Origin: Actinomycetota bacterium | GTDB taxonomy: Bacteria; Actinomycetota; Geothermincolia; Fen-727; Anoxymicrobiaceae | NCBI GenBank assembly: GCA_020062425.1 | Contig: JAGUWJ010000070.1 | Location: 1 to 57,520 of the forward strand | Reading direction: 5' to 3' | Length of the DNA stretch: 57,520 nt | Part shown: positions 1-57,520 of the stretch, one piece after another | Numbering within the stretch: the first letter of the stretch is position 1 | Layout of the letters: every line of letters starts with the position of its first letter | Program-made: the position numbers and the translations under genes | Notes under the pieces: model-generated | The model's input: the letters and a program-made list of their open reading frames with translations, nothing else | What the model was told of the DNA's origin: nothing | The model's database searches: none

Positions 1-225
1 ATGCGGCCCGGGGACCGGTTCGTAAAGCGGCATCCCGATCAACGTGCTAGGATTGGCTTGGGCAAGCGGTTTGTTGGGTTATGGCCGATGCTCTAAAACG
101 GAAGCTCAAAGACCAGTGCCGTCAAATGGCTTGATAAAGGCAAAAAGAGCGCCAGACCGCTGGAATGCATACAATGAATATGTATAATAGCGTATAAATA
201 AAGGGAGGCGGTCTTGTAAGAGGAA

Positions 226-1068
226 GTGGAGATGCGCGGATTCCGCATGGGTGAGCTCGAACGGCGTTCAGGCACCGCAAAGCAGCTCATCCATTACTAC
301 ATCAGGAAGGGTTATCTGCCTCCACCGGTTTTCAAGCAGGGCAACCAGGCCCTTTACGACGAGACCCACCTGGAATTCCTTTTATTCCTGCGGGCAAACA
401 GGGAAAAGGGTCTGCCTCTTTCCTACTCGGTAGAACTCTGGGAAGGCGCCCGCAGCGCAAGTGGCGGCGAGACCCGCGGCTCTAGGCGCACCGGGGACGA
501 CCTTCCTACCAGGGACCAGATAATCGAGGCCGGCACGAGGGTCTTCCTGCAGAACGGTTATCGAGGGACCACCATCTCCGAGGTTGTGGGGAGAGTGGGA
601 ATCTCCAAGGCGTCCTTTTATTACTACTTTGAAAACAAGAAAGACCTCTTCTTCATCTGCCTCGAGAACATATTCAAGACCCGTTTCGTAGGGGCGCTGG
701 ACGAGATCAAGAAAGAGAAGGACCAGACAAGGCGGCTGCAGAGACGCTGGAACGCAACCCGGCCTTTCTTCCCCGAGATGATAACCATACTGCAGTTGAT
801 AAAGGAATCGCTGCGGGACGAGGACGAGGAGCACCGGGTAAAGGCGGCCGCCATCCTGCGAAAATCATTGATCGAGCCCCTGGAAGGGGACCTGGAGAAG
901 GGGATAAATGGTGGCATCTTCCGCCGGGTGGAGCCCGAGATCATACCGTTCGCTTTGATCTCGGTGCTGGAGACGTTCGCCTACCGCTCCATGATCGACG
1001 ACCGCTTGAGCGATAACGACGTAGAACGGGCGATACTGGATTTCATCCTTTACGGTCTGCTGGAATAG
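226..1068 (+). CDS. MerR-HTH / TetR-family fusion transcriptional regulator
   Basis: N-terminal MerR-type HTH (MGELERRSGTAKQLIHYYIRKGYLPPP) followed by a TetR HTH (TRDQIIEAGTRVFLQNGYRGTTISEV...GISKASFYYYFENKKDLF) and a TetR-like C-terminal domain; start could be ATG 232; TATAAT at 183-188. Confidence 0.85.
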   Translation: MEMRGFRMGELERRSGTAKQLIHYYIRKGYLPPPVFKQGNQALYDETHLEFLLFLRANREKGLPLSYSVELWEGARSASGGETRGSRRTGDDLPTRDQIIEAGTRVFLQNGYRGTTISEVVGRVGISKASFYYYFENKKDLFFICLENIFKTRFVGALDEIKKEKDQTRRLQRRWNATRPFFPEMITILQLIKESLRDEDEEHRVKAAAILRKSLIEPLEGDLEKGINGGIFRRVEPEIIPFALISVLETFAYRSMIDDRLSDNDVERAILDFILYGLLE

Positions 1069-1131
1069 CCCCCGTGCGCACGGAGAGTTGAGACGCACCC
1101 TCCAACCGCATTCCACGGTCTTCGTCTCTGG

Positions 1132-1329
1132 CTAAGACCATGTCTTGGGTATCTTCCTGTCCTCTATCTCCTTGTTTACCTTGGTGAGAATGGCGTAACG
1201 GAACCCTGGTACGCCGTCATCCTTTGCACGCTTGGCGACCAGCTCCTCCAGATTGCCGGTATAGGGTTCCTTTTCCAGGGTGCCTATTATCGCTGACACC
1301 GCATCATCGATGATCTTGTTTGCTTCCAT
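1132..1329 (-). CDS. small hypothetical protein (65 aa)
   Basis: ATG preceded by purine-rich GGGAAGG; protein-like composition; fills the gap between flanking genes. Confidence 0.55.
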   Translation of the reverse strand: MEANKIIDDAVSAIIGTLEKEPYTGNLEELVAKRAKDDGVPGFRYAILTKVNKEIEDRKIPKTWS

Positions 1330-1582
1330 GACAACCTTCCCTTTCCGGGAGCTTTTCGCCTGCGCCGGTATGCATATTTCCGGGCGTTAGCATTTTCGCT
1401 TTTCGTGCCTTGTAATAAGTATACATCGCACATGTTGAGGAGGACTCCCGCACAACACTGGCGCTTGCCGATTTGATTAAAGGAAGCTAAACAGGTAATA
1501 TGTACAACTGCCATACATTGAGAAGCTCACGCATTCCTCAAGCAGAATTCTTCAGGACGGCCTGACCCAATCATGATCTGGT

Positions 1583-2137
1583 TTGCGACAATGTAGTACG
1601 CTTGTGCGAAAGGACGGTAATATCAGCTTGAATAGTGGTTACGATCGGACCCTGACCAGGCGAAACAGGGACATAGTACGCGCTTTCAACCTCTACAAGC
1701 AGGGGTCGAAATGCCGGCTGTGCGGGGAAAGCCACCCGGCGTGCCTGATGTTCTTTGACACGAAAACGGACACCAAAGTCTCTATAACCTACGCGAGGCG
1801 CCACTGGCGCGACGGCGACTATGCTTTCGAGATGCTGCGGCGGTGCGAGTGTTACTGCAGCAACTGCTTCGCCAAGAAATATGAGCGCCCGGAGCAGGAC
1901 GCGCGCGGTTTCAGGGCATGGATAGGGAACTACAAGCGCGAACGTGGATGCGTTAAATGTGATGAGGACGACCCGGTCTGCCTGGAGTTTCACCACATAG
2001 ACCCCTCGGAGAAAGAGATCAACATCGCACAGTGCACCTCGAGACGGTCGGCTCTGAGGGAGATGGAGAAGTGCGAGATCCTCTGCCTCAAGTGCCACGA
2101 CGCGCTCCACTGGGAAGAAGAGAAGCTCATCAATTAG
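1583..2137 (+). CDS. tandem zinc-finger HNH endonuclease-like protein
   Basis: C-terminal unit CVKC...CLEFHHIDPSEK...CEILCLKCH matches the phage-type CxxC-HNH-CxxC pattern; N-terminal unit CRLC...CLMFFD...CECYCSNCF is a degenerate copy; true start may be TTG 1628. Confidence 0.7.
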   Translation: MRQCSTLVRKDGNISLNSGYDRTLTRRNRDIVRAFNLYKQGSKCRLCGESHPACLMFFDTKTDTKVSITYARRHWRDGDYAFEMLRRCECYCSNCFAKKYERPEQDARGFRAWIGNYKRERGCVKCDEDDPVCLEFHHIDPSEKEINIAQCTSRRSALREMEKCEILCLKCHDALHWEEEKLIN

Positions 2138-2190
2138 GCTGCCACTAAAGCAGCCTCTCCCCCACAGCTAACGATCACGGCCGGAACAAT

Positions 2191-3423
2191 TCACAGCTCG
2201 GCAAACGGCAGAGCCGTTACTCCTTCGCTGAGCGGCAGTCGTACATCCCCGGGGTGTACCACGTAGCCCGGCATCGCAAGACCCGAAAGGTCCTCCCTGA
2301 ACCTCTTGATCGACCCCGCCATCGCAGGGCTGGGCGTTGCGGAGAGCTTGACTTCAATCGGGACGAGCCCACCTTCAGACTGGAGAATGAGGTCTACCTC
2401 GGAACCGGCCGAAGTCCTCCAGAAGAAGACCTGCGGATCGATTCCCTGATGCGTGAGCGTCTTCACGACTTCCGAGACCACCGCGGTCTCCATAATCGCT
2501 CCACCCATGGGACCAGAGACTGCATGTTCCGGATCTTTCAAACCGGTCAGGTAGCAAAGCGTGCCGGTGTCTGTGAAGTACACCTTCGGCGTCTTGACCA
2601 GCCTCTTCCCTATGTTCGTGAAGTACGGCCTCAAAATGATGACCTGGTATGTCGCCTCGAGCACGGAAAGCCATGCCTTGATCGTATTTACCGCGACGCC
2701 GAGGTCTCCTGCAAGCGCTGTCAGGTCCAGAAGTTGAGCGGACCTCGCAGCAAGTGCTCTGAGGAAGCTCTGAAACTGAGTAAGGTTACCGACCTGCCGG
2801 ATCGTGCGTACGTCCCGCTCCAGATATGTCTCTACGTAGCTCGAATACCAGAGGTTTGTGTCGCGCCTGGGGTTTGCCACAAGCTCTGGATAATTTCCTC
2901 TAAGGAAGCGGCGCCACATATCCCGGGAGGATAGCTTCTCTCCTTTGCGGCTGCGCCCGGCCTGTTCCCAGAACAGATTGACCTGGGGGTGTCCCTCTTC
3001 CTCACGTCGCGACAGCGGGAGCAGTCGCAGTACCGCGGCCCGGCCGGCAAGGGATTCGGTTACCTTCTCGGCGAGGAGCAAGTTCTGCGACCCTGTGAGC
3101 AGGTACTGCCCCGGGATGTCGCGGCGAGAGTCGATCCTTTCCTTCACGTAAGGAATAATTCCCGGTGCGTACTGCACCTCGTCGAAGATCACAGGCGGTT
3201 CGAACGCGTCGAGAAAGCCCCGCGGGTCGTCCAAAGCTGCCGCGCGGGCGTCGGGCGGCTCCAATGAAACATATCGGTAGTCTTCTGCAAATAGATACTG
3301 CAGGAGTGTGGTCTTCCCAGACTGACGGGGGCCGGTCAACATGACCGCAGGGAACTCTGATGCCGCCTTTAGCGCCACTTTCTCCAGCGATCTCTTAATG
3401 TATTTGCGCGGAGCCGTATCCAT
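2191..3423 (-). CDS. AAA+ ATP-binding protein with DUF4143 domain (AAA_14 family)
   Basis: Walker A GPRQSGKT, Walker B IFDEVQ, LLTGSQ, KTPKVYFTDTG and a C-terminal EVDLI...IEVK PD-(D/E)xK-like motif. Confidence 0.92.
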   Translation of the reverse strand: MDTAPRKYIKRSLEKVALKAASEFPAVMLTGPRQSGKTTLLQYLFAEDYRYVSLEPPDARAAALDDPRGFLDAFEPPVIFDEVQYAPGIIPYVKERIDSRRDIPGQYLLTGSQNLLLAEKVTESLAGRAAVLRLLPLSRREEEGHPQVNLFWEQAGRSRKGEKLSSRDMWRRFLRGNYPELVANPRRDTNLWYSSYVETYLERDVRTIRQVGNLTQFQSFLRALAARSAQLLDLTALAGDLGVAVNTIKAWLSVLEATYQVIILRPYFTNIGKRLVKTPKVYFTDTGTLCYLTGLKDPEHAVSGPMGGAIMETAVVSEVVKTLTHQGIDPQVFFWRTSAGSEVDLILQSEGGLVPIEVKLSATPSPAMAGSIKRFREDLSGLAMPGYVVHPGDVRLPLSEGVTALPFAEL

Positions 3424-3428
3424 GACTA

Positions 3429-3463
3429 CTTGTAATTATGCATTTAAAATGCAAAATTGCAAG
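3429..3463. promoter_or_regulatory. palindromic operator overlapping the probable promoter of the AAA-DUF4143 gene
   Basis: CTTGTAATTATGCATTT-A-AAATGCAAAATTGCAAG is an imperfect inverted repeat; the minus strand reads TTGCAA-16-CATAAT shortly before the ATG. Confidence 0.6.
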
Positions 3464-3657
3464 GGAGTTGGCACGAAGCTCCCCCACTTCCAGGGAGACC
3501 CCTGTGAGATCCCCAACGCCTACGAAATCCATTCCAGTCTCTGTCTCCGGTATCGACACATCATTGTTGTATACCGGGGCCGACAACGACGCAAGCCGCA
3601 CATAGACCCTATATAATACAGAGGCCGTTTCTTGCTCAACCATCGGAGGGTCAAGCG

Positions 3658-4626
3658 ATGGAAGAAACTAAGAAACTCACGGTCGCGGCGGTGCAGATGG
3701 TCTCGGAGAACGGTGATATCGAGGGCAACCTCGAGCGGGCGACCGGTCACGTGGAAGAGGCGGCACGCCGGGGCGCCGCGCTCATAGTCATGCCCGAGTT
3801 CATGCCCACCGGCTACGTCTTCACCAAAGAGATCTGGGACGCCGCGGAGCCCGCCGAGGGGCCCACGGTCAGGTGGCTTCGGATGAACTCCCGCGCGCAC
3901 GGCGTCTGGCTGGGCACCTCGTTCCTGGAGGCCGAAGGCGAGGACTTCTTCAACACTTTCCTTGTAACAAACCCGGACGGAGATATAGACGGGCGAGTAC
4001 GTAAACAGACCCCCGCCGCGTTCGAGGCTTACTTCACCAGGGGTGAACCAGGGCCTCACGTCATCGACACGGCGCTGGGAAGGCTCGGGGTGGGCATCTG
4101 CTACGAGAACATGCTTGCGTACACGCCGGAGCTCATGAGCTCGCGGTCGGTGGACATGCTTCTCATGCCCCACTCCGCCCCCACCCCCACGGTCAGCCCC
4201 ATCTTCCCGGCATCCGCTGCCCGGATGTTCAACGAATTCCTGGGGAACGTGGCCTCCTACTACGCCTCGATGCTCGGCGTGCCGGCCGTCTTCGTGAATA
4301 AGTCCGGGCCCTGGGTTACGCCGCTTCCGTTTCTGCCGGCGTTCCTCACTCAGAGGTCAAGCTTCCCGGGCCTCTCTGCAATCGCGGACTCCGACGGGAA
4401 GGTCAAAGCCCAACTGGGAGATCGGGAAGGCGTCATAGTCGAAGAGGTGGCACTCGACCCTGCGCGCAAGACCGGGGCCTGCCCGCCGTGCCACGGCCGG
4501 TGGGTGCGAAAGGTGCCGCTCGCCATCAACCAGTGGCGCCTGGTGGAAACGCTCGGCGCCGTTTACTACCGGCTGAGCGGAGAGCGAAAGCGCAGAGCCG
4601 CGGAGATGTCCCGGTCCGCAGCGTAG
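3658..4626 (+). CDS. carbon-nitrogen hydrolase (nitrilase/amidase superfamily)
   Basis: VAAVQM...MPE, VRKQ and GICYE supply the Glu-Lys-Cys triad; GGAGGG RBS. Confidence 0.9.
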   Translation: MEETKKLTVAAVQMVSENGDIEGNLERATGHVEEAARRGAALIVMPEFMPTGYVFTKEIWDAAEPAEGPTVRWLRMNSRAHGVWLGTSFLEAEGEDFFNTFLVTNPDGDIDGRVRKQTPAAFEAYFTRGEPGPHVIDTALGRLGVGICYENMLAYTPELMSSRSVDMLLMPHSAPTPTVSPIFPASAARMFNEFLGNVASYYASMLGVPAVFVNKSGPWVTPLPFLPAFLTQRSSFPGLSAIADSDGKVKAQLGDREGVIVEEVALDPARKTGACPPCHGRWVRKVPLAINQWRLVETLGAVYYRLSGERKRRAAEMSRSAA

Positions 4627-4689
4627 TCAGTGCAGGCAGTTATAGGCAGTCGTCGCTCGACACACGACCTCTTATGGGAGGGGACCATC

Positions 4690-4959
4690 ATGGCAAGGAC
4701 GTCCGAGGAGCTGCCGGGTGTAGAGTGGGTTGAGGGTGCAGGCCAATTCGTCACCATCGATGAGGCGAAATGCACCGCGTGCGCGAACTGTGTACGGGTC
4801 TGCCTGGGCGGGTGTTATGAGCTCGCCGGGAAGAAGGCACGAATAAAGAGCCTCGATAACTGCCTGGAGTGCGGCGCCTGCTGGTACGTCTGCACGGACG
4901 GCGCGATTACTTTCTCCTGGCCCCCGGGCGGCACGGGGTTCCGGAGCGATTGGGGTTGA
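4690..4959 (+). CDS. 4Fe-4S dicluster ferredoxin (FixX-like)
   Basis: CTACANCVRVC and CLECGACWYVC motifs; FixX-like ending WPPGGTGFRSDWG; GGGAGGGG RBS before ATG 4690. Confidence 0.88.
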   Translation: MARTSEELPGVEWVEGAGQFVTIDEAKCTACANCVRVCLGGCYELAGKKARIKSLDNCLECGACWYVCTDGAITFSWPPGGTGFRSDWG

Positions 4960-4963
4960 TACC

Positions 4964-6322
4964 ATGGACGCTGAATACGACGTGATAGTCGTGGGCGCGG
5001 GGTTCGGCGGCCCGGTCGCGGCAAAGCGCTGCGCGGACGCCGGCTTGAAGACACTGCTGGTCGAGAGGTCCGGCGTGCCGGGAGAGAAGGTGGTCTCCGG
5101 GCTGGTCATCCCCATCTACGGGTTCCTTTTCGGGCCCGAGTTCATCCGCGACGGCAACCCTCCCATCCAGAGACCCATCTGCTCGGTGGTCAACCGCATC
5201 GTCAAGGACGGCAAGATCTTCTTCACCGATCATACTCTGTGGGTGCCCAAGCCTATTACCGTCGGCTACTCGGCGTACTGCAAGCCGTTCTGTACGTGGC
5301 TCGCCGACAGGGCCGTCGAATCCGGGGCGGAGCTGCGCACTTCCACCACCGCTGTCGATGTCATAATGGACGGTGGCACCATCAAGGGAATCGTCACTGA
5401 CAAGGGGGAGCGGCTCGGCTCAAAGGTGCTCATCGACTCAGGGGGCACGCAGAACCAGCTCTCAATCAAGGCGGGCTTGAGGGAAAAGTTCACACCCGAA
5501 GCCATCGAGCTCTACATGCTGTGGGACTTCGAGATGGACAAAGCAGACGTTGACCGCGTCTTCGGGAACAGCATGGAGTTCTTCCACGCCATGCCCGAGG
5601 AGAAGATAGGCGCTCCGCTGGGTTACGGCTCTACCCTTTACTTCTTCACCTACCGCGAGAGCATCCACCCCGGCCTGGGGCAGTTCCTGGTCACGCGCGG
5701 CGAGACCCCCAACGCCGCGAAACTGCTGCGTGAGTACTTCGACAACTTCACGGGCACCATCGAGCGCTGGAAGCAGGACATCGCCCCGAAGGTGAAGCTC
5801 CGTTCCGTGCTCTGGGACGTCTGCCCCATCTACGCAGGCCTGCTGGAGGAAACGAGGGGAATGCCCATCTACGGGGACGGCATGCTCATCATCGGGGATG
5901 CCGCCGGCTTCGAGGCCTCCGCGTTCGGGGACGGTGTGCCGAACGCCTGGTTCTCGGCGGATATCGCAGCCAGAGTAGCGATCGACGCCGTGAAAAAAGG
6001 AGACAGCTCGAAGGCTGCGCTCAAGGCATACAAGGACGATGTGAAGGCGGACCCCTTCATCACACATACCATCACCGACTTCCGCCGCTGGGACATGCGC
6101 AGGCTGCTGCTGACCAAAGACTACTCCCAGTTCAAGAGGAAGATAAGGGACCACTGGGGCATCGGCGCTTTCCGCTACTCCAACATGGGCGGCCCCTGCC
6201 TGAAAGCGATGGGCCGCATGATGAAGGATGATCCCACCGTGGTCGCAAGCTGGCTCAAGATGTTCACCAGGTACTGGAAGAACTGGGAGAATAACAGTTT
6301 CGACAGGCTCTCCACCGACTGA
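4964..6322 (+). CDS. FAD-dependent oxidoreductase, FixC / geranylgeranyl reductase family
   Basis: YDVIVVGAGFGG FAD motif and IIGDAAG motif; adjacent FixX-like ferredoxin. Confidence 0.85.
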   Translation: MDAEYDVIVVGAGFGGPVAAKRCADAGLKTLLVERSGVPGEKVVSGLVIPIYGFLFGPEFIRDGNPPIQRPICSVVNRIVKDGKIFFTDHTLWVPKPITVGYSAYCKPFCTWLADRAVESGAELRTSTTAVDVIMDGGTIKGIVTDKGERLGSKVLIDSGGTQNQLSIKAGLREKFTPEAIELYMLWDFEMDKADVDRVFGNSMEFFHAMPEEKIGAPLGYGSTLYFFTYRESIHPGLGQFLVTRGETPNAAKLLREYFDNFTGTIERWKQDIAPKVKLRSVLWDVCPIYAGLLEETRGMPIYGDGMLIIGDAAGFEASAFGDGVPNAWFSADIAARVAIDAVKKGDSSKAALKAYKDDVKADPFITHTITDFRRWDMRRLLLTKDYSQFKRKIRDHWGIGAFRYSNMGGPCLKAMGRMMKDDPTVVASWLKMFTRYWKNWENNSFDRLSTD

Positions 6323-6352
6323 AGACCCGTGGCTTTGACCAGGAGGTGCTCC

Positions 6353-6763
6353 ATGGAAGAGAACCCAGTAAGCGACTTCAAGATGAAAGCGTTGAGGTTC
6401 CAGTTCTGGCATACAGCGCTGATGACCATACCGCTCGGCCTGACCATCATCCTCTTCCCGAAGTTCGTGGCGAAGGTGGGGTCCCTGGATGAGCAGGACC
6501 AGGAGGTCTTCGGTATCTGCGGAGCCGTCTGGCTCGCCTTCGGGCTTTTGTCCTTGAAAGGCGCCCGTGATCCCTTGAAGTGGTCCCCACTGCTGGTACT
6601 GCAGTTCACCTACAAGGTCCTCTGGTACACCGCGGTTCTCGGTCTCATGGCCGCTCGGGGAGAGTTCGAGCTGAAGACTGCAAGGACTTTCATGCTCGGG
6701 TTCGCGCCGTTCGTCGCCGCCGACATCGTGGCCGTGCCCTGGAAGTACCTGCTCAAGAAATAG
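6353..6763 (+). CDS. hypothetical four-helix membrane protein
   Basis: AGGAGG RBS before ATG 6353; four hydrophobic segments; DPLKWSPLLVLQFTYKVLW motif. Confidence 0.7.
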   Translation: MEENPVSDFKMKALRFQFWHTALMTIPLGLTIILFPKFVAKVGSLDEQDQEVFGICGAVWLAFGLLSLKGARDPLKWSPLLVLQFTYKVLWYTAVLGLMAARGEFELKTARTFMLGFAPFVAADIVAVPWKYLLKK

Positions 6764-6884
6764 CCGGCACCAGCCGGTGGAGGTCACCCCGATACACAGT
6801 CGTGCAGGAACCGCCCTCCGCAGGTGTAATCATTACCCCGTGTCTATGCAAGGGAACTCGGTCCACTCAAGGAGGTTCAAGCAC

Positions 6885-7181
6885 ATGGGTATCATCGGAT
6901 GGATAATCATCGGAGGCATCGCAGGGTGGCTGGCCTCGATAATAACCGGGACCAACAAGAAGTTCGGCATCTTCTATAACATACTCATCGGCATCGCCGG
7001 CGCCTTCATCGGTGGGCTCATCTTCGGCTACGTGACCGACCCCGACAAGGCCTTCGACTTCGGCATATGGAGCCTGCTGGTCGCCCTCCTCGGGGCAATA
7101 ATACTGCTCCTGGTTCTAAAGCTCATCTTCAAGGACGCCCTATCCGGAGACGAGAAGTTCTCCCTCAGGAAGAAAGACTAG
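6885..7181 (+). CDS. GlsB/YeaQ/YmgE family (transglycosylase-associated) membrane protein
   Basis: MGIIGWIIIGGIAGWLASII...NILIGIAGAFIGG...SLLVALLGAIILL pattern; AAGGAGG RBS. Confidence 0.9.
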   Translation: MGIIGWIIIGGIAGWLASIITGTNKKFGIFYNILIGIAGAFIGGLIFGYVTDPDKAFDFGIWSLLVALLGAIILLLVLKLIFKDALSGDEKFSLRKKD

Positions 7182-7198
7182 AGCAGGCGCTGAGTCGA

Positions 7199-9421
7199 TC
7201 AGCCCTTCGGGCACATCCTGCGGTACTTCCCGGCGAGCCAGTCGGCGATGCCGCTCGTGTACCACTTTGAGAAGCGCCGGTCCGAGGGCCCGCCGGCCAT
7301 GGCCGAGTAGATGCACTCTTCCGCGAAGTCGGTCACGAATTTGTATGTGGGGCTGTAAGTGCTCAGACGTCCCTGGGTCTGGAATATCTGCCCCTGGGGG
7401 ATGGTGGCACGGCCCCCGATGATAACCACCGGGCCGTAGTCGAAGCCCAGCCATTTGGGGAACCTGCCCGCGAACATGATGTTGTTCATCATCACCTGCC
7501 GCGTCTCGCCCCACGGCTTTGCCTCCGTCGCCAGCCCGCGCTCAATGGCCACACTTAGCAACTCGTCACGGCTCTTGCCGCCGAACCAGGTCGACTCCTC
7601 GCGCAGCATCACACCGTCGAAGCTCGCGGTGAAGTCGGCGAAGATTATCACCTCGTCCATCAGGCAGGTCATGACCTCGCTCCCCAGCGACTGTTCCCCG
7701 AAGACGATGCGGGCCATCTCGAGGTAGATGTTCTCGAAAATGGTCGCCCCCACCGAGTCGGGAGCGTAGCGCAGGTCCCAGGCCTTGAGCGCGTCGGCAC
7801 GCGCGTTCCCCCCGGGCAGGATGGGCTTGATGATGGGCATCCATTCGCGCGCCTGCACCGAGTAGGTATCGTAGTGCATCTTCTGCATGGACTCCGGCGT
7901 GTGGTCGCTGCGCGTGGCCAGAAGTTCCTCCACGTAGCGGGCGCGCCAGTTGTTCTGGGGCAGGTTGCAGACCTGTACGTCCGCGCAGAAGTTCATATCC
8001 TGGTTTGAGGTGTTAATAAACCCCTCCGGCGGGTTATATAGGTGTGGGTTCTTCTCCACCGGGTGGGTTCCCTTCCAATCGAAGGCGGGGTCCCAGCCGG
8101 GCATGGGCAGCATGCCGCTCGAACCCTCGGCGCGCACAGGTGACAACCCGCTCTGGTAGTAACCGATGTTTCCCTCGGCGTCGGCGCAGACCCAGTTCTG
8201 CGAACCGAAGTCGAGCGCGGCGAGGTGAGGCAGGGCCTCCTCGACCGTGTGCGCCATCATGAACTCCAGGCCGTGGTTGATGGTTCCCGCCCCGCGGCCG
8301 CGGCCCATGGAAAACGCCATGCAGAGGTAATAGCCGTCCTCCGACGGGTCGCCGTCCAGCACCCCGTGCTCGTTCTCGTAGAAGTGCACCTTGCGGGGCT
8401 CGCCTTTCTTGAGCCCAATGGTCTCTTCCCTCACCTGGAAGTCGTGCCACTCATCCCCGCGTCGGTAGCGCCCGTCCCGCACTTCCTCTACGAAGAAATC
8501 GACCACGTCCATGTAGCCGTAGGTGGGCGACCAGGCGATGTGGTTGGTGCGCCCCAGCGGCGCGAGCGGCACGCCGGGCACGGTGGACCCGGCGAACCAG
8601 AAGGGTTGCGGGTCCTCGCAGCGCACCATCACCTCCTGCCAGATGGCGGGAAGGCGCGCGCTGTCAAGGTGTGGGTCGCCGCACAGTATCGGCTTGCCGG
8701 ACGCGCTCCTCTCCCCCGACACCGCCCAGTTGTTGCTGGCGGTCATGCGCGGGAGCGCGCTCCAGGCCTTCGTCTCGGGCACGATGGGCTCGTTCAGCTT
8801 CACCTGCATCAGGATGTCCAGGAACTCGGCGTCCGGCCGGTCGGTGAGGTAAGGGAACATCTCGCGGAGCATCTCCAGGCTCACACCGTGCTGCAGCATC
8901 TGCACGATGAGCTTCTCAGCCCAGCCCTGGGTCTCGGTCAGGTCCACCAGCCCGATAAGCTTGGGCATCATGATGCAGTCAGCCGGGGTATAAGGCGCAG
9001 GGCGGTGGAAGATTAGCTTGAACTCGAACGGACGCTTGCCCTGGGTGACCTCGTTGACCCCCTTACAGTAGGCCTCACAAGTCTTTAGTGCTTCGGGCGT
9101 GAGCTTACCCACCTGCCCAACCGCGTCGCCCCACATGTTCCAGCGGCGCATGCCGATGTCGGTCGCGATGAGCTCTTCGGATGCCTCGAGGTGCTCGGCG
9201 GCCTTGCCCTTGGCGATGAGCCGGGTGAGCTCGAGCTCGACCCCGCGGTCGAACGCGTGCACCCACCCCAGACCGTAGAAGATGTCGATGAACTTCTCAG
9301 GTTGTACGAGCGGGACGCCGTACTCGTTGCGGCTCAGGCGAACTTTGCCCTCGGTGCCCTGGATGGTTATCGGCCTGTCTTTGAGCTTCTCCACGGTAGC
9401 CTCCTTGAGAGCCTCGATCAC
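7199..9421 (-). CDS. penicillin acylase family Ntn-hydrolase
   Basis: YGLGWVHAFDR, SNNWAVSG (N-terminal nucleophile Ser of the beta chain), KPILCGDPHL; no obvious signal peptide. Confidence 0.92.
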   Translation of the reverse strand: MIEALKEATVEKLKDRPITIQGTEGKVRLSRNEYGVPLVQPEKFIDIFYGLGWVHAFDRGVELELTRLIAKGKAAEHLEASEELIATDIGMRRWNMWGDAVGQVGKLTPEALKTCEAYCKGVNEVTQGKRPFEFKLIFHRPAPYTPADCIMMPKLIGLVDLTETQGWAEKLIVQMLQHGVSLEMLREMFPYLTDRPDAEFLDILMQVKLNEPIVPETKAWSALPRMTASNNWAVSGERSASGKPILCGDPHLDSARLPAIWQEVMVRCEDPQPFWFAGSTVPGVPLAPLGRTNHIAWSPTYGYMDVVDFFVEEVRDGRYRRGDEWHDFQVREETIGLKKGEPRKVHFYENEHGVLDGDPSEDGYYLCMAFSMGRGRGAGTINHGLEFMMAHTVEEALPHLAALDFGSQNWVCADAEGNIGYYQSGLSPVRAEGSSGMLPMPGWDPAFDWKGTHPVEKNPHLYNPPEGFINTSNQDMNFCADVQVCNLPQNNWRARYVEELLATRSDHTPESMQKMHYDTYSVQAREWMPIIKPILPGGNARADALKAWDLRYAPDSVGATIFENIYLEMARIVFGEQSLGSEVMTCLMDEVIIFADFTASFDGVMLREESTWFGGKSRDELLSVAIERGLATEAKPWGETRQVMMNNIMFAGRFPKWLGFDYGPVVIIGGRATIPQGQIFQTQGRLSTYSPTYKFVTDFAEECIYSAMAGGPSDRRFSKWYTSGIADWLAGKYRRMCPKG

Positions 9422-10572
9422 TCGCGCGCGTCAATCATCTCTGTATTGAATGCATCGATATACTTCGAATAGGCGAAGATCTTGTTCCTCTTCCTGCCCG
9501 TGATCTCTTCGAGTATCCCAAGTTTCGTCAGCTTTCCGATCAACGCAATGGCATTTGGATTGCTCAAGCCAACAATCGTTTCTACGTCCTTTATGCGAAC
9601 AAGGGGGCTGCGATGGAGATGGCCCATTAGCTTTAGAGCTTTTTCGCTCGCCGCACCGATGCCCGCAATGGACCGCATGTCCTCCTCTCGCAGCCGGATG
9701 ACTCGCTCGGCGGTGTCGGCGGCGCTTTCCGCGGTCAGGGCAATGCCCTCCAGGAAGAACCTGAGCCACCCCTCGATGTCGTCTTGCGTAAGGGCGGAGT
9801 TAAGCCGGTCGTAATACTCCTGCCGGTGAACCCTGAAGAACTCAGACAGGTACAGCAGAGGCTTCTTCATAACGCCCTGCTCGCATAGGTAGAAGGTTAT
9901 GAGGAGCCTGCCTATGCGGCCGTTTCCGTCGAGAAAAGGGTGGATGGCCTCGAACTGCAAGTGGATCAGCGCCGTTTTTATGAGCATGGGTGCGGGGTTC
10001 CTATCGTGCATATACTCCTCGAGGTTGTGCAGCAGCGGCATGATCTGGTGCGCGGGAGGCGGCACGAACGAAGCGGTCGCGATAGAGTGCCCGCCTATCC
10101 AGTTCTGGCTTTTTCTGAACACCCCCGGCGTCTTTCCCTCACCCCTGACACCCTGTAGCAGGACCCCATGTATCTCCCTTATCAGTCTGAGTGAAAGCGG
10201 GAGATCGCTGAGTCTATCGATTCCGTAGTTCATCGCCTTGATGTAGTTCTGTATCTCGTCGACGTCGCTGTGTATCTCCACGTCAGCGATTCTCGCCTCC
10301 GCTTTCAACAAGTCCGAGAACGTAGCCATGGTGCCTTCGACCTGGCTTGAAAGGGTCGCCTCTTTGCTTATGTACATGAGGACGAAGAAATCGACATCGG
10401 GGAGTATCTGAGAGATCCCGTCCAGCCTGCCGACTGCCTGGTCGGCCTCTGACAGTCGAGCCTGCAGGACGTCGTCCATCTTGATCTTGAGCGGCAGTTC
10501 GCTGGGGACAAAAGCCTTATATCTGGCCTTGCCGCTGGACTGCACGATGAATCGTCCCGCTCGCACGTGCAC
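9418..10572 (-). CDS. Fic family protein
   Basis: Canonical HPFLDGNGRIGR motif, EATLSSQVEG N-terminal motif and C-terminal HTH ending ITGRKRNKIFAY. Confidence 0.95.
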   Translation of the reverse strand: MHVRAGRFIVQSSGKARYKAFVPSELPLKIKMDDVLQARLSEADQAVGRLDGISQILPDVDFFVLMYISKEATLSSQVEGTMATFSDLLKAEARIADVEIHSDVDEIQNYIKAMNYGIDRLSDLPLSLRLIREIHGVLLQGVRGEGKTPGVFRKSQNWIGGHSIATASFVPPPAHQIMPLLHNLEEYMHDRNPAPMLIKTALIHLQFEAIHPFLDGNGRIGRLLITFYLCEQGVMKKPLLYLSEFFRVHRQEYYDRLNSALTQDDIEGWLRFFLEGIALTAESAADTAERVIRLREEDMRSIAGIGAASEKALKLMGHLHRSPLVRIKDVETIVGLSNPNAIALIGKLTKLGILEEITGRKRNKIFAYSKYIDAFNTEMIDARE

Positions 10573-10584
10573 CTCCCTTCCTAT

Positions 10585-10621
10585 CCTTATCTACGATATT
10601 AATCAATAATCGTAGATAAGG
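10585..10621. promoter_or_regulatory. perfect 13-bp inverted repeat upstream of fic (putative operator)
   Basis: CCTTATCTACGAT-11 nt AT-rich spacer-ATCGTAGATAAGG, immediately upstream of the fic RBS. Confidence 0.65.
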
Positions 10622-10666
10622 CAAGAGTTGCCTACGGGGGGCGTAGATTACCGCGATAGCCCGGCT

Positions 10667-11068
10667 TCACTGAGAACTCCCGGTCAGAGCGTCCTCTATG
10701 GCTTTGAGCACGCCCTTGCCGCTGACCGTGGCGCCGGATACAGTGTCCACCTCCAGCGTCTGCCCGTCGATGACCCTCTGAACCACAGTCTCCATCTGTT
10801 TCCTGTTTGTACTTCCTTCGACGATTGTTACCTCTTCTATCTTGCCGCCTTTGACGGTGACATCCACGGTGGCGGTGACGTGGAAGTACGCGTACTCTCC
10901 TCGGTACTTGCCGTCGGGGACCCTGGAGGCGCCAACAGCCTTTACCGTGATGTTCTTGGAGCCGTTCCAGAAGTGCCAAGCGTAAAGGCCGCCAGCTATC
11001 ACCACCAGCAGTAGCAGGACGATGACCACCAAGACGATCCCGAGTGCTATTTTGCCTTTCCTGCTCAT
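10667..11068 (-). CDS. membrane-anchored FMN-binding domain protein
   Basis: N-terminal TM helix, DGKYRGE, and flavinylation motif VDTVSGATVS; AAGGAGG RBS before ATG 11068. Confidence 0.88.
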   Translation of the reverse strand: MSRKGKIALGIVLVVIVLLLLVVIAGGLYAWHFWNGSKNITVKAVGASRVPDGKYRGEYAYFHVTATVDVTVKGGKIEEVTIVEGSTNRKQMETVVQRVIDGQTLEVDTVSGATVSGKGVLKAIEDALTGSSQ

Positions 11069-11078
11069 GCGAGCCTCC

Positions 11079-11879
11079 TTATTCCTTCCCACCTCTTGCC
11101 TTGTAAATGCGACCAAATATCAGGTCGAAAAGCCAGCCGGCTGCCTTCTTGAGAACACCCAGGTGGGTCGGGTAGTAGTAATCGGATTCGAGCCAGCCGT
11201 GTTCCTGATAGTAGGTGTAATCCTTTTCGCTCTCATCGAGTGTGTGCCTTACGCTCTGACGGCCCATCCTGAAACCCATCAGCATGAACATGCTCGGGGC
11301 ATGGTTGCCAGGCTTAGCCAGCGTCTTGTGGAAGTGCTCGCTCTGCTTTTTAAGAGCCTTGTTTCGCTTCTTCTCTTCTTCCTCCACCATCGGCTCGAGG
11401 GCGGTTGCGACGGTGCCTTTGACCACGTCGAACCCGAGGCCTTTCCCCACGAAGCTCAAGTACTTCACTATCTTCCCGCCCCCGTAAAAGCCCTGGACGA
11501 TGATGCTGGTGAACGCCTTCCCGTGGAAGCGGGGTCGGTGGAACAGGAAGCCCAGCCTGTCGAGAAACGTCTTCATCGTCCCCGAGACCTGGAACGAGTA
11601 GTTCGGCGAGGCGAATACCACCCCGTCGGAGGCCATGATCTTATCGATGAGCACGTCCCGGTCGTCTTTCAGGGGGCAGAACTCCTCGCCCTTCGCGAAG
11701 CACGTCTTGCATCCCCGGCAGGACTCGATACGGTAGTCGCTCAGGGCCACTATCTCGCACTCGACTCCGCCCAGTGCCTCCAGCCTCTCGAGGAACTCGC
11801 GGACGGCGTTGTAGGTATGTTTCTTACGGGGAGTCCCGACAAAAGCAGTTATCTTCTTCACCGCGGCATTCTCTGGCAT
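11079..11879 (-). CDS. flavodoxin family / iron-sulfur flavoprotein (NADPH-dependent FMN reductase-like)
   Basis: GTPRKKHT, CRGCKTCF...CPLKDD, DGVVFASPNY...MKTFLDR. Confidence 0.9.
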   Translation of the reverse strand: MPENAAVKKITAFVGTPRKKHTYNAVREFLERLEALGGVECEIVALSDYRIESCRGCKTCFAKGEEFCPLKDDRDVLIDKIMASDGVVFASPNYSFQVSGTMKTFLDRLGFLFHRPRFHGKAFTSIIVQGFYGGGKIVKYLSFVGKGLGFDVVKGTVATALEPMVEEEEKKRNKALKKQSEHFHKTLAKPGNHAPSMFMLMGFRMGRQSVRHTLDESEKDYTYYQEHGWLESDYYYPTHLGVLKKAAGWLFDLIFGRIYKARGGKE

Positions 11880-12004
11880 GATGCTTGCTCCTTCTCAATC
11901 GGGTGGAATCCCCGCCCGGGACTGGACAGCCCTTATAGGCCAGTCTGGCTAATGCTGGTAGAATATCAGTGCTAAATCAGCTCGTTCAACAATGGAGGCC
12001 AGCC

Positions 12005-13786
12005 ATGGACGCAAAGGGCAATCCGGAAAACCTGGTGGAGATGTTCGAGAGAAGCGTCAAGCGCTTCGCCAACAACAAGCTTTTCGGCGTCAAGAACGCC
12101 GCAGGCGAGTACGAGTGGATCACCTACAAGGAAGTGGGCAAGCGGGTGGACGACCTGCGCGCCGGGCTCGCCGCGGAGGGGTTGAAGAAGGGCGATACCA
12201 TCGGTCTCATCGCCAACAACCGCGTAGAGTGGGCGCTTGCGGCGTACGCCACCTACAGCCTGGGCGCGCGGTTCGTACCCATGTACGAGGCGGAGCTCAC
12301 CAGCACCTGGGAGTACATAATAAAGGACAGCGGCATCAAGGCGCTGTTCGTCTCCAAGCCGGAGATAGTGGAGAAGGTCAACACGTTCCGGGAGCGGACC
12401 CGCGCGCTGGAGAAGATATTCCTCATCGAGGGCGAGGGCCCCGGCACCATAGCCGACCTCGAGGCGAAGGGCAGGGAGAACCCGGTGCCCTCGGTCCAGC
12501 CCGAGAGCCCAGACGAGATAGCCGTGCTCATCTACACATCGGGGACCACGGGAGAGCCCAAGGGCGTGCTGCTCTCGCACGGGAACCTGACCAGCAACGT
12601 GGTGGACGCCAGCAGCTGCATCGACGTCTCGGACAAGGACCGCAGCCTGGCCATCCTCCCCTGGGCGCACTCCTTCGGCCAGACCGCCGACCTGAACGGC
12701 TTCATCCTCATCGGCGGCTCCATCGCACTGGTGGGGAGCGTTGATACAATCGTGGAAGACCTGGAGAAAGCGCAGCCCACGTTCCTCATCGCAGTGCCCC
12801 GCATCTTCAACAGGGTGTATGACGGCCTGTGGGAGAAGATGAACGAGGAGGGCGGCCTGCCGCGGAAGCTGTTCGTGATGGGCGTGGAGGCCGCCAGGCA
12901 GAAGCGAGAGCTCGCCGAGCAGGGCAAGAGCAGCTTTATGGTCAACCTCAAGTTCGGACTAGCCGACGCGCTGGTGTTCAAGAAGATCCGCGCGAAGTTC
13001 GGCGGCAAAATCAGGGGCGCGGTCACGGGAAGCGCCATGATGAACCCAGAGATAGCGCACTTCTTCTCGGACATCGGCATACCCACCTACGACTGCTACG
13101 GCTTGACCGAGACCTCGCCGGCCGCCACCATGAACCAGCCGGGCATGCACAAGATCGGCACGGTGGGCGCCGCCATTCCCAACTGCAGGATAGAGATAGA
13201 CACCTCGGTGGTGGAGCCCGGCGCCGAAGACGGCGAGATAATCGTGTACGGTCCCATGGTCATGAAGGGTTACTGGAACAAGCCCGAGGACACCGCGGCT
13301 GTCATGACCCCCGATGGCGGCTTCCGTACCGGCGACCGGGGCAGGCTCGACGAGGACGGGTTCCTCCTCATCACCGGCAGGATAAAGGAGCAGTTCAAGC
13401 TGCTCAACGGCAAGTACGTCTTCCCCGCTTCCATCGAGGAGGACATAAAGCTCATCCCGCTGGTGGCGAACGCTATGATCTACGGTGAGGGCAAGGACTA
13501 CAACGTCTGCCTGGTCGTGCCGGACTTCGCGGTCTGCGCGAAAGAGTGCGGCAAGACCCTCGACCCCGCGGCGATGGTCGCCGACAAGGAACTGTGCAAG
13601 ATGATCGAGGACCGCATAGTAGAAACACTCAAGGGCAGCTACGGCAATTACGAGATACCGAAGAAGTTCATCTTCCTGGCAGAGGACTTCACCGTCGATA
13701 ACGGGATGCTCACCCAGACCCTGAAGCTCAAGCGCCGGGCGGTCGTGGACACGTTCGGGGAAGAGATCCAGGGCGCCTACAAGTAG
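12005..13786 (+). CDS. fadD: long-chain fatty acid--CoA ligase
   Basis: AMP-binding motif IYTSGTTGEPKG, YGLTET, FRTGDRG, LTQTLKLKR; GGAGG RBS before ATG 12005. Confidence 0.9.
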   Translation: MDAKGNPENLVEMFERSVKRFANNKLFGVKNAAGEYEWITYKEVGKRVDDLRAGLAAEGLKKGDTIGLIANNRVEWALAAYATYSLGARFVPMYEAELTSTWEYIIKDSGIKALFVSKPEIVEKVNTFRERTRALEKIFLIEGEGPGTIADLEAKGRENPVPSVQPESPDEIAVLIYTSGTTGEPKGVLLSHGNLTSNVVDASSCIDVSDKDRSLAILPWAHSFGQTADLNGFILIGGSIALVGSVDTIVEDLEKAQPTFLIAVPRIFNRVYDGLWEKMNEEGGLPRKLFVMGVEAARQKRELAEQGKSSFMVNLKFGLADALVFKKIRAKFGGKIRGAVTGSAMMNPEIAHFFSDIGIPTYDCYGLTETSPAATMNQPGMHKIGTVGAAIPNCRIEIDTSVVEPGAEDGEIIVYGPMVMKGYWNKPEDTAAVMTPDGGFRTGDRGRLDEDGFLLITGRIKEQFKLLNGKYVFPASIEEDIKLIPLVANAMIYGEGKDYNVCLVVPDFAVCAKECGKTLDPAAMVADKELCKMIEDRIVETLKGSYGNYEIPKKFIFLAEDFTVDNGMLTQTLKLKRRAVVDTFGEEIQGAYK

Positions 13787-13846
13787 GACTCATCCGGGTC
13801 AGAGAGCAATAGCCGAATAGCGCGAGAGCGGATGATCGCCGTGCAA

Positions 13847-14914
13847 CTAAGCCGGCGTAACCTCCATCTCCAGGTCGCCGGCCTCTGAGAACGTCCATTC
13901 AACCGTGCTGTCCACGCCATGTGCCGTCTCGAAAATACCCTGAAAGAAACCGATCGTCATGAGATGCATCGGTGCATTTTCCATACGCACGCTCAAGCCG
14001 GCCTTCTCCATGTCAAAGCGTCTTAGATTACCGGCACCGCGCAGGGCCAGGGCGTCGCGGAATGCGGCTTCATCGACCAGGTCGCGGGGGGTGAAAAAAC
14101 CTCTGGTGAAGCGCCGCTGCGCGTCGATTATCGCATCCGTTATGTCTTCCCCCAGCTCGTTCTCCAGCTCCCCGAACACCGCGTCCAGCACCGTGGGGGC
14201 GAAGACAACCATGCGCCTTCCGTTGCGCTTGTCGTTTATGAGCCCCTTCTCCAGGTCCCACTGGAAGTTCGAGAGCACCAGCGGGCCCCCGCATGACGAG
14301 CAGGTCTCGAGCTCAATGTCGCCCGGGCCGGGCTCGAATGATTTCATCATGAGCCTTCCCTTGAACTCCTCGGGGTGGCTCTCCCGGACTATCCGGATAT
14401 CGTAGACGTCGTCTGAGACTTCCTCGTAGGAAAAGCCCAGTTCGGCGCCGATCATTGCTTCCACGGCCGCGGCCGGATCTGCGCTTCCCAGCAGTATAGA
14501 ATAAGGTTTCTCGATGCGTATGATAAAAAAGTCGTCATCGTTATACTCCAGGCGGTAGTCCACCAGCTCGAAGCGCCCGTACCCCAGGACATGCCCGATG
14601 GTGAAGAACGCCTCTGCGAGCGGCAACAGGTCCAGACCCTGCTTCTGGACCATCTCTCTGACTTCATCGGGAATCACACGGGCCATGTAGGCGCGGCTGG
14701 CCCTGCGTCGGGCCGCCAGGATTATCCGTTCGATGGGAGTCCCTACTATTTCCTCGATACCGCTCAGGAGCGCGTTGAGGTTGTCGCTCTCCATGAAGGT
14801 AGCCGTATGCCGCTGGTCCCTTCGCTGCACTATCAAGCCATTCTTCTGCCACTGCATATCGGAATTCAGATACTCGGGAACCCCGCATTCAGGGCAAGTC
14901 TTTACGTCCTGCAT
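13847..14914 (-). CDS. hypothetical protein with two internal CxxC-led repeats (possibly V4R/TRAPP-like fold)
   Basis: AGGAG RBS before ATG 14914; repeat 1 begins TCPECGVP and repeat 2 begins TCSSCGGP, with parallel W...GLI...R...G..I...I..A.RR pattern. Confidence 0.75.
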   Translation of the reverse strand: MQDVKTCPECGVPEYLNSDMQWQKNGLIVQRRDQRHTATFMESDNLNALLSGIEEIVGTPIERIILAARRRASRAYMARVIPDEVREMVQKQGLDLLPLAEAFFTIGHVLGYGRFELVDYRLEYNDDDFFIIRIEKPYSILLGSADPAAAVEAMIGAELGFSYEEVSDDVYDIRIVRESHPEEFKGRLMMKSFEPGPGDIELETCSSCGGPLVLSNFQWDLEKGLINDKRNGRRMVVFAPTVLDAVFGELENELGEDITDAIIDAQRRFTRGFFTPRDLVDEAAFRDALALRGAGNLRRFDMEKAGLSVRMENAPMHLMTIGFFQGIFETAHGVDSTVEWTFSEAGDLEMEVTPA

Positions 14915-15014
14915 ATGCGCATCCACTCCTCTCGAGGGACACTTCGGACACTTCCAATATGCACCGTGTGATTCTACTATGTTACGCCATTCCAGGCACA
15001 TCTACACTCCAGAG

Positions 15015-15023
15015 TGGTATAAT
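15015..15023 (+). promoter_or_regulatory. extended -10 promoter (TGGTATAAT)
   Basis: Perfect TGnTATAAT about 190 nt upstream of the 15216 ORF. Confidence 0.55.
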
Positions 15024-15215
15024 TCCGAGCACGGCAACTGATCTGAAAACCACACACGAGCTGACAAGAATCAGTGGATGTGCGGTCTTTGCGCTCGCCT
15101 TGATATGCGCTCCCGGACTTGGATGCACGACGTCTGCTGCTAGCGGAGGGGGTGACATGAGGCAGCAGTCCGGTATCGGGCAGGTGGATGGAAAAGATGA
15201 CATGGGGTGTAGGAA

Positions 15216-15524
15216 ATGATACTCATGGTGACGGGGACCTATCCAATGACTTCTATCGATGAGTCCGTCAAAGTGTTCCTGGAGGTCATGAAAACTCCGC
15301 AACCGGATTACATCGAGACTCTTGGTTTCTATAACGCCTGGGGCGGCGAAGGGATCACCTTCTACATGATCCTCGACATTCCGGATGGGAAGATAGACGA
15401 CGGCCTGAGAGATATCACGGGCCACCTGGCCAATTACAGGTCTGTCGATGGATACAAGGTTCGCTACGAGATACTCTCAACCGTCGAAGACTCCCTGGCC
15501 TTCCTGGGTAAACAGATGCCTTGA
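15216..15524 (+). CDS. small hypothetical protein (alternating beta/alpha pattern)
   Basis: 102-aa ORF with normal composition downstream of a good promoter. Confidence 0.7.
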   Translation: MILMVTGTYPMTSIDESVKVFLEVMKTPQPDYIETLGFYNAWGGEGITFYMILDIPDGKIDDGLRDITGHLANYRSVDGYKVRYEILSTVEDSLAFLGKQMP

Positions 15525-15736
15525 GCCCGAACCAGTCGATATTTGAACCGGTCGAATCTGACCGGAACAAAGATAGGGAGGCGGGAAACCGCCTCTCTTC
15601 TTTCATGAACGGACCTTCAAGTTAGGATTGCTAGGCCGGACCACCCAGGTTGTCAAACCTTATGTTTTCTTGTAACTAATACGTGTGAACATATTCCCGG
15701 CTGCGGGCAGACGACAAGGGAGGCTGGCATGAAGGA

Positions 15737-16153
15737 CTACTTCTTCGACGGGGGGTCCACGCCCAGGCCGATGCAGACGCCATCGAGCGCGCTTTCGAAC
15801 GACCTGTATTCGTCCTGGTCATATTCCGACTCCCTGTAGAAGTCCTTGAGGTTCCGGCGGACCCTCGAGCGGACCTGGACGAAGACTATCCCGGCGAACA
15901 GCAGCAGGATGCCTGCGATGGCGAGAACTGCTACCGCCATGTTGAAGTCGCTTATCGACTCGAAGAGCCAGCACCGGCCCTGTGCGATAGCGACCAGCAG
16001 CATGGTGAGCGACAGGATGATACCGAAGATGAGCGGCGCCGGTATCGCCGCCATATATATGCGCGAGGTGATAGTGTAGAAACGGATTCGCTCGATGGCC
16101 TCAGTGCCCAGCTCCACGCGAGGTACCCCCCGTCTGGCTGTGCGATTCGACAC
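15737..16153 (-). CDS. hypothetical two-TM membrane protein, possibly a truncated M48/HtpX-like N-terminus
   Basis: Two hydrophobic helices, then ALDGVCIGLGVDPP and a stop. Confidence 0.5.
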   Translation of the reverse strand: MSNRTARRGVPRVELGTEAIERIRFYTITSRIYMAAIPAPLIFGIILSLTMLLVAIAQGRCWLFESISDFNMAVAVLAIAGILLLFAGIVFVQVRSRVRRNLKDFYRESEYDQDEYRSFESALDGVCIGLGVDPPSKK

Positions 16154-16234
16154 CTGTACCGCGTTAGGCTCCTATATGGTAACCTATGAGAGGCCCAGAA
16201 ACGTCTGGGCAATTATTTATTTCAGGAGAAGAAC

Positions 16235-16711
16235 ATGGAACACGAGCCCGTACTCACGTCCGAAGGCATGCAGGCGCTCAGGGAGAAGTTGGAGTATCTG
16301 GAGACCACCAGGCGCCGCGAGGTCTCGGAGCAGATGAAGAAAGCCCTCGACCACGGGGACCTTTCAGAGAATGCCGAATACGACGAAGCGCGAAACGCCT
16401 ACATGAAGCTGGAGAGGCAGATAAACGAGACTGCTTCGCTTATCGCCAGGGCCAGGGTCGTCGAGGATGGCGAGATCAGCACAGAGGCGGTGGGCGTGGG
16501 GTCGCTTGTTCAGGTAGAGGACATCGAGAACGGAGGCGCGACACAGGAGTTCAGGCTGGTCGGCCCCACCGAGTCGAACCCCGGGGAAGGCAAGATATCC
16601 CACCTCTGCCCCATCGGGATGTCGCTCATGAATTCCAGGCTGGGCGACGTCGTGTCTGTAAAGACCCCTGGCGGGCTCAGGAAGTACAGGATAGTCTCCA
16701 TAAACAAGTGA
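16235..16711 (+). CDS. greA: transcription elongation factor GreA
   Basis: HGDLSENAEYDEAR motif, VGVGSLV, KIS..CPIG.SL; AGGAG RBS. Confidence 0.95.
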   Translation: MEHEPVLTSEGMQALREKLEYLETTRRREVSEQMKKALDHGDLSENAEYDEARNAYMKLERQINETASLIARARVVEDGEISTEAVGVGSLVQVEDIENGGATQEFRLVGPTESNPGEGKISHLCPIGMSLMNSRLGDVVSVKTPGGLRKYRIVSINK

Positions 16712-16797
16712 TCTTCATCTGGGGTCCATCTTCCCCTGTTCAGCTAAAGGACACTTCCCTTGGTGCCTGACACCAACGGAAGACACCAACGGAAATT

Positions 16798-18666
16798 TCA
16801 GTTCGAGTTGGGCACCACCGGCAGGATCACCCGTGAGGCCGCGCCCAGCCGCCTCTGGACCGAGATGGCACTCGCGGTCCAGTTAGGCCAGCAGGTGATG
16901 AGGTCCGCCGTGGCTAGCTTCAGCCTGACGCGGCTCCCCGCCTTGAACTTGTGATAGACGGCCTGCATCTCAACGGGCTCGGCCGTGCGGCCGAACGCTC
17001 CACGCTTGGTGCTGTAGCCCTCGAACCACCCGCGCGAGACGAACGTCTCCTTCCCGTCCGGGCCCACCTCGAAGAGCCACGGTATGAGCTGGGTGAAGTT
17101 GGCAGTAGAGTAGTAGAAAGCCTCGAAACGGGGAGGGCCCATTATGGTCAATTCGCTCTTCAAAGGAGCGCTGGTGTATCGCATCTCTGTGTACGGTATG
17201 GTCATGAACTCCAGCCTGCGCGGGAAGTTCATCGCCGTCCCCCCGGTGAGCTGAGGCAGGTCCTGGAAGTAGAACAGCGAGATCGCCCCGGTCAGCCCCG
17301 TGTTGAGCATCGGGTCCTGACCGATGAGGTCCAGCGGGATACTGGTGCGCAGAGTGCCGCGCCCGTCAGGCCCCTTCCCACCAAGGTACAGGGAGGTCTT
17401 GCTGGTCGAGGGGAGCGGATACGCGGACGCGTGACCCAGGTTGTCAGGGGCGCCGCCTTTCCAGAACGCCACCGGAGGCTCGGCATCGACGCCGTTCTCG
17501 ATCCCCTTCAGGAAGCGGTCGAACCACCTGTCCACCTGCTCCCTGACCCACGCGCTCTCGGGGCTGCCCATATCAGCGGCAGGGTACGGCCCCGGGTAGC
17601 ACCCGAGGTGGCCGTGGTTCGTGATGATTATCCGCTTGGGGCCCGTGGTGTACTGGTACGCCATGAGGCCCTCGTTCGCGTAGAACAGGTCGTCGTTCCA
17701 GCCCGCCAGTATGAGCATCGGGGCGGTTATGGGGTGCTCCACCACCCCGTCATACTCAGCGTCGCACCAGTACCGTGCGGAGCGTACCCTCAAGAGCTGC
17801 TTTGCGTTCTCCTCCTCCGCCTTGTTGCGTTGGATGGCGACCCGGTAGATGTAGGCCAGCTTGTCGGTGACCCTGGTTATGGGTGGCACCATCTTCTGGA
17901 CCGCCTTGAGCAGCGCCTGAAGCTTCTGCATGCCGGTCATGGTCCTGTTCATGGCTATGGACATCAGGTTCAACATGAAGCCGGTGAAGTTGCCCATGTA
18001 CGTGGAAGCGAGCAGGGCGGTGGCCCAGAAGAACTTGACCACTCCGTTCGGGTAGAGCGAGAAGAGCAGGTCGAACGAGCCGTGCATGGGGATGACAGCC
18101 CTCAGGCGCTCGTCACCCGGGTCGCCCGGGCGGGGATCTTTCCTGGGAGCCTTCATGTAAGAGAAGCATCCTCCCATTGAGGCGCCGGTGATGCCGGCCA
18201 CCGCTCCCTTCCCGTCCGTGAGCAGCGGGAAGCGGATGTCGGCCTCGAGCAGGTCGATCAGGCAGCTCACGTCCCGCATATCCTTCTCGGGGTCCATACA
18301 GCCGACCTCGCCCCCCGCGCCGAACCAGCCGCGCGCGGTGAAAGCTACGCTGATGTATCCACGAGAGGCGTAGTATTTGGCCGCCCACTCCGACATGGTC
18401 TTATCGAGGGTCCAGCCGTGGATGACCAGTATCGCGGGGAACTTCTCATCGGGAGCCGCGTTGGAGGGGTAGAAGACCGAGACGGGAAGGGTGATGCCGT
18501 CCCACATGGTCCAGTCCTCTGTGACCTGGGCGACTTCGTAGACAGTCGCCTGCTCAGCTGCGGGGCTAACGGTGCCGGTCTCAGCCAGCGCGGTTACGCC
18601 GGATGTCAGCAGGAGCAGCATTACCAGCGTCAGAACGAGGATAATACGCAAACGTCGACCGTTCAT
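16798..18666 (-). CDS. secreted CocE/NonD (peptidase S15) family alpha/beta hydrolase
   Basis: Signal peptide, TMWDGITLPVSVFYP, nucleophile GASMGG, AGWNDDLF, C-terminal PepX-like jelly roll (FKAGSRVRLKL). Confidence 0.85.
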   Translation of the reverse strand: MNGRRLRIILVLTLVMLLLLTSGVTALAETGTVSPAAEQATVYEVAQVTEDWTMWDGITLPVSVFYPSNAAPDEKFPAILVIHGWTLDKTMSEWAAKYYASRGYISVAFTARGWFGAGGEVGCMDPEKDMRDVSCLIDLLEADIRFPLLTDGKGAVAGITGASMGGCFSYMKAPRKDPRPGDPGDERLRAVIPMHGSFDLLFSLYPNGVVKFFWATALLASTYMGNFTGFMLNLMSIAMNRTMTGMQKLQALLKAVQKMVPPITRVTDKLAYIYRVAIQRNKAEEENAKQLLRVRSARYWCDAEYDGVVEHPITAPMLILAGWNDDLFYANEGLMAYQYTTGPKRIIITNHGHLGCYPGPYPAADMGSPESAWVREQVDRWFDRFLKGIENGVDAEPPVAFWKGGAPDNLGHASAYPLPSTSKTSLYLGGKGPDGRGTLRTSIPLDLIGQDPMLNTGLTGAISLFYFQDLPQLTGGTAMNFPRRLEFMTIPYTEMRYTSAPLKSELTIMGPPRFEAFYYSTANFTQLIPWLFEVGPDGKETFVSRGWFEGYSTKRGAFGRTAEPVEMQAVYHKFKAGSRVRLKLATADLITCWPNWTASAISVQRRLGAASRVILPVVPNSN

Positions 18667-18803
18667 CTCAGATCCCTCCCCATAGAGATATGTCATTCCC
18701 AGTATCCGCACGCCGGTATTCTATCACACGCCATGAGATTCATCAGTTGCCATCGTCGCCATATGCGATAGAATTCACCCGAATTACAACTGGAGGCGCA
18801 CGC

Positions 18804-19349
18804 ATGAAAGTCAAAGTATGGAGATGCAGGATATGCGGCGACCCCTACATTGGGGCGGAGGCGCCGACCCACTGCCCGTTCTGCGGGGCGCACTCAGAGC
18901 ACATAATCCTCGCCAGCGACTGGGACGACCCCAGGGTCGCTTCCCTGAGCGATACCGACAGGGGCAACCTCGAGAAGGCGCTTAAGATCGAGCAATCCAA
19001 CACGGCGTACTATCGCTGCTCCGCCGGCAAAGCCGAAAAGGCGGGAGACTTCGAGGGTTTCGCCACCTTCAAGGCTCTCTCAAAGGTGGAAAACGAACAC
19101 GCCTCGACCATCCTGAAGATGCTGGGCCTGCCCAAGCCGGACAAAGAGCACACCGAAGAGTGCCACGACGCCTACGTCGACAATGTCAAGGAGTCGCTCA
19201 AGCGGGAGAAAAACGCCACCAAGTTCTACGCCGAGTCGGCTTCAGCCGCGACGGACCCCAGGGTCAAGGAGGTCTTCGCGGCTCTCTCCACCATAGAGGC
19301 CGACCACATACAGCTCGACGAGGACAAGCTGGCCAAACTCGAAGAATAA
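18804..19349 (+). CDS. reverse rubrerythrin-like protein (N-terminal rubredoxin + ferritin-like diiron domain)
   Basis: WRCRICG...CPFCGA, then ENEH and EADH ExxH motifs; GGAGG RBS. Confidence 0.88.
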   Translation: MKVKVWRCRICGDPYIGAEAPTHCPFCGAHSEHIILASDWDDPRVASLSDTDRGNLEKALKIEQSNTAYYRCSAGKAEKAGDFEGFATFKALSKVENEHASTILKMLGLPKPDKEHTEECHDAYVDNVKESLKREKNATKFYAESASAATDPRVKEVFAALSTIEADHIQLDEDKLAKLEE

Positions 19350-19395
19350 GCCGGCGGGCTGGCTCTGCATCTGAATTCCGGCTGCCAGAGGCGAG

Positions 19396-20586
19396 CTATT
19401 CTTCGATGTAATCTCTGAAAGAGCCGCTGACAGCGGGGTTGCTGAGCTTCGCGAGGGTCTTCGATTCGATCTGCCTTATACGCTCGCGCGTGACACCGAA
19501 CACTCGGCCTACTTCCTCCAGGGTCCTGGGCCTTCCGTCCAGAAACCCGAAACGCATCTGGACTATCCGTTTCTCTCTGGTCGAGAGGTCGTCGAGCACG
19601 TTTTCCAGTTGTTCCTGCAGCAGCGCGTAAGCAGCGGCGTCCATCGGCACAACCGCTTCACTGTCGTGGATGAAATCGGCGAGCGTGCTGTCTTCTTCCT
19701 TGCCTATCGGCGTCTCGAGCGATACGGGCACCTGGCTGGCCTTCTGTATCGCTCTCACTTTGTCGGGGCTCAGGTCCATCTCGCCGGCAAGCTCTTCCGG
19801 TGTTGGCTCGGTGCCGTTCTCCTGTAGCAAGCGCAGCCTGACTCGTGCGAGCCTGTTCATGTTCTCGACCATGTGGACCGGCACCCGGATGGTCCTTCCC
19901 TGGTCGGCCAGCGCCCGGGTGACCGCCTGGCGTATCCACCAGGTGGCATATGTGCTGAACTTGAAGCCTTTTGTGTAATCGTACTTCTCCACCCCGCGGA
20001 TCAGTCCGAGGTTGCCTTCCTGGATAAGGTCCAGGAAGAGCATGCCGCGCCCCACGTAACGCTTCGCTATGCTGACCACCAGCCGGAGATTCGCTTCGGC
20101 GAGCTTCTTCTTGGCCTCCAGCCCGTCCGCCTCGAGTTCTTTGAGGGCTTCCACCTCATCTTCGGGAAGCTGACCGTCCCGCTCCAGCGCAGTCGAGGCT
20201 TTGCAGCCACTCTCGATCCTGCGTGCCAGCGAGACCTCCTGCCCCGCCGTAAGCAGTGGGACCTTGCCGATCTCTTTGAGGTACATTCGTACGGGGTCGT
20301 TGAGCGGGCCTCCGTAAGAGTCGTCGTTCTCGGGAGCGGGTTCCGCTGTCTCCCCGCTCGCGCTCCCGTCGTCATCCGCTCCCTCGAGATCGTCAGTCAG
20401 CTCGTCCCGGATATCTATACCGGACTCGATCAAGCAGACGTATATGTCATCCATCTGGTCGGGAGATATCTCTACGCCTTTGAGTGCTTCGACGATGCCG
20501 CCCGTAGTGAGGAAGCCCTTCTCTCTTCCGGAGGCGGCAAGCTCGCGCACCTCTTCAAGGTCCGTAATCACAAGAAGGTCTGACAT
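19396..20586 (-). CDS. rpoD: RNA polymerase sigma-70 factor, RpoD-like (stand-alone copy)
   Basis: Region 1.1-like (GREKGFLT), 1.2 [11 protein letters not shown], region 2 [35 protein letters not shown], 4.2 [10 protein letters not shown]. Confidence 0.92.
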
Positions 20587-20618
20587 GGGAATTTCCTTGT
20601 TGCGGCCGTCCAGATCGC

Positions 20619-20693
20619 CCTCCTCTTCGCAGAAAAAAAGCCCCGAGAATCGCTTCTCGGGACCTCTCGATCTCACCAAAGAAAACCAGACTC
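20619..20693 (-). promoter_or_regulatory. conserved 5' leader with terminator-like hairpin, copy 1 (rpoD)
   Basis: Minus strand GAGT...TTCTTTGGT-11-GTCCCGAGAA(GCGA)TTCTCGGGGC-TTTTTTT-CTGC...AGGAGG; near-identical element at 55117-55191. Confidence 0.75.
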
Positions 20694-20700
20694 GTCTATA

Positions 20701-21921
20701 TTATCTCACACTTATGTGATCAGTCGCGCGTGATCTGGCGCCGGGCGTCGATACGCGGTAGACCACTCCAACGTAATCGTCAGAGATAAACATGGTCCCG
20801 CCGCCATCGAACAGTATGTCTACGGGCCTTCCCACGTAATCGCCTGCGGACTCGAGCCAGCCCGTTATCATGTCGCGGAAGCCCTTGTAGCCGCCGTCCG
20901 AATCCAGTTCGAACCTGACCACCTTGTAGCCGGTGGGGACGCTCCGGTTCCATGAGCCGTGGTAGGCGACCGCGAGGTCTCCCTCGTACTCTGCCGGCCA
21001 TCCGCGCTCGGGGAAGAACGCGAGTCCCAGCGGCGCTGAATGAGCCTGGATGTCGATGTGGGAAGGGGTCTTGCCTCCGCAGGGGTCGTCCGAGGTCGGG
21101 TTGGGGTCGAAGTCATCGTCGTGGACGTTCTTCCCGTAACAGACGGGCCAGCCGTAGTCTCCTCCCTCTCGAACGATGTTTATCTCGTCGGGCGGCACGT
21201 CGTCTCCCAGAAGATCGCGACCCATCTCGGTGGCCCAGATCTCGCCTGTCCCAGGACGGACCGCCATGAAGACAGAGTTGCGCAGGCCCGAGGCGAACGT
21301 CTCCACAGCTCCCCCGTCGACGTCCACCACCAGTATCCTGGCTCTCCTCTGGTCCTCCTCATAGCACACGTTGCACGACGAGCCTACGGATATGAGGAGC
21401 CTGTCCTGGTCGGGGGCAGGCATGAACAACAGCGAGCGGGTGAAGTGAACACCCCTTGACGGCAGATCTGCGATCTTTCGCTTCCCCGTCACGCTAAACG
21501 ACGGCGGGTCGTAGTCGTAGACAGCGACCTGGTCGGTCTCTGCAATGTAGAGCTTGGTTTCATCCGACGGATCGAAAGCAAGGCCGTGTGGGAGATTCAA
21601 GCCCTCTGCCACCGTCACTGTCTCATCTGATGCGCCGTCATTGTTCTTATCGGGGAGCGCAAGTACCTTGCCCTGGCGTGGGGTGCTGACCAGTATCGTC
21701 CCTTTCGAATCGAGGACCAGGTCTCGCGGTCCCTCCAGGTCCTTTGCGAAGAACGAAATCGAGGCCCCGTCTTCAAGTTCCAGCGGCATCCCCGTTGAAT
21801 TGGCTGCTTCTGAATCTGCGCGCGGGCTGGAATCTTCCGGGGGAGCGTCGCTGCCGCAACCCGCGAGCCCAACGAGCAGCATCGCGGTCAAAACGAAAAC
21901 GAGAGCGTTTCTACCATTCAT
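20701..21921 (-). CDS. PQQ-dependent glucose/sorbosone dehydrogenase family lipoprotein
   Basis: Lipobox LAGC; SVGSSCNVC, GLRNSV, DYGWP, AHSAPLG, HGSWNR, GRPVD motifs. Confidence 0.9.
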   Translation of the reverse strand: MNGRNALVFVLTAMLLVGLAGCGSDAPPEDSSPRADSEAANSTGMPLELEDGASISFFAKDLEGPRDLVLDSKGTILVSTPRQGKVLALPDKNNDGASDETVTVAEGLNLPHGLAFDPSDETKLYIAETDQVAVYDYDPPSFSVTGKRKIADLPSRGVHFTRSLLFMPAPDQDRLLISVGSSCNVCYEEDQRRARILVVDVDGGAVETFASGLRNSVFMAVRPGTGEIWATEMGRDLLGDDVPPDEINIVREGGDYGWPVCYGKNVHDDDFDPNPTSDDPCGGKTPSHIDIQAHSAPLGLAFFPERGWPAEYEGDLAVAYHGSWNRSVPTGYKVVRFELDSDGGYKGFRDMITGWLESAGDYVGRPVDILFDGGGTMFISDDYVGVVYRVSTPGARSRATDHISVR

Positions 21922-22074
21922 CTGCAAGAATCCCTCTCTCTGAATGCATGTTTATCTTCTCGGCTCCCGCGGCAGCCCCTCCCCCAGGCTGCGGTTCGAG
22001 TACTTGGAGGTTTTAGGCTGCAGGAGATGAAGTGAGTCCAGGCAAGCGCGTCTTACGCCAGAGGGAGTGAAAGT

Positions 22075-23034
22075 TTGAGGCTTTTTCGGCCTGAAGTGTT
22101 CCAGGGGAGCTTACGGAAAAGACATTACTTTGAGGGGTGGTACTTCAAGCACGTCTCCCCTGACCTCGAAAACGCCTACGCATTCATCGCCGGAATCTCG
22201 CTCGCGCCGGGCGATTCCCACTCGTTCATCCAGATCCTGAACGGCATCACCGGAGAGACACACTACGCGCAGTACGGCGTGGACGATTTCACCTGGGAGA
22301 GAGACCGGCTCCTGGTGCGGGTGGGCGACTCGCTCTTCACCGATAAGTTCATCGAGCTGGCCATCGACAGCCCGGGGGTGAACGCCGCCGGAAGGGTCGA
22401 GTACCTGGACCCGGTACGGTACCCGAAGAGCCTCCTCGCGCCGGGAATAATGGGGTGGTACCAGTACGTCCCGTTCATGGAGTGCTACCACGGCATAGTC
22501 TCCGCCGACCACTCACTCAGGGGCACCGTAACAGTGAACGGTGCGACCATCGACTTCGGCGGGGGGAGGGGCTACATCGAGAAGGACTGGGGCAGGTCGT
22601 TCCCCGACGGATACCTCTGGCTGCAGTGCAACACCTTCGAGGCAGACGGCGTATCTCTTTTCCTTTCCGTGGCAAGAATACCCTGGCTGGGCAGGTTCTT
22701 CGTCGGGCTCATCAGCTTCCTCTATTGCGACGGCGGGTTTCACCTCTTCAGCACTTACAACAGGTCGAAGATCGCAGAAACAAGGCACGGCGGCGGCTCG
22801 CTCGCAGTCACGCTCGAGAACGCGCAGTCGCGCCTGGAGGCGGAGGCTTCGATGAGCAGGTCCGGCGAGCTCAAGGCACCCTCATCCGGCGAGATGTCGC
22901 GGCGCATCAAGGAGAGCATCGACTCGGAGGTACGGGCGAGACTCACCAGCAGCCGGGACGGAAAGGTCATATTCGAGGGCTTCGGCCGGAGGGCCGGGCT
23001 CGAGGTAATAGAGAAGATATTCGACTATGTCTGA
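22075..23034 (+). CDS. tocopherol cyclase family protein
   Basis: YFEGWYFK, IMGWY..VPFMECYHG, GYIEKDWGRSFP..YLWLQCN motifs. Confidence 0.88.
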   Translation: MRLFRPEVFQGSLRKRHYFEGWYFKHVSPDLENAYAFIAGISLAPGDSHSFIQILNGITGETHYAQYGVDDFTWERDRLLVRVGDSLFTDKFIELAIDSPGVNAAGRVEYLDPVRYPKSLLAPGIMGWYQYVPFMECYHGIVSADHSLRGTVTVNGATIDFGGGRGYIEKDWGRSFPDGYLWLQCNTFEADGVSLFLSVARIPWLGRFFVGLISFLYCDGGFHLFSTYNRSKIAETRHGGGSLAVTLENAQSRLEAEASMSRSGELKAPSSGEMSRRIKESIDSEVRARLTSSRDGKVIFEGFGRRAGLEVIEKIFDYV

Positions 23035-23038
23035 CCGC

Positions 23039-23308
23039 TCAACCGTCCTTGAGCGTCGGATCGTGCTTTCCGATATTCCTCAGGACAACGGTGGATCCCT
23101 CCTCTCCGAACTCCCAGGTGAAACGGTAGAAATCCGTAACACGGGAAGCGTAGACTCCACCTTTGATCCTTTCAGTTTTGAGCGAGGGGTAGAACGGGTC
23201 CTCAATGAAGAGTTCGATCTGCTTGCTGAATCTCTTCTTGATATCCCTGGGGAGTTTGTCAAAGGCTCTGTCGAACCTTCGTAGACTTACGATTCTTTCC
23301 AGAGGCAC
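23039..23308 (-). CDS. type II TA toxin, RelE/ParE superfamily
   Basis: F.RAFDKL...F.EDP.YPSLKT.RI...RVT.FYR.T...LRNIG.HD pattern; overlaps the antitoxin. Confidence 0.8.
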   Translation of the reverse strand: MPLERIVSLRRFDRAFDKLPRDIKKRFSKQIELFIEDPFYPSLKTERIKGGVYASRVTDFYRFTWEFGEEGSTVVLRNIGKHDPTLKDG

Positions 23309-23588
23309 GCGAACTGATCTCCTTCTTGAACTCCTCCACCTCCATCACGGTAAACCTGCCTGCCTTGAGATCCTCATCGGCCTCCCGTTCGCCCGCCTGC
23401 CATTCAGGAGTCCAGAACCATGCCTGAGATCTATCGATTGAGAGCTGGGGAGTTACCTCGAACGTGCCGCTGGATTCATCGACATGAACGCAGACGGTAT
23501 CGCCGTCGGCCAGGTTCAGCCGTTTTCTCACATCGGCGGGTATGACCATGGTGCCCCTCTTACCGATTCTGGTGATCACGTCTTTCAC
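23259..23588 (-). CDS. AbrB/MazE/SpoVT family antitoxin
   Basis: RIGKRGTMVIPADVRKRLNLADGD AbrB motif plus QAWFWTPEWQAGEREAD tail; GAGGAGG RBS before GTG. Confidence 0.88.
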   Translation of the reverse strand: MKDVITRIGKRGTMVIPADVRKRLNLADGDTVCVHVDESSGTFEVTPQLSIDRSQAWFWTPEWQAGEREADEDLKAGRFTVMEVEEFKKEISSRASGKNRKSTKVRQSL

Positions 23589-23611
23589 TCAGTCCTCCTC
23601 ACCGATTACTT

Positions 23612-23649
23612 CTGATATTCAGAATATCAGTACTTCAGAGCAATGTCAA
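23612..23649 (-). promoter_or_regulatory. sigma-70 promoter of the TA operon with overlapping palindromic operator
   Basis: Minus strand TTGACA (23649-23644)-17 nt-TATTCT (23626-23621) with TGn extension; perfect palindrome CTGATATTC-A-GAATATCAG at 23612-23630. Confidence 0.8.
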
Positions 23650-23656
23650 TCAGGTT

Positions 23657-23697
23657 CCGGGAATTCCGCTTCGCCTACGGCTCCGCTCCATTCCCGG
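23657..23697. repeat. REP-like inverted-repeat element
   Basis: CCGGGAAT...ATTCCCGG arms around a pyrimidine-rich core CTTCGCCTACGGCTCCGCTCC; single copy in the window. Confidence 0.35.
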
Positions 23698-23790
23698 GGC
23701 AGGCAAGACCTCTCCTCTTGCCTACCAAGGTTTTACAGCAGCCCGTTAAGAGTTGAATTGATATGCATCGGAGTGTCGCGCCCAGTGATA

Positions 23791-24576
23791 CTACCTGGTG
23801 TAGCGCTCGATCATGCGCAGTATGAAGTACTTGAGCGGCCTGGGCGTGATGCCCATCACCATAACGTTAAAGCGGTTGACGAACCCCGGCACTACCACTA
23901 CCTTGCCGCGTCTGAGGCCCTTGAGCGATGCGTTCACCACGGTATCCGTATTCGTCCACAAGATCCAGGGGATGCTTCTCTCCAGGCCAATCGCCTCAAA
24001 GATGCCGGTGTGAGTGAATCCCGGGCAGAGCGCCTGTACACGCACGCCGGTGCCTTTGAGTTCTTCGTGAAGGGTCTCCGTGAACATTATCAAGAACGCC
24101 TTGGTGGCGCTGTATGTGACGTTGTAAGGCACGGGGATTATGCCGCCGACCGAGGCTACGTTTATCACGACGCCGTTGCCGCGCGCGGTCATGCCGGGGA
24201 GCGCCGCGTGAGTCAGCCGCAGGATCGCGACGTCGTGCAGCTTCAGAAGCCGCAGCTGAGAATCGATATCGATCTCCACGAAGACTCCGTTGAGGCCGGT
24301 GCCGGCGTTGTTCACCAGGATGTCGGGCGCATTCGAGCCGGCAAGGCGCTCCTCCAGGCGGGCCACGTCCTCGTCGCGCTCGAGATCGGCAACGATGACC
24401 TCGACGTCTATTCCGTGTTTTCCGGAAAGTTCACAAGCGAGTCTTTCGAGGAGTTCCTTGCGCCTGGCGGTTACGATGAGGTTGCAGCCGTCCTCGGCCA
24501 GCTTGCGGGCGAAAACCTCCCCGATTCCGCTGGACGCCCCTGTCACGAGCGCGGTCTTGCCTTTGAACTCGGGCAT
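23791..24576 (-). CDS. SDR family oxidoreductase
   Basis: TGASSGIG, NNAG, YSATK; GGAGG RBS before ATG 24576. Confidence 0.92.
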   Translation of the reverse strand: MPEFKGKTALVTGASSGIGEVFARKLAEDGCNLIVTARRKELLERLACELSGKHGIDVEVIVADLERDEDVARLEERLAGSNAPDILVNNAGTGLNGVFVEIDIDSQLRLLKLHDVAILRLTHAALPGMTARGNGVVINVASVGGIIPVPYNVTYSATKAFLIMFTETLHEELKGTGVRVQALCPGFTHTGIFEAIGLERSIPWILWTNTDTVVNASLKGLRRGKVVVVPGFVNRFNVMVMGITPRPLKYFILRMIERYTR

Positions 24577-24751
24577 CGAAGCCACCTCCAGCCTTGGAGC
24601 AGCGCCCGTGAGACGGGTGTTCCGCTTCCCCGTATCCCGCACAACGGATACCACTATAACGCTTGAACTTATGTATTACACTAGAGACATGGGACCTCTA
24701 ACAAGTGGCGCATCCGGTCCTTGACCGGGTGCCGATCAGCGGAGGCGGTCT

Positions 24752-27367
24752 TTGAACGAAGAGCAGGTCACGAGCGGCATACCCGAGCTCGACGAGATAG
24801 TGCAGGGGCTGCGCCTGGGTGACAACGTGGTGTTCCAGGTGCAGCGCCTCTCCGATTACCAGTTCTTCGCCCTGCCGTTCCTCGAGCGCGCGCTCTCCGA
24901 GTCGCGGAAATGCGTGTACCTCCGCTTCGCGCCCCAGCCCCCGGTTTCCATGCCCCGCGAGGGGTTGAGGATAGTAGAGATTAACCCGGGTCAGGGGTTC
25001 GACGCGTTCAGCCGCGAGGTGCACGAGTTAGTCGAGGAGAGCGGCAAGCGCACCTACTATGTGCTGGACAACCTCTCCAGGCTCGCGCTGGAGTGGGCGA
25101 CCGACGAGCTCCTGGCGAACTTCTTCCAGGTCACATGCCCGCTGATGTTCGAGCTGGACTGCGTGGCCTACTTCGCGCTCTCCAGGGGTAAGCACGACCA
25201 CTCGGCCATCGCACGCATCAGAGACACCACCCAGCTCTTGCTCGATGTGTTCCGTATTGACGAGCATATGTACGTCCACCCACTCAAAGTCTGGGACCGC
25301 TATTCCCCCTACATGTTCCTCCCCCACTCCGTGGCAGACGGCACCTGGCAGCCGGTTTTCGACAGCGGCACCGCGGCCGCGGTCTCAGCCGAGGCCAACG
25401 TGCAGCCGTTCGAGCCCCCCGCCAGCGGACTCGCTCCCTGGGACAGCGTCTACGACAAGCTGAAAGCCCGAATGACCACCACCTCTCCGGGCGACCCGGA
25501 GGTGGAGGCTCTGAAAAGCGAGTTCGCCAGGATGCTCACAGGGCAGCACCAGGACTTCTCCGGCATCATCGATGAGTACCTGACGCTGGAAGACCTCCTC
25601 GGTGTGAGGCACAGGATGCTGGGCTCCGGCCAGATAGGCGGCAAGGCCACGGGAATGCTCCTGGCCCGCGCTATTCTCGGGAACAGGGGCTCCTGGGAAG
25701 GTGTGGTGTTCGACGACATACTGGACAGCCACGACTCTTTTTATATCGGCGCCGACGTCTTCTTCAGCTTCCTGGTGCAGAACGACCTGTTCCGCCTGCG
25801 TCTCAAGATGACATCCGACAGCGCCATCAGCGACGAAGAGTTCGCGGAAGTCGAAAGGCGCTTCCTCGAAGGGCGCTTCTCCCACTCGGTCGAAGAGCAG
25901 TTCCGCGACCTGCTCGACTACTACGGACAGGCTCCGATAATCGTCAGGTCCTCCAGCCTTCTGGAAGACAGCTTCGGCAACGCTTTCGCAGGCAAGTACC
26001 GGAGCGAATTCTGCGCCAACCAGGGCTCACCCGATGAGCGTCTGGAGGTGTTCAAGCGGGCTGTGAAGCTCGTCTACGCGAGCGCCTTAAACCCTGACGC
26101 CCTAGCCTACAGGCGCAAGCGCGGCCTGGGTGTGAACGACGAGCAGATGGCGATACTGGTGCAGCGGGTGTCGGGGACACCTTACCGCGGCTACTTCTTC
26201 CCGCCGCTCGCCGGGGTTGCTTTCTCCAAGAACCTCTACGCCTGGGGCGACAGGATCGACCCGCGGGAGGGAGTGGTGCGTATAGTGATGGGGCTGGGCA
26301 CCAGGGCTGTGGACCGGGTGGCGAGCGACTACCCGCGCATGCTGGCGCTCAGCCACCCCGAGCTGCGCCCTGAGGGGTCCGGCGAGATTTCAAAGTACTC
26401 GCAGCACTACGTGGACCTCCTCGACTTGCGCGCCAACAGTTTCAGCACGGTGCCGCTGGACGAACTGCTCGTCGACGGGGACTACCCCGACCTGAGCCTG
26501 ATAGCCTCGCTCGAGCAGGACGGCTCGGTGATCGACTTCATTGGCAGGTGCCTTCCCGCGGGGCACAGGAAGCTGGTTCTCACCTTCGACCGCCTGGTGA
26601 AGAAGACGAAGTTCGTAGAGGTGTTGCGCGCAATGCTGGCCTGCCTGGAGGACGGGTACGGGTGCCCTGTCGACATCGAGTTTACCGCGTTCGCGGGCAG
26701 AAAAGACCGGGTGCGTGTTAACCTGCTGCAGTGCAGGCCGCTCTTCGTGGCGGGTGAATCCGGGGTGGCCATGGTGCCCGATTCTCTCGAACCGTGGAGG
26801 GTGCTCTTCCGCACCGGGCGCATGATAGGGGCCGGGCGCTTGGGCGGCATCCGCTACATCCTCTACATCGACCCCCGCAGGTACAGCGCCATGACCGACC
26901 CGGACCTGCGCCGGGGCCTGGGCAGGCTCATCGGCCGGTTGAACGACCACCCGCGGGTCAAGGAGGACAGGATAGTGCTGATGGGCCCGGGCCGCTGGGG
27001 CTCGACCAACCTCGAGCTGGGCATAGACGTCCGCTATGGTGAGATAGACAACGCCTGCGCGCTCATCGAACTCGCCCGTGAGGAGTCGGGGCACGTGCCG
27101 GAGGTCTCGTACGGGACGCACTTCTTCCAGGACCTGGTGGAGGAAGGGATAATCTACATGCCGGTCTGGCCGGACGATCCGGGCTCTGAGTTCAACGAGC
27201 GGTTCTTCGAAGCCGAGCCTAATGCGTTGCTCGAGCTGGTGCCGGGCGCGGAGGACGTTCTCGACGTGGTCAAGGTCATCGACCTGGGCGCGGAGAACCG
27301 CGGGAGGACAGGCGTGGTTGTGGCCGACCCGCGCAGCCGCAAGGCGCTGATGTACCTCGAGGGCTGA
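24752..27367 (+). CDS. PEP/pyruvate-binding (PPDK_N ATP-grasp) domain protein with degenerate KaiC/RecA-like N-terminus
   Basis: N-terminus TSGIPELDEIVQGLRLGDNVV; IGGKATG, VRSSSLLEDS..AFAGKY, GLGTRAV, PVDIEF, LLQCRP; C-terminal GPGRWG and SYGTHFFQDL. Confidence 0.85.
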   Translation: MNEEQVTSGIPELDEIVQGLRLGDNVVFQVQRLSDYQFFALPFLERALSESRKCVYLRFAPQPPVSMPREGLRIVEINPGQGFDAFSREVHELVEESGKRTYYVLDNLSRLALEWATDELLANFFQVTCPLMFELDCVAYFALSRGKHDHSAIARIRDTTQLLLDVFRIDEHMYVHPLKVWDRYSPYMFLPHSVADGTWQPVFDSGTAAAVSAEANVQPFEPPASGLAPWDSVYDKLKARMTTTSPGDPEVEALKSEFARMLTGQHQDFSGIIDEYLTLEDLLGVRHRMLGSGQIGGKATGMLLARAILGNRGSWEGVVFDDILDSHDSFYIGADVFFSFLVQNDLFRLRLKMTSDSAISDEEFAEVERRFLEGRFSHSVEEQFRDLLDYYGQAPIIVRSSSLLEDSFGNAFAGKYRSEFCANQGSPDERLEVFKRAVKLVYASALNPDALAYRRKRGLGVNDEQMAILVQRVSGTPYRGYFFPPLAGVAFSKNLYAWGDRIDPREGVVRIVMGLGTRAVDRVASDYPRMLALSHPELRPEGSGEISKYSQHYVDLLDLRANSFSTVPLDELLVDGDYPDLSLIASLEQDGSVIDFIGRCLPAGHRKLVLTFDRLVKKTKFVEVLRAMLACLEDGYGCPVDIEFTAFAGRKDRVRVNLLQCRPLFVAGESGVAMVPDSLEPWRVLFRTGRMIGAGRLGGIRYILYIDPRRYSAMTDPDLRRGLGRLIGRLNDHPRVKEDRIVLMGPGRWGSTNLELGIDVRYGEIDNACALIELAREESGHVPEVSYGTHFFQDLVEEGIIYMPVWPDDPGSEFNERFFEAEPNALLELVPGAEDVLDVVKVIDLGAENRGRTGVVVADPRSRKALMYLEG

Positions 27368-27379
27368 ACCCAGGGGCGC

Positions 27380-27694
27380 TCAGTTGGATCCGGGGAACTC
27401 GATAGTCCTCAGTCGGGGGAATTCCCTCGGCGCCTCGTTTATGAGTGGGCACTCGTCACAGTACTCGAGCGCGTATCGAACGTAATGCCCGACCGTGGCG
27501 AGTCTCTCGCGAAGCTCGTCACTCCCTGCTCCAGCGCCAGCCTCGTTGATGACCGCCGAGGCGTCTCTCATGAGGCTCTTCATAACGTTTCTGAAGGCTC
27601 GAAAGCCATCGTCCGGGTTTATGCCGCTGATAGGATCCCTCCTTTCAACCGTGAACGCCGCCGCCGGAACGGCATACGTCCCTCCGCTCTTCAA
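27380..27694 (-). CDS. small hypothetical protein
   Basis: ORF fills the gap directly downstream of gdh; helical with a CDEC motif; weak RBS, start uncertain. Confidence 0.4.
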   Translation of the reverse strand: MKSGGTYAVPAAAFTVERRDPISGINPDDGFRAFRNVMKSLMRDASAVINEAGAGAGSDELRERLATVGHYVRYALEYCDECPLINEAPREFPRLRTIEFPGSN

Positions 27695-27698
27695 CGGG

Positions 27699-28949
27699 CT
27701 ATAGCCAGCCCCGCCACTGCATGGCCTCGATCACCCTCTCGATGGCCACGATGTAGGCCGCGATACGCATATTCACGCCATACTTCGACGACGTCTCCAG
27801 CACCGAGTGATAGGCGCGGGTCATCACGTCGTCCAGCTTCTGGTAGACCTCGTCCTCGGACCAGCTGTAGAGGTTCATGTTCTGGACCATCTCGAAGTAA
27901 GAGACTGTGACCCCGCCGGCGTTGCAGAGGAAATCAGGCAGCACATGCACGCCCTTCTCGAAAAGGATCTCGTCGGCCTCCGGCGTGGTGGGGCCGTTTG
28001 CCAGCTCCGCCACGATCTTGGCCTTCACATCCCCGGCGTTCTCGGCGGTGATGACGTTCTCCAACGCCGACGGCATAAGGATGTCCACGTCGCTGGTGAT
28101 GATATCGTCAGGCTCCATACCCTCGGTGCCATCGCATCCCACCACCGTGGTGGTCTCCCTCTTGTGCGCCACGGCGTTTTCCGGATCGATGCCGTCGTCC
28201 AGGTTACAGACGGCCCCCTTGGTATCGGATACGGCGACTACCTTTGAGCCGAACATCTCGTGCATCAGCTTCGCCGCGAAGTATCCCGCGTTACCGTAAC
28301 CCTGTATCGCCACGGTCGCTTTCGAGAGGTCCAATCCCAGTTCCCCGGCAGCCTCCCTGACGGTATAAAGGCCTCCCCTTGCGGTTGCGTCCTCCCGGCC
28401 GGGTGAACCCCCTACGCAGAGCGGCTTGCCGGTGACCACGCCGAACTGGGTGCGCCCAGCTATCTTCGAGTACTCGTCCATCATCCAGGCCATGACCTGC
28501 GGTGTGGTGTAGACATCGGGGGCCGGCACGTCCTGCTCCGGGCCGATGAACTGCCAGATAGCCCGCACATACGCGCGACTGAGCCTCTCCAGTTCAGCTT
28601 TGGACATCTGCTTGGTGTCGCAGACCACGCCGCCCTTGCCGCCGCCCAGCGGGATGTCCACCAGGGCGCACTTCCAGGTCATCCAGGCGGCAAGTGCCCT
28701 CACTGTGTCCACGGTCTCCTCAGGGTGGAACCTCAAGCCCCCCTTGGCGGGGCCGCGGGCGTCGTTGTACTGTATGCGGAACCCCTCGAAGACCTTGACG
28801 GTTCCGTCATCCATGCGTACGGGCAAGGTCACCCTTATCTCTCTCATCGGGTTCCGAAGAAGCTCGCGCACGTTATCATCGAGCCCCATTATCTCCGCGC
28901 ACTGGTCGAGCTGCTTCTGAGCAATCTTGAACGGGTTCAACTCTGCCAT
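27699..28949 (-). CDS. gdhA: glutamate dehydrogenase (Glu/Leu/Phe/Val family)
   Basis: GPAKGGLRF, MTWK, GGGKGG, DVPAPD, VTGKP, QGYGNAG, ELANGP, NAGGVTVSYFE; AAGGAG RBS before ATG 28949. Confidence 0.93.
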   Translation of the reverse strand: MAELNPFKIAQKQLDQCAEIMGLDDNVRELLRNPMREIRVTLPVRMDDGTVKVFEGFRIQYNDARGPAKGGLRFHPEETVDTVRALAAWMTWKCALVDIPLGGGKGGVVCDTKQMSKAELERLSRAYVRAIWQFIGPEQDVPAPDVYTTPQVMAWMMDEYSKIAGRTQFGVVTGKPLCVGGSPGREDATARGGLYTVREAAGELGLDLSKATVAIQGYGNAGYFAAKLMHEMFGSKVVAVSDTKGAVCNLDDGIDPENAVAHKRETTTVVGCDGTEGMEPDDIITSDVDILMPSALENVITAENAGDVKAKIVAELANGPTTPEADEILFEKGVHVLPDFLCNAGGVTVSYFEMVQNMNLYSWSEDEVYQKLDDVMTRAYHSVLETSSKYGVNMRIAAYIVAIERVIEAMQWRGWL

Positions 28950-29162
28950 CTCTTGTCTTCTCCTTCTCTGTTGCTGTTCTCGCCTCGCACTGTGGCGCTG
29001 TTTTCCGGAATCAGCATATTCCCCGAGCACGGCGGAGTAAAGAAAAAGGCACCAGCACCGAGGTTAATCCAGACAGGTCTCACCTGCGGGTATAGGATTG
29101 AGCTGAGCCAGTAGACACGTACGAACAGATGGTCCGCTCCTCGGAAGCGAAGAGGTGATCCC

Positions 29163-30269
29163 ATGGCGAAGGAGATCGAGCTGAGCGATGAGATGCGTAA
29201 GAGAATCGCGGAAGAGAACGCGGCGGCGATAGAGCGTGAAGGGCTGAACCCGGACGCGGTAGAGCCGTGGGAAGACGGCTACCGCACCGCGAAGCAGGAG
29301 GACGCGTTCGAGTGGTGGTATTTCGACGCTCAGTTCGATGACGGTTCCACCTGCGTGATCACCTTCAACACCAAGCCCAACACCAAGCCTAAAGGCCCGC
29401 TGGCGCCGTCCGTCCTCTTCATCACGCGCTCCGCGGAGGGCGTGAGGAAGAGCGCGGTGTTGAACGGCGAAACCACCGACCTGGAGTCTTCAACCGAAGG
29501 TTGTGACGTTCGCATCGGGCCGAGTTGGGTCAAGGGCGACCTCGCCCAATACGAGCTGCACGCGGAGGCGGACGGGCTGGCAGCCGACCTACGTATCAAG
29601 CGCGCCGCGCCGTCGTGGCGCCCTGGTGCGGCGATCACCTACCTCGACCCGGGCAAGAAGTTGTACTTCGCCTGGGTGGTGCCCGTCCCGTACGGAACGG
29701 TGGAGGGCGAGCTGGAGGTGGATGGGAATCGGAAGCAGGTCAAGGGGACCGTATACCACGACCACAACTGGGGCAACTTCCTGCTGGCGAAGATGCTGGA
29801 CCACTGGTACTGGGGCCGGGCCCACGTCGGCGATTTCAGCATCATCTTCGCCCAGCTCACCACGGCGGGTATCCTCGGCCTCGGCGCAGTAAAGCTGCAC
29901 ACGTTCTTCCTCTCCAGGGGTGACGAGATACTCACCGACGACGGGCTGCCGCTCCACCTGGTGACGCGCGACTTCCGTGAGGGGCCGGACGGCCGCATGT
30001 ATCCGTCCGAGCTCGATTTCAGCTGGGAAGCCGAGGAGGGTTCGGTGAAGATGGCCATCCGCAACCCGAAGCTCATCGAGTCGATAGATACGCTAGGCGA
30101 GGTCGCGGGGTGGGCCAGGCCGCTGGTCCATCTGGTCACGAACCCCTGGTACTATGATTTCGAAGCGGACCTGGCTCTCGAGGTCGACCTCAAAGGGATC
30201 AAGGCGCACGAGGAGGGGAGGGTCATCTACGAGCAGATGCTGTTCCACAAGAAAGCGGTTGACGACTGA
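29163..30269 (+). CDS. CrtC/AttH-like lipocalin-fold protein (hydroxyneurosporene synthase-like)
   Basis: EDG.RT, FEWWYFDA, YHDHNWG, WYWGR motifs. Confidence 0.75.
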   Translation: MAKEIELSDEMRKRIAEENAAAIEREGLNPDAVEPWEDGYRTAKQEDAFEWWYFDAQFDDGSTCVITFNTKPNTKPKGPLAPSVLFITRSAEGVRKSAVLNGETTDLESSTEGCDVRIGPSWVKGDLAQYELHAEADGLAADLRIKRAAPSWRPGAAITYLDPGKKLYFAWVVPVPYGTVEGELEVDGNRKQVKGTVYHDHNWGNFLLAKMLDHWYWGRAHVGDFSIIFAQLTTAGILGLGAVKLHTFFLSRGDEILTDDGLPLHLVTRDFREGPDGRMYPSELDFSWEAEEGSVKMAIRNPKLIESIDTLGEVAGWARPLVHLVTNPWYYDFEADLALEVDLKGIKAHEEGRVIYEQMLFHKKAVDD

Positions 30270-30280
30270 GGAGGAATTAC

Positions 30281-31143
30281 ATGTACCGCTTCAAGGGAGG
30301 ACTCTCGAAAAGGGTTGCGCTGCTGCCCGTGCTCATGGTTTTCATTCTTGCCTGCGGGTCACTGCTCGTCTTCGCCGCCGGCTGCGTAGGCTCCGGTGAG
30401 AACGCCTCGGAGAAGGAGCCCGCTTGGGTCCAGAGCGTGATCTACTTCGGCAGGAATATACCCGCCGGGGTGTCGTCACCGAGGAGCAGTTCGATGCCTT
30501 CCTCGAGGACGTTGTGACCGAGGAGTTTCCAGCGGGCCTGACCGCCTTCGACTCGTACGGGCAGATGCGGAAAAGCGACGGCGGAATTGAGAAGCAGCAG
30601 ACAAAGGTGGTCCTCCTGGTGCACGAGAAGACTAGCGCAAACAGCAAGGCTGTAAGGAGGATAATCGATTCATACCGCTCGACCTTCGGCACGCCGCAGG
30701 TGATGCGCACCACGATCCCTGTAGATGTAGAGTTCTTCCAGGGGGCTAAGAAAACCACCGCGCCGACCAAGCCTGAGGTAGAGGCGTTTGTAAAGGGAGC
30801 AGTCGATTACGCCCGCGCGAACGGCAAAGAGAAGGCGCTGGCCGAGTTCACCGACCAGAACGGCGAGTTCAAGCGTGGCGAGCTCTATGTCTACGCCTGC
30901 GACTTCGAAGGCAACGTCCTGGCCCATGGCGGCGACCCATCGCTGGTGGGCAGGAACCTCATCGACTACACCGATCTCAACGGCAAGAAGGCGATACAGG
31001 AACTCGTCGAGACCGCCAGGAGCGGAAGCGGCTGGGTGAGCTACACCTGGGAAAACCCCCAGACCAAGCAGGAGCAGCCGAAGCTGGGCTATGTCATGAA
31101 GGTGGACGACACCTGGTGGCTGGGCTCGGGCACCTACGAGTGA
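30281..31143 (+). pseudogene. frameshifted lipoprotein: DUF3574-like domain + single Cache domain
   Basis: Lipobox AAGC and YFGRNIPAG in one frame continue as GVVTEEQFDAFLEDVVTEEFPAGLT in another; one extra G in the GGGG run near 30467-30470 restores a single ORF; C-terminal sCache_2 pattern (LYVYACDFEGNVLAHG...GWVSYTWENP...PKLGYV). Confidence 0.75.
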
Positions 31144-31163
31144 GCCCGGCGGGGCTGCGGTTG

Positions 31164-32021
31164 TTAATACTGTATCAGCCCCAGACGCGCCAGTACCTTC
31201 GCGAGAGGCCTGAGCACGCGGACGCGGTTGAGCAGTCGGAACAGCCCGAAGAAGACTTCCGGCGCGGCGCGCTTTAATAGCCAGAAGAGTCTCGCGGACA
31301 ACTGGGGAACAACATAGAGCCTGTTCTTCTTGATGGCTTTGATTATCCTGCGGGCTATCTCGTCGGATGTCACCCTGGCGTAATCGAAAGTGGACTGGGC
31401 CCATTCCCGATCCCACTCTTCGGTGTACCTCATTCGTGAGAGCAGGTCGGTCCTGAACCATATGGGGCAGGCCACCGTTACGCCGATGTTGTCGGGTCCG
31501 AGCTCCATCCTGAGGGTCTCTGAAAGGGATATGACCGCGGCCTTGGTCGCGTTGTAGGGTGACATATCGGCGAGGGAGATGATGCCCGCCACTGAAGCGA
31601 TGTTGAGGACGTGTCCCCAGCCCTGCTTCCTCATCCTGGGTATGAACTCGTGACAGCCGTACAGCGTACCCATGAAGTTCACGTCAAAGACCCAATCCCA
31701 GTCCTCGAGGGGTATCTCACCCATGCTCCCCATGGAAAGCACCCCGGCGTTGTTCACCAGCAGGTCCACCCCGCCCCAATCCTCGAAGAAGTGCTCCGTA
31801 AACGCCTTCACGCTCTCGGCATCGGTCACGTCGGCGTGGAACACCCCTCCTCTTCCACCCGCGCGCTCTACCATCTGGAGGGTCTCCCTCGCGCCCGCGT
31901 CGTTGACGTCGACTATGCCGACGGTCCAGCCCTCTTCCGCCAGCGCCAGGGCGAGCGACCTTCCCAGACCCGAGGCCGCTCCCGTGATGACCGCTCTATC
32001 TCCCTTGAGCTTTGACCGCAA
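31164..32021 (-). CDS. SDR family oxidoreductase (tandem copy 2)
   Basis: TGAASGLG, NNAG, YNATK. Confidence 0.92.
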   Translation of the reverse strand: MRSKLKGDRAVITGAASGLGRSLALALAEEGWTVGIVDVNDAGARETLQMVERAGGRGGVFHADVTDAESVKAFTEHFFEDWGGVDLLVNNAGVLSMGSMGEIPLEDWDWVFDVNFMGTLYGCHEFIPRMRKQGWGHVLNIASVAGIISLADMSPYNATKAAVISLSETLRMELGPDNIGVTVACPIWFRTDLLSRMRYTEEWDREWAQSTFDYARVTSDEIARRIIKAIKKNRLYVVPQLSARLFWLLKRAAPEVFFGLFRLLNRVRVLRPLAKVLARLGLIQY

Positions 32022-32057
32022 GGGTGCCTCCTTTGCTCATCCGACGGAGTTTCGCCT

Positions 32058-32909
32058 TCAAAAAAGTCCCCATCGCGACAGCAGATTACCCACAGGCTTC
32101 AAGAGCCTGAAGCGGTTTGTCAGTCGGAACATCATGTAGCTCGTCTCCGGCGTCGTGCGCATGAGAAACCACCAGACTTTTCCCTTCAGCTGAGGGATCA
32201 CGTATAGCTTGTTTCTCTTCATTGCCGCGATTATCTTACGCGCCACCTCATCGGATTGCATCCGCGCATGGTCGAAGGTGGAATTTGCCCATGACCGCTC
32301 GTACTCGTCTGTATATCTCATGTCGGAGAGCAGGTTGGTCTTGAAGAAATAGGGACAGGCCACAGTGACGCCTATGCGGTGGGGCGCCAGCTCTATGCTC
32401 AGCGTCTCTGACAAAGATTTGACCGCGGACTTGGTGGTGTTGTAGGGAGCGATCCATGGAAGGCTTATTGTGGCCCCGCCGGAAGAAACGTTGAGGATGT
32501 GCCCCCATCCCTGCTCCTTCATCCGGGGGATGAATTCGTGGCATCCGTATAGCATCCCCCAGAAGTTGATACCGAATATCCACTGCCAGTCCTCGAGCCG
32601 TATCTCACCTACCGTACCGGCCGAGACCACCCCGGCATTGTTCACCAGCAGATCCACGCCGCCCCACGACTCGAAGAAGTGCTCCGCGAAAGCCTTCACG
32701 CTCTCGGGGTCGGAAACGTCCGCGTGCATCACCTCGCCCGCGCCGCCGGCACGCTCAACCAAACTCAAGGTCTCGTTCGCGCCCGCATCATCGATATCGA
32801 CTATGCCGACCCTCCAGCCCTCCTCCGCCAGCGCCAGTGCGAGCGACCTTCCCAGCCCTGAGGCCGCTCCCGTGATGACCGCTTTGTCTCCTCTGAGCTT
32901 TGACCGCAC
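32058..32909 (-). CDS. SDR family oxidoreductase (tandem copy 1)
   Basis: TGAASGLG, NNAG, YNTTK; N-terminal half nearly identical to the 31164-32021 protein. Confidence 0.92.
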   Translation of the reverse strand: MRSKLRGDKAVITGAASGLGRSLALALAEEGWRVGIVDIDDAGANETLSLVERAGGAGEVMHADVSDPESVKAFAEHFFESWGGVDLLVNNAGVVSAGTVGEIRLEDWQWIFGINFWGMLYGCHEFIPRMKEQGWGHILNVSSGGATISLPWIAPYNTTKSAVKSLSETLSIELAPHRIGVTVACPYFFKTNLLSDMRYTDEYERSWANSTFDHARMQSDEVARKIIAAMKRNKLYVIPQLKGKVWWFLMRTTPETSYMMFRLTNRFRLLKPVGNLLSRWGLF

Positions 32910-33005
32910 GACCGCCTCCTTTTACTTCATCCGATGCTCGAGTGTCGCCCGACTCGAGCTCTTCCCTTCTGCGAGGACTAAACTTGCGTTGTCTGTCCCC
33001 GGGGT

Positions 33006-34247
33006 TTAGTCCACGGGTAGACCTTCGCGTTTAAGCCAGTCTTCGAACGGCTCGTGTCTGGTGGGCTCGTACCCCCCCTTGCCGAGCTTCCTGCCGGTCA
33101 TAGTGTACCGACCGAGCGAGCGAGCCGCCTGGACCAGCGCGTGCACGTGCTCGTGCGGTGTGCCGATCGGCACCAGATTGGCGAGCAGCGCGAAGCGCCC
33201 CTTTCCGGCACCGTCCCTGATCAGGCCTCTCACCGTCTCAAAGATGCGCTCGGGCGGGCCCTCCTCGATGAGCTCGGGGCGTACGTTCAGCATGAGGCAC
33301 ACATTCTTCTCGTCCGAGTACTCGCGCACTACTGGAACCCCCAGTGCCTCGTAGTCCTCAGCCCACACCAGCAGGAAGAGCGGGCGCAGCGCACTTACAG
33401 GGTTGCCCGCCATCATCTCCATCTTGACGTCCAGTATCTCCCTCGGGTCGCCGGCCTCCCTCTCCCCCCAGCTTCCCGTGTCGAGCACAGTGCGCATGAG
33501 TGAGTTGGTAGCCTTGATGACCTTCTGCACGTACGGCAGGCAAAACTCCCGCACCGCATCCACCTTCATGTTGGGAGCGGAGGCCCAGGCGTCGGACATC
33601 ACCACCATCGAGGGGTGGGCCACCTTCACCATGCTATCAATCCAGGGGACCACCACCTCCATGGAGAGGAACTCCATAAGGCGGTGTGCGAATGCGGGGT
33701 TCCGGCGCATGTCGCGCAGGAATCCCACGTAGCCGCGCGCCAGCACTGCCATGGTGAACGGCGAGCAGCAGTAGCACATGGGGGGCAGCTCCATGATGTC
33801 CATGAACCGGCGGTAGGACTCGAGGATGTACGGCATCCTGCCGCTCTTTCCCGGCACAGGCGGTTTGAGCTTCCTGAACTCCTCCTCGGAAGGGATGAGC
33901 GGCGAGCGCGAGTCGACGTCGGGCTCGCTCCCGTGCCTCCAGACGAGCGCCGCCCCCATCGCCTCCAGCTCGATGTTGTAAAAGTCGAACACCGGCGTGA
34001 AAAAGTCGAAGCCGAAGTACTTGGTGGTGTTGTAGGAGGCGTTCACGAACGGTACCGGCTCGCGGAAGAAAATCCTGGAGGAGAGCCCGTGGATTCCCAT
34101 TGCGTAGGTGTACGGCTGGATCAGGACCGGGACCCTGTCGGGGCGCCCAAAGAAACCCGCTATGAGGCGCTCGAATCCGTCGAGTTCGAAGACCCTGAGA
34201 CCCTTTGAGTAGGCAAGCGCGCGGTTGAGCCTGGCGTAAACGCCCAC
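33006..34247 (-). CDS. uroporphyrinogen decarboxylase / MtaA-CmuA methyltransferase superfamily protein
   Basis: PDRVPV, IELEAMGA, GRMPYILE, SPFTMAVLARG..FLRDM..NP, GTPHEHVHAL; follows a corrinoid protein. Confidence 0.8.
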   Translation of the reverse strand: MGVYARLNRALAYSKGLRVFELDGFERLIAGFFGRPDRVPVLIQPYTYAMGIHGLSSRIFFREPVPFVNASYNTTKYFGFDFFTPVFDFYNIELEAMGAALVWRHGSEPDVDSRSPLIPSEEEFRKLKPPVPGKSGRMPYILESYRRFMDIMELPPMCYCCSPFTMAVLARGYVGFLRDMRRNPAFAHRLMEFLSMEVVVPWIDSMVKVAHPSMVVMSDAWASAPNMKVDAVREFCLPYVQKVIKATNSLMRTVLDTGSWGEREAGDPREILDVKMEMMAGNPVSALRPLFLLVWAEDYEALGVPVVREYSDEKNVCLMLNVRPELIEEGPPERIFETVRGLIRDGAGKGRFALLANLVPIGTPHEHVHALVQAARSLGRYTMTGRKLGKGGYEPTRHEPFEDWLKREGLPVD

Positions 34248-34883
34248 CTAGCTCACCTCCAGCAGGCGGTCGGCGAGCCTCACCGCGGCGAAGGCGTCCT
34301 CCCCATAGCCGTCGGCGCCCACCGCGTCGGCGTACTCCTCGGTGACAGCCGCTCCGCCTACAATCACCTTCACTCTCGAGCGCAGGCCCGCAGCAATGAG
34401 CGCAGCCACCACCCCCTCGATGTTCCTCATGGTGGTGGTCATGTAGGCGCCGAGGCCCAGCACCCGGGCGTCGTGCTCGCGGACAGCCTCCACGAAACGC
34501 GCCGCCGGCACATCCACCCCCAGGTCGACGACTTCGTACATGGAGGCACGCAGCATTGCCATGACTATGTTCTTGCCGAGGTCGTGCGCGTCTCCCTCCA
34601 CCGTACCGATGACCACGCGCCCCTTCCAGCAGCCGGTCCCGGCCCGGAGCCCGGGCTCGAGCATGGTCATTACCTCCCTGAACGCTTCGCATGCGAGGAC
34701 CACATCGGGGAGGAAATACTCGTCATCCTGCCAGAGGCGCCCGGCCTCGTATACGCCTTCTATCGCGGCGTTCAGGACAACACCGGCCTCGACGCCTTCT
34801 TCGAGCGCGGCCCTGGCGGCGGCGCTGGCGTCTTCCTCCTCGCCTTCGCATACGCCCTTCTGCAGATCGTCATGCCAGCCCAA
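34248..34883 (-). CDS. corrinoid (cobalamin-binding) protein
   Basis: GTVEGDAHDLGKNIV (DxHxxG), DLGVDVP, IVGGAAV, ADGYGEDA; four-helix cap domain. Confidence 0.93.
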   Translation of the reverse strand: MGWHDDLQKGVCEGEEEDASAAARAALEEGVEAGVVLNAAIEGVYEAGRLWQDDEYFLPDVVLACEAFREVMTMLEPGLRAGTGCWKGRVVIGTVEGDAHDLGKNIVMAMLRASMYEVVDLGVDVPAARFVEAVREHDARVLGLGAYMTTTMRNIEGVVAALIAAGLRSRVKVIVGGAAVTEEYADAVGADGYGEDAFAAVRLADRLLEVS

Positions 34884-34980
34884 ATATACTCCTTTCCGGG
34901 TTTCCGAATCCTCATCACCTCGAGAAGGTGAGAATATCTGGTGATCGTTTTAATGTACAACCTGAAGGATTGCCGCGGAC

Positions 34981-36183
34981 TCAGGCGGGCGGCGGACCCA
35001 TAGCGCCGGAGGCGATCACCTGGTCGGCCTCGGTGGAAGACTTGCCCAGCAGCTCCTCCAGGAACCACCGGTTGTGCTCGCCCAGCGCGGGGGCCGGGCC
35101 GCGAACCTTGACCTCGCTGTTGGTGGCCTTGACCGCGGGCCCGAAGATGGTCAGCTTGCCCGCGTTCGGCTGGTCCAGCTCGACCAGCATGCCGCGCGCC
35201 GCGGTGTGCGGGTTCTCAACGACCTGCTTCACGTTGTTGACCGGGGCCGCCGGCACACCCTGCTCCATGAGCAGCGGGATGATCTCCTCGTTGGTGAACC
35301 GGGTGGACCACTCCTCGATGATCTTCTTCAACTCGGGCTCGTGCTCGTTACGCTTCATGACGTCGCTGAAGCGCTCGTCCTTCGCGAGCTCCGGCTTGCC
35401 CATGGCCTTGCACAGGTTCTCGAACGGCCCGTCGCCCGCGCAGATGATGAGCACGTAAGAGTCCTTGGTGCTGAAGGTGTCAAACGGCGTCACGTACGGG
35501 TAGCGGTTCCCGGTGCGCCCCGGTATGTTGCCGGTCACCGTGTAGTCTACGAACTTCGCCTCCAGCTGGTTTATGGCGACGTCGTACATGGATACGTCGA
35601 GATATTCGCCCTCCCCGGTGACCTCGCGGGCGAAGAGCGCCGCGGCTATGCTGAAGGCCGCGAAGATGGCGGTGGTGATGTCCACTATGAGGGTGCCGGT
35701 GCGGAGCGGAGGCCCGTCGGGGAACCCGGTGGTGCTCATGAGACCGGCCATGGCCTGGATGACCGCGTCGTAACCGGGAAGCGGCGAGAGCGGGCCGAAC
35801 TGCCCGTACCCAGATATCGAGCACATGACCAGCCTTGGATTGATGGCCTTGAGGGTCTCGTAATCGATGCCCAGCTTGGCCATGGTGCCCGGGGTGTAGT
35901 TCTCGACTACCACGTCGGAGACGGCGGCCAGCTCTTTGAAGAGCGCGACCCCCTCGGGGCTCTTCAGGTCGAGGGTTATGCCGCGTTTGCCGTGATTCAG
36001 CACCACGAACGAGACAGACATGCTGCCCTGGTACGGCGGGAACAGCCGTGCGTCGTCTCCACGGACGGGCTTCTCGACCTTGATGACGTCAGCTCCCATG
36101 TCGGAGAGGAAGAAAGTGCAACCCGGCCCCGCGACGGTGTTGGTGAAATCGATTACCCTCACACCTTCCAGCATTGAACGCAT
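34981..36183 (-). CDS. class III CoA-transferase (CaiB/BaiF family)
   Basis: LEGVRVIDFT..VAGP, MGADVIKVE, DVVVENY.PG, SISGYGQ.GP, GYD..IQA. Confidence 0.93.
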   Translation of the reverse strand: MRSMLEGVRVIDFTNTVAGPGCTFFLSDMGADVIKVEKPVRGDDARLFPPYQGSMSVSFVVLNHGKRGITLDLKSPEGVALFKELAAVSDVVVENYTPGTMAKLGIDYETLKAINPRLVMCSISGYGQFGPLSPLPGYDAVIQAMAGLMSTTGFPDGPPLRTGTLIVDITTAIFAAFSIAAALFAREVTGEGEYLDVSMYDVAINQLEAKFVDYTVTGNIPGRTGNRYPYVTPFDTFSTKDSYVLIICAGDGPFENLCKAMGKPELAKDERFSDVMKRNEHEPELKKIIEEWSTRFTNEEIIPLLMEQGVPAAPVNNVKQVVENPHTAARGMLVELDQPNAGKLTIFGPAVKATNSEVKVRGPAPALGEHNRWFLEELLGKSSTEADQVIASGAMGPPPA

Positions 36184-36459
36184 CTTGATCTCCTCTCGGT
36201 CAGGTACCGGGGTCGATTTCCCCGGCGGCGGTATCACTCCTGCAGTTCGCGTGCGCACCGATAGCTGGCTCCTGGTGAGATTCTACTATTACGGCGGTTT
36301 TAAGACATGTGGATCCAGATATGTCCTACGGGCTATTGACTCATCGGTGGACCAGTGAATAAGAATCGCGTTTATAGACTGTCATGTCATTAGTCAGGCA
36401 TGCCAGCCGGTCGGCGACTCGATGTGGTTACGGAGATGGCGAGGGCAAGGGGGGATCCA

Positions 36460-37794
36460 ATGAAGAAAAGCACCACAACAATCCTGATCGTTTTTCTGGT
36501 CGCGTTGATGCTGTTGTTGCCGGCCGCTTCCGGCGCATCAATCATGAACGCCTGCGCCGCGGAGCAGGACCTCTACACGGCACGCACACTGGACGGAGTG
36601 GACCTGGTTGTGAAACGGTACCGTCCCGACGACTCGAGCGCGCTGAACATCGGTGCGCAGCCGCTGATACTCATGCCCGGCGTCATCTGCAACCATAACC
36701 TCTTCGACGTGCTCACCCCGGATTGCGAGTCCTACGAGGTCACGCTCCCCGGGACTCTGGCGCCGTGGGCTGTAGGTGATGCCTACATCCAGGCCGATCC
36801 CATGAAGTACTAAAGCCTCGCCTTCTATCTCTGGCAGCAGGGCTACGACGTCTGGCTTGCAAACTACCGCGGGCAGGGAAGGGCTCCCGTGCTGAGCGGC
36901 GGCGCGACCGGATACGCCATCGACGAGCTGGGCATCTACGACATGCCCGCCATAATCACCAAAGTCAGAGAGGTGACCGGGCAGAAGCCGGTGTGGATCG
37001 GCCACAGCCTGGGGACGGTGATGGCCTTCGTGTACCTCCAGGGAGCGAAGTTCAGCTCGCCCACAGACGCGAACTCCGACGTGGTATCCGATCCCGGCCT
37101 GGCTGCCGAACGCAACAACGGGAGCGGGGCGCAGGCGTTGAAGGGGCTCGTGAGCCTCGACGGCCCCGTAGTGCCGGGAGGTTCGATCCCGCTGCTCATG
37201 CAGCCGATACTGTGGACCTCCCTATCGGTTCCCCTGTACCTAGACTTGAGGCCGTTCACCGCAACGCTCGGAGGGGTAGCAGCCGACCCGATAATGGCCT
37301 TCGAGTCAACGGCACAGTATCTGTGGGGTCTGGTGGGCTATCCGGACTTGAGCCTGCTGAACCTCGCCATGCTGATAAAGCCGGAGAACATGGACAGCAA
37401 CGTTTCTGAGTACTTCTTCAAGTACGTGCTGAACGGCGTGAGCACCCGGGTGGTAGCCCATATCTCTGACGAGATCGTCCAGGGGAAACTGAGAGAGGAT
37501 TACCGCAATGGATTCCTCAACTTCCTCCGGGTGAGCCCGCCCCCGGCGTGGTGCTGGGACGGCTACTATTACTATTCGGACAACCTCCACAAAATAACCC
37601 TGCCCTCGCTGGTCATAGCCGACTCCACGAGAAACATCGCCAACCCCGAGGATATCAAGTGGTTCTACGACGCGAAAACCCGCGACGCGGCCGACGCGTA
37701 CTTCCAGATACCCGGCACCGCGCACGTGGACCTGGTGATGGGGAAGAACGCGCCGTACGAGCTCTTCCCGAAGATAACCGACTGGCTCGAGTAG
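36460..37794 (+). pseudogene. secreted alpha/beta hydrolase (lipase-like) interrupted by an in-frame TAA
   Basis: Signal peptide ORF ends ...PMKY-TAA (36811-36813); the same frame continues SLAFYLWQQGYDVWLANYRG into the 36889 ORF carrying GHSLG and AHVDL. Confidence 0.8.
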
Positions 37795-37840
37795 CAGCGG
37801 AAGCTAAGAACTAAAGACTGATCCGCCAGGACAGCCCGAA

Positions 37841-37882
37841 GGCCGCCTCCCCGGATTGTACCGTCCGGGGGGCGGCTTCCTT
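37841..37882 (+). terminator. GC-rich hairpin, possible intrinsic terminator
   Basis: GCCGCCTCCCCGGA-loop-TCCGGGGGGCGGC followed by a weak TTCCTT tail. Confidence 0.45.
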
Positions 37883-38141
37883 ATGCACGTAGAGCTAAGG
37901 GCGTGAAGCCCGACGGAGTCAACGAAATAGGCCGGGCTGGAGCAGTTGGAGAGTATGGTGTTCCTCTTGACGATCTCGATCTCAGACTAGCTTTCTTACA
38001 AGAAGTAGGCCGGATTCAGATGCTTGCATATCTTTTTGATTTCTGTATTATAGATTCCCACTAGTCACTGGCGTTGATTGTTGCCCTGTGCAGCCCGATT
38101 ATGAGGAGAGTTCTTCGCCCGGGATGAGGAGTTGACTCCAA

Positions 38142-40832
38142 GTGGCGAGTACCTCTATCCGTATAGACGGGAAACGAGCTTCAGTCTATCCTGACTCAAC
38201 AATCCTTGCCCTTGCCCGCAGCCTTGGCGTTTCGATTCCAACACTGTGCGACCACCCTCTCCTTACTCCCATAGGTTCCTGCGGTGTTTGCGTTGCGGAA
38301 GACCTTTCAAGCGGAAGACTCGTGACCACGTGTAACACACCTGCTGAGCCTGGCATGGATATAAGAACGGATTCGCCGAGGGCCCTCGAGGCTAGGAGGC
38401 GAACGCTCGAACTCATTCTTACCAATCACCCCGAGACATGCGTTATATGCGAGAAAGGAAACGCCTGCCAGCTGCGCGATCTCGCCTCTGGAATGGGCCT
38501 CGCGCTCTCGAGCGAGAAGCGTGTCGGTACCCTGCGCGGGATAGTGGACGCGAACCCGTTCATCCACCGTGACCTGTCCAAATGCATCGGCTGCCAGATC
38601 TGCGTGCGAGCCTGCAGGGAAATACAAGGCGCCGAAGCCGTGGAGTTCACCGGGATCAGCACGGGCAGCTCGCCACTGACGGCGAATGACAGCGAGCTAG
38701 CCGGCTCCGCCTGCGAGCTGTGTGGCCTCTGCGTCGCGATGTGCCCGGTGGGCGCACTCATCGAGAAACCGAGCAAGCATACAGGCACTGAGGATCGAAG
38801 GGCTACGGTAATTTGCCCCTACTGCGGGGTGGGCTGCACGCTCGAACTACGCATCCGCGAAGACCGTATCGTCGGCGTGGGTGCGGACGTAAGCGGCTCC
38901 GTGAACGGACCAAGTCTGTGCGCCAAGGGCAGATACGGGCTGGGCTACGTCGGTCACCCTGACCGCCTGACAGCTCCCCTCGTCCGCGAAGGTGACGAGC
39001 TGGTCGAGACATCTTGGGAAGACGCGCTCAAACGCTTCACTGAAGGCCTGCGGCGCATTACAGAAAAGCACGGCGCGGACGCAGTCGGGGTGCTCGCCTC
39101 GGCCAAAGCGACGAACGAGGAGAACTACCTCATACAGAAGTTCACCCGCGCCTGTATCGGCACCAACAACGTCGACCACTGCGCCAGGTTGTGCCACAGC
39201 CCGACCGTCGCCGGTCTGTCGGCAGCGTTTGGCAGCGGGGCCATGACCAACTCGCTCGAGGACCTCGCCGAGGCCGATGTCATCCTGCTCACCGGGACGA
39301 ACACCATCGAGAACCACCCCGTAATCGCGCAAATGATAAAGACGGCCGTCCTCTCAGGCGGAACGCGGCTAATCGTCAGCGATCCCAGGGATATATCGAT
39401 GGCACGTTACGCTGAGGTGACCCTTAGTCCGCGGCTGGGTACCGATGTCGCCTGGCTCAACGGAATGGCGAACGTGGTGCTGAGCGAGGGGCTGGCAGAC
39501 GAGCGCTTCATCAAGGAACGCACAGAGGACTTCGACGAGTGGCGCGCCTCGGTGGAACCATACACGCCGGAGCTAGTGCGTAAGATAACGGGCATAAAGC
39601 CAGCAGACTTGAAGTGGGCCGCGCGCCTCTACGCCTCGGCGAGCGCAGCGGCCATCTATTACGCCATGGGCATTACCCAACACTCCACGGGTACAGACAA
39701 TGTCAAGGCCGTTGCCAACCTCGCGATGCTTACCGGCAACATCGGCCGGCCGGGCACCGGGGTCAACCCGCTGCGCGGTCAGAACAACGTGCAGGGCGCC
39801 TGCGACGTGGGAGCGCTGCCAAACGTCTTCCCCGGGTACCAGCAGGTTACCGACAAGAAGGTCCGTAAGGAGTTCGAGAAAGCATGGGGAGTGAAACTCC
39901 CCGCTGCGCCCGGGCTCACGGTTACCGAGATGATAGAAGCCGCGGCGAAGGGCAAGCTCAAGGCGATGTACATCATAGGAGAGAACCCCGTGATGACAGA
40001 ACCCGACGCGAGCCACGCGGAAGCGGCGCTTTGCAAACTGGACTTTCTCGTCATTCAGGACATATTCCTCACTGAATCGGCGGCGATAGCCGACATCGTT
40101 CTGCCAAGCATGGCGTCCGTCGAGAAGGAGGGTACCTTCACTAACACCGAGCGCCTTGTGCAGAGATCGCGCGCCGCCGTTCCCGCCCCCAGCCAGGCCA
40201 GGAGCGACGCGGACATCGTATGCGACATCGCGGGACTCATGAAATACCCTATGAACTACTCGGGGCCGTCCGCGGTCATGGAGGAGATATCTTCACTTAC
40301 ACCGTCATACGGCGGCATTTCCTACAGCCGGCTCGGGCGGCGCGGATTGCGCTGGCCATGCCCGGACTCGAAGCACAGGGGCACCAAGATCCTTCACTTG
40401 AAAGAGTTCACGCGGGGCAAGGGGAAGTTCCACCCCGTCGAATACATACAACCGGCGGAGATGCCCGATGAAGAATACCCGTTCATTCTCACCACCGGGA
40501 GAATGCCCTACCAGTTCCATGCCGGATCGATGTCTCGCCGGTCGGCCGCTCTCGACGAATACACGCCCGAGGGCTGGGCAGAGCTGAACCCGAGTGACGC
40601 AAAAAGTCTTGGGATAAAGGAGGGCGATCCTATAGAGTTATCCTCCAGGCGGGGCACCGTTCGAACTACCGCCCGGCTGAGCAGACGCTCTCCAAGGGGA
40701 GCGGTCTTCATGAGTTTCCATTTCGCCGAACAGGCGGCAAACAAGTTGACAAACCCCGTCCTCGATAAGGAAGGAAAGATTCCGGAGTTCAAAGTCTGCG
40801 CGGTGCGGGTCGAACCGGCCGTCCCCGAGTGA
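38142..40832 (+). CDS. fdhF: formate dehydrogenase alpha subunit (Mo/W-bisPGD, Cys ligand) with NuoG-like N-terminal Fe-S domains
   Basis: 2Fe-2S (LC...GSCGVC...TC), HxxxCxxC, two CxxCxxCxxxC, CPYCGVGC...CAKG, active-site DHCARLCH, PLRGQNNVQG, PEFK. Confidence 0.93.
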   Translation: MASTSIRIDGKRASVYPDSTILALARSLGVSIPTLCDHPLLTPIGSCGVCVAEDLSSGRLVTTCNTPAEPGMDIRTDSPRALEARRRTLELILTNHPETCVICEKGNACQLRDLASGMGLALSSEKRVGTLRGIVDANPFIHRDLSKCIGCQICVRACREIQGAEAVEFTGISTGSSPLTANDSELAGSACELCGLCVAMCPVGALIEKPSKHTGTEDRRATVICPYCGVGCTLELRIREDRIVGVGADVSGSVNGPSLCAKGRYGLGYVGHPDRLTAPLVREGDELVETSWEDALKRFTEGLRRITEKHGADAVGVLASAKATNEENYLIQKFTRACIGTNNVDHCARLCHSPTVAGLSAAFGSGAMTNSLEDLAEADVILLTGTNTIENHPVIAQMIKTAVLSGGTRLIVSDPRDISMARYAEVTLSPRLGTDVAWLNGMANVVLSEGLADERFIKERTEDFDEWRASVEPYTPELVRKITGIKPADLKWAARLYASASAAAIYYAMGITQHSTGTDNVKAVANLAMLTGNIGRPGTGVNPLRGQNNVQGACDVGALPNVFPGYQQVTDKKVRKEFEKAWGVKLPAAPGLTVTEMIEAAAKGKLKAMYIIGENPVMTEPDASHAEAALCKLDFLVIQDIFLTESAAIADIVLPSMASVEKEGTFTNTERLVQRSRAAVPAPSQARSDADIVCDIAGLMKYPMNYSGPSAVMEEISSLTPSYGGISYSRLGRRGLRWPCPDSKHRGTKILHLKEFTRGKGKFHPVEYIQPAEMPDEEYPFILTTGRMPYQFHAGSMSRRSAALDEYTPEGWAELNPSDAKSLGIKEGDPIELSSRRGTVRTTARLSRRSPRGAVFMSFHFAEQAANKLTNPVLDKEGKIPEFKVCAVRVEPAVPE

Positions 40833-42493
40833 GGAGAGGCCTCGTGGATGTGCGCGGTCCTGGGAGTGCGCTGATCGAGCGTCTGCTCGAGGAGAGCGAC
40901 AGGAAAGGGTTCCTTGAACCTGCGGCGGTAGATCGTGTTTCGCGAGAGCTTTCAGTGCCCGCGAGCAGGGGCTACTCCATCGCGGGGCAACTGGAGTACT
41001 TTCGCTTCTCTCCTTCGCCGGAGGGACAGGTGAAGATCTGTAGCGGTCCCGCTTGCAGGCTCGCCGGCTCATCGCATACAGTTCAAGCTTTGGAAGCCCT
41101 GCCAGGCGCTGGCCCGGTGCCGCTTCTGGGAAGTCCGATCTGGCATACCCCTATCCTCGCTGCAGTACCTGACAGGAAAGGCACCGCGATGGCCCGAAGC
41201 GTCAAGCCCGGAGATGAGCTGGCAACGGCGGACCTCCAGAGGGCTCCTCTGGCGACCGTAGAGGAGCCCACCAGGGAGCTTCTATCGGGCAAGGGCGAAC
41301 TGCTCGGGGGCCTCAAGCGCCGCCGCTCGCCCGCGGATTACTTCAGGTCGGGCGCGAGACGTCTCGTCATGTTCCTGGAGCGGAGCACTCCGGGAGAGAC
41401 GCTTCGCGCGATGAAAGCCTCACGCCTTATCGACACCGCCTCCGGTCACGAGGTCGCCGACATCATCGAGGATATCGCGAACGGAGAAGCGCCTTCCGGA
41501 ATGATCGTCTGCGACACGGGAGGGCGCGAGCCCGAAAACGACACCGCCTCAATCCTGGCGTGGGCAGACCCGATGGGAGTTATCGAGGGGATGCTTATTG
41601 CGGCGCACGCTGCTGGAGTGGGCCGGGTCATGCTTTTCGTGCCGCACGAGCACCGTGGGCTCAAGGAATCATTCGCCCGCTCAATTGCTGATCTCAAGCG
41701 CTATGGATTGTGGCCAGCGGTCGATGTAGAGATGTTCGCCGCGCCCAATTTCATCCCCGCCGACCGCGAGATTGGCATCGCGTCGCTCTACGAAGGTCTG
41801 ACCTTGAGCGAGGGCGCCTCCCGCGCCAAAGCTTCACCCATGCGCCTCTGGGGTGCCGATGTCTTTATTTCGGACCCTGAGGTCTTTCTGAGGATTTCTA
41901 AGTTGGTTTCCGGCCGCGGAAAAGCAGCGACGTCGAGAATCATTTCGGTAGGCGGCCGTGTCAACAGGCCATGCGTCGCCGAGGCGGCACTCACTTCGAC
42001 GGCTGGCGAGGTCATCAGTGAGTCCGCGGGCGGAATCCCCGACGGCAGTGCCATCAAGGCGGTACACTTCGGCGGAGCCTACGGTGGCCCACTCAGGCCG
42101 GTGGCGTTGAATTCTGGGCTGCGTAGCCTGTTCGGCAGGCTCGATAGCGCGGGGAGCGGCCAGATCCTTTTGATCGACCGAGACACCTGCATGGTCTCGT
42201 GGGCCGAGTACTTCGCTTGGCTCGGCGAGCAGCTTTGCTGCGGAGCATGCGCCGTGGGAAGGCTGGGGCCCTCCTTCGTGAGACGGCTGATCGGAAAAAT
42301 AACCTCTGGAAAGGGAGAGCTGTCAGACCTCGAGGAGATACGCAACACTATCGAACTCATGAAGGAGACCTCGCTTTGCCCGCAGGGCGGCAGGATCCTG
42401 AACCCGGTCCTGTTCGCCCTCGAAAACTTTTCTGGAGAGTTTGAAGAACACATTAGCAAGAAGAAGTGCCAAGCTGGAGTCTGCTGGCCATAG
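40829..42493 (+). CDS. degenerate NuoE-NuoF (HydC/HydB, FdhB-like) fusion protein
   Basis: NuoE-like N-terminus (ICSGPAC), NuoF-like body (DPMGVIEGMLIAAHA, SVGGRVNRP, KAVHFGG..GG, IDRDTCMV), C-terminal CCGACAVGRLG...SLCPQG...CQAGVC; canonical flavin/NADH motifs altered. Confidence 0.75.
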   Translation: MRRGLVDVRGPGSALIERLLEESDRKGFLEPAAVDRVSRELSVPASRGYSIAGQLEYFRFSPSPEGQVKICSGPACRLAGSSHTVQALEALPGAGPVPLLGSPIWHTPILAAVPDRKGTAMARSVKPGDELATADLQRAPLATVEEPTRELLSGKGELLGGLKRRRSPADYFRSGARRLVMFLERSTPGETLRAMKASRLIDTASGHEVADIIEDIANGEAPSGMIVCDTGGREPENDTASILAWADPMGVIEGMLIAAHAAGVGRVMLFVPHEHRGLKESFARSIADLKRYGLWPAVDVEMFAAPNFIPADREIGIASLYEGLTLSEGASRAKASPMRLWGADVFISDPEVFLRISKLVSGRGKAATSRIISVGGRVNRPCVAEAALTSTAGEVISESAGGIPDGSAIKAVHFGGAYGGPLRPVALNSGLRSLFGRLDSAGSGQILLIDRDTCMVSWAEYFAWLGEQLCCGACAVGRLGPSFVRRLIGKITSGKGELSDLEEIRNTIELMKETSLCPQGGRILNPVLFALENFSGEFEEHISKKKCQAGVCWP

Positions 42494-42535
42494 CGAATAA
42501 TCCTCTCGGTCCAGGCGGAACTGCAAGGAGTTGAG

Positions 42536-43195
42536 ATGAAGAGTATTACGGCTCGGAAGCCCCTCGAGGAAATCCTCGAGTGCCTCGGCACCGCAAAGAG
42601 GGTCTTCATCGTTGGATGCGGGACATGCCCGACCCTCCTCGGCACCGGCGGCGTCAACCAGGTGGCGGAACTCGCCGCTTCGCTTAAGGAAACGGGCAAG
42701 CGCATAGAGGGTACAACCGTGCTGCCCGTCGCGTGCGAACCGCTGCCTTTCGAGGCGCGCGGGGAGTTCCTCGCAGCCGCTGAAAAAGCCGACGCAGTCC
42801 TTGTGATGTCCTGCGCCTACGGTGTAAGGCAGGTGGCGGACATCGTCTCGGGACCAACCCTTCCCGCCTTGAATACGCTTTTTATCGGCCGCGAAGAGGA
42901 ACCTGGCCTTTTCATAGAAGAGTGCAGCCAGTGTGGAGACTGCATTCTCGGGCTGACGGGAGGTATCTGCCCGATAACCCGTTGCGTGAAGAGCCTTTTC
43001 AATGGTCCCTGCGGCGGCTCCGTTGGAGGCAAGTGCGAGATCGATGAGAAGGTGCTCTGCGGCTGGCAGCTCATCTACGACCGGCTCAAGGCACTCGGAC
43101 GCCTCGACCAGATGGACGTAATCATACCAGTGCGCGACTGGAGCAAGTCCTCCTCGGGAGGTCCGAGGAGATACTCGATGAATGAGAAGAAGTAA
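42536..43195 (+). CDS. metV: methylenetetrahydrofolate reductase small subunit MetV
   Basis: VGCGTCPT..GG, CSQCGDCIL..TGGICPITRC.KSL.NGPCGG...GKCE...CGWQLIYDRL. Confidence 0.9.
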   Translation: MKSITARKPLEEILECLGTAKRVFIVGCGTCPTLLGTGGVNQVAELAASLKETGKRIEGTTVLPVACEPLPFEARGEFLAAAEKADAVLVMSCAYGVRQVADIVSGPTLPALNTLFIGREEEPGLFIEECSQCGDCILGLTGGICPITRCVKSLFNGPCGGSVGGKCEIDEKVLCGWQLIYDRLKALGRLDQMDVIIPVRDWSKSSSGGPRRYSMNEKK

Positions 43196-43203
43196 GGCAG
43201 GGC

Positions 43204-44430
43204 ATGCGGTACGAACTGCTCTATGAGATATCGAAACCGGTCATAGAAGCGGTGGGCGAGAATAACGTCCTGCGCTCCATCGTCGAGAGCACAGCGAAGG
43301 GAACAGGCGCTAAGGGTTGCTCGATTCTGGTTCTATCGCCTGACGGCAAGCGCCTCGAGCACAAGGTCTCCTTCGGCCTGAGTGAGGAGTACCTGCGCAA
43401 AGGCGAGATAACCGTGAACGAAGCGATAAGCAAGATGCTTGAAGGCGAGCCCGCAAATATCGTAGATGTATCCCGCGACCCGGGCATCCAGTACCCCGAA
43501 CAGGCTGTGAAGGAAGGCATCGCTTCCCTACTGTCAATTCCTATACGCGGGCTGTCGGGCGATATCAAGGGGCTCTTACGGTTATATATGTCCAATGTTA
43601 AGAAGTTCGGTCGCGGTGAAATAGACTTCCTCGTCTCCATCGCCGACCTGGGAGGCATAGTCCTCGAGAAAGCGAAAACCTATGACCGCTTGGTCGGCGA
43701 CGTGGACGACGCGAAGTCCGAGATCGAGAAACTCGAACAGGACCGCGAGATGTTCTTGCGGTTCCTCTCGATGGTTGCGCATGATCTTAAGGCGCCGGTT
43801 GCGGCGGTTGAAAGCTACTTGAAGGTAATGCTTCGCGGCACCCCCGGCCCGTTGACAGAAAAGCAAGAGACCTGGCTAAGCCGCAGTATCTCGCGCCTGG
43901 ACAGCATGACCGAGCTAATAAGCGACCTTCTCGACGTCTCCCGATTGGAGACGGGGCAGATTACTCCCGAGATGGAAACGACAACACTCAACGGCGTGTT
44001 GATGGGGTGTGTCGAGACGGCTAGAGGCCTCGCGGACCCCGGGGGTGTCAAAATCGAGACGGAGATCGAGTCTCCCTTCCCAGCCTTTTTCGGTTCCGGG
44101 AGGCGGCTCGTCCAGGTCATCAACAATCTGGTATCCAACGCCGTCCGTTACACGGTAGAGGGAGGCACGATCTTCATCCGGGCGAGACAGGAGGAAGGCC
44201 ACCTGCTGGTCGTTGTAGAGGACACCGGCTCGGGAATCAAACCCGAGGTGATGTCAAAGATATTCGACGATTTCTTCAGGGGTGACCAGGAGACTGAGGG
44301 TACCGGCCTCGGCCTTTCCATATGTAAGCGCATCGTTGAACTTCATGGCGGAAGAATCTGGGCCGAGAGCCCAGTGCCCGGCAAGGCCGGTGGAACGCGT
44401 TTCTCGTTCACTGTCCCTTTGAATCGGTGA
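43204..44430 (+). CDS. cytoplasmic GAF-domain sensor histidine kinase
   Basis: GAF region (IASLLSIPI...GLLRLY), H-box VAHDLKAP, N-box NNLVSNAVRY, G1 DTGSG, G2 GTGLGL; no TM segment. Confidence 0.92.
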   Translation: MRYELLYEISKPVIEAVGENNVLRSIVESTAKGTGAKGCSILVLSPDGKRLEHKVSFGLSEEYLRKGEITVNEAISKMLEGEPANIVDVSRDPGIQYPEQAVKEGIASLLSIPIRGLSGDIKGLLRLYMSNVKKFGRGEIDFLVSIADLGGIVLEKAKTYDRLVGDVDDAKSEIEKLEQDREMFLRFLSMVAHDLKAPVAAVESYLKVMLRGTPGPLTEKQETWLSRSISRLDSMTELISDLLDVSRLETGQITPEMETTTLNGVLMGCVETARGLADPGGVKIETEIESPFPAFFGSGRRLVQVINNLVSNAVRYTVEGGTIFIRARQEEGHLLVVVEDTGSGIKPEVMSKIFDDFFRGDQETEGTGLGLSICKRIVELHGGRIWAESPVPGKAGGTRFSFTVPLNR

Positions 44431-44466
44431 AAGACCGCGGAGTAGACTCAGAAGGGGTTTATTGAG

Positions 44467-45384
44467 ATGAAAGCTGGAACGAATCTGGAGAAGGTCCTCA
44501 AGGCCGGGAACTTCGCTGTAACTGCGGAGATAGGCCCTCCGAAAGGCGGTTCGGCGAAGGTCATCGAGTCTAAGGGCGAGGAACTGAGGCACTCGGCGGA
44601 CGCTTTCAACGTGACCGACAACCAGACCGCCGTGGTCCGTATGTCCAGCCTGGCCGCCTGCGCCATACTAAGGAGAATGGGCCTCGATCCGGTCATGCAG
44701 ATGCTTTGTCGCGACCGTAACCGAATAATGCTCCAGAGCGACATCTGTGGAGCCGTGGCGCTGGGGATCGGTAACCTGCTGTGCCTTACAGGGGACCACG
44801 TGAAGTTCGGCAATCATCCCGAGTCCAAGGTCGTATTCGATATCGACTCGGTCCAGCTCATTGCCACGGTCAAGGCTATGCGGGACGGCGGCAAATTTAT
44901 CAGCGGTGAAGAGATAGCCGGGCCTATCCCTATGTTCATAGGCGCAGTCGAGAACCCTTACGCGGACCCATTCGAGTACCGCACTGCGAGGCTCGATAAA
45001 AAGGTCAAGGCCGGAGCCGACTTCATTCAAACTCAGGCCGTTTACGATGTTCCCAAGTTCTCGCAGTGGATGGATGAGATATGCGCCGCGGGCATCGACG
45101 AGCGGACTCATATCCTCGCTGGTATAATCCCGGTGAAGGCCGTCGGAATGGCGCGTTACATGCGGGACTACGTCTCTGGCGTCGAGATACCGGATTGGAT
45201 GATCAAGAGGCTCGAAAAGTCCAAAGACGTAAAGGAAGAAGGGATTCAGATAATTCTCGAAATAATAGAGGAAATCAAGCTTATCCCCGGTGTCCATGGA
45301 ATACATATCCAAGCTGTCGGCTGGGAGGAGATCGTCCCTGAGATCGTTGAGCGGGCGGGCCTGCTGCCGAGACCGATGCTGTAG
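44467..45384 (+). CDS. metF: methylenetetrahydrofolate reductase
   Basis: VTAEIGPPKG, NVTDNQ, CRDRNR, LCLTGDH, KKVKAGADFIQTQ, GIHI. Confidence 0.93.
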   Translation: MKAGTNLEKVLKAGNFAVTAEIGPPKGGSAKVIESKGEELRHSADAFNVTDNQTAVVRMSSLAACAILRRMGLDPVMQMLCRDRNRIMLQSDICGAVALGIGNLLCLTGDHVKFGNHPESKVVFDIDSVQLIATVKAMRDGGKFISGEEIAGPIPMFIGAVENPYADPFEYRTARLDKKVKAGADFIQTQAVYDVPKFSQWMDEICAAGIDERTHILAGIIPVKAVGMARYMRDYVSGVEIPDWMIKRLEKSKDVKEEGIQIILEIIEEIKLIPGVHGIHIQAVGWEEIVPEIVERAGLLPRPML

Positions 45385-45397
45385 GGAGGGGAGAGAA

Positions 45398-45802
45398 TTG
45401 GCGGCAAAGATACTCGTGGTGGATGACGACCCCGACATCAGAGACGTTCTCGAAGAACTGCTGGTTGGTGAAGGATTCGAGGTTGTGACTGCCAATGATG
45501 GCGTTCAAGGGCTTGATGCGATCAAAAAGGAAGATCCCGATATGATGATCCTTGACCTGCTCATGCCAGTGCTGGACGGATTTGGCGTGTGCAAGCAGTT
45601 GAGCGACCCACGTTGGTCTAAATGGAAGGATATGCCTGTCCTGATTCTCACCTCGGTCCGAGAAGAGGTAAGCCAGCGGCGTTACGAGCTCGAGACCGGA
45701 TTGAGCCTCGATGTCGACGACTACGTGGAGAAACCGATAGATCCCGACGTAGTACTGGAACGAGTCAGGAACTTGCTAGCTCGTAGAGATATCGATATAT
45801 AA
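45398..45802 (+). CDS. single-domain response regulator
   Basis: TTG start after GGGAGG; ILVVDDD, ILDLLMP, YVEKP. Confidence 0.9.
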   Translation: MAAKILVVDDDPDIRDVLEELLVGEGFEVVTANDGVQGLDAIKKEDPDMMILDLLMPVLDGFGVCKQLSDPRWSKWKDMPVLILTSVREEVSQRRYELETGLSLDVDDYVEKPIDPDVVLERVRNLLARRDIDI

Positions 45803-45839
45803 TAGTATTGCCCAGATATGGCAAGCTCAGGAGGATAGC

Positions 45840-46214
45840 ATGAAAAAAGTGCTTCTAGTTGATGATGACAAGGACTTCGTAGAATCCACTAAGGCGGTGC
45901 TCGAGGAGAGATTCGAGGTAATCGTGGCCAGTGACGGCGACGAGGGGATTGAAGTCGCCAGGGCGGAGAAGCCCGACCTCATCATCCTGGATGTGATCAT
46001 GCCTACCGAGGACGGCTTCAGCGCCGCCGAGGAGATGAAGAACGACCCCGAGCTTGCGGGAATTCCCATTATGATGCTTACAAGCTTCGCGGCTCGCGGG
46101 TCCCAGACAAATATCCCTCGCAGCAGGGGGATGGAGCTCCAGTCGGAGGACTACATCGACAAGCCGGTCGATCCCGACGTCCTTCTGGAGCACGCGGAGA
46201 AGCTGCTCAGCTAG
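45840..46214 (+). CDS. single-domain response regulator
   Basis: VLLVDDD, ILDVIMP, YIDKP; AGGAGG RBS. Confidence 0.92.
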   Translation: MKKVLLVDDDKDFVESTKAVLEERFEVIVASDGDEGIEVARAEKPDLIILDVIMPTEDGFSAAEEMKNDPELAGIPIMMLTSFAARGSQTNIPRSRGMELQSEDYIDKPVDPDVLLEHAEKLLS

Positions 46215-46236
46215 ATCCGCTAAGGCCACGGGCCAG

Positions 46237-46953
46237 CTAAGCGAGCACCTCGTATTGATGAATCTTGAGAGGCTCCCCCAGAAGAGTCTTCCCTGTGCGC
46301 ATTGTGTTTCTGAATAAGCCGTCGAAGATGGTCTTTGCTTCGTCGTGGAGGTAGTAGATCGGCACGGGCGGATTAAAGTCATCGTAGAAGAACCCGGAAA
46401 GGAGCTCATCGCGCGGGTAGATTAGTCGCGCGTCATATATCTCGTGTAGAGCAGGAAGGTTCAATCGCTCAAAGAGCTCAAGGAAAGAGTGCTTGATGGT
46501 GCTCACTCCTCCACAAAGACCGTGTTTGAAACCGTAATCAATCAAGGCCGAGATCATGGTTGTCGAGACAAAATGCCTAGGCAGCGGGTTATCACCCAAT
46601 CGTTTGATAGTGGTGAGCCGGCTTACCTCGCGGAGCAACCCACGTGGGCACACCCTTAGCTTGGTGGGAACCTCGAACGTGTAGTACCTCGATTCGGTTG
46701 GCAGGTCTTCGGAGTCGATTAGCCGCGCAGCCGCCAGGAGCTCACCGTTCGCGAAGGTTCCGAAGTAAAGGCTCGAAGAGTCGTAGGCGTCCTCAAACGA
46801 CTCCAGGTCGGCTGCGATATAGCCGCGGAGTTTGTATTCCTTCTCAATCATGTCTTTAACAACATCGAGCTCAGCTTTCCCCTCGGCTGCCCCCGATAGA
46901 ACCTCGATCCGCTCGCCGCGGTACTCTATATTGAGCTTCTTTACAACTTCCAT
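46237..46953 (-). CDS. GNAT-fold acyltransferase, N-acyl amino acid synthase (FeeM) / LuxI-like
   Basis: Y..RGYI...DAYD...AAARLI...LP.E...REVSRL pattern typical of acyl-ACP-dependent GNAT synthases. Confidence 0.6.
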   Translation of the reverse strand: MEVVKKLNIEYRGERIEVLSGAAEGKAELDVVKDMIEKEYKLRGYIAADLESFEDAYDSSSLYFGTFANGELLAAARLIDSEDLPTESRYYTFEVPTKLRVCPRGLLREVSRLTTIKRLGDNPLPRHFVSTTMISALIDYGFKHGLCGGVSTIKHSFLELFERLNLPALHEIYDARLIYPRDELLSGFFYDDFNPPVPIYYLHDEAKTIFDGLFRNTMRTGKTLLGEPLKIHQYEVLA

Positions 46954-47070
46954 TCAGAGCCTTTCGTACTCAGCGCATCCATAATTTTACGATATGTTCT
47001 TCGAGGTAGGCTAGATTAAACCGAAATTTGAGTCCCAATTGAACCGTCGGCTTCGATATGGACAAAGAGT

Positions 47071-48873
47071 TCAGGGTAGCGTCAAGGAGTTGAGGTAGAG
47101 CGCCCGCTCCGCCACCACGGGGGAGTCGCTTGCCACCTCGGTGGAGACGTGGTAGCTGGTGACGGTCTCTCCGGCGTTGAAGGTCTCTCTCGCTCCGGGG
47201 GCGACCGTGCGGGTGGGGCCGGGTATCTTCCCCGAGTCGGTGTGGTAGTTGAGGCTCACACTCGCGGGGGTATCCCCCGGGTTCTCAACCAGTATCCAGG
47301 TCTCGAAGCCGCCGGCGGTTGCGCCCTCAGCCATGTACCAGGTCTTCGCGGGGGCGGTGGCACCGATGGAGCCGGTGGCGCAGGTGCGCTCCCTGGCAAC
47401 GGGCTTGCTCGAGCCGTACTCGTACGCGCCGATATCGAAGCCGGAGCCCGCGGGTCTGGCGTTTCCATCCAGGTCGATAGCGGGGGCCCCGCTGCTCGAA
47501 CCTGCGTCTATGGCGGGGCTGCCGGCTTCCAGGTGGTAATCGCCCGTCTCTCCCCATGCGGGAGACTCGAACTCCGGGTTGGCTGAAAGATTACCCTTGT
47601 CAAGCGCGCCGGAGCGAATGTCCTTTGCTGTATATTCCTTGTCGTTGGCCTCGACCTGCACTTCGGCTTCGGGCGAGAAGAAGATGTTGTGATCGGCAAT
47701 CAGCTCGACAGAGTCACCGAAGTAGACGGGCCCGTGGCCGCCGGCGATGATGGTGTTCCTCATAAGGATCTGGACAGGCTCAGGGTCGTCGTACTGGAAG
47801 TAGGCCGGGTACGCCTCACGCTCAGGGTTGTCGTGCACCGTCACGTTGACGAACTCGAAATGGTCGCCCGCGCGATCGCAACCGACTACGATGCCCGCCC
47901 AGGGGGATGCGCCCCCTTCGCCGTCGCCTGCACCATAAACAAGGGTATTCTCGACCCTGCTGTCACCCCTCCAAAGCTTTACGCCGTCTCCGGAGTTGTT
48001 CGCCACCACGCACTCACGGATGTAGGTGTTTCCTGCCTTCGAATCAAGCCCGTCCCCCCGGTTGTGCTCGCAGGTCGTGTTCAATATCTCAATTGGGCCG
48101 TTGGAGGGCTCGATGCCGAGGCCGTCCGGCCTGTCGTAAGGCCCAGGGCCGGGGCCGCCCTGGTAGTAATGACCGGAGTAGGAGAGTTCACAGTCGTCGA
48201 TGGTCACGTTCCTCCAACCGCCCCGCTGTCCCACCGGCCCCATAAGGCAGCCGGAGCCGCAGTACGTCATGACGCAGTCTTTCACCACGAGGTCGTTCAC
48301 GTCCGCGAAGTCGACCGCGCCCTCGTCGAGGTGGTGGATGTAGAGGCCGTCCAGGATGACGTGCTCAACGGGGCCTCCCGCCCCGGCGATGCCCCCCCTG
48401 AAAGGCGCGCCGTCGTCACTGGTTATCTCGAGGTTCTCAAAGCGCAGGTAGCTCTTGCCGGATATGTCGACCGCCGAGTACAGGTCGTCACCGCCGGCGA
48501 GCACGGGGCGGCTGCCCGCCTCGCCCTTGATGGTTATCCAGGCGTCAGCCGTGCCGCTCGGCGGGATTATCATGTCGTCGTCAAAGACCTCGAGCGAATA
48601 CGTGCCGCCGCCTATCACCAGCGTATCTCCCGGGCTCAGGCGTCTCGAGGCGTACCCGGGCGTGGCCCATTGCGCGCCGATGGTGCCGGGATTCGAGTTG
48701 CTGCCTGAGGGCGAGACATGGTAGGTGGCGCCCGCCCCCTCGAACCCGACGTGGTCCGCGCGCGTGATGCGCCGGCTCCCGGTGCGGTTCCCACCGCACG
48801 CGGAAAGAGCGCACAGGGAGGCCAGGCAAGTGAGCACTGCCGCGGCTGAGAGGGCACGAAAAAAGCTCTTCAT
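47071..48873 (-). CDS. lipoprotein with right-handed beta-helix (pectin lyase-like) domain and C-terminal DUF5719-like repeat
   Basis: Lipobox LSAC; YHVSPSGSNSNPG, repeated N.GDG, DYHL..GSPAIDAG...DIGAYEY; tail TWYMAEGATAGGFETWILVENPG...VVAERALY. Confidence 0.8.
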   Translation of the reverse strand: MKSFFRALSAAAVLTCLASLCALSACGGNRTGSRRITRADHVGFEGAGATYHVSPSGSNSNPGTIGAQWATPGYASRRLSPGDTLVIGGGTYSLEVFDDDMIIPPSGTADAWITIKGEAGSRPVLAGGDDLYSAVDISGKSYLRFENLEITSDDGAPFRGGIAGAGGPVEHVILDGLYIHHLDEGAVDFADVNDLVVKDCVMTYCGSGCLMGPVGQRGGWRNVTIDDCELSYSGHYYQGGPGPGPYDRPDGLGIEPSNGPIEILNTTCEHNRGDGLDSKAGNTYIRECVVANNSGDGVKLWRGDSRVENTLVYGAGDGEGGASPWAGIVVGCDRAGDHFEFVNVTVHDNPEREAYPAYFQYDDPEPVQILMRNTIIAGGHGPVYFGDSVELIADHNIFFSPEAEVQVEANDKEYTAKDIRSGALDKGNLSANPEFESPAWGETGDYHLEAGSPAIDAGSSSGAPAIDLDGNARPAGSGFDIGAYEYGSSKPVARERTCATGSIGATAPAKTWYMAEGATAGGFETWILVENPGDTPASVSLNYHTDSGKIPGPTRTVAPGARETFNAGETVTSYHVSTEVASDSPVVAERALYLNSLTLP

Positions 48874-49092
48874 CCACCGACCCCCTGATTCAGGCTTCGA
48901 CCGGGCGATCCTGAAGTATTCATAGACAGTGCCTGTCCCCTTTTGTATAGCCTAGCACCTCCGGATGGTTGACCGTCACTGCTTTCTCAGGTAGAAACCA
49001 TTATGTTCCCGTTCGCGCAAGTGGGCTCTCTCCGCAGGAGCATCGCGGAGGAACTTGAATAAGACTGCAGCGCTCTCGAGAAGGAGGTCCTC

Positions 49093-49879
49093 ATGAAGGC
49101 GACTCGCTGGCTTCTTGTCCTGGTGCTCGTGCTGTCCGCCGCAGCCTGGGCGGGATGCGGTGGAAGGTGGAAGCGGCGGCAAGATAGAGGGCATCCGATG
49201 GGTGCTCGGTTCGTATGAGCTGAACGGTGAAACTACCGATGTGCCCGCGGACCTGCCGATAGACGCCCTCTTCGAGCGCGGGAAGGTGAGCGGGTTCTCG
49301 GGGGTCAACACCTACACCGGCGGCTACGAGCTCTCCGGAAGCAGTCTCACCATTGGCGAGCTGGCGACGACCCTGATGGCCGGCACCCCTGAACTGATGG
49401 CGATCGAGCAGGCTTATACCAAAACCCTGGAAAAGACGAGCTCATTCACTGCGGAGAGCGACGAACTGACACTTTTCGACAGCGACGGTGAAATCATCCT
49501 CACTTACGCCAAAGGCAAGACTCCCTCGCTGACCGGCGGTCCTTGGGAAGTGCTGAGCTATTACAATGGCGGCGACGCCATAGTCAGTGTCATCAGCGGC
49601 ACAGAACTGACATCCGATTTCTCAAAGGATGGAAAGGTGACGGGTTCGGCGGGAGTGAACGAGTACGAAGCGGCGTACGAGACCGAGGGCAAGACAATAT
49701 CCATCGATACCCCGAAGTTGACCACCGCCAACGTTGACGGGAATCCTGATATCACGGCGCAGGAGACGAACTTCCTCGCGGCGCTGGCTCTGGCAAAGAC
49801 ATATCGCGTCAGCGGTGACACGCTCGAGCTCCTGCGCGACGGCGGCAAGATAGCCGTTACCTACAAGCTGGCAAAGTAA
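49093..49879 (+). pseudogene. tandem META-domain lipoprotein frameshifted by a 7-bp duplication
   Basis: AAGGAGG-ATG 49093 encodes MKATRWLLVLVLVLSAAAWAGC; GGTGGAA is duplicated at 49159-49172; removing one copy joins the signal to two META repeats (GKVSGFSGVNTY...ATTLMA; GKVTGSAGVNEY). Confidence 0.8.
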
Positions 49880-49895
49880 ACTCGGGAGAAAGCGT

Positions 49896-50279
49896 ATGGT
49901 TGAGGACCTCTTCGCCAAAGGCATGGAAGAGATGCGCAGACATTTCGGTGCCGAGGCGGACGCCCACATCGAGAAGCTGAAGAGCATCAGCCCTGAGTTC
50001 GCCAAGATAAACGTGGAGTTCCCATTCGGTGAGCTCTACACCCGAGACGTCCTGGATGAGAAGACCCGCGAGCTCTGTACCATCGCCGCGCTTACCGTTG
50101 AGGGGCATTGCCTGCCCGAGCTGAAGCTGCACGCACTGGGAGCGCTCAACTGCGGCGCCACCCGCGAAGAGGTCGTGGAGGTTATAATCCAGATGATCGC
50201 CTACTGCGGCTTCCCGGCGGCTACCAACGCGCTGGTCGTGGTGAAGGAAGCGTTCGAGGAGCTTGATCGCGGGAAGTGA
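49896..50279 (+). CDS. carboxymuconolactone decarboxylase (AhpD-like) family protein
   Basis: FGELYTR..LDEKTRELCTIAAL...LKLH..GALN.GAT.EEVVEVI.Q..YCGFP. Confidence 0.92.
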   Translation: MVEDLFAKGMEEMRRHFGAEADAHIEKLKSISPEFAKINVEFPFGELYTRDVLDEKTRELCTIAALTVEGHCLPELKLHALGALNCGATREEVVEVIIQMIAYCGFPAATNALVVVKEAFEELDRGK

Positions 50280-51037
50280 CGGCGGTGGCCAGAAAAAGAG
50301 ATATCTGGTGGCTCTTGTACCAGCCGTACAAGTGGCTTGTCTTCATCCCGCTCCTGGGCATCACGACCTGTCTTTTCGTCGGGGTGGGGTATATCACCCT
50401 TCTGCTGACCAGCGAGAGGTTCGTCAACCGCACATTCGTCATCTGGTGGGCACGTTTCCTGGGCTTCATGGTCCCCATGCGTGTGACCGTCGTCGGCAGG
50501 GAGAACGTCCGGGAGGGCCAATCCTACATCGTGGCTTCGAACCACCAGAGCGCCAGCGACGCGCTGGTGCTGGTGGGGTGGCTCAGGTTCGACATCAGGT
50601 GGGTGTTGAAGACCGAGCTCAGGAGCTTTCCCGTTTTTGGATGGGCCGCAGAGAGGAGCGGGCAGATCTACATCGACCGCTCGAACCCGAAGGCAGCGTA
50701 TGAGTCACTCGAGAATGCAAAGAATAAGATCGAGGGTGGCGTCTCGATCACAATGCTTGTTGAGGGAACGCGCACCCGCACCGGTGAGCTGCTCGATTTC
50801 AAGAAGGGCGGATTCTGGCTGGCGCGCGAGCTCGAGCTGCCGATACTGCCGGTCACCATCTGCAACACCATCCACATACTGCCGCCCAAGACGCTGGACC
50901 AGTTCCCCGGTCGCGCGGTCTTGAGGATACACCCGCCGGTGGACACGAGCAGATACGACAAGGACTCTTACGACGAGCTGATAAGCGACGTGAAGGCCAT
51001 CATCCAGTCGGGCTTGGATGAGTACCAGATCTGGTAG
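50276..51037 (+). CDS. plsC: lysophospholipid / 1-acyl-sn-glycerol-3-phosphate acyltransferase
   Basis: NHQSASD (HxxxxD), IYIDR, EGTR, FKKG. Confidence 0.85.
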   Translation: MTAVARKRDIWWLLYQPYKWLVFIPLLGITTCLFVGVGYITLLLTSERFVNRTFVIWWARFLGFMVPMRVTVVGRENVREGQSYIVASNHQSASDALVLVGWLRFDIRWVLKTELRSFPVFGWAAERSGQIYIDRSNPKAAYESLENAKNKIEGGVSITMLVEGTRTRTGELLDFKKGGFWLARELELPILPVTICNTIHILPPKTLDQFPGRAVLRIHPPVDTSRYDKDSYDELISDVKAIIQSGLDEYQIW

Positions 51038-51055
51038 CCGGAGGTGAGAGCACAG

Positions 51056-51799
51056 ATGCCCGATGGAATAGGTGACCGGTACCACCAGGACACAAAGTAC
51101 TTCCGGGGTCGTATGCCTTTCCGCACGCTGGATTGGGCGGAAAAGCCGGGCGTATACAAGGAGTATCCCGGTGCGAGAGCGGTCGAACTGCCCGCGCCCG
51201 AGCCGTTGGAGGGCGATCCCGGCCTGCACGACGCCATCGTCGGGCGCAGGAGCGTGCGGGACTTCTCGGACGATCCGCTCGAGCTGGAGGAGCTGTCCTA
51301 CCTGCTATGGGCTTCGACCGGTGTCCAGCGCGTCGAGCAGGGATACGCCTTCCGCACCGCTCCGTCGGCGGGCACACTCTATCCAATTGAGACCTACCTC
51401 GCGGCCAACAGGGTGAACGGTCTCGACGCCGGACTCTACCACTACTCGATACCGCGTCACGTGCTGGAGGAGCTCAAGGCTGGAAACCTCGGGATGGACC
51501 TCGCGCGTGCCGCGCTCGACCAGGCGATCTGCCTTGACGCCGCGGCTGTCTTCGCATGGACCGCCGTCTTCGAGCGCTCCAAGTGGAAGTACGAACAGCG
51601 CGGTTACCGGTACATCTACATGGACGCCGGCCACATATGCGAGAACCTCTACCTGGCGGCATGCGCCCTCGGGCTCGGGGCCTGCGCTATCGGCGCATTG
51701 TATGACGACGAGCTTAACGCCGTCCTGGGTGTGGACGGCATCGATGAGAGCGCTTTCTACATGTGCGTCGTGGGGAAACCCCTAGTTTCGGCTCTCTAG
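51056..51799 (+). CDS. SagB/ThcOx family nitroreductase-like dehydrogenase
   Basis: RRSVRDF, RTAPSAG.LYPIE, KY..RGYRY..MDAGH..ENLYL. Confidence 0.9.
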   Translation: MPDGIGDRYHQDTKYFRGRMPFRTLDWAEKPGVYKEYPGARAVELPAPEPLEGDPGLHDAIVGRRSVRDFSDDPLELEELSYLLWASTGVQRVEQGYAFRTAPSAGTLYPIETYLAANRVNGLDAGLYHYSIPRHVLEELKAGNLGMDLARAALDQAICLDAAAVFAWTAVFERSKWKYEQRGYRYIYMDAGHICENLYLAACALGLGACAIGALYDDELNAVLGVDGIDESAFYMCVVGKPLVSAL

Positions 51800-51812
51800 G
51801 TCCCCGAGCGTC

Positions 51813-53726
51813 CTACTTCAGCTCGACAGTCTTGATTTCAGCTAGATCGTCGAGTGCGTTGATCTTGATGCGGGCCTCCGAGACCGTGTAGAGGTCGTTA
51901 TCGATGTAGAGCGCCCTCCGGACCGACTCGGGCGCGCCGTAGTAGCCGTATTCGTACTCCGTCCCGGCAGGATCCACGGCGTGCGTCACGCGTCCCTTCA
52001 GCTTGAAGCCCCCCTCGAGCGAGATGTCATAGACGTAGGCGCCCTGGAAGGTGTACTCGCCGTAATCGTAGTCCTTCCGCTCCGGCGAGGCCTTCTGCTC
52101 CGGTGTGAGCTCGGCCAGAAGCACCGGCACCACCAGCAGGTTCTTCTCACGGTCGAAGAGGAACGCCTTATGGTCATAGAGCGCGTAGGAGTCGGTGCCC
52201 CGGTCGCCTATCTCGACCTTGTGCATCTCGGTGGGGTTTGCCACGTCGGTGACGTCGAAGATGGCAATCTTCATGCCCTGGTACCACGCGAAGTTCCCGC
52301 CCTCCTCGGGCGCCGCCTCCACGGTGTTCTTCCCCACGCCGATGACGTGGGTCTCATCATATGGGTGCAGGTAGTCGGAGTAACCCGGTATCTTCAGCTC
52401 GCCCAGCACCCTAGGATTGAGCGGGTCGGCCAGGTCGAGCACGAACAGGGGGTCCACTTTCTTGAAGGTGACCATGTACGCCCTCGCCCCCATGAACCGC
52501 ACCGAGTAGATGCTCTCGCCGGCGGCGAGGCCTTCCAACCTGCCCGCTATCTTCATGTCCGGGTCGAGGATGTAGACGTTGTTGGTGGTGTCGGAGCCCT
52601 CGCGGCTCAGGTGCCCGCGCGTGGTTGCTATACGGAAGAAGCCGTTCGACTCGTCCATGGAGAACTGGTTGAGGATTGTACCCGGCACCTGCCCGGAGGC
52701 GACGTACCTGGTGCGCGGACCTTCCAGCGCGAACCTGTGGATGGTGGTCCTTGCCTCGGAGTCCGGCTCCGGCATGCGCCAGCCGCCGTAGTAAGGCCAC
52801 TCGGCGCTCGCAACATAGATGTTGCCGAGCGAGGCGTAAACGGTGTCGGAGTATCCGGCTATCACTTTCTTGCTCAAGCCCGGGTCGACGCCGTCGACGG
52901 AGAACGACACTATCGAGAGGAAAGAGGTAAAGCCCCTTGGGTCGACCACCTCGACCTCCCGGAAATCGCACGCCGGCTCGAAGTCAGCGGGATTCCCGCC
53001 CTGGCGGTCTTCACGGTACATGGGGATCACATCGTCGGGCTCGAGGCCCTTGCGGTCATAAGCGTAGTACGGGTAGGTGGTGAGGACCACGTGGATGTCG
53101 TCATCTATCATCCTCGCGGTGGAGTAGTCGCCCTCGTATTCGACCGCCCTCACGCGCGCCGGTTTCTCCTTGTTCGATACGTCGTAGACCTCCATGAAGG
53201 TGGAACCGCCCCTGGGGTAGGGATGCTCCTCGCCGATGCCGGGTTCAGGTATCGCGCTGTTGCTGCCCGAGCCGATGACCACCAGCGAATCCTCCACCAG
53301 GAACAGCTCGTTCAAGCTAGCGGCCTCGTTGAAATCTATCCTCGATACGACCCTGGCCGATTTCGCGGGGTAAGCCTTGACGATGAAGACCCTGTTGCCG
53401 GATATGGCGTAGATATGGTTGCCGTCGTTCTTGACGATGTCGGCTTCGTCGACCCCCTCGACCTGCACGTTGGTGGTCGAGTGCTCGGGCGTCCCCCCCG
53501 CGGCATCCCCCGCGGACGTGGGGCTGAAGCTCAGCTTCTCCTCCGAGAAGCTGTACTGCGCGAGTCCGTTCTTGAACGCCTCCATGAAGTCGTCCTCGGT
53601 AGCGAAGTGTTGAAGTGAGAAGGCTCTGACCCTCGGTGTCGAGCGCGTCGCGAAGTAAGCGACTGTACCGCCCACGGCGCAGATGAGGAGAACCACTATC
53701 AGGGCGATGACGATTGTCTTCTTCAT
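51813..53726 (-). CDS. secreted beta-propeller domain-containing protein
   Basis: N-terminal anchor, TTNVQVEGVDEADIVK, LNQFSMDE, ESIYSVRF, KVDPLFV, ELKIPGYSDYLHP. Confidence 0.9.
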   Translation of the reverse strand: MKKTIVIALIVVLLICAVGGTVAYFATRSTPRVRAFSLQHFATEDDFMEAFKNGLAQYSFSEEKLSFSPTSAGDAAGGTPEHSTTNVQVEGVDEADIVKNDGNHIYAISGNRVFIVKAYPAKSARVVSRIDFNEAASLNELFLVEDSLVVIGSGSNSAIPEPGIGEEHPYPRGGSTFMEVYDVSNKEKPARVRAVEYEGDYSTARMIDDDIHVVLTTYPYYAYDRKGLEPDDVIPMYREDRQGGNPADFEPACDFREVEVVDPRGFTSFLSIVSFSVDGVDPGLSKKVIAGYSDTVYASLGNIYVASAEWPYYGGWRMPEPDSEARTTIHRFALEGPRTRYVASGQVPGTILNQFSMDESNGFFRIATTRGHLSREGSDTTNNVYILDPDMKIAGRLEGLAAGESIYSVRFMGARAYMVTFKKVDPLFVLDLADPLNPRVLGELKIPGYSDYLHPYDETHVIGVGKNTVEAAPEEGGNFAWYQGMKIAIFDVTDVANPTEMHKVEIGDRGTDSYALYDHKAFLFDREKNLLVVPVLLAELTPEQKASPERKDYDYGEYTFQGAYVYDISLEGGFKLKGRVTHAVDPAGTEYEYGYYGAPESVRRALYIDNDLYTVSEARIKINALDDLAEIKTVELK

Positions 53727-53918
53727 TTCTGATTACCTCCCCGGGTTCCCCTTGAAAGGTTTTCGCTTCTTCACGCTTAGACGCGCATGCGCAAGCCCGG
53801 GTTTTCGACAGGGCTCCTCCGGCCGCCCCGTCTCGGATCAGCCATTGTGCGATAATGGGCGATGCCTGAACGAGCCCGGACTGCGGGGCGGCGCGGCTTC
53901 CTATCAGGAGGTACCAGT

Positions 53919-54740
53919 ATGCTGGGGCGAGCATTCGTGGAATTCGGGATTACGCCATGGATGATGCGCAGGGGCATCAATTTTGTCCAGGGATTATGGG
54001 CCCTGTCGAGGCTGCCTCGAACAGGCGAGTTTCATCCCTGGACGCGCGAGGACAAAAATGACATTCGCTGGCTGCCCATCAACGAGGAGCTGCAAACGGG
54101 TGAAGACACGCCCGTGCCGCTGGACCTGCTACTCAAGTTCATCGAGGAAGCGTCGCACCGGGTGGTCTACGATTTCTGTCCGTGCCGCTTCGGCAGCAAA
54201 TGCACGGATTACCCTGTCGATATCGGGTGCCTTTTGATGGGAGACTCGGCGCTCGAATCTCCAACCTCCATCAGCCACGAGGCGACGGTCGAGGAGGCAA
54301 AGGCGCTGGCGCTTCGCGCTGTTGAGGCTGGACTGGTACCTGTTGTAGGCAAGGCTAAGGTGGACAATTTCATCTTCGGCATAAGGGACAGAGCGCGACT
54401 GCTGACCGTCTGTTTCTGCTGCGAATGCTGCTGCTTCCTGGACTGCACCAGGTTTATACCGCTAGAGACCCTGGACACCATGTTTCCGCGTCTGAGCGGC
54501 ATCAATCTAGAGGTCACCGAAGCCTGTGTTGGCTGCGGGACATGCGCTGAGCACTGCTATATCCGTGCGATAGAGGTGAAAGATAACAGGGCTACCATCG
54601 GGGAGTACTGTCGTGCCTGTGGCCGTTGCGCGAACGTCTGCCCTAACGACGCGATAGAGATACGCATCGACGACCCTGATTTCCTTGAAGAAAGCTACCG
54701 AAGGATTCGCAAGCGCGTCAGTTACGACGGGAGTGGTTGA
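53919..54740 (+). CDS. 4Fe-4S binding protein with Cys-rich N-terminal domain
   Basis: CPCR...C...C, CFCCECCC, CVGCGTCAEHC, CRACGRCANVCP; AGGAGG RBS before ATG 53919. Confidence 0.88.
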   Translation: MLGRAFVEFGITPWMMRRGINFVQGLWALSRLPRTGEFHPWTREDKNDIRWLPINEELQTGEDTPVPLDLLLKFIEEASHRVVYDFCPCRFGSKCTDYPVDIGCLLMGDSALESPTSISHEATVEEAKALALRAVEAGLVPVVGKAKVDNFIFGIRDRARLLTVCFCCECCCFLDCTRFIPLETLDTMFPRLSGINLEVTEACVGCGTCAEHCYIRAIEVKDNRATIGEYCRACGRCANVCPNDAIEIRIDDPDFLEESYRRIRKRVSYDGSG

Positions 54741-54834
54741 GCGGCTCTCCTGAGCTGAGCGCAACCACTACGTGTTGCCGGTCCGGCGAACACTTGCGAA
54801 TACGCCGGGCCGGTACACATAGGACTGGGACTGC

Positions 54835-55107
54835 CTAGTAGCGGGACGAACGCTGCGGGCGCTCCTCCCTCGGCCTTGCCACGTTGACATTCAGACTGCG
54901 GCCGTCTACGTCTTTGCCGTTCAAGGCATCGATCGCCGCCTGGCCTTCGGTGTCATTGCTCATCTCGACAAAACCGAATCCCTTCGACCTGCCGGTTCCG
55001 CGATCCATGATCACGTCGGCTGAATCCACCGTGCCGTACTGGCTGAAAGCCTGTCTGATGTCTTCCTCGCTGGTTGAATAGCTGAGGTTTCCAACATATA
55101 TCTTCAT
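54835..55107 (-). CDS. RRM (RNP-1) RNA-binding protein
   Basis: RNP2 IYVGNL and RNP1 KGFGFVEM; AAGGAGG RBS. Confidence 0.95.
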   Translation of the reverse strand: MKIYVGNLSYSTSEEDIRQAFSQYGTVDSADVIMDRGTGRSKGFGFVEMSNDTEGQAAIDALNGKDVDGRSLNVNVARPREERPQRSSRY

Positions 55108-55116
55108 TCTTCTGCA

Positions 55117-55191
55117 CCTCCTTTGTGCATAAAAAAAGCCCCGAGATCAGATCCTCGGGACAATAACTTCACTACCTAAGAACTTTAACTC
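55117..55191 (-). promoter_or_regulatory. conserved 5' leader with terminator-like hairpin, copy 2 (RRM gene)
   Basis: Minus strand GAGT...TTCTTAGGT-12-GTCCCGAGG(ATCTGA)TCTCGGGGC-TTTTTTT-ATGC...AGGAGG; extended -10 TGCTACAAT at 55206-55198. Confidence 0.75.
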
Positions 55192-55359
55192 AAGCGCATT
55201 GTAGCACATTATCCGCCGTTGTGCATCTTTTCATACCGGCGGGCGCTGCGCGCAGCAAGAGGTCGGCAACGGTTTCGCCTGCCACTTGCCACTGCGTTTT
55301 GTATATCATTGTATAAAGGGAGAAGATCTTTCGAGCGACCGAGCGGCGGGAGGTTCGCC

Positions 55360-57520
55360 ATGGCAACCGCTGTCACTACCACGGAGGCCACCCTGTCCGA
55401 TAGGGCCGCCAGGCTGAAGCAGGCTCTTCTTTCGAGCCCCTATGAGATTGACGTCGAGCGGGCGCGCTCGTACACCGAATCCTGGAAGGTCACGACTTCC
55501 GAACCGCCTTGCATGAAAGCCGCGCTGGCGCTCCGCGACGCCCTGCGCGATATGACCATCTTCATAGACGAAGACGAACTGCTTGCGGGCTCCAAGACCG
55601 CGAAGAGGCTTGCCGGGGTAATACCGGTGGAGCGGGGCGAGTTCAACACCGTGATGGAGTTCGAGCTGGGGCGACTTCTAACCAGGAAGAGCCACCCGTT
55701 TCACATCGAAGAGTCGGAGCGCGCCGAGCTGGAGAAGGGAATCCTCCCCTACTGGAAAGGCCGCTCCGTCAGGGACCTCAAGGCCAGGTTGTGGAAAGCC
55801 GCCGGCATCTACGAGCCTCTGCGGCTGGGGCCGGTGTCTCTCTACAGGATAATCAGGGGCGCGGGGCTCGCGACCACAGTTAAGATACTGTACCTCTCAC
55901 TCGGTAAGTCACTGCTGTCCATCCCCAAGGTCCAGGCGATGCAGCGCGAGCTTGCCGCGCTCCGGCCCAACCTCGCGCTCACCGTCTTCGATGTCCAGGG
56001 GCATTTCGTGCCCGGTTTCAGGCGCGTCCTTGAGCTGGGATTCGAGGGGAAAGCCGAGCGAGCACACCAAGCATTACAAGGCGTCGCGGGGAGCGGGACG
56101 GAAGCCGACCGGAAACGCGACTTCTACTCGGCGGTTGAGGTCGCGGCCTCGGCGGTCTGCGAGCACTCCCTCCGTTACGCGGAACTGGCGGACGAAAAGG
56201 CGGAGACGGCCTCCCCAGCGAGGGCAGGGGAACTCAAAGACATCGCCCGGAGGTGCCGCAGGGTCCCGGCAGGACCGCCTTCCTCCTTCATGGAGGCCGT
56301 GCAGAGCCTGTGGATGACCCAGGTGGTACTGGGCATCAGCTACGGCATGGCCGGAATACTTTCTGTCGGGCGCCTGGACCAGTACCTCTACCGGTACTAC
56401 AGGGAGGACCTTGAGGCGGGGCGCGTGACCCGGGAGCAGGCGCTGGAGGTGCTCGAGGAGTACATGGTCAAGCTGGCGACCGAGATAATAATGCTGGTCG
56501 AAGCCGGCAGGGAAACCGCGAGCGAGATGGGGGTCGGCTCGAATACCGTCACCATAGGCGGGGTGGACAGCGAGGGCGGGTGCGCGGTGAACGAGGTCAC
56601 CTGGCTGGTTCTGGATGCGCACGACAACGTGAAAGCCCTCGCCAACAACCTCTGCGTCAGGATCGCAAAGAACACCCCCGACGAGTTTGTACGGCGGGTC
56701 TGCCGTTCGTACCGCAGGACGAACGGCGTAGCGGTCTTCAACGACGAGCGTATAATCCTCGAGCTGCTGGCCGACGGCTTCTCGCTGGAGGACGCGCGTG
56801 ACTACTCCATCGTAGGATGCGTCGAGCCGACCTCGACCGGCAACTGCTTCGCCTGCACCGCGGGGAACGACATCTCGCTCGCCGGGGTGCTGGAGATGTC
56901 ATTGAACGAGGGCCGCATGCTCTTCTCGGGCAAGCGTATCGGGGCCCGCACGCCCGACCCCGGGAGCTTTTCGAGCTTCGAGGACGTCAAGCGGGCCTTC
57001 CTCGCCCAGCTCGAGTTCAACGTCGCCAGACTGGTGGAATCGGTAGAGCTGCTGGACCGCGCCTACGCGGAGGAGTTCCCCAGCCCGCTGGTCTCCTCCA
57101 CCGTGGAGGGGTGCCTGGAGAGCGGCACTGACATAACCAGGGGCGGCGCCCATTATGACTTCGACTCCATCACCGGCAGGGGTCTCGGCACGGTTGCCAA
57201 CTCGCTCGCGGCTATGCGCTGGGCGGTGTTCGAACGTGGGCTCGTGACAATGGAAGAGTTGGTGCGGCTCATGCGGACTAACTTCAGGGGCCAGGAGAAG
57301 ATGCGGATGATCCTGACTAGCGGCGCCCCCAAGTACGGAAACGATGACGGCGACGTGGACGAGCTCGCCCGCTGGGTCACGGATACCTTCTGCGCCGAGG
57401 TGCGGAAACACGCCTGCGGCAGGGGCGGCTTCTACAGGCCGGGCATGTTCTCGTACGGCGTCCACGTGATAGACGGACTCTACCTCGGCGCGACGCCGGA
57501 CGGCAGGCGAGCCGGCGAGC
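55360..57520 (+). CDS. glycyl radical enzyme (PFL superfamily, non-PFL type), truncated by the window end
   Basis: Not in the ORF track, presumably because no stop falls inside the window; GGGAGG-ATG 55360 reads MATAVTT...DVERARSYTESW...I.EDELLAG; GRLDQYLY, active-site loop SIVGCVEP (TGC at 56818, in frame), APKYGNDD, GATPDGR. Confidence 0.92.
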   Translation, partial: MATAVTTTEATLSDRAARLKQALLSSPYEIDVERARSYTESWKVTTSEPPCMKAALALRDALRDMTIFIDEDELLAGSKTAKRLAGVIPVERGEFNTVMEFELGRLLTRKSHPFHIEESERAELEKGILPYWKGRSVRDLKARLWKAAGIYEPLRLGPVSLYRIIRGAGLATTVKILYLSLGKSLLSIPKVQAMQRELAALRPNLALTVFDVQGHFVPGFRRVLELGFEGKAERAHQALQGVAGSGTEADRKRDFYSAVEVAASAVCEHSLRYAELADEKAETASPARAGELKDIARRCRRVPAGPPSSFMEAVQSLWMTQVVLGISYGMAGILSVGRLDQYLYRYYREDLEAGRVTREQALEVLEEYMVKLATEIIMLVEAGRETASEMGVGSNTVTIGGVDSEGGCAVNEVTWLVLDAHDNVKALANNLCVRIAKNTPDEFVRRVCRSYRRTNGVAVFNDERIILELLADGFSLEDARDYSIVGCVEPTSTGNCFACTAGNDISLAGVLEMSLNEGRMLFSGKRIGARTPDPGSFSSFEDVKRAFLAQLEFNVARLVESVELLDRAYAEEFPSPLVSSTVEGCLESGTDITRGGAHYDFDSITGRGLGTVANSLAAMRWAVFERGLVTMEELVRLMRTNFRGQEKMRMILTSGAPKYGNDDGDVDELARWVTDTFCAEVRKHACGRGGFYRPGMFSYGVHVIDGLYLGATPDGRRAGE

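Follow-up and report, generated by a model that had tools for sequence, protein, structure and literature searches.

Two near-identical 61-nt elements, both on the minus strand, were found at 20693..20633 and 55191..55131 of the window (the whole stretch of 57,520 nucleotides analysed), the first in front of an RpoD-like sigma-70 paralogue and the second in front of a gene encoding a single-domain RRM protein, and they belong to a class-wide family in Candidatus Geothermincolia. The element is very probably a conserved cis-regulatory leader of a gene set made up of RRM, sigma and B12-binding radical SAM (B12-rSAM) genes. It is real and well conserved, but it is not a new principle, and on sequence grounds the RRM proteins probably use it to set their own level along with that of a few linked genes.

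Both copies have a common layout. Behind an extended -10, GAGU stands at the predicted +1 and opens a U/G-rich, unpaired 5' part in which a UUCUU-AGGU box lies; the CCCGAGG/CCUCGGG hairpin follows, and then a U6-7 tract. In copy 1, upstream of the sigma paralogue, GAGU is followed by a U-rich run with UUCUUUGGU (box at 20683..20675), a 10-bp hairpin (GUCCCGAGAA-GCGA-UUCUCGGGGC, 20663..20640, -16.4 kcal/mol) and U7 (20639..20633). Copy 2, upstream of the RRM gene, is laid out in the same way with UUCUUAGGU (box at 55182..55174), a 9-bp stem (hairpin 55161..55138, -13.5 kcal/mol) and U7 (55137..55131); the stems differ between the copies by A-U vs G-U, and the GCGA loop is that of copy 1. The TGnTAnAAT elements TGAGATAAT (copy 1, 20700..20708, minus strand) and TGCTACAAT (copy 2, 55198..55206, minus strand) end 6 nt before GAGT and are the putative promoters; the former contains the stop codon of a GSDH-like gene (20703..20701), and the latter is a conserved element. 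The -10s, the GCGA loop, the A-U/G-U swap and the U7 tracts had been listed in a preliminary description of this DNA and read as stated there. The Shine-Dalgarno (SD) sequence of the RRM gene, GGAGGTG (55115..55121, minus strand), lies about 8-9 nt past the copy 2 U-tract, and a GGAGGUG-type SD occupies the equivalent position in RRM-linked copies. Because the upstream neighbour of copy 2 is divergent (a PFL-like glycyl radical enzyme on the plus strand from about 55360), no co-directional gene ends at this copy.

The hairpin plus U7 pattern had exactly two matches in the window (20663..20633 and 55161..55131, minus strand) and none in each of 100 shuffles, which bears out the proposal that the same leader precedes both the rpoD paralogue and the RRM gene. 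The TTCTTWGGT box likewise matched exactly twice (20683..20675 and 55182..55174), albeit not significantly by itself (0.48 expected; at least two matches in 6 of 100 shuffles), and the two matches sit at equal offset upstream of the two hairpins. A third copy was present on another contig of the same genome (G000:C197:2697..2637), with a perfect TGGTATAAT, in front of a B12-binding radical SAM gene. Across the three copies 31 of 61 columns were invariant, with a mean column identity of 80%. Nearly all leader copies conserve the TGnTAnAAT element 6-7 nt ahead of the 5' G; no -35 match was found by the promoter scan. Simple promoter and terminator scans listed neither the leader promoter nor the hairpin, which a genome-wide hairpin scan did list. 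The simple terminator scan of window positions 15000..26000 returned 7 sites (7.8 expected), and the region's strongest hairpin plus U7, at 20663..20633, was not among them.

The gene behind copy 2 (54835..55107, minus strand) encodes a 90-aa protein with a single RRM domain (Pfam RRM_1, E 7.4e-24), which matched NCBIfam NF058537 'RNA-binding regulator' at 122.4 bits (cut-off 100) and whose PDB relatives include hnRNP A1, CIRBP and the tobacco glycine-rich RBP 4c7q. The sigma-70 paralogue behind copy 1 (396 aa, 19396..20586, minus strand) carries Pfam regions 1.1, 1.2, 2, 3 and 4 and scored 356.4 bits against the NCBIfam RpoD_Cterm cut-off of 354; a second RpoD-like gene of the genome (G000:C64:6558-7721) is 68% identical to it. 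The radical SAM gene behind the third copy (G000:C197; 110..1444 of locus L005, minus strand) has orthologues at G011:C28 and G005:C288 and reached no NCBIfam cut-off, with its best partial likenesses being to BchE, HpnJ and lipid-modifying B12-rSAM families.

We assessed how the element is distributed with two covariance models (CMs). The first (R1), built from only this genome's three copies (one each upstream of an RRM, a sigma and an rSAM gene), scored 74.1 bits on copy 1 and 73.9 bits on copy 2, and found matches in 15 of the 16 other genomes of the same family, with weaker ones in two other families of the class. In the 50 loci searched, 46 of 52 R1 matches lay directly upstream of RRM genes; the products of these genes start MKIY(V/A)GNLSY, and the U-tract is followed by 8-10 nt, GGAGGUG and the start codon. 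The second model (R2), built from 50 copies, scored 63.9 bits on copy 1. It matched all 17 family genomes at E<=0.01, and at E<=0.001 it matched 36 of the 51 genomes of the class. Pooled R2 matches from the 51 genomes of Candidatus Geothermincolia numbered 67: 61 had a Pfam RRM_1 match within 80 nt downstream, one preceded an RRM gene cut by a contig end, two were upstream of the sigma paralogue (G000 and G002) and three upstream of B12-rSAM orthologues (G000, G011 and G005), with none of the 67 at any other kind of site. Copy number was 1-5 per genome, all in these three gene contexts, and in a 151-genome sample of the phylum the sole match outside the class was a plain terminator with no RRM gene (G096).

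These counts support a 5' leader over an arbitrary terminator or repeat, in agreement with the preliminary description, and its tie to RRM proteins and to the sigma paralogue held when this and related genomes were scanned and the downstream genes listed. The proposed regulon proved to be a small gene set (RRM, sigma and rSAM), and the csp, DEAD-box helicase and translation-factor members that had been expected were not found; the region upstream of the genome's single csp (CSD) gene has no such leader. A repeat or mobile element of the REP or MITE type was rejected, given 1-5 copies per genome in three gene contexts only. The element had also been thought to be outside the named Rfam families, and no Rfam model reached its gathering score over the whole window; at E<=10 only unrelated sRNA models, far below their cut-offs, matched either copy, with no cspA-type cold-shock leader among them.

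Within the class the leader marks about half of the RRM genes, as 61 of 124 RRM_1 matches have an R2 match and 63 of 124 do not. Some R2-negative RRM genes have visibly diverged leaders with the same hairpin, and at least three RRM loci inspected (L194, L196 and L198) have no leader. The second RRM gene of the genome (G000:C95:1000-1110, i.e. L006 1000..1110, plus strand) follows a diverged leader with TGCTATAGT and no UUCUU-AGGU box, in which the hairpin arms are swapped (CUCGGGA / UCCCGGG) ahead of U7 and GGAGGUG and which scored only 21.5 bits with R1. Upstream of the RRM gene at locus L187 (G009:C107) lies another diverged leader, with GGUUUUUCUGGUAGGU, in which the hexamer UUCUGG, identical to the minimal binding site reported for AtGRP7, is present. 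Among RRM loci of other phyla, R1 matched 2 of 75, both of them Actinomycetota, and a hairpin plus T5 within 160 nt upstream was present in 2 of the 72 loci with enough upstream sequence, one of which belongs to this family. The leader as a general property of RRM genes was rejected on these counts.

RNA libraries contained matches to part of the RRM locus in ten runs from nine studies, of which four (X1-X4) were mapped. One contig from X1 (55017-55167, one difference) and one from X4 (55019-55166), of two studies, join the RRM coding region, SD, U-tract and hairpin, and X2 and X3 cover mostly the conserved RRM coding parts of relatives. These contigs report read-through molecules only, with ends, strand and amount not readable and DNA carry-over possible; their coverage reaches neither upstream of 55189 nor downstream of 54848, which says nothing on transcript ends. 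Molecules in which the hairpin is joined to the coding sequence are the expectation for a leader, and not for a start site downstream of the hairpin. They also count against the very improbable alternative that the elements are independent small RNA genes, each with its own promoter and terminator (1-5 per genome), that stand beside RRM genes and act in trans via the box. A promoter, about 61 nt and a terminator do form a complete transcription unit, and the unpaired, conserved box is seed-like. However, 62 of the 67 matches lie 8-10 nt before an RRM SD on the same strand with no space for a second promoter, their orientation is fixed, and the RRM start codon always lies 74-90 nt from the predicted +1.

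The sigma gene itself acquired its position by deletion. In relatives the order is of an ancestral type, leader-RRM-sigma: the closest sigma orthologues (68-77% identity; G004, G016, G010, G001, G014 and G006) follow a leader-RRM unit of the same orientation at a distance of about 100 nt, and in G011 the 3' end of an RRM gene is found at a contig edge just before the sigma copy. Other arrangements are leader-sigma-leader-RRM (G002) and sigma followed by a leader-like hairpin and RRM gene (G005), and overall at least 10 of the 17 genomes of the family have the sigma gene next to the leader or an RRM gene. When window copy 1 was aligned pairwise to three leader-RRM-sigma loci (L144, L146 and L143), the window had kept the leader and the RRM SD, lacked about 200 nt, had kept about 21 nt of RRM codons and lacked a further stretch of about 150 nt, which in the relatives includes an intergenic GC hairpin; the native AAGGAAATTCCC-ATG flank of the sigma gene follows. 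The relic of the lost RRM gene (20599..20625, minus strand) thus comprises the SD GAGGAGG (20625..20619) and a stretch of about 21 nt aligned with the RRM codons that specify G(K)DLDGRN, and the sigma gene starts at 20586, 46 nt past the copy 1 U-tract. From these alignments, AGAGGAGG after copy 1 is the leftover SD of the deleted RRM gene and not the ribosome-binding site of rpoD, and the sigma gene came to stand directly behind the leader through loss of the RRM open reading frame from an RRM-sigma operon.

This history revises two points of the preliminary description, which had placed the same leader before rpoD and before an RRM gene 34 kb away and had counted an 8-nt gap to the RBS among the shared features. 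Since an RRM-sigma operon lost its RRM reading frame and left a relic in the window, the leader was not separately recruited to rpoD; the linkage is ancestral, and the 8-nt gap leads to the relic SD. The RRM-sigma intergenic hairpin of relatives, conserved and GC-rich (GGCGGYGGCGC-loop-GCCGCCGG), was observed without a U-run about 20-60 nt past the RRM stop at L143, L144, L146 and L147; its role may be that of an internal attenuator or of a processing site, and it is deleted in the window.

A GSDH-like gene (21927..20701, minus strand; Pfam GSDH, E 2.7e-13) ends 7 nt before the GAGU of copy 1, with the copy 1 hairpin 38 nt past its stop. As its stop codon falls inside the -10, GSDH-like transcription must enter the leader and the hairpin, which can therefore also act as the terminator of this co-directional gene. 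It is extremely improbable that this is all the rpoD copy does, i.e. that its hairpin is just the GSDH-like terminator and its likeness to RRM leaders a functionless leftover. Such a reading can point to a real GSDH-like reading frame that ends inside the -10 and to the fact that the leader no longer has its former RRM gene. Against it, the deletions have spared the whole leader with its -10 and box (63.9-74.1 bits), G002 independently has the leader directly before the sigma orthologue, and both roles can coexist.

The anatomy of the family was examined in 61 distinct leaders, with hairpin statistics taken from a CM-based alignment of 66 rows, one of which is an antisense read of the palindromic stem (L019:1531-1555). 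The 5' part spans 24-39 nt (median 30), with a composition of 40% U, 30% G, 20% A and 10% C. A pyrimidine run followed by (A/G/U)GG(U/A) is present in 55 of 61 leaders, with a freely variable spacer behind it. The hairpin is kept by compensatory changes: 92.8% of its cells are paired, and both-side changes occur at 5 of 10 pairs (17 cells), a level reached in 0 of 500 shuffles and far above that of slid controls. The core is near-invariant, with three C-G pairs unchanged in 65-66 of 66 rows and a neighbouring G-C that hardly ever changes. Because the stem core varies so little, much of the apparent evidence for structure is conservation, which is also compatible with a sequence-specific protein site on the hairpin. 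The window stems, GC-rich with 9-10 pairs and directly followed by U7, have the form of an intrinsic terminator, and the U-tract (U6-8 across the family) has at least six T in 55 of the 56 leaders measured (61 scanned).

Hairpins followed by at least six T are scarce in this genome, with only 38 such sites in 2.5 Mb (61.6% GC), 4 of which are RRM-type leaders. This fits the scarcity of such terminators that PMC2965389 describes for Actinobacteria, where attenuators are given as more frequent at RNA-binding-protein genes. Five further sites of this kind in the genome (C63:9453, C137:263, C206:4487, C13:17331 and C158:2667) are followed within 10-35 nt by a GGAGG-type SD, with a start codon visible at C63, C137 and C206 only, and may be additional leader attenuators of unrelated sequence.

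We questioned whether the 5' part could take part in an alternative fold. It pairs with neither hairpin arm beyond shuffles (mean z +0.52 and -0.20; n = 61), which speaks against an antiterminator, and RNAalifold on a MAFFT alignment of 61 extended leaders returned no other helices, in a run that missed the hairpin too as two loop-length groups were misaligned. SD masking was likewise absent, with a mean z of +0.22 for pairing between 5' part and SD and 0 of 56 leaders below -1.5; SD pairing was predicted only in the rpoD copy, where the SD is a relic. Several candidates were rejected on such grounds. An RNA thermometer of the fourU or ROSE type was dropped as SD-pyrimidine pairing was no better than shuffles in 56 leaders, and the same held for the energies of antiterminator or anti-SD pairing of the box, which is visible by eye with either arm and with the SD. 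A leader peptide was set aside because, although an open reading frame spans box and hairpin in both window copies, start codons and frames are not conserved in 61 leaders. An SD-like 'stabiliser' box was discarded, the longest SD-consensus match being mostly the 4-mer AGGU (mean 4.39 vs 3.81 shuffled) in an assembly without a 16S 3' end.

The lack of any switching structure could also suit a constitutive expression module, in which the hairpin would be a 5' exonuclease barrier or processing end, the U-run a translation enhancer and the 5' part a promoter-proximal initiation sequence. Nearly all RRM copies do place a strong promoter element, hairpin, U-run and strong SD within 90 nt. However, the hairpin-U module is still kept at the sigma and rSAM copies (five loci in four genomes), where there is no adjacent SD and the start codon is 32-74 nt away; the box is conserved class-wide and the adjacent spacer is not, which suggests a binding site; and U7 directly after a GC hairpin is a canonical termination signal that is very rare in the genome. 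We regard such a module as quite unlikely.

The reading that we favour, tentatively and at slightly less than an even chance, is a factor-dependent transcription attenuator read by the RRM proteins, probably in negative feedback. Its parts differ in strength. That the leader acts through termination is rather likely; that the RRM proteins are the factor falls just short of an even bet; and if they are, negative control would be moderately favoured over positive by analogy with other systems. Dependence on a factor is suggested because no antiterminator, leader peptide or SD masking was found, and the element combines a promoter close to consensus with a conserved box that is unpaired, a terminator of canonical form and a strong SD but offers no alternative fold, which points to a trans-acting factor that binds single strands. 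The most obvious candidate is the canonical RRM protein encoded just behind the leader, the more so as the box is similar to the U-rich-GG sites of self-repressing plant single-RRM proteins. The role would be transcriptional and not translational, as the module is kept at sigma and rSAM genes whose start codons are distant. Under this attenuator model, transcription would begin at GAGU (a predicted start site) from the strong extended -10 promoter, and the first 30 nt or so, which are rich in U and G, poor in C and contain a pyrimidine run ahead of (A/G/U)GGU, would remain single-stranded. Most polymerases would halt at the U-tract, and the read-through fraction would yield the RRM protein and the genes behind the leader, i.e. 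the sigma-70 paralogue in the same operon and the B12-radical-SAM gene at separate copies. The RRM protein would bind the single-stranded box of its own leader and so close a negative feedback loop. Titration of the free RRM protein, as might occur under cold or RNA-folding stress, would raise read-through.

The same attenuator could have the opposite sign, with RRM proteins or the single Csp coating the U/G-rich strand, invading the left arm of the hairpin and causing antitermination, which would create a positive loop of the Csp-antitermination type in which the RRM protein switches on its own gene, the sigma paralogue and the rSAM gene. We consider this unlikely, albeit credible. In its favour, steric blocking of the hairpin is the simplest action of a single-strand binder when no other RNA structure competes, termination should be the default for a hairpin of -13 to -16 kcal/mol with U7, PMC12232666 cites CspA as a factor for antitermination of transcription, and the genome has one CSD gene. 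However, a pure positive loop needs another trigger, none of which is visible, and in the accounts of PMC13370968 and PMC2602770 RRM and Csp family proteins repress their own genes wherever tested. The negative sign was chosen on precedent in other phyla, including the Bacteroides and cyanobacterial rbp genes and the enrichment of attenuators at RNA-binding-protein genes, and not on anatomy, with which antitermination is at least equally compatible.

Bacterial single-RRM proteins are emerging as cold-shock-type RNA chaperones, and the control of their genes is at issue. The present leader consists of just one unpaired box and one terminator, which is unusually simple; it is conserved class-wide and shared with a sigma-factor gene, and it accounts for a sigma-70 paralogue that travels with an RRM gene in uncultured Actinomycetota. 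It also offers a clean in vitro system, as RRM-regulated termination could be tested with a single RNA polymerase, a 150-bp template and the 90-aa protein, and the covariance model is available for a new Rfam-type family. A decidedly improbable extension of the attenuator model is that the free RRM level is the sensor of an RNA-folding-stress circuit, in which the 61-nt terminated leaders would be trans decoys that buffer the RRM protein and read-through would set the level of a primary-like sigma factor; this assumes abundant 61-nt transcripts from several near-consensus promoters per genome. If true, the decoy circuit would wire an RNA chaperone to promoter choice, as a titration switch of the DnaK/sigma-32 type that works via transcription termination.

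Our literature search, which did not extend to motif lists in supplements, found no description of the element or of the RRM-sigma linkage in Geothermincolia. Related systems are known. The Chlorobi-RRM motif (RF01697) is tabulated as a likely cis-regulatory RNA and not a riboswitch by Weinberg et al. 2010 (PMC2864571), and with that motif in print since 2010 the leader is not new in kind, contrary to the preliminary description. Both are lineage-specific conserved RNA elements upstream of RRM genes (here 62 of 67 matches). However, they come from different phyla, RF01697 matched neither copy even at E<=10, and the Geothermincolia element also serves sigma and rSAM genes and has an unpaired 5' part. 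The Chlorobi-RRM motif reportedly has two hairpins before its terminator. The E. coli cspA gene, which encodes a cold-shock RNA chaperone, resembles the present case in its conserved 5' leader and its negative autoregulation; its 159-nt structured, thermosensing leader has a cold box, and its product has another protein fold. No Rfam cspA-type match was obtained for either copy, and here the terminator lies inside the gene's own leader. Csp-type chaperones alter read-through of intrinsic terminators, as cited in PMC13370968 and PMC12232666.

In protein-dependent attenuators such as those of ribosomal proteins and PyrR, the leader contains a terminator that is controlled by the RNA-binding product of the same gene (PMC2965389). 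These classic cases differ from the present leaders in using competing antiterminator and terminator folds, of which none was found here. In Arabidopsis, the single-RRM proteins AtGRP7 and AtGRP8 bind a U-rich-GG stretch in their own transcripts and lower their own expression, at the sites AUUUUGUUCUGGU and GUUUUUGGUUUAG with UUCUGG as the minimal AtGRP7 site, according to PMC2602770 and PMC4117745. These sites resemble GUUCUUAGGU or GUUUUUGGU in the leaders, a likeness that carries little information because the boxes are short and U/G-rich, and the eukaryotic mechanism differs in being alternative splicing plus NMD. The Bacteroides rbpA, rbpB and rbpC UTRs were compared by description and not by sequence; they are 122-155 nt long, with no terminator named in the account of PMC13370968 (preprint 2026). 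The proteins are single-RRM proteins of the same NCBIfam type as the one encoded in the window, and RbpA, RbpB and RbpC are described there as cold-induced and as repressing themselves and each other, partly via their 5' UTRs. In Synechocystis, rbp1 is reported to rise in an rbp2 rbp3 double mutant (PMC12232666).

Follow-up and report, generated by a model that had tools for sequence, protein, structure and literature searches.

We analysed a stretch of 57,520 nucleotides (hereafter the window) from an Actinomycetota genome of the class Ca. Geothermincolia, in which a series of genes on the forward strand joins a formate dehydrogenase to a methylene-THF reductase. The first gene is fdhA (38142-40832, 896 aa, TIGR01591), encoding a formate dehydrogenase (FDH) alpha subunit of the Cys type. 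It is followed by a fused NuoE-like/NuoF-like gene (40829-42493, 554 aa, with PF01257 and PF10589 at its ends), here called the nuoEF-like gene, by metV for the Fe-S subunit of a MetVF methylene-THF reductase (42536-43195, 219 aa, PF12225), by a gene for a cytoplasmic sensor histidine kinase with the Pfam domains GAF, HisKA and HATPase_c (43204-44430, 408 aa), and by metF for the catalytic flavoprotein subunit of MetVF (44467-45384, 305 aa, PF02219). All five lie exactly where the first-pass annotation had placed them and belong to the families it had named. That list was correct but too short, since two further + strand genes encode response regulators consisting of a receiver domain only (45398-45802, TTG start at 45398, PF00072 with 85 bits; 45840-46214, PF00072 with 77 bits). 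The GTG start of the nuoEF-like gene and the TGA stop of fdhA share the four letters GTGA in the window sequence, again as annotated. Start/stop overlaps of 4 nt were also found in relatives, between the nuoEF-like gene and metV (L021, L022) and between NuoF and metV (L184), and these overlaps lend support to a single formate-driven unit. A profile search detected no hdr, mvhD or rnfC gene inside the block, in agreement with the earlier claim that rnfC2, hdr and mvhD are absent from this locus, and the block contains no ferredoxin gene. Upstream of fdhA lies an intergenic leader of 347 nt (37795-38141, + strand), a putative promoter region; its sequence is AT-rich in one stretch and contains a GAGGAG ribosome-binding site. 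A scan of this leader for consensus promoters and terminators gave nothing above chance, and an Rfam search of the region matched no family.

FdhA scores 825 bits against TIGR01591 (cut-off 666), and its N-terminus is a NuoG-like domain with conserved 2Fe-2S and 4Fe-4S motifs. The best PDB matches were the M. extorquens FDH1 alpha subunit (7vw6_A, 727 bits) and R. capsulatus FdsA (6tg9_A). FdhA matches such alpha subunits over its full length with 725-727 bits; they come from M. extorquens FDH1 (7vw6, 7e5z, 7xqw) and from R. capsulatus and C. necator FdsABG (6tg9, 6vw7), which are NAD+-dependent Mo/W enzymes with a NuoEF-type diaphorase. The window protein retains Cys351-His352 and Arg545 (PLRGQNNVQG). 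This Sec/Cys-His-Arg triad is present in 14/14 FdhA orthologs, with position 351 encoded as TGA (Sec) in ten and as Cys in four. We compared these proteins with FdhA-like proteins of the NuoEFG-linked "X type" (group III) of MetFV, which was predicted by Yi et al. 2021 with Dethiosulfatarculus sandiegensis as type example and which is not known to have been purified (PMC8515935). None of the 47 X-type FdhA-like proteins has the triad, and in a tree the window FdhA clusters with live FDHs, separate from these 47 dead ones. Judged by these features, the window FdhA is catalytically intact, and the formate dehydrogenase of the first-pass annotation is a live one.

The NuoEF-like protein has lost its redox entry site. 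Pfam matches are confined to PF01257 (residues 12-90, 33.9 bits) and PF10589 (residues 461-541, 54.1 bits); the FMN domain PF01512 found no match, compared with 99-160 bits in relatives, and the score of 104 bits against TIGR01959 is far under the cut-off of 559. In an alignment with intact NuoFs, the motifs RGGAGFP, NADEGDPGAF, GAGAFVCGEE and PPFP were all lost in 9/9 NuoEF-like sequences, and in three of these part of the FMN/NADH region is deleted. Two of the four Cys of the 2Fe-2S site remain. An altered N3-type Cys motif is kept (C470-C471-x2-C474-x2-G477 ... C517), which reads CCxxCxxG instead of the usual CxxCxxC; since the fourth ligand is Gly, the N3-type 4Fe-4S cluster is uncertain. 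In sequence searches HydB chains rank first, and the protein stops directly behind the CxxxxC found ahead of the HydB C-terminal 2x[4Fe-4S] ferredoxin domain. Both this domain and a GltD module are absent. An AF2 model (pLDDT 75.6, pTM 0.80) aligned over its full length with FDH1 beta (7vw6_B/7xqw_B) at Foldseek TM values of 0.71-0.74. According to this model, the protein shares the fused NuoE-NuoF architecture of FDH1 beta and keeps the NuoF fold, but not the FMN/NADH site. It thus differs from the FMN- and NAD+-binding beta subunits of FDH1 and FdsABG, as it does in its incomplete 2Fe-2S site, and a further difference is that the window FDH genes are joined to metV-metF. The first-pass annotation had called the NuoEF protein degenerate, and the degeneration falls precisely on the flavin/NADH site.

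This loss bears on a reading in which the block is still NAD(P)H-linked through a cryptic nucleotide or flavin site, either as an NAD(P)+-dependent FDH of the MeFDH1/FdsABG type or as an NAD(P)H-dependent X-type methylene-THF reductase (MTHFR), possibly electron-bifurcating. The modelled retention of the full-length NuoF/FDH1-beta fold and the existence of module relatives with an intact NuoF or NuoF-GltD are in line with it, and bifurcation by the X type was put forward as speculation by Yi et al. 2021 (PMC8515935). Nevertheless, with every FMN/NADH motif replaced, PF01512 unmatched and the GltD module and ferredoxin domain gone, we regard an NAD(P)H link as highly improbable.

The nuoEF-like gene shows dN/dS values of 0.15-0.30, which point to purifying selection. 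It evolves 1.3-3 times faster than its neighbor genes, with dS near saturation, and given this faster rate it could be a decaying passenger. The gene is rare, with about 15 representative clusters above 320 bits among 1.84 billion proteins. A search of 41 genomes gave a full-length match in 16, and in all 16 the kinase ortholog is no more than about 3 kb away, so that the gene was seen only beside this particular metV-HK-metF.

MetF matches the TIM-barrel profile PF02219 with 145 bits (cut-off 24, profile positions 2-287) and MetV matches PF12225 with 122 bits. Twelve Cys are invariant in 14 aligned MetV sequences (C28, C31, C67, C93, C130, C133, C136, C145, C150, C159, C167 and C175). The alignment revealed no extra docking segment in MetV relative to the MetV2 of the acs cluster, and we found no solved MetV structure usable as a modelling template. 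The kinase gene separates metV from metF in the window and in every related locus compared gene by gene, namely 12/12 complete loci and the contig-cut L025. Both receiver-only regulators are kept in all complete related loci, and neither has an output domain beside PF00072. The first-pass annotation had rightly listed the kinase, but as a plain entry; it is part of a conserved MetV-HK-MetF-RR-RR module common to Geothermincolia and Chloroflexota.

A synteny survey of fdhA-nuoEF-metV-metF, the check that the annotation had proposed, was positive. The order fdhA, nuoEF-like gene, metV, HK, metF, RR, RR recurs in 12/12 complete Ca. Geothermincolia loci besides the window, from four families (L115-L120, L122-L126, L128), and two contig-cut loci (L025, L121) show a matching order. 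The flanks of these loci are unrelated and non-conserved, and the arrangement appears to be far beyond chance. No hdr or mvhD gene lies between or next to the block genes in any of the 12 complete loci, which argues against a local deletion in the window. The block was found in only 18/51 genomes of the class, the same count as for kinase orthologs (at least 55% identity).

Where does this block come from? The first-pass annotation proposed a possibly new MTHFR type and, in its list of described MetVF systems, left out the NuoEFG-linked X type of Yi et al. 2021 (PMC8515935). In that type, NuoG (FdhA-like), NuoE and NuoF homologs precede MetV-MetF in one co-directional cluster. The block likewise has a NuoG-type FdhA N-terminus and NuoE-like plus NuoF-like parts in its 554-aa protein upstream of metV and metF, and the window MetV is most similar to X-type MetV (47-55% identity, 79 loci; the group III comparison used X-type loci collected here). 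There are also differences. A long FdhA-like gene with NuoF::GltD occurs in 48/53 X-type loci with enough upstream DNA. In X-type loci a dead FdhA-like protein stands beside an intact NuoF that carries a fused GltD/NfnB-like NADPH module. The window has a live FDH, a NuoE-NuoF fusion that has lost the flavin site, and no GltD, and its metV and metF are split by a kinase gene. Furthermore, the window MetF and FdhA both lie outside the X-type clades. In the MetF tree, the window belongs to a clade of Geothermincolia sequences (15 rows, support 99) nested in a support-100 set (63 rows; 61 tips in the midpoint-rooted drawing), away from the 74 X-type rows. From these comparisons, the block appears to derive from NuoEFG-linked MetVF clusters, with the roles of FdhA and NuoF inverted, and hence to be a derivative of the wider X-type family rather than a wholly new type.

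The sister of the Geothermincolia MetF clade is a Chloroflexota clade of mostly kinase-linked rows; its other rows have no detected kinase or an Hdr context. The Chloroflexota/Dehalococcoidia modules share the embedded kinase, the two receiver-only regulators and the NuoG-type Fe-S domain upstream, and their MetF is 64-71% identical. In contrast to the window, their NuoG-like protein is mostly a 225-240-aa Fe-S part without molybdopterin domain, which precedes MetV-HK-MetF together with NuoE and an intact NuoF (PF01512 143-160 bits), so that NAD(P)H is the likely donor there. The position of this bare protein shows that MetV of this clade usually has a member of its Fe-S domain family as partner. 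We found no published description of such NuoG-N-like + NuoE + NuoF + MetV-HK-MetF-RR-RR modules. The Dehalococcoidales locus L184, in which a Sec-FdhA precedes MetV-HK-MetF, NuoE is an 81-aa stub and the FMN motifs of NuoF are partly decayed (FMN-domain score 99 bits versus 143-160), is intermediate.

Other known systems share parts of the block. The HdrABC-MvhD-MetVF enzyme (Moorella type, 6S) shares the MetVF core, but hdr and mvhD are missing from the 12 complete Geothermincolia loci. Sewell et al. 2017 reported phoBR-like genes flanking metF in the marine Chloroflexi 6S form (PMC5736913); among the loci examined here, metF likewise lies within a two-component pair in L173 and L193 (both Anaerolineales), L176 and L181, all in the same broad MetF clade as the window. 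RnfC is a relative of NuoF. The RnfC2-MetVF enzyme of Acetobacterium woodii (3S) thus also pairs MetVF with one extra NuoF-related, electron-supplying subunit, and it corresponds to group II of Yi et al. 2021 (PMC8515935). However, RnfC2 binds NADH and flavin, whereas the block has lost this site and has an FDH instead, and the window contains no RnfC-type gene. Nor does the NuoEF-like protein have the features (FMN, NADH site, 2x[4Fe-4S]) of the B subunit in Bfu-type electron-bifurcating enzymes such as HydABC, NfnABC/Stn and FdhA-NuoEF.

The block encodes no entry of the NAD(P)H, ferredoxin-domain, Hdr or Rnf kind, which leaves formate as its one visible electron source. With the FMN/NADH motifs and the HydB ferredoxin domain lost, no recognisable acceptor site is left except MetV. 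We consider the chances about even that the seven genes are one regulated unit encoding a formate-driven MetVF-type methylene-THF reductase. FdhA, with a Mo/W-bis-pterin and Cys here (Sec in most relatives), would oxidise formate, and the electrons would travel along its own Fe-S chain in the NuoG-like N-terminal domain. They could then pass to MetV, directly or via a surviving N3-type cluster of the flavin-less remnant, which would serve as scaffold or wire and not as a dehydrogenase, and from MetV to the MetF flavin, where methylene-THF would be reduced to methyl-THF. Switching of the system would fall to the GAF kinase inside the block and to both receiver-only regulators. The first-pass idea that FdhF and NuoEF wire formate to MetVF is supported insofar as the FDH is live, the NuoEF protein degenerate and formate the sole visible donor; it is not a stand-alone invention.

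Textbook potentials are about -430 mV for the formate couple and about -200 mV for the methylene-THF couple. By these values, formate to methylene-THF would be the sole exergonic direction, and by our own calculation the direct reaction would dissipate about 44 kJ/mol with no obvious energy-conserving device. A reverse, methylotrophic use would have MetVF oxidise methyl-THF and FDH oxidise formate, confurcation-like, onto a common docked acceptor. By our calculation from textbook values, the two couples average about -315 mV, a potential that would match NAD+. A corrinoid protein and an MtaA/UroD-like methyltransferase are encoded upstream in the window (33006-34883), such genes also lie near the block in L125 and L021, and the surroundings of the block in L021 and L020 include a UroD-like gene and a MEDS-domain gene. 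However, these window neighbors were matched at 0/9 relatives' loci (10 stretches; G005 on two contigs), no third substrate site is encoded, and with two sites only, CO2 reduction by methyl-THF would be strongly endergonic. We therefore think this oxidative role improbable.

The same neighbors, with the same lack of conservation, are relevant to another explanation, which we find possible but doubtful. FdhA/NuoEF could be a formate dehydrogenase that passes electrons to ferredoxin or some other small protein as diffusible carrier, and MetVF an ordinary two-subunit enzyme dependent on ferredoxin. The two would be co-regulated and share an operon as both serve the methyl branch, perhaps as a specialised copy that the two-component system turns on for formate or methyl-compound growth. 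Wood-Ljungdahl genes are often clustered without forming complexes, MetV has no docking segment, and the genome has a second metVF elsewhere, which relative G004 carries in its acs cluster. MetVF without further subunits exist as well, with reduced ferredoxin as their presumed electron donor (PMC8760232; PMC8515935). Yet FdhA/NuoEF has no recognisable ferredoxin-interaction domain, the block has no ferredoxin gene, the nuoEF-like gene was never away from metV wherever it was found full-length among the 41 genomes searched, and the non-catalytic NuoG-N Fe-S protein ahead of related MetV-HK-MetF would make sense only as a bound wire. The formate-driven reading, with its putative complex of FdhA, NuoEF and MetVF, is itself weighed down by the MetV without docking segment and by the limited spread of the block in the class.

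Elsewhere in the genome, contig C18 encodes a canonical NuoE-HydB-FdhA(Sec)-MvhD enzyme, whose B subunit has FMN, an NADH site and a C-terminal 2x[4Fe-4S] ferredoxin domain; mvhD genes lie on contigs C18, C144 and C133 and an HdrA-like gene on C144. Together with the second MetVF, this indicates that the core pathway does not need the block, which would be an accessory second MTHFR and not the only one of the organism. Its MetVF may be a separately regulated copy.

The electron donor of MetVF and the energy coupling of this most exergonic Wood-Ljungdahl step are a long-standing open question (PMC8760232; PMC8515935). The block is an unusually clean test case, as the NAD(P)H, ferredoxin and Hdr entries are stripped and an intact FDH remains, so that an assay with formate and methylene-THF without carrier could prove or disprove direct coupling. 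The MetVF core swaps its input modules: a dead FdhA with a live NuoF::GltD, a bare NuoG-N with a live NuoF, or a live FdhA with a decaying NuoF. Tentatively, and with somewhat less than even confidence, we propose a fifth working MetVF type, in which formate would replace NAD(P)H or ferredoxin as direct reductant and a Sec/Cys FDH the NuoG-like wire, the former NADH-dehydrogenase subunit would be left as a flavin-less adaptor, and protein-level kinase/receiver control would complete the system. The block is also relevant to acetogenesis from formate in Actinomycetota of the subsurface and of hot springs that have no cultured members; in uncultured Geothermincolia, formate itself may fuel a key carbon-fixation step.

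The seven genes at 38142-46214 lie on the plus strand of the window and were assigned to families with Pfam and NCBIfam. The block opens with fdhA (38142-40832, 896 aa; TIGR01591 at 825 bits against a cut-off of 666), whose product carries an N-terminal NuoG-type 2Fe-2S/4Fe-4S domain. The next gene (40829-42493, 554 aa) encodes a fused NuoE/NuoF-like protein, here called the NuoEF remnant, that matches NuoE only over residues 12-90 and NuoF only at the 4Fe-4S end (residues 461-541). These are followed by metV (42536-43195, 219 aa; PF12225), a GAF-HisKA-HATPase histidine kinase (43204-44430, 408 aa; Pfam), metF (44467-45384, 305 aa; PF02219) and two receiver-only response regulators (45398-45802, 132-134 aa, and 45840-46214, 124 aa; Pfam), neither of which has a DNA-binding output. 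The first two genes overlap by GTGA, the remaining gaps measure 8-42 nt, and the first gene downstream of the block is on the opposite strand. The first-pass annotation had described five of these genes accurately, as open reading frames and families both confirmed; it had ended the unit at metF, and the two regulators extend it. A consensus scan for promoters and terminators did not rise above shuffled sequence (2 against 2.7 expected, and 9 against 6.7 expected), and Rfam returned zero families in the entire window, with no Moco or THF riboswitch at the gathering threshold. The regulator pair (45398-46214) is conserved from Geothermincolia to Dehalococcoidia, a hint that control runs through a phosphorelay or at the protein level and not through a transcription factor of the classical kind.

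From end to end, FdhA could be aligned with the M. extorquens FDH1 alpha subunit (7vw6_A, 727 bits) and with R. capsulatus FdsA (6tg9_A). The catalytic motif HCARL-C-H, the Arg of PLRGQNNVQG and every Fe-S motif are conserved. The catalytic codon is an in-frame TGA, with the frame otherwise open, in 10/14 orthologs; in the window and three other loci (L119, L124, L126) it is TGC, coding for Cys. Since the TGA sits at the catalytic residue of an intact frame, we read it as selenocysteine. Folding energies of the 60 nt downstream of this codon were no better than those of shuffles (z 0.14-0.62), which neither supports nor excludes a SECIS hairpin. When 69 long FdhA-type sequences were placed in a tree, the 13 proteins from Geothermincolia clusters came out as one clade (support 100) that groups with other live formate dehydrogenases. 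Judged from its residues, the formate dehydrogenase of the block is alive, with an intact catalytic site.

The NuoEF remnant is a flavin-less protein. In its AF2 model (pLDDT 75.6, pTM 0.80) the whole chain superposes on the M. extorquens FDH1 beta subunit, itself a NuoE-NuoF fusion (TM 0.71-0.74), and also on HydB, NfnB and NuoF; the top sequence matches are HydB chains and begin only at residue ~226. The first-pass annotation had called this protein degenerate, and this was borne out. The FMN domain PF01512 gave no match, and in an alignment with intact NuoFs from the window's genome and related loci the RGRGGAGFP glycine-rich loop, NADEGDPGAF, GAGAFVCGEE and PPFP, which we take to be markers of the FMN/NADH site, were replaced in all nine remnants, three of which have a deletion in the motif region. 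All four motifs were present in the intact NuoFs. Of the two Cys pairs of the NuoE part, the first (C71, C76) is invariant and the second is replaced; H106 is invariant as well. The third Cys of the N3-type 4Fe-4S motif has become an invariant Gly (G477); C470, C471, C474 and C517 are invariant. The ferredoxin domain that HydB has at its C terminus is absent, as the same alignment with intact proteins showed. Although the fold is retained, the replaced motifs make a cryptic NAD(P)H site in this protein quite improbable. We also considered a pseudogene and rejected it, as the frame is open in 9/9 sequences and dN/dS is 0.15-0.30. The corresponding values were 0.04-0.07 for metF and 0.09-0.17 for fdhA, all of them rough because dS is near saturation.

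The closest loci belong to Ca. Anoxymicrobiaceae, Ca. Geothermincola and Ca. Solincola, all of the class Ca. Geothermincolia (Actinomycetota). A synteny survey, proposed with the initial reading, revealed that the order fdhA, NuoEF remnant, metV, kinase, metF and two regulators is kept in 12/12 complete related loci (L115-L120, L122-L126, L128), and in two contig-cut loci (L025, L121) as far as the contigs reach. The flanks vary between genomes, and hence the seven genes travel as a block. The kinase has an ortholog (at least 55% identity) in 18/51 genomes of the class, namely in 5/17 of the own family (window's genome included) and in 11/24, 1/5 and 1/1 of three others (f6, f5 and f7), so that the block is accessory and patchy. 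Full-length matches to the NuoEF remnant were found in 16 of the 41 genomes searched, each time with a kinase ortholog on the same contig within ~3 kb (16/16). This genome search supplied the relatives analyzed here, and not a single-protein scan of genome contigs, which gave 3 distant matches only. Against 1.84 billion representatives, the profile of the remnant retrieved ~15 clusters above 320 bits, and generic NuoF/HydB below that. The f6 genomes carry a second, paralogous kinase at a separate locus, 41-48% identical to that of the block (G039:C4:22500-23717, G033:C1:169409-170626 and 17 other places).

A MetV profile had 0 matches in the PDB. The best relatives of MetV outside the class (47-55% identity) come from 79 loci of Dehalococcoidia, Desulfobacterota, Syntrophomonadaceae, Gaiellales and others. 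Where at least 6.3 kb of upstream sequence was available (53 loci), a long FdhA-like gene, NuoE and a ~1030-aa NuoF::GltD fusion preceded metV-metF in 48; three more had the same layout with a fragmented FdhA-like match and two had NuoF::GltD only. This layout is the NuoEFG-linked MetVF methylene-THF reductase predicted by Yi et al. (2021), here called the X type, which those authors (PMC8515935) flag as a type that is unstudied although widespread among Desulfobacterales and Chloroflexi. The Sec/Cys-His-Arg triad was present in none of the 47 X-type FdhA-like proteins, which lie across a fully supported branch from the Geothermincolia FdhA clade. The X type has a dead FdhA-like subunit and a live NuoF, whereas the block has a live formate dehydrogenase and a flavin-less NuoF-like protein. 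In many Desulfobacterota X-type clusters the dead FdhA-like gene is immediately preceded by an additional, very divergent MetF-like gene (22-27% identical; PF02219 at 59.7 bits in L055), located at about 1400-2500 in L027, L040, L041, L048, L051, L055 and other loci.

MetF gives a second view. At 64-71% identity, the window protein resembles MetFs of Dehalococcoidia and Anaerolineales that likewise come with the embedded kinase and two receivers. In a tree of 186 rows it belongs to a Geothermincolia clade of 15 rows with a support of 99, nested in a set of 63 rows (support 100; a 61-tip subtree in the midpoint-rooted drawing), where this clade is sister to a Chloroflexota clade with mostly kinase-linked rows; the 74 X-type rows are placed elsewhere. 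The commonest input module of this sister clade is a 225-240-aa NuoG-N-terminal Fe-S protein without molybdopterin domain, plus NuoE and an intact NuoF (397 aa, PF01512 at 143-160 bits). Some loci use NuoF::GltD, and Anaerolineales use HdrA-MvhD, an input described for marine Chloroflexi by Sewell et al. (2017; PMC5736913). In one Dehalococcoidales locus (L184, 3705-11766) a Sec-FdhA is accompanied by an 81-aa stub of NuoE and by a 428-aa NuoF whose FMN motifs are half decayed (PF01512 at 99 bits); next come MetV, MetF with a kinase anchored in the membrane between them, and two receivers. The locus is an apparent intermediate between NADH-type and formate-type modules. Its MetF is nested among Chloroflexota, and therefore a live formate dehydrogenase with a decaying NuoF occurs in two separate places of the tree. 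Three other Dehalococcoidales loci (L171, L175, L190; about 1-11750) have a co-directional tandem that opens with NuoF::GltD and a live Cys-FdhA and continues with a NuoG-N-like Fe-S protein, NuoE, intact NuoF, MetV, kinase, MetF and two receivers.

A second metV-metF lies at the beginning of contig C120 of the window's genome, and in a close relative (G004) this pair is part of the acs cluster (acsD-cooS-acsB-acsC-metV2-metF2-x-radical SAM-acsE). Contig C18 (L106, 1326-7068) holds the other formate dehydrogenase of the genome, a canonical Bfu-type NuoE-HydB-FdhA(Sec)-MvhD cluster, in which HydB has an intact FMN domain and a 2x[4Fe-4S] ferredoxin domain. The relative has a Bfu-type formate dehydrogenase set (L112, 12313-18895) with a 449-aa fusion as MvhD-domain protein, adjoining its acs-metV2-metF2-acsE cluster. 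Contig C144 carries EtfA and HdrA-like genes and an mvhD match, and C50 carries cooS, cdhD, folD and fchA. The earlier statement that hdr and mvhD are absent is thus valid for the locus only, since an HdrA-like gene (C144) and mvhD (C18, C144) are found on other contigs. The block is a second, separately regulated set of formate dehydrogenase and methylene-THF reductase in an organism with a Wood-Ljungdahl pathway.

Several neighbors of the block deserve mention. Divergently upstream (33006-36258, minus strand) are an MtaA/UroD-like methyltransferase, a B12-binding corrinoid protein and a family III CoA-transferase. These were rejected as part of the unit, with 0 matches in the loci of 9 relatives (L016-L024, L008); one locus (L125) has a corrinoid-protein match upstream of the block. 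In G030 a protein with a MEDS (methanogen/methylotroph DcmR sensory) domain is encoded immediately downstream of the block (L020, 14894-16036), and in G039 a UroD-like methyltransferase lies close to the block (L021, 16077-17249); both hint weakly at a connection with methyl-compound metabolism. At 53862-57519 a 4Fe-4S protein (292 aa) precedes a pyruvate-formate-lyase-like glycyl radical enzyme whose gene is cut by the end of the window, possibly an internal formate source or a catalyst of other radical chemistry. A single reading frame at 226-1068 combines a MerR-type (residues 6-66) and a TetR-type HTH (99-142), an unusual double-HTH regulator.

We give an even chance to FdhA, the NuoEF remnant, MetV and MetF forming one predicted soluble complex in which formate reduces methylene-THF. 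The basis is a live formate dehydrogenase, an Fe-S chain in its NuoG-like domain, intact MetV and MetF, a NuoF remnant without flavin/nucleotide site and ferredoxin domain, and strict co-occurrence with partial translational coupling. A complex prediction from the alignments of the remnant (A1) and MetV (A2), run without controls, yielded no verdict (score 0.00) and speaks neither for nor against binding. That the enzymes are co-regulated but separate, joined by a diffusible carrier, is possible but on the unlikely side. In the proposed complex MetV would dock on the NuoG-like Fe-S domain of FdhA, because a bare Fe-S protein of the NuoG type still stands between NuoF and MetV in the sister modules. 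The remnant may be kept as a structural partner of this domain, perhaps lending its single surviving cluster, and a role as scaffold would agree with its faster evolution. The textbook potentials of the formate and methylene-THF couples are about -430 and -200 mV. Electrons would flow from formate to methylene-THF, since the opposite direction is strongly endergonic and the block encodes no third site; an oxidative methylotrophic role, toward which the methyl-compound neighbors might point, ranks below the diffusible carrier. Through its GAF domain the kinase probably senses a metabolic signal, to which it and the two output-less receivers would tie expression or activity.

A literature search, which left aside the 2021 ISME J paper in which Jiao et al. 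reportedly named the class Ca. Geothermincolia, returned no description of a cluster of live formate dehydrogenase, flavin-less NuoEF and MetVF. The proposal of a new formate-linked methylene-THF reductase is supported in part: the block is a new variant, with the roles of FDH-like and NuoF-like subunits inverted, within the predicted NuoEFG-linked MetVF family. The block thereby yields a directly testable hypothesis, methylene-THF reduction driven by formate.
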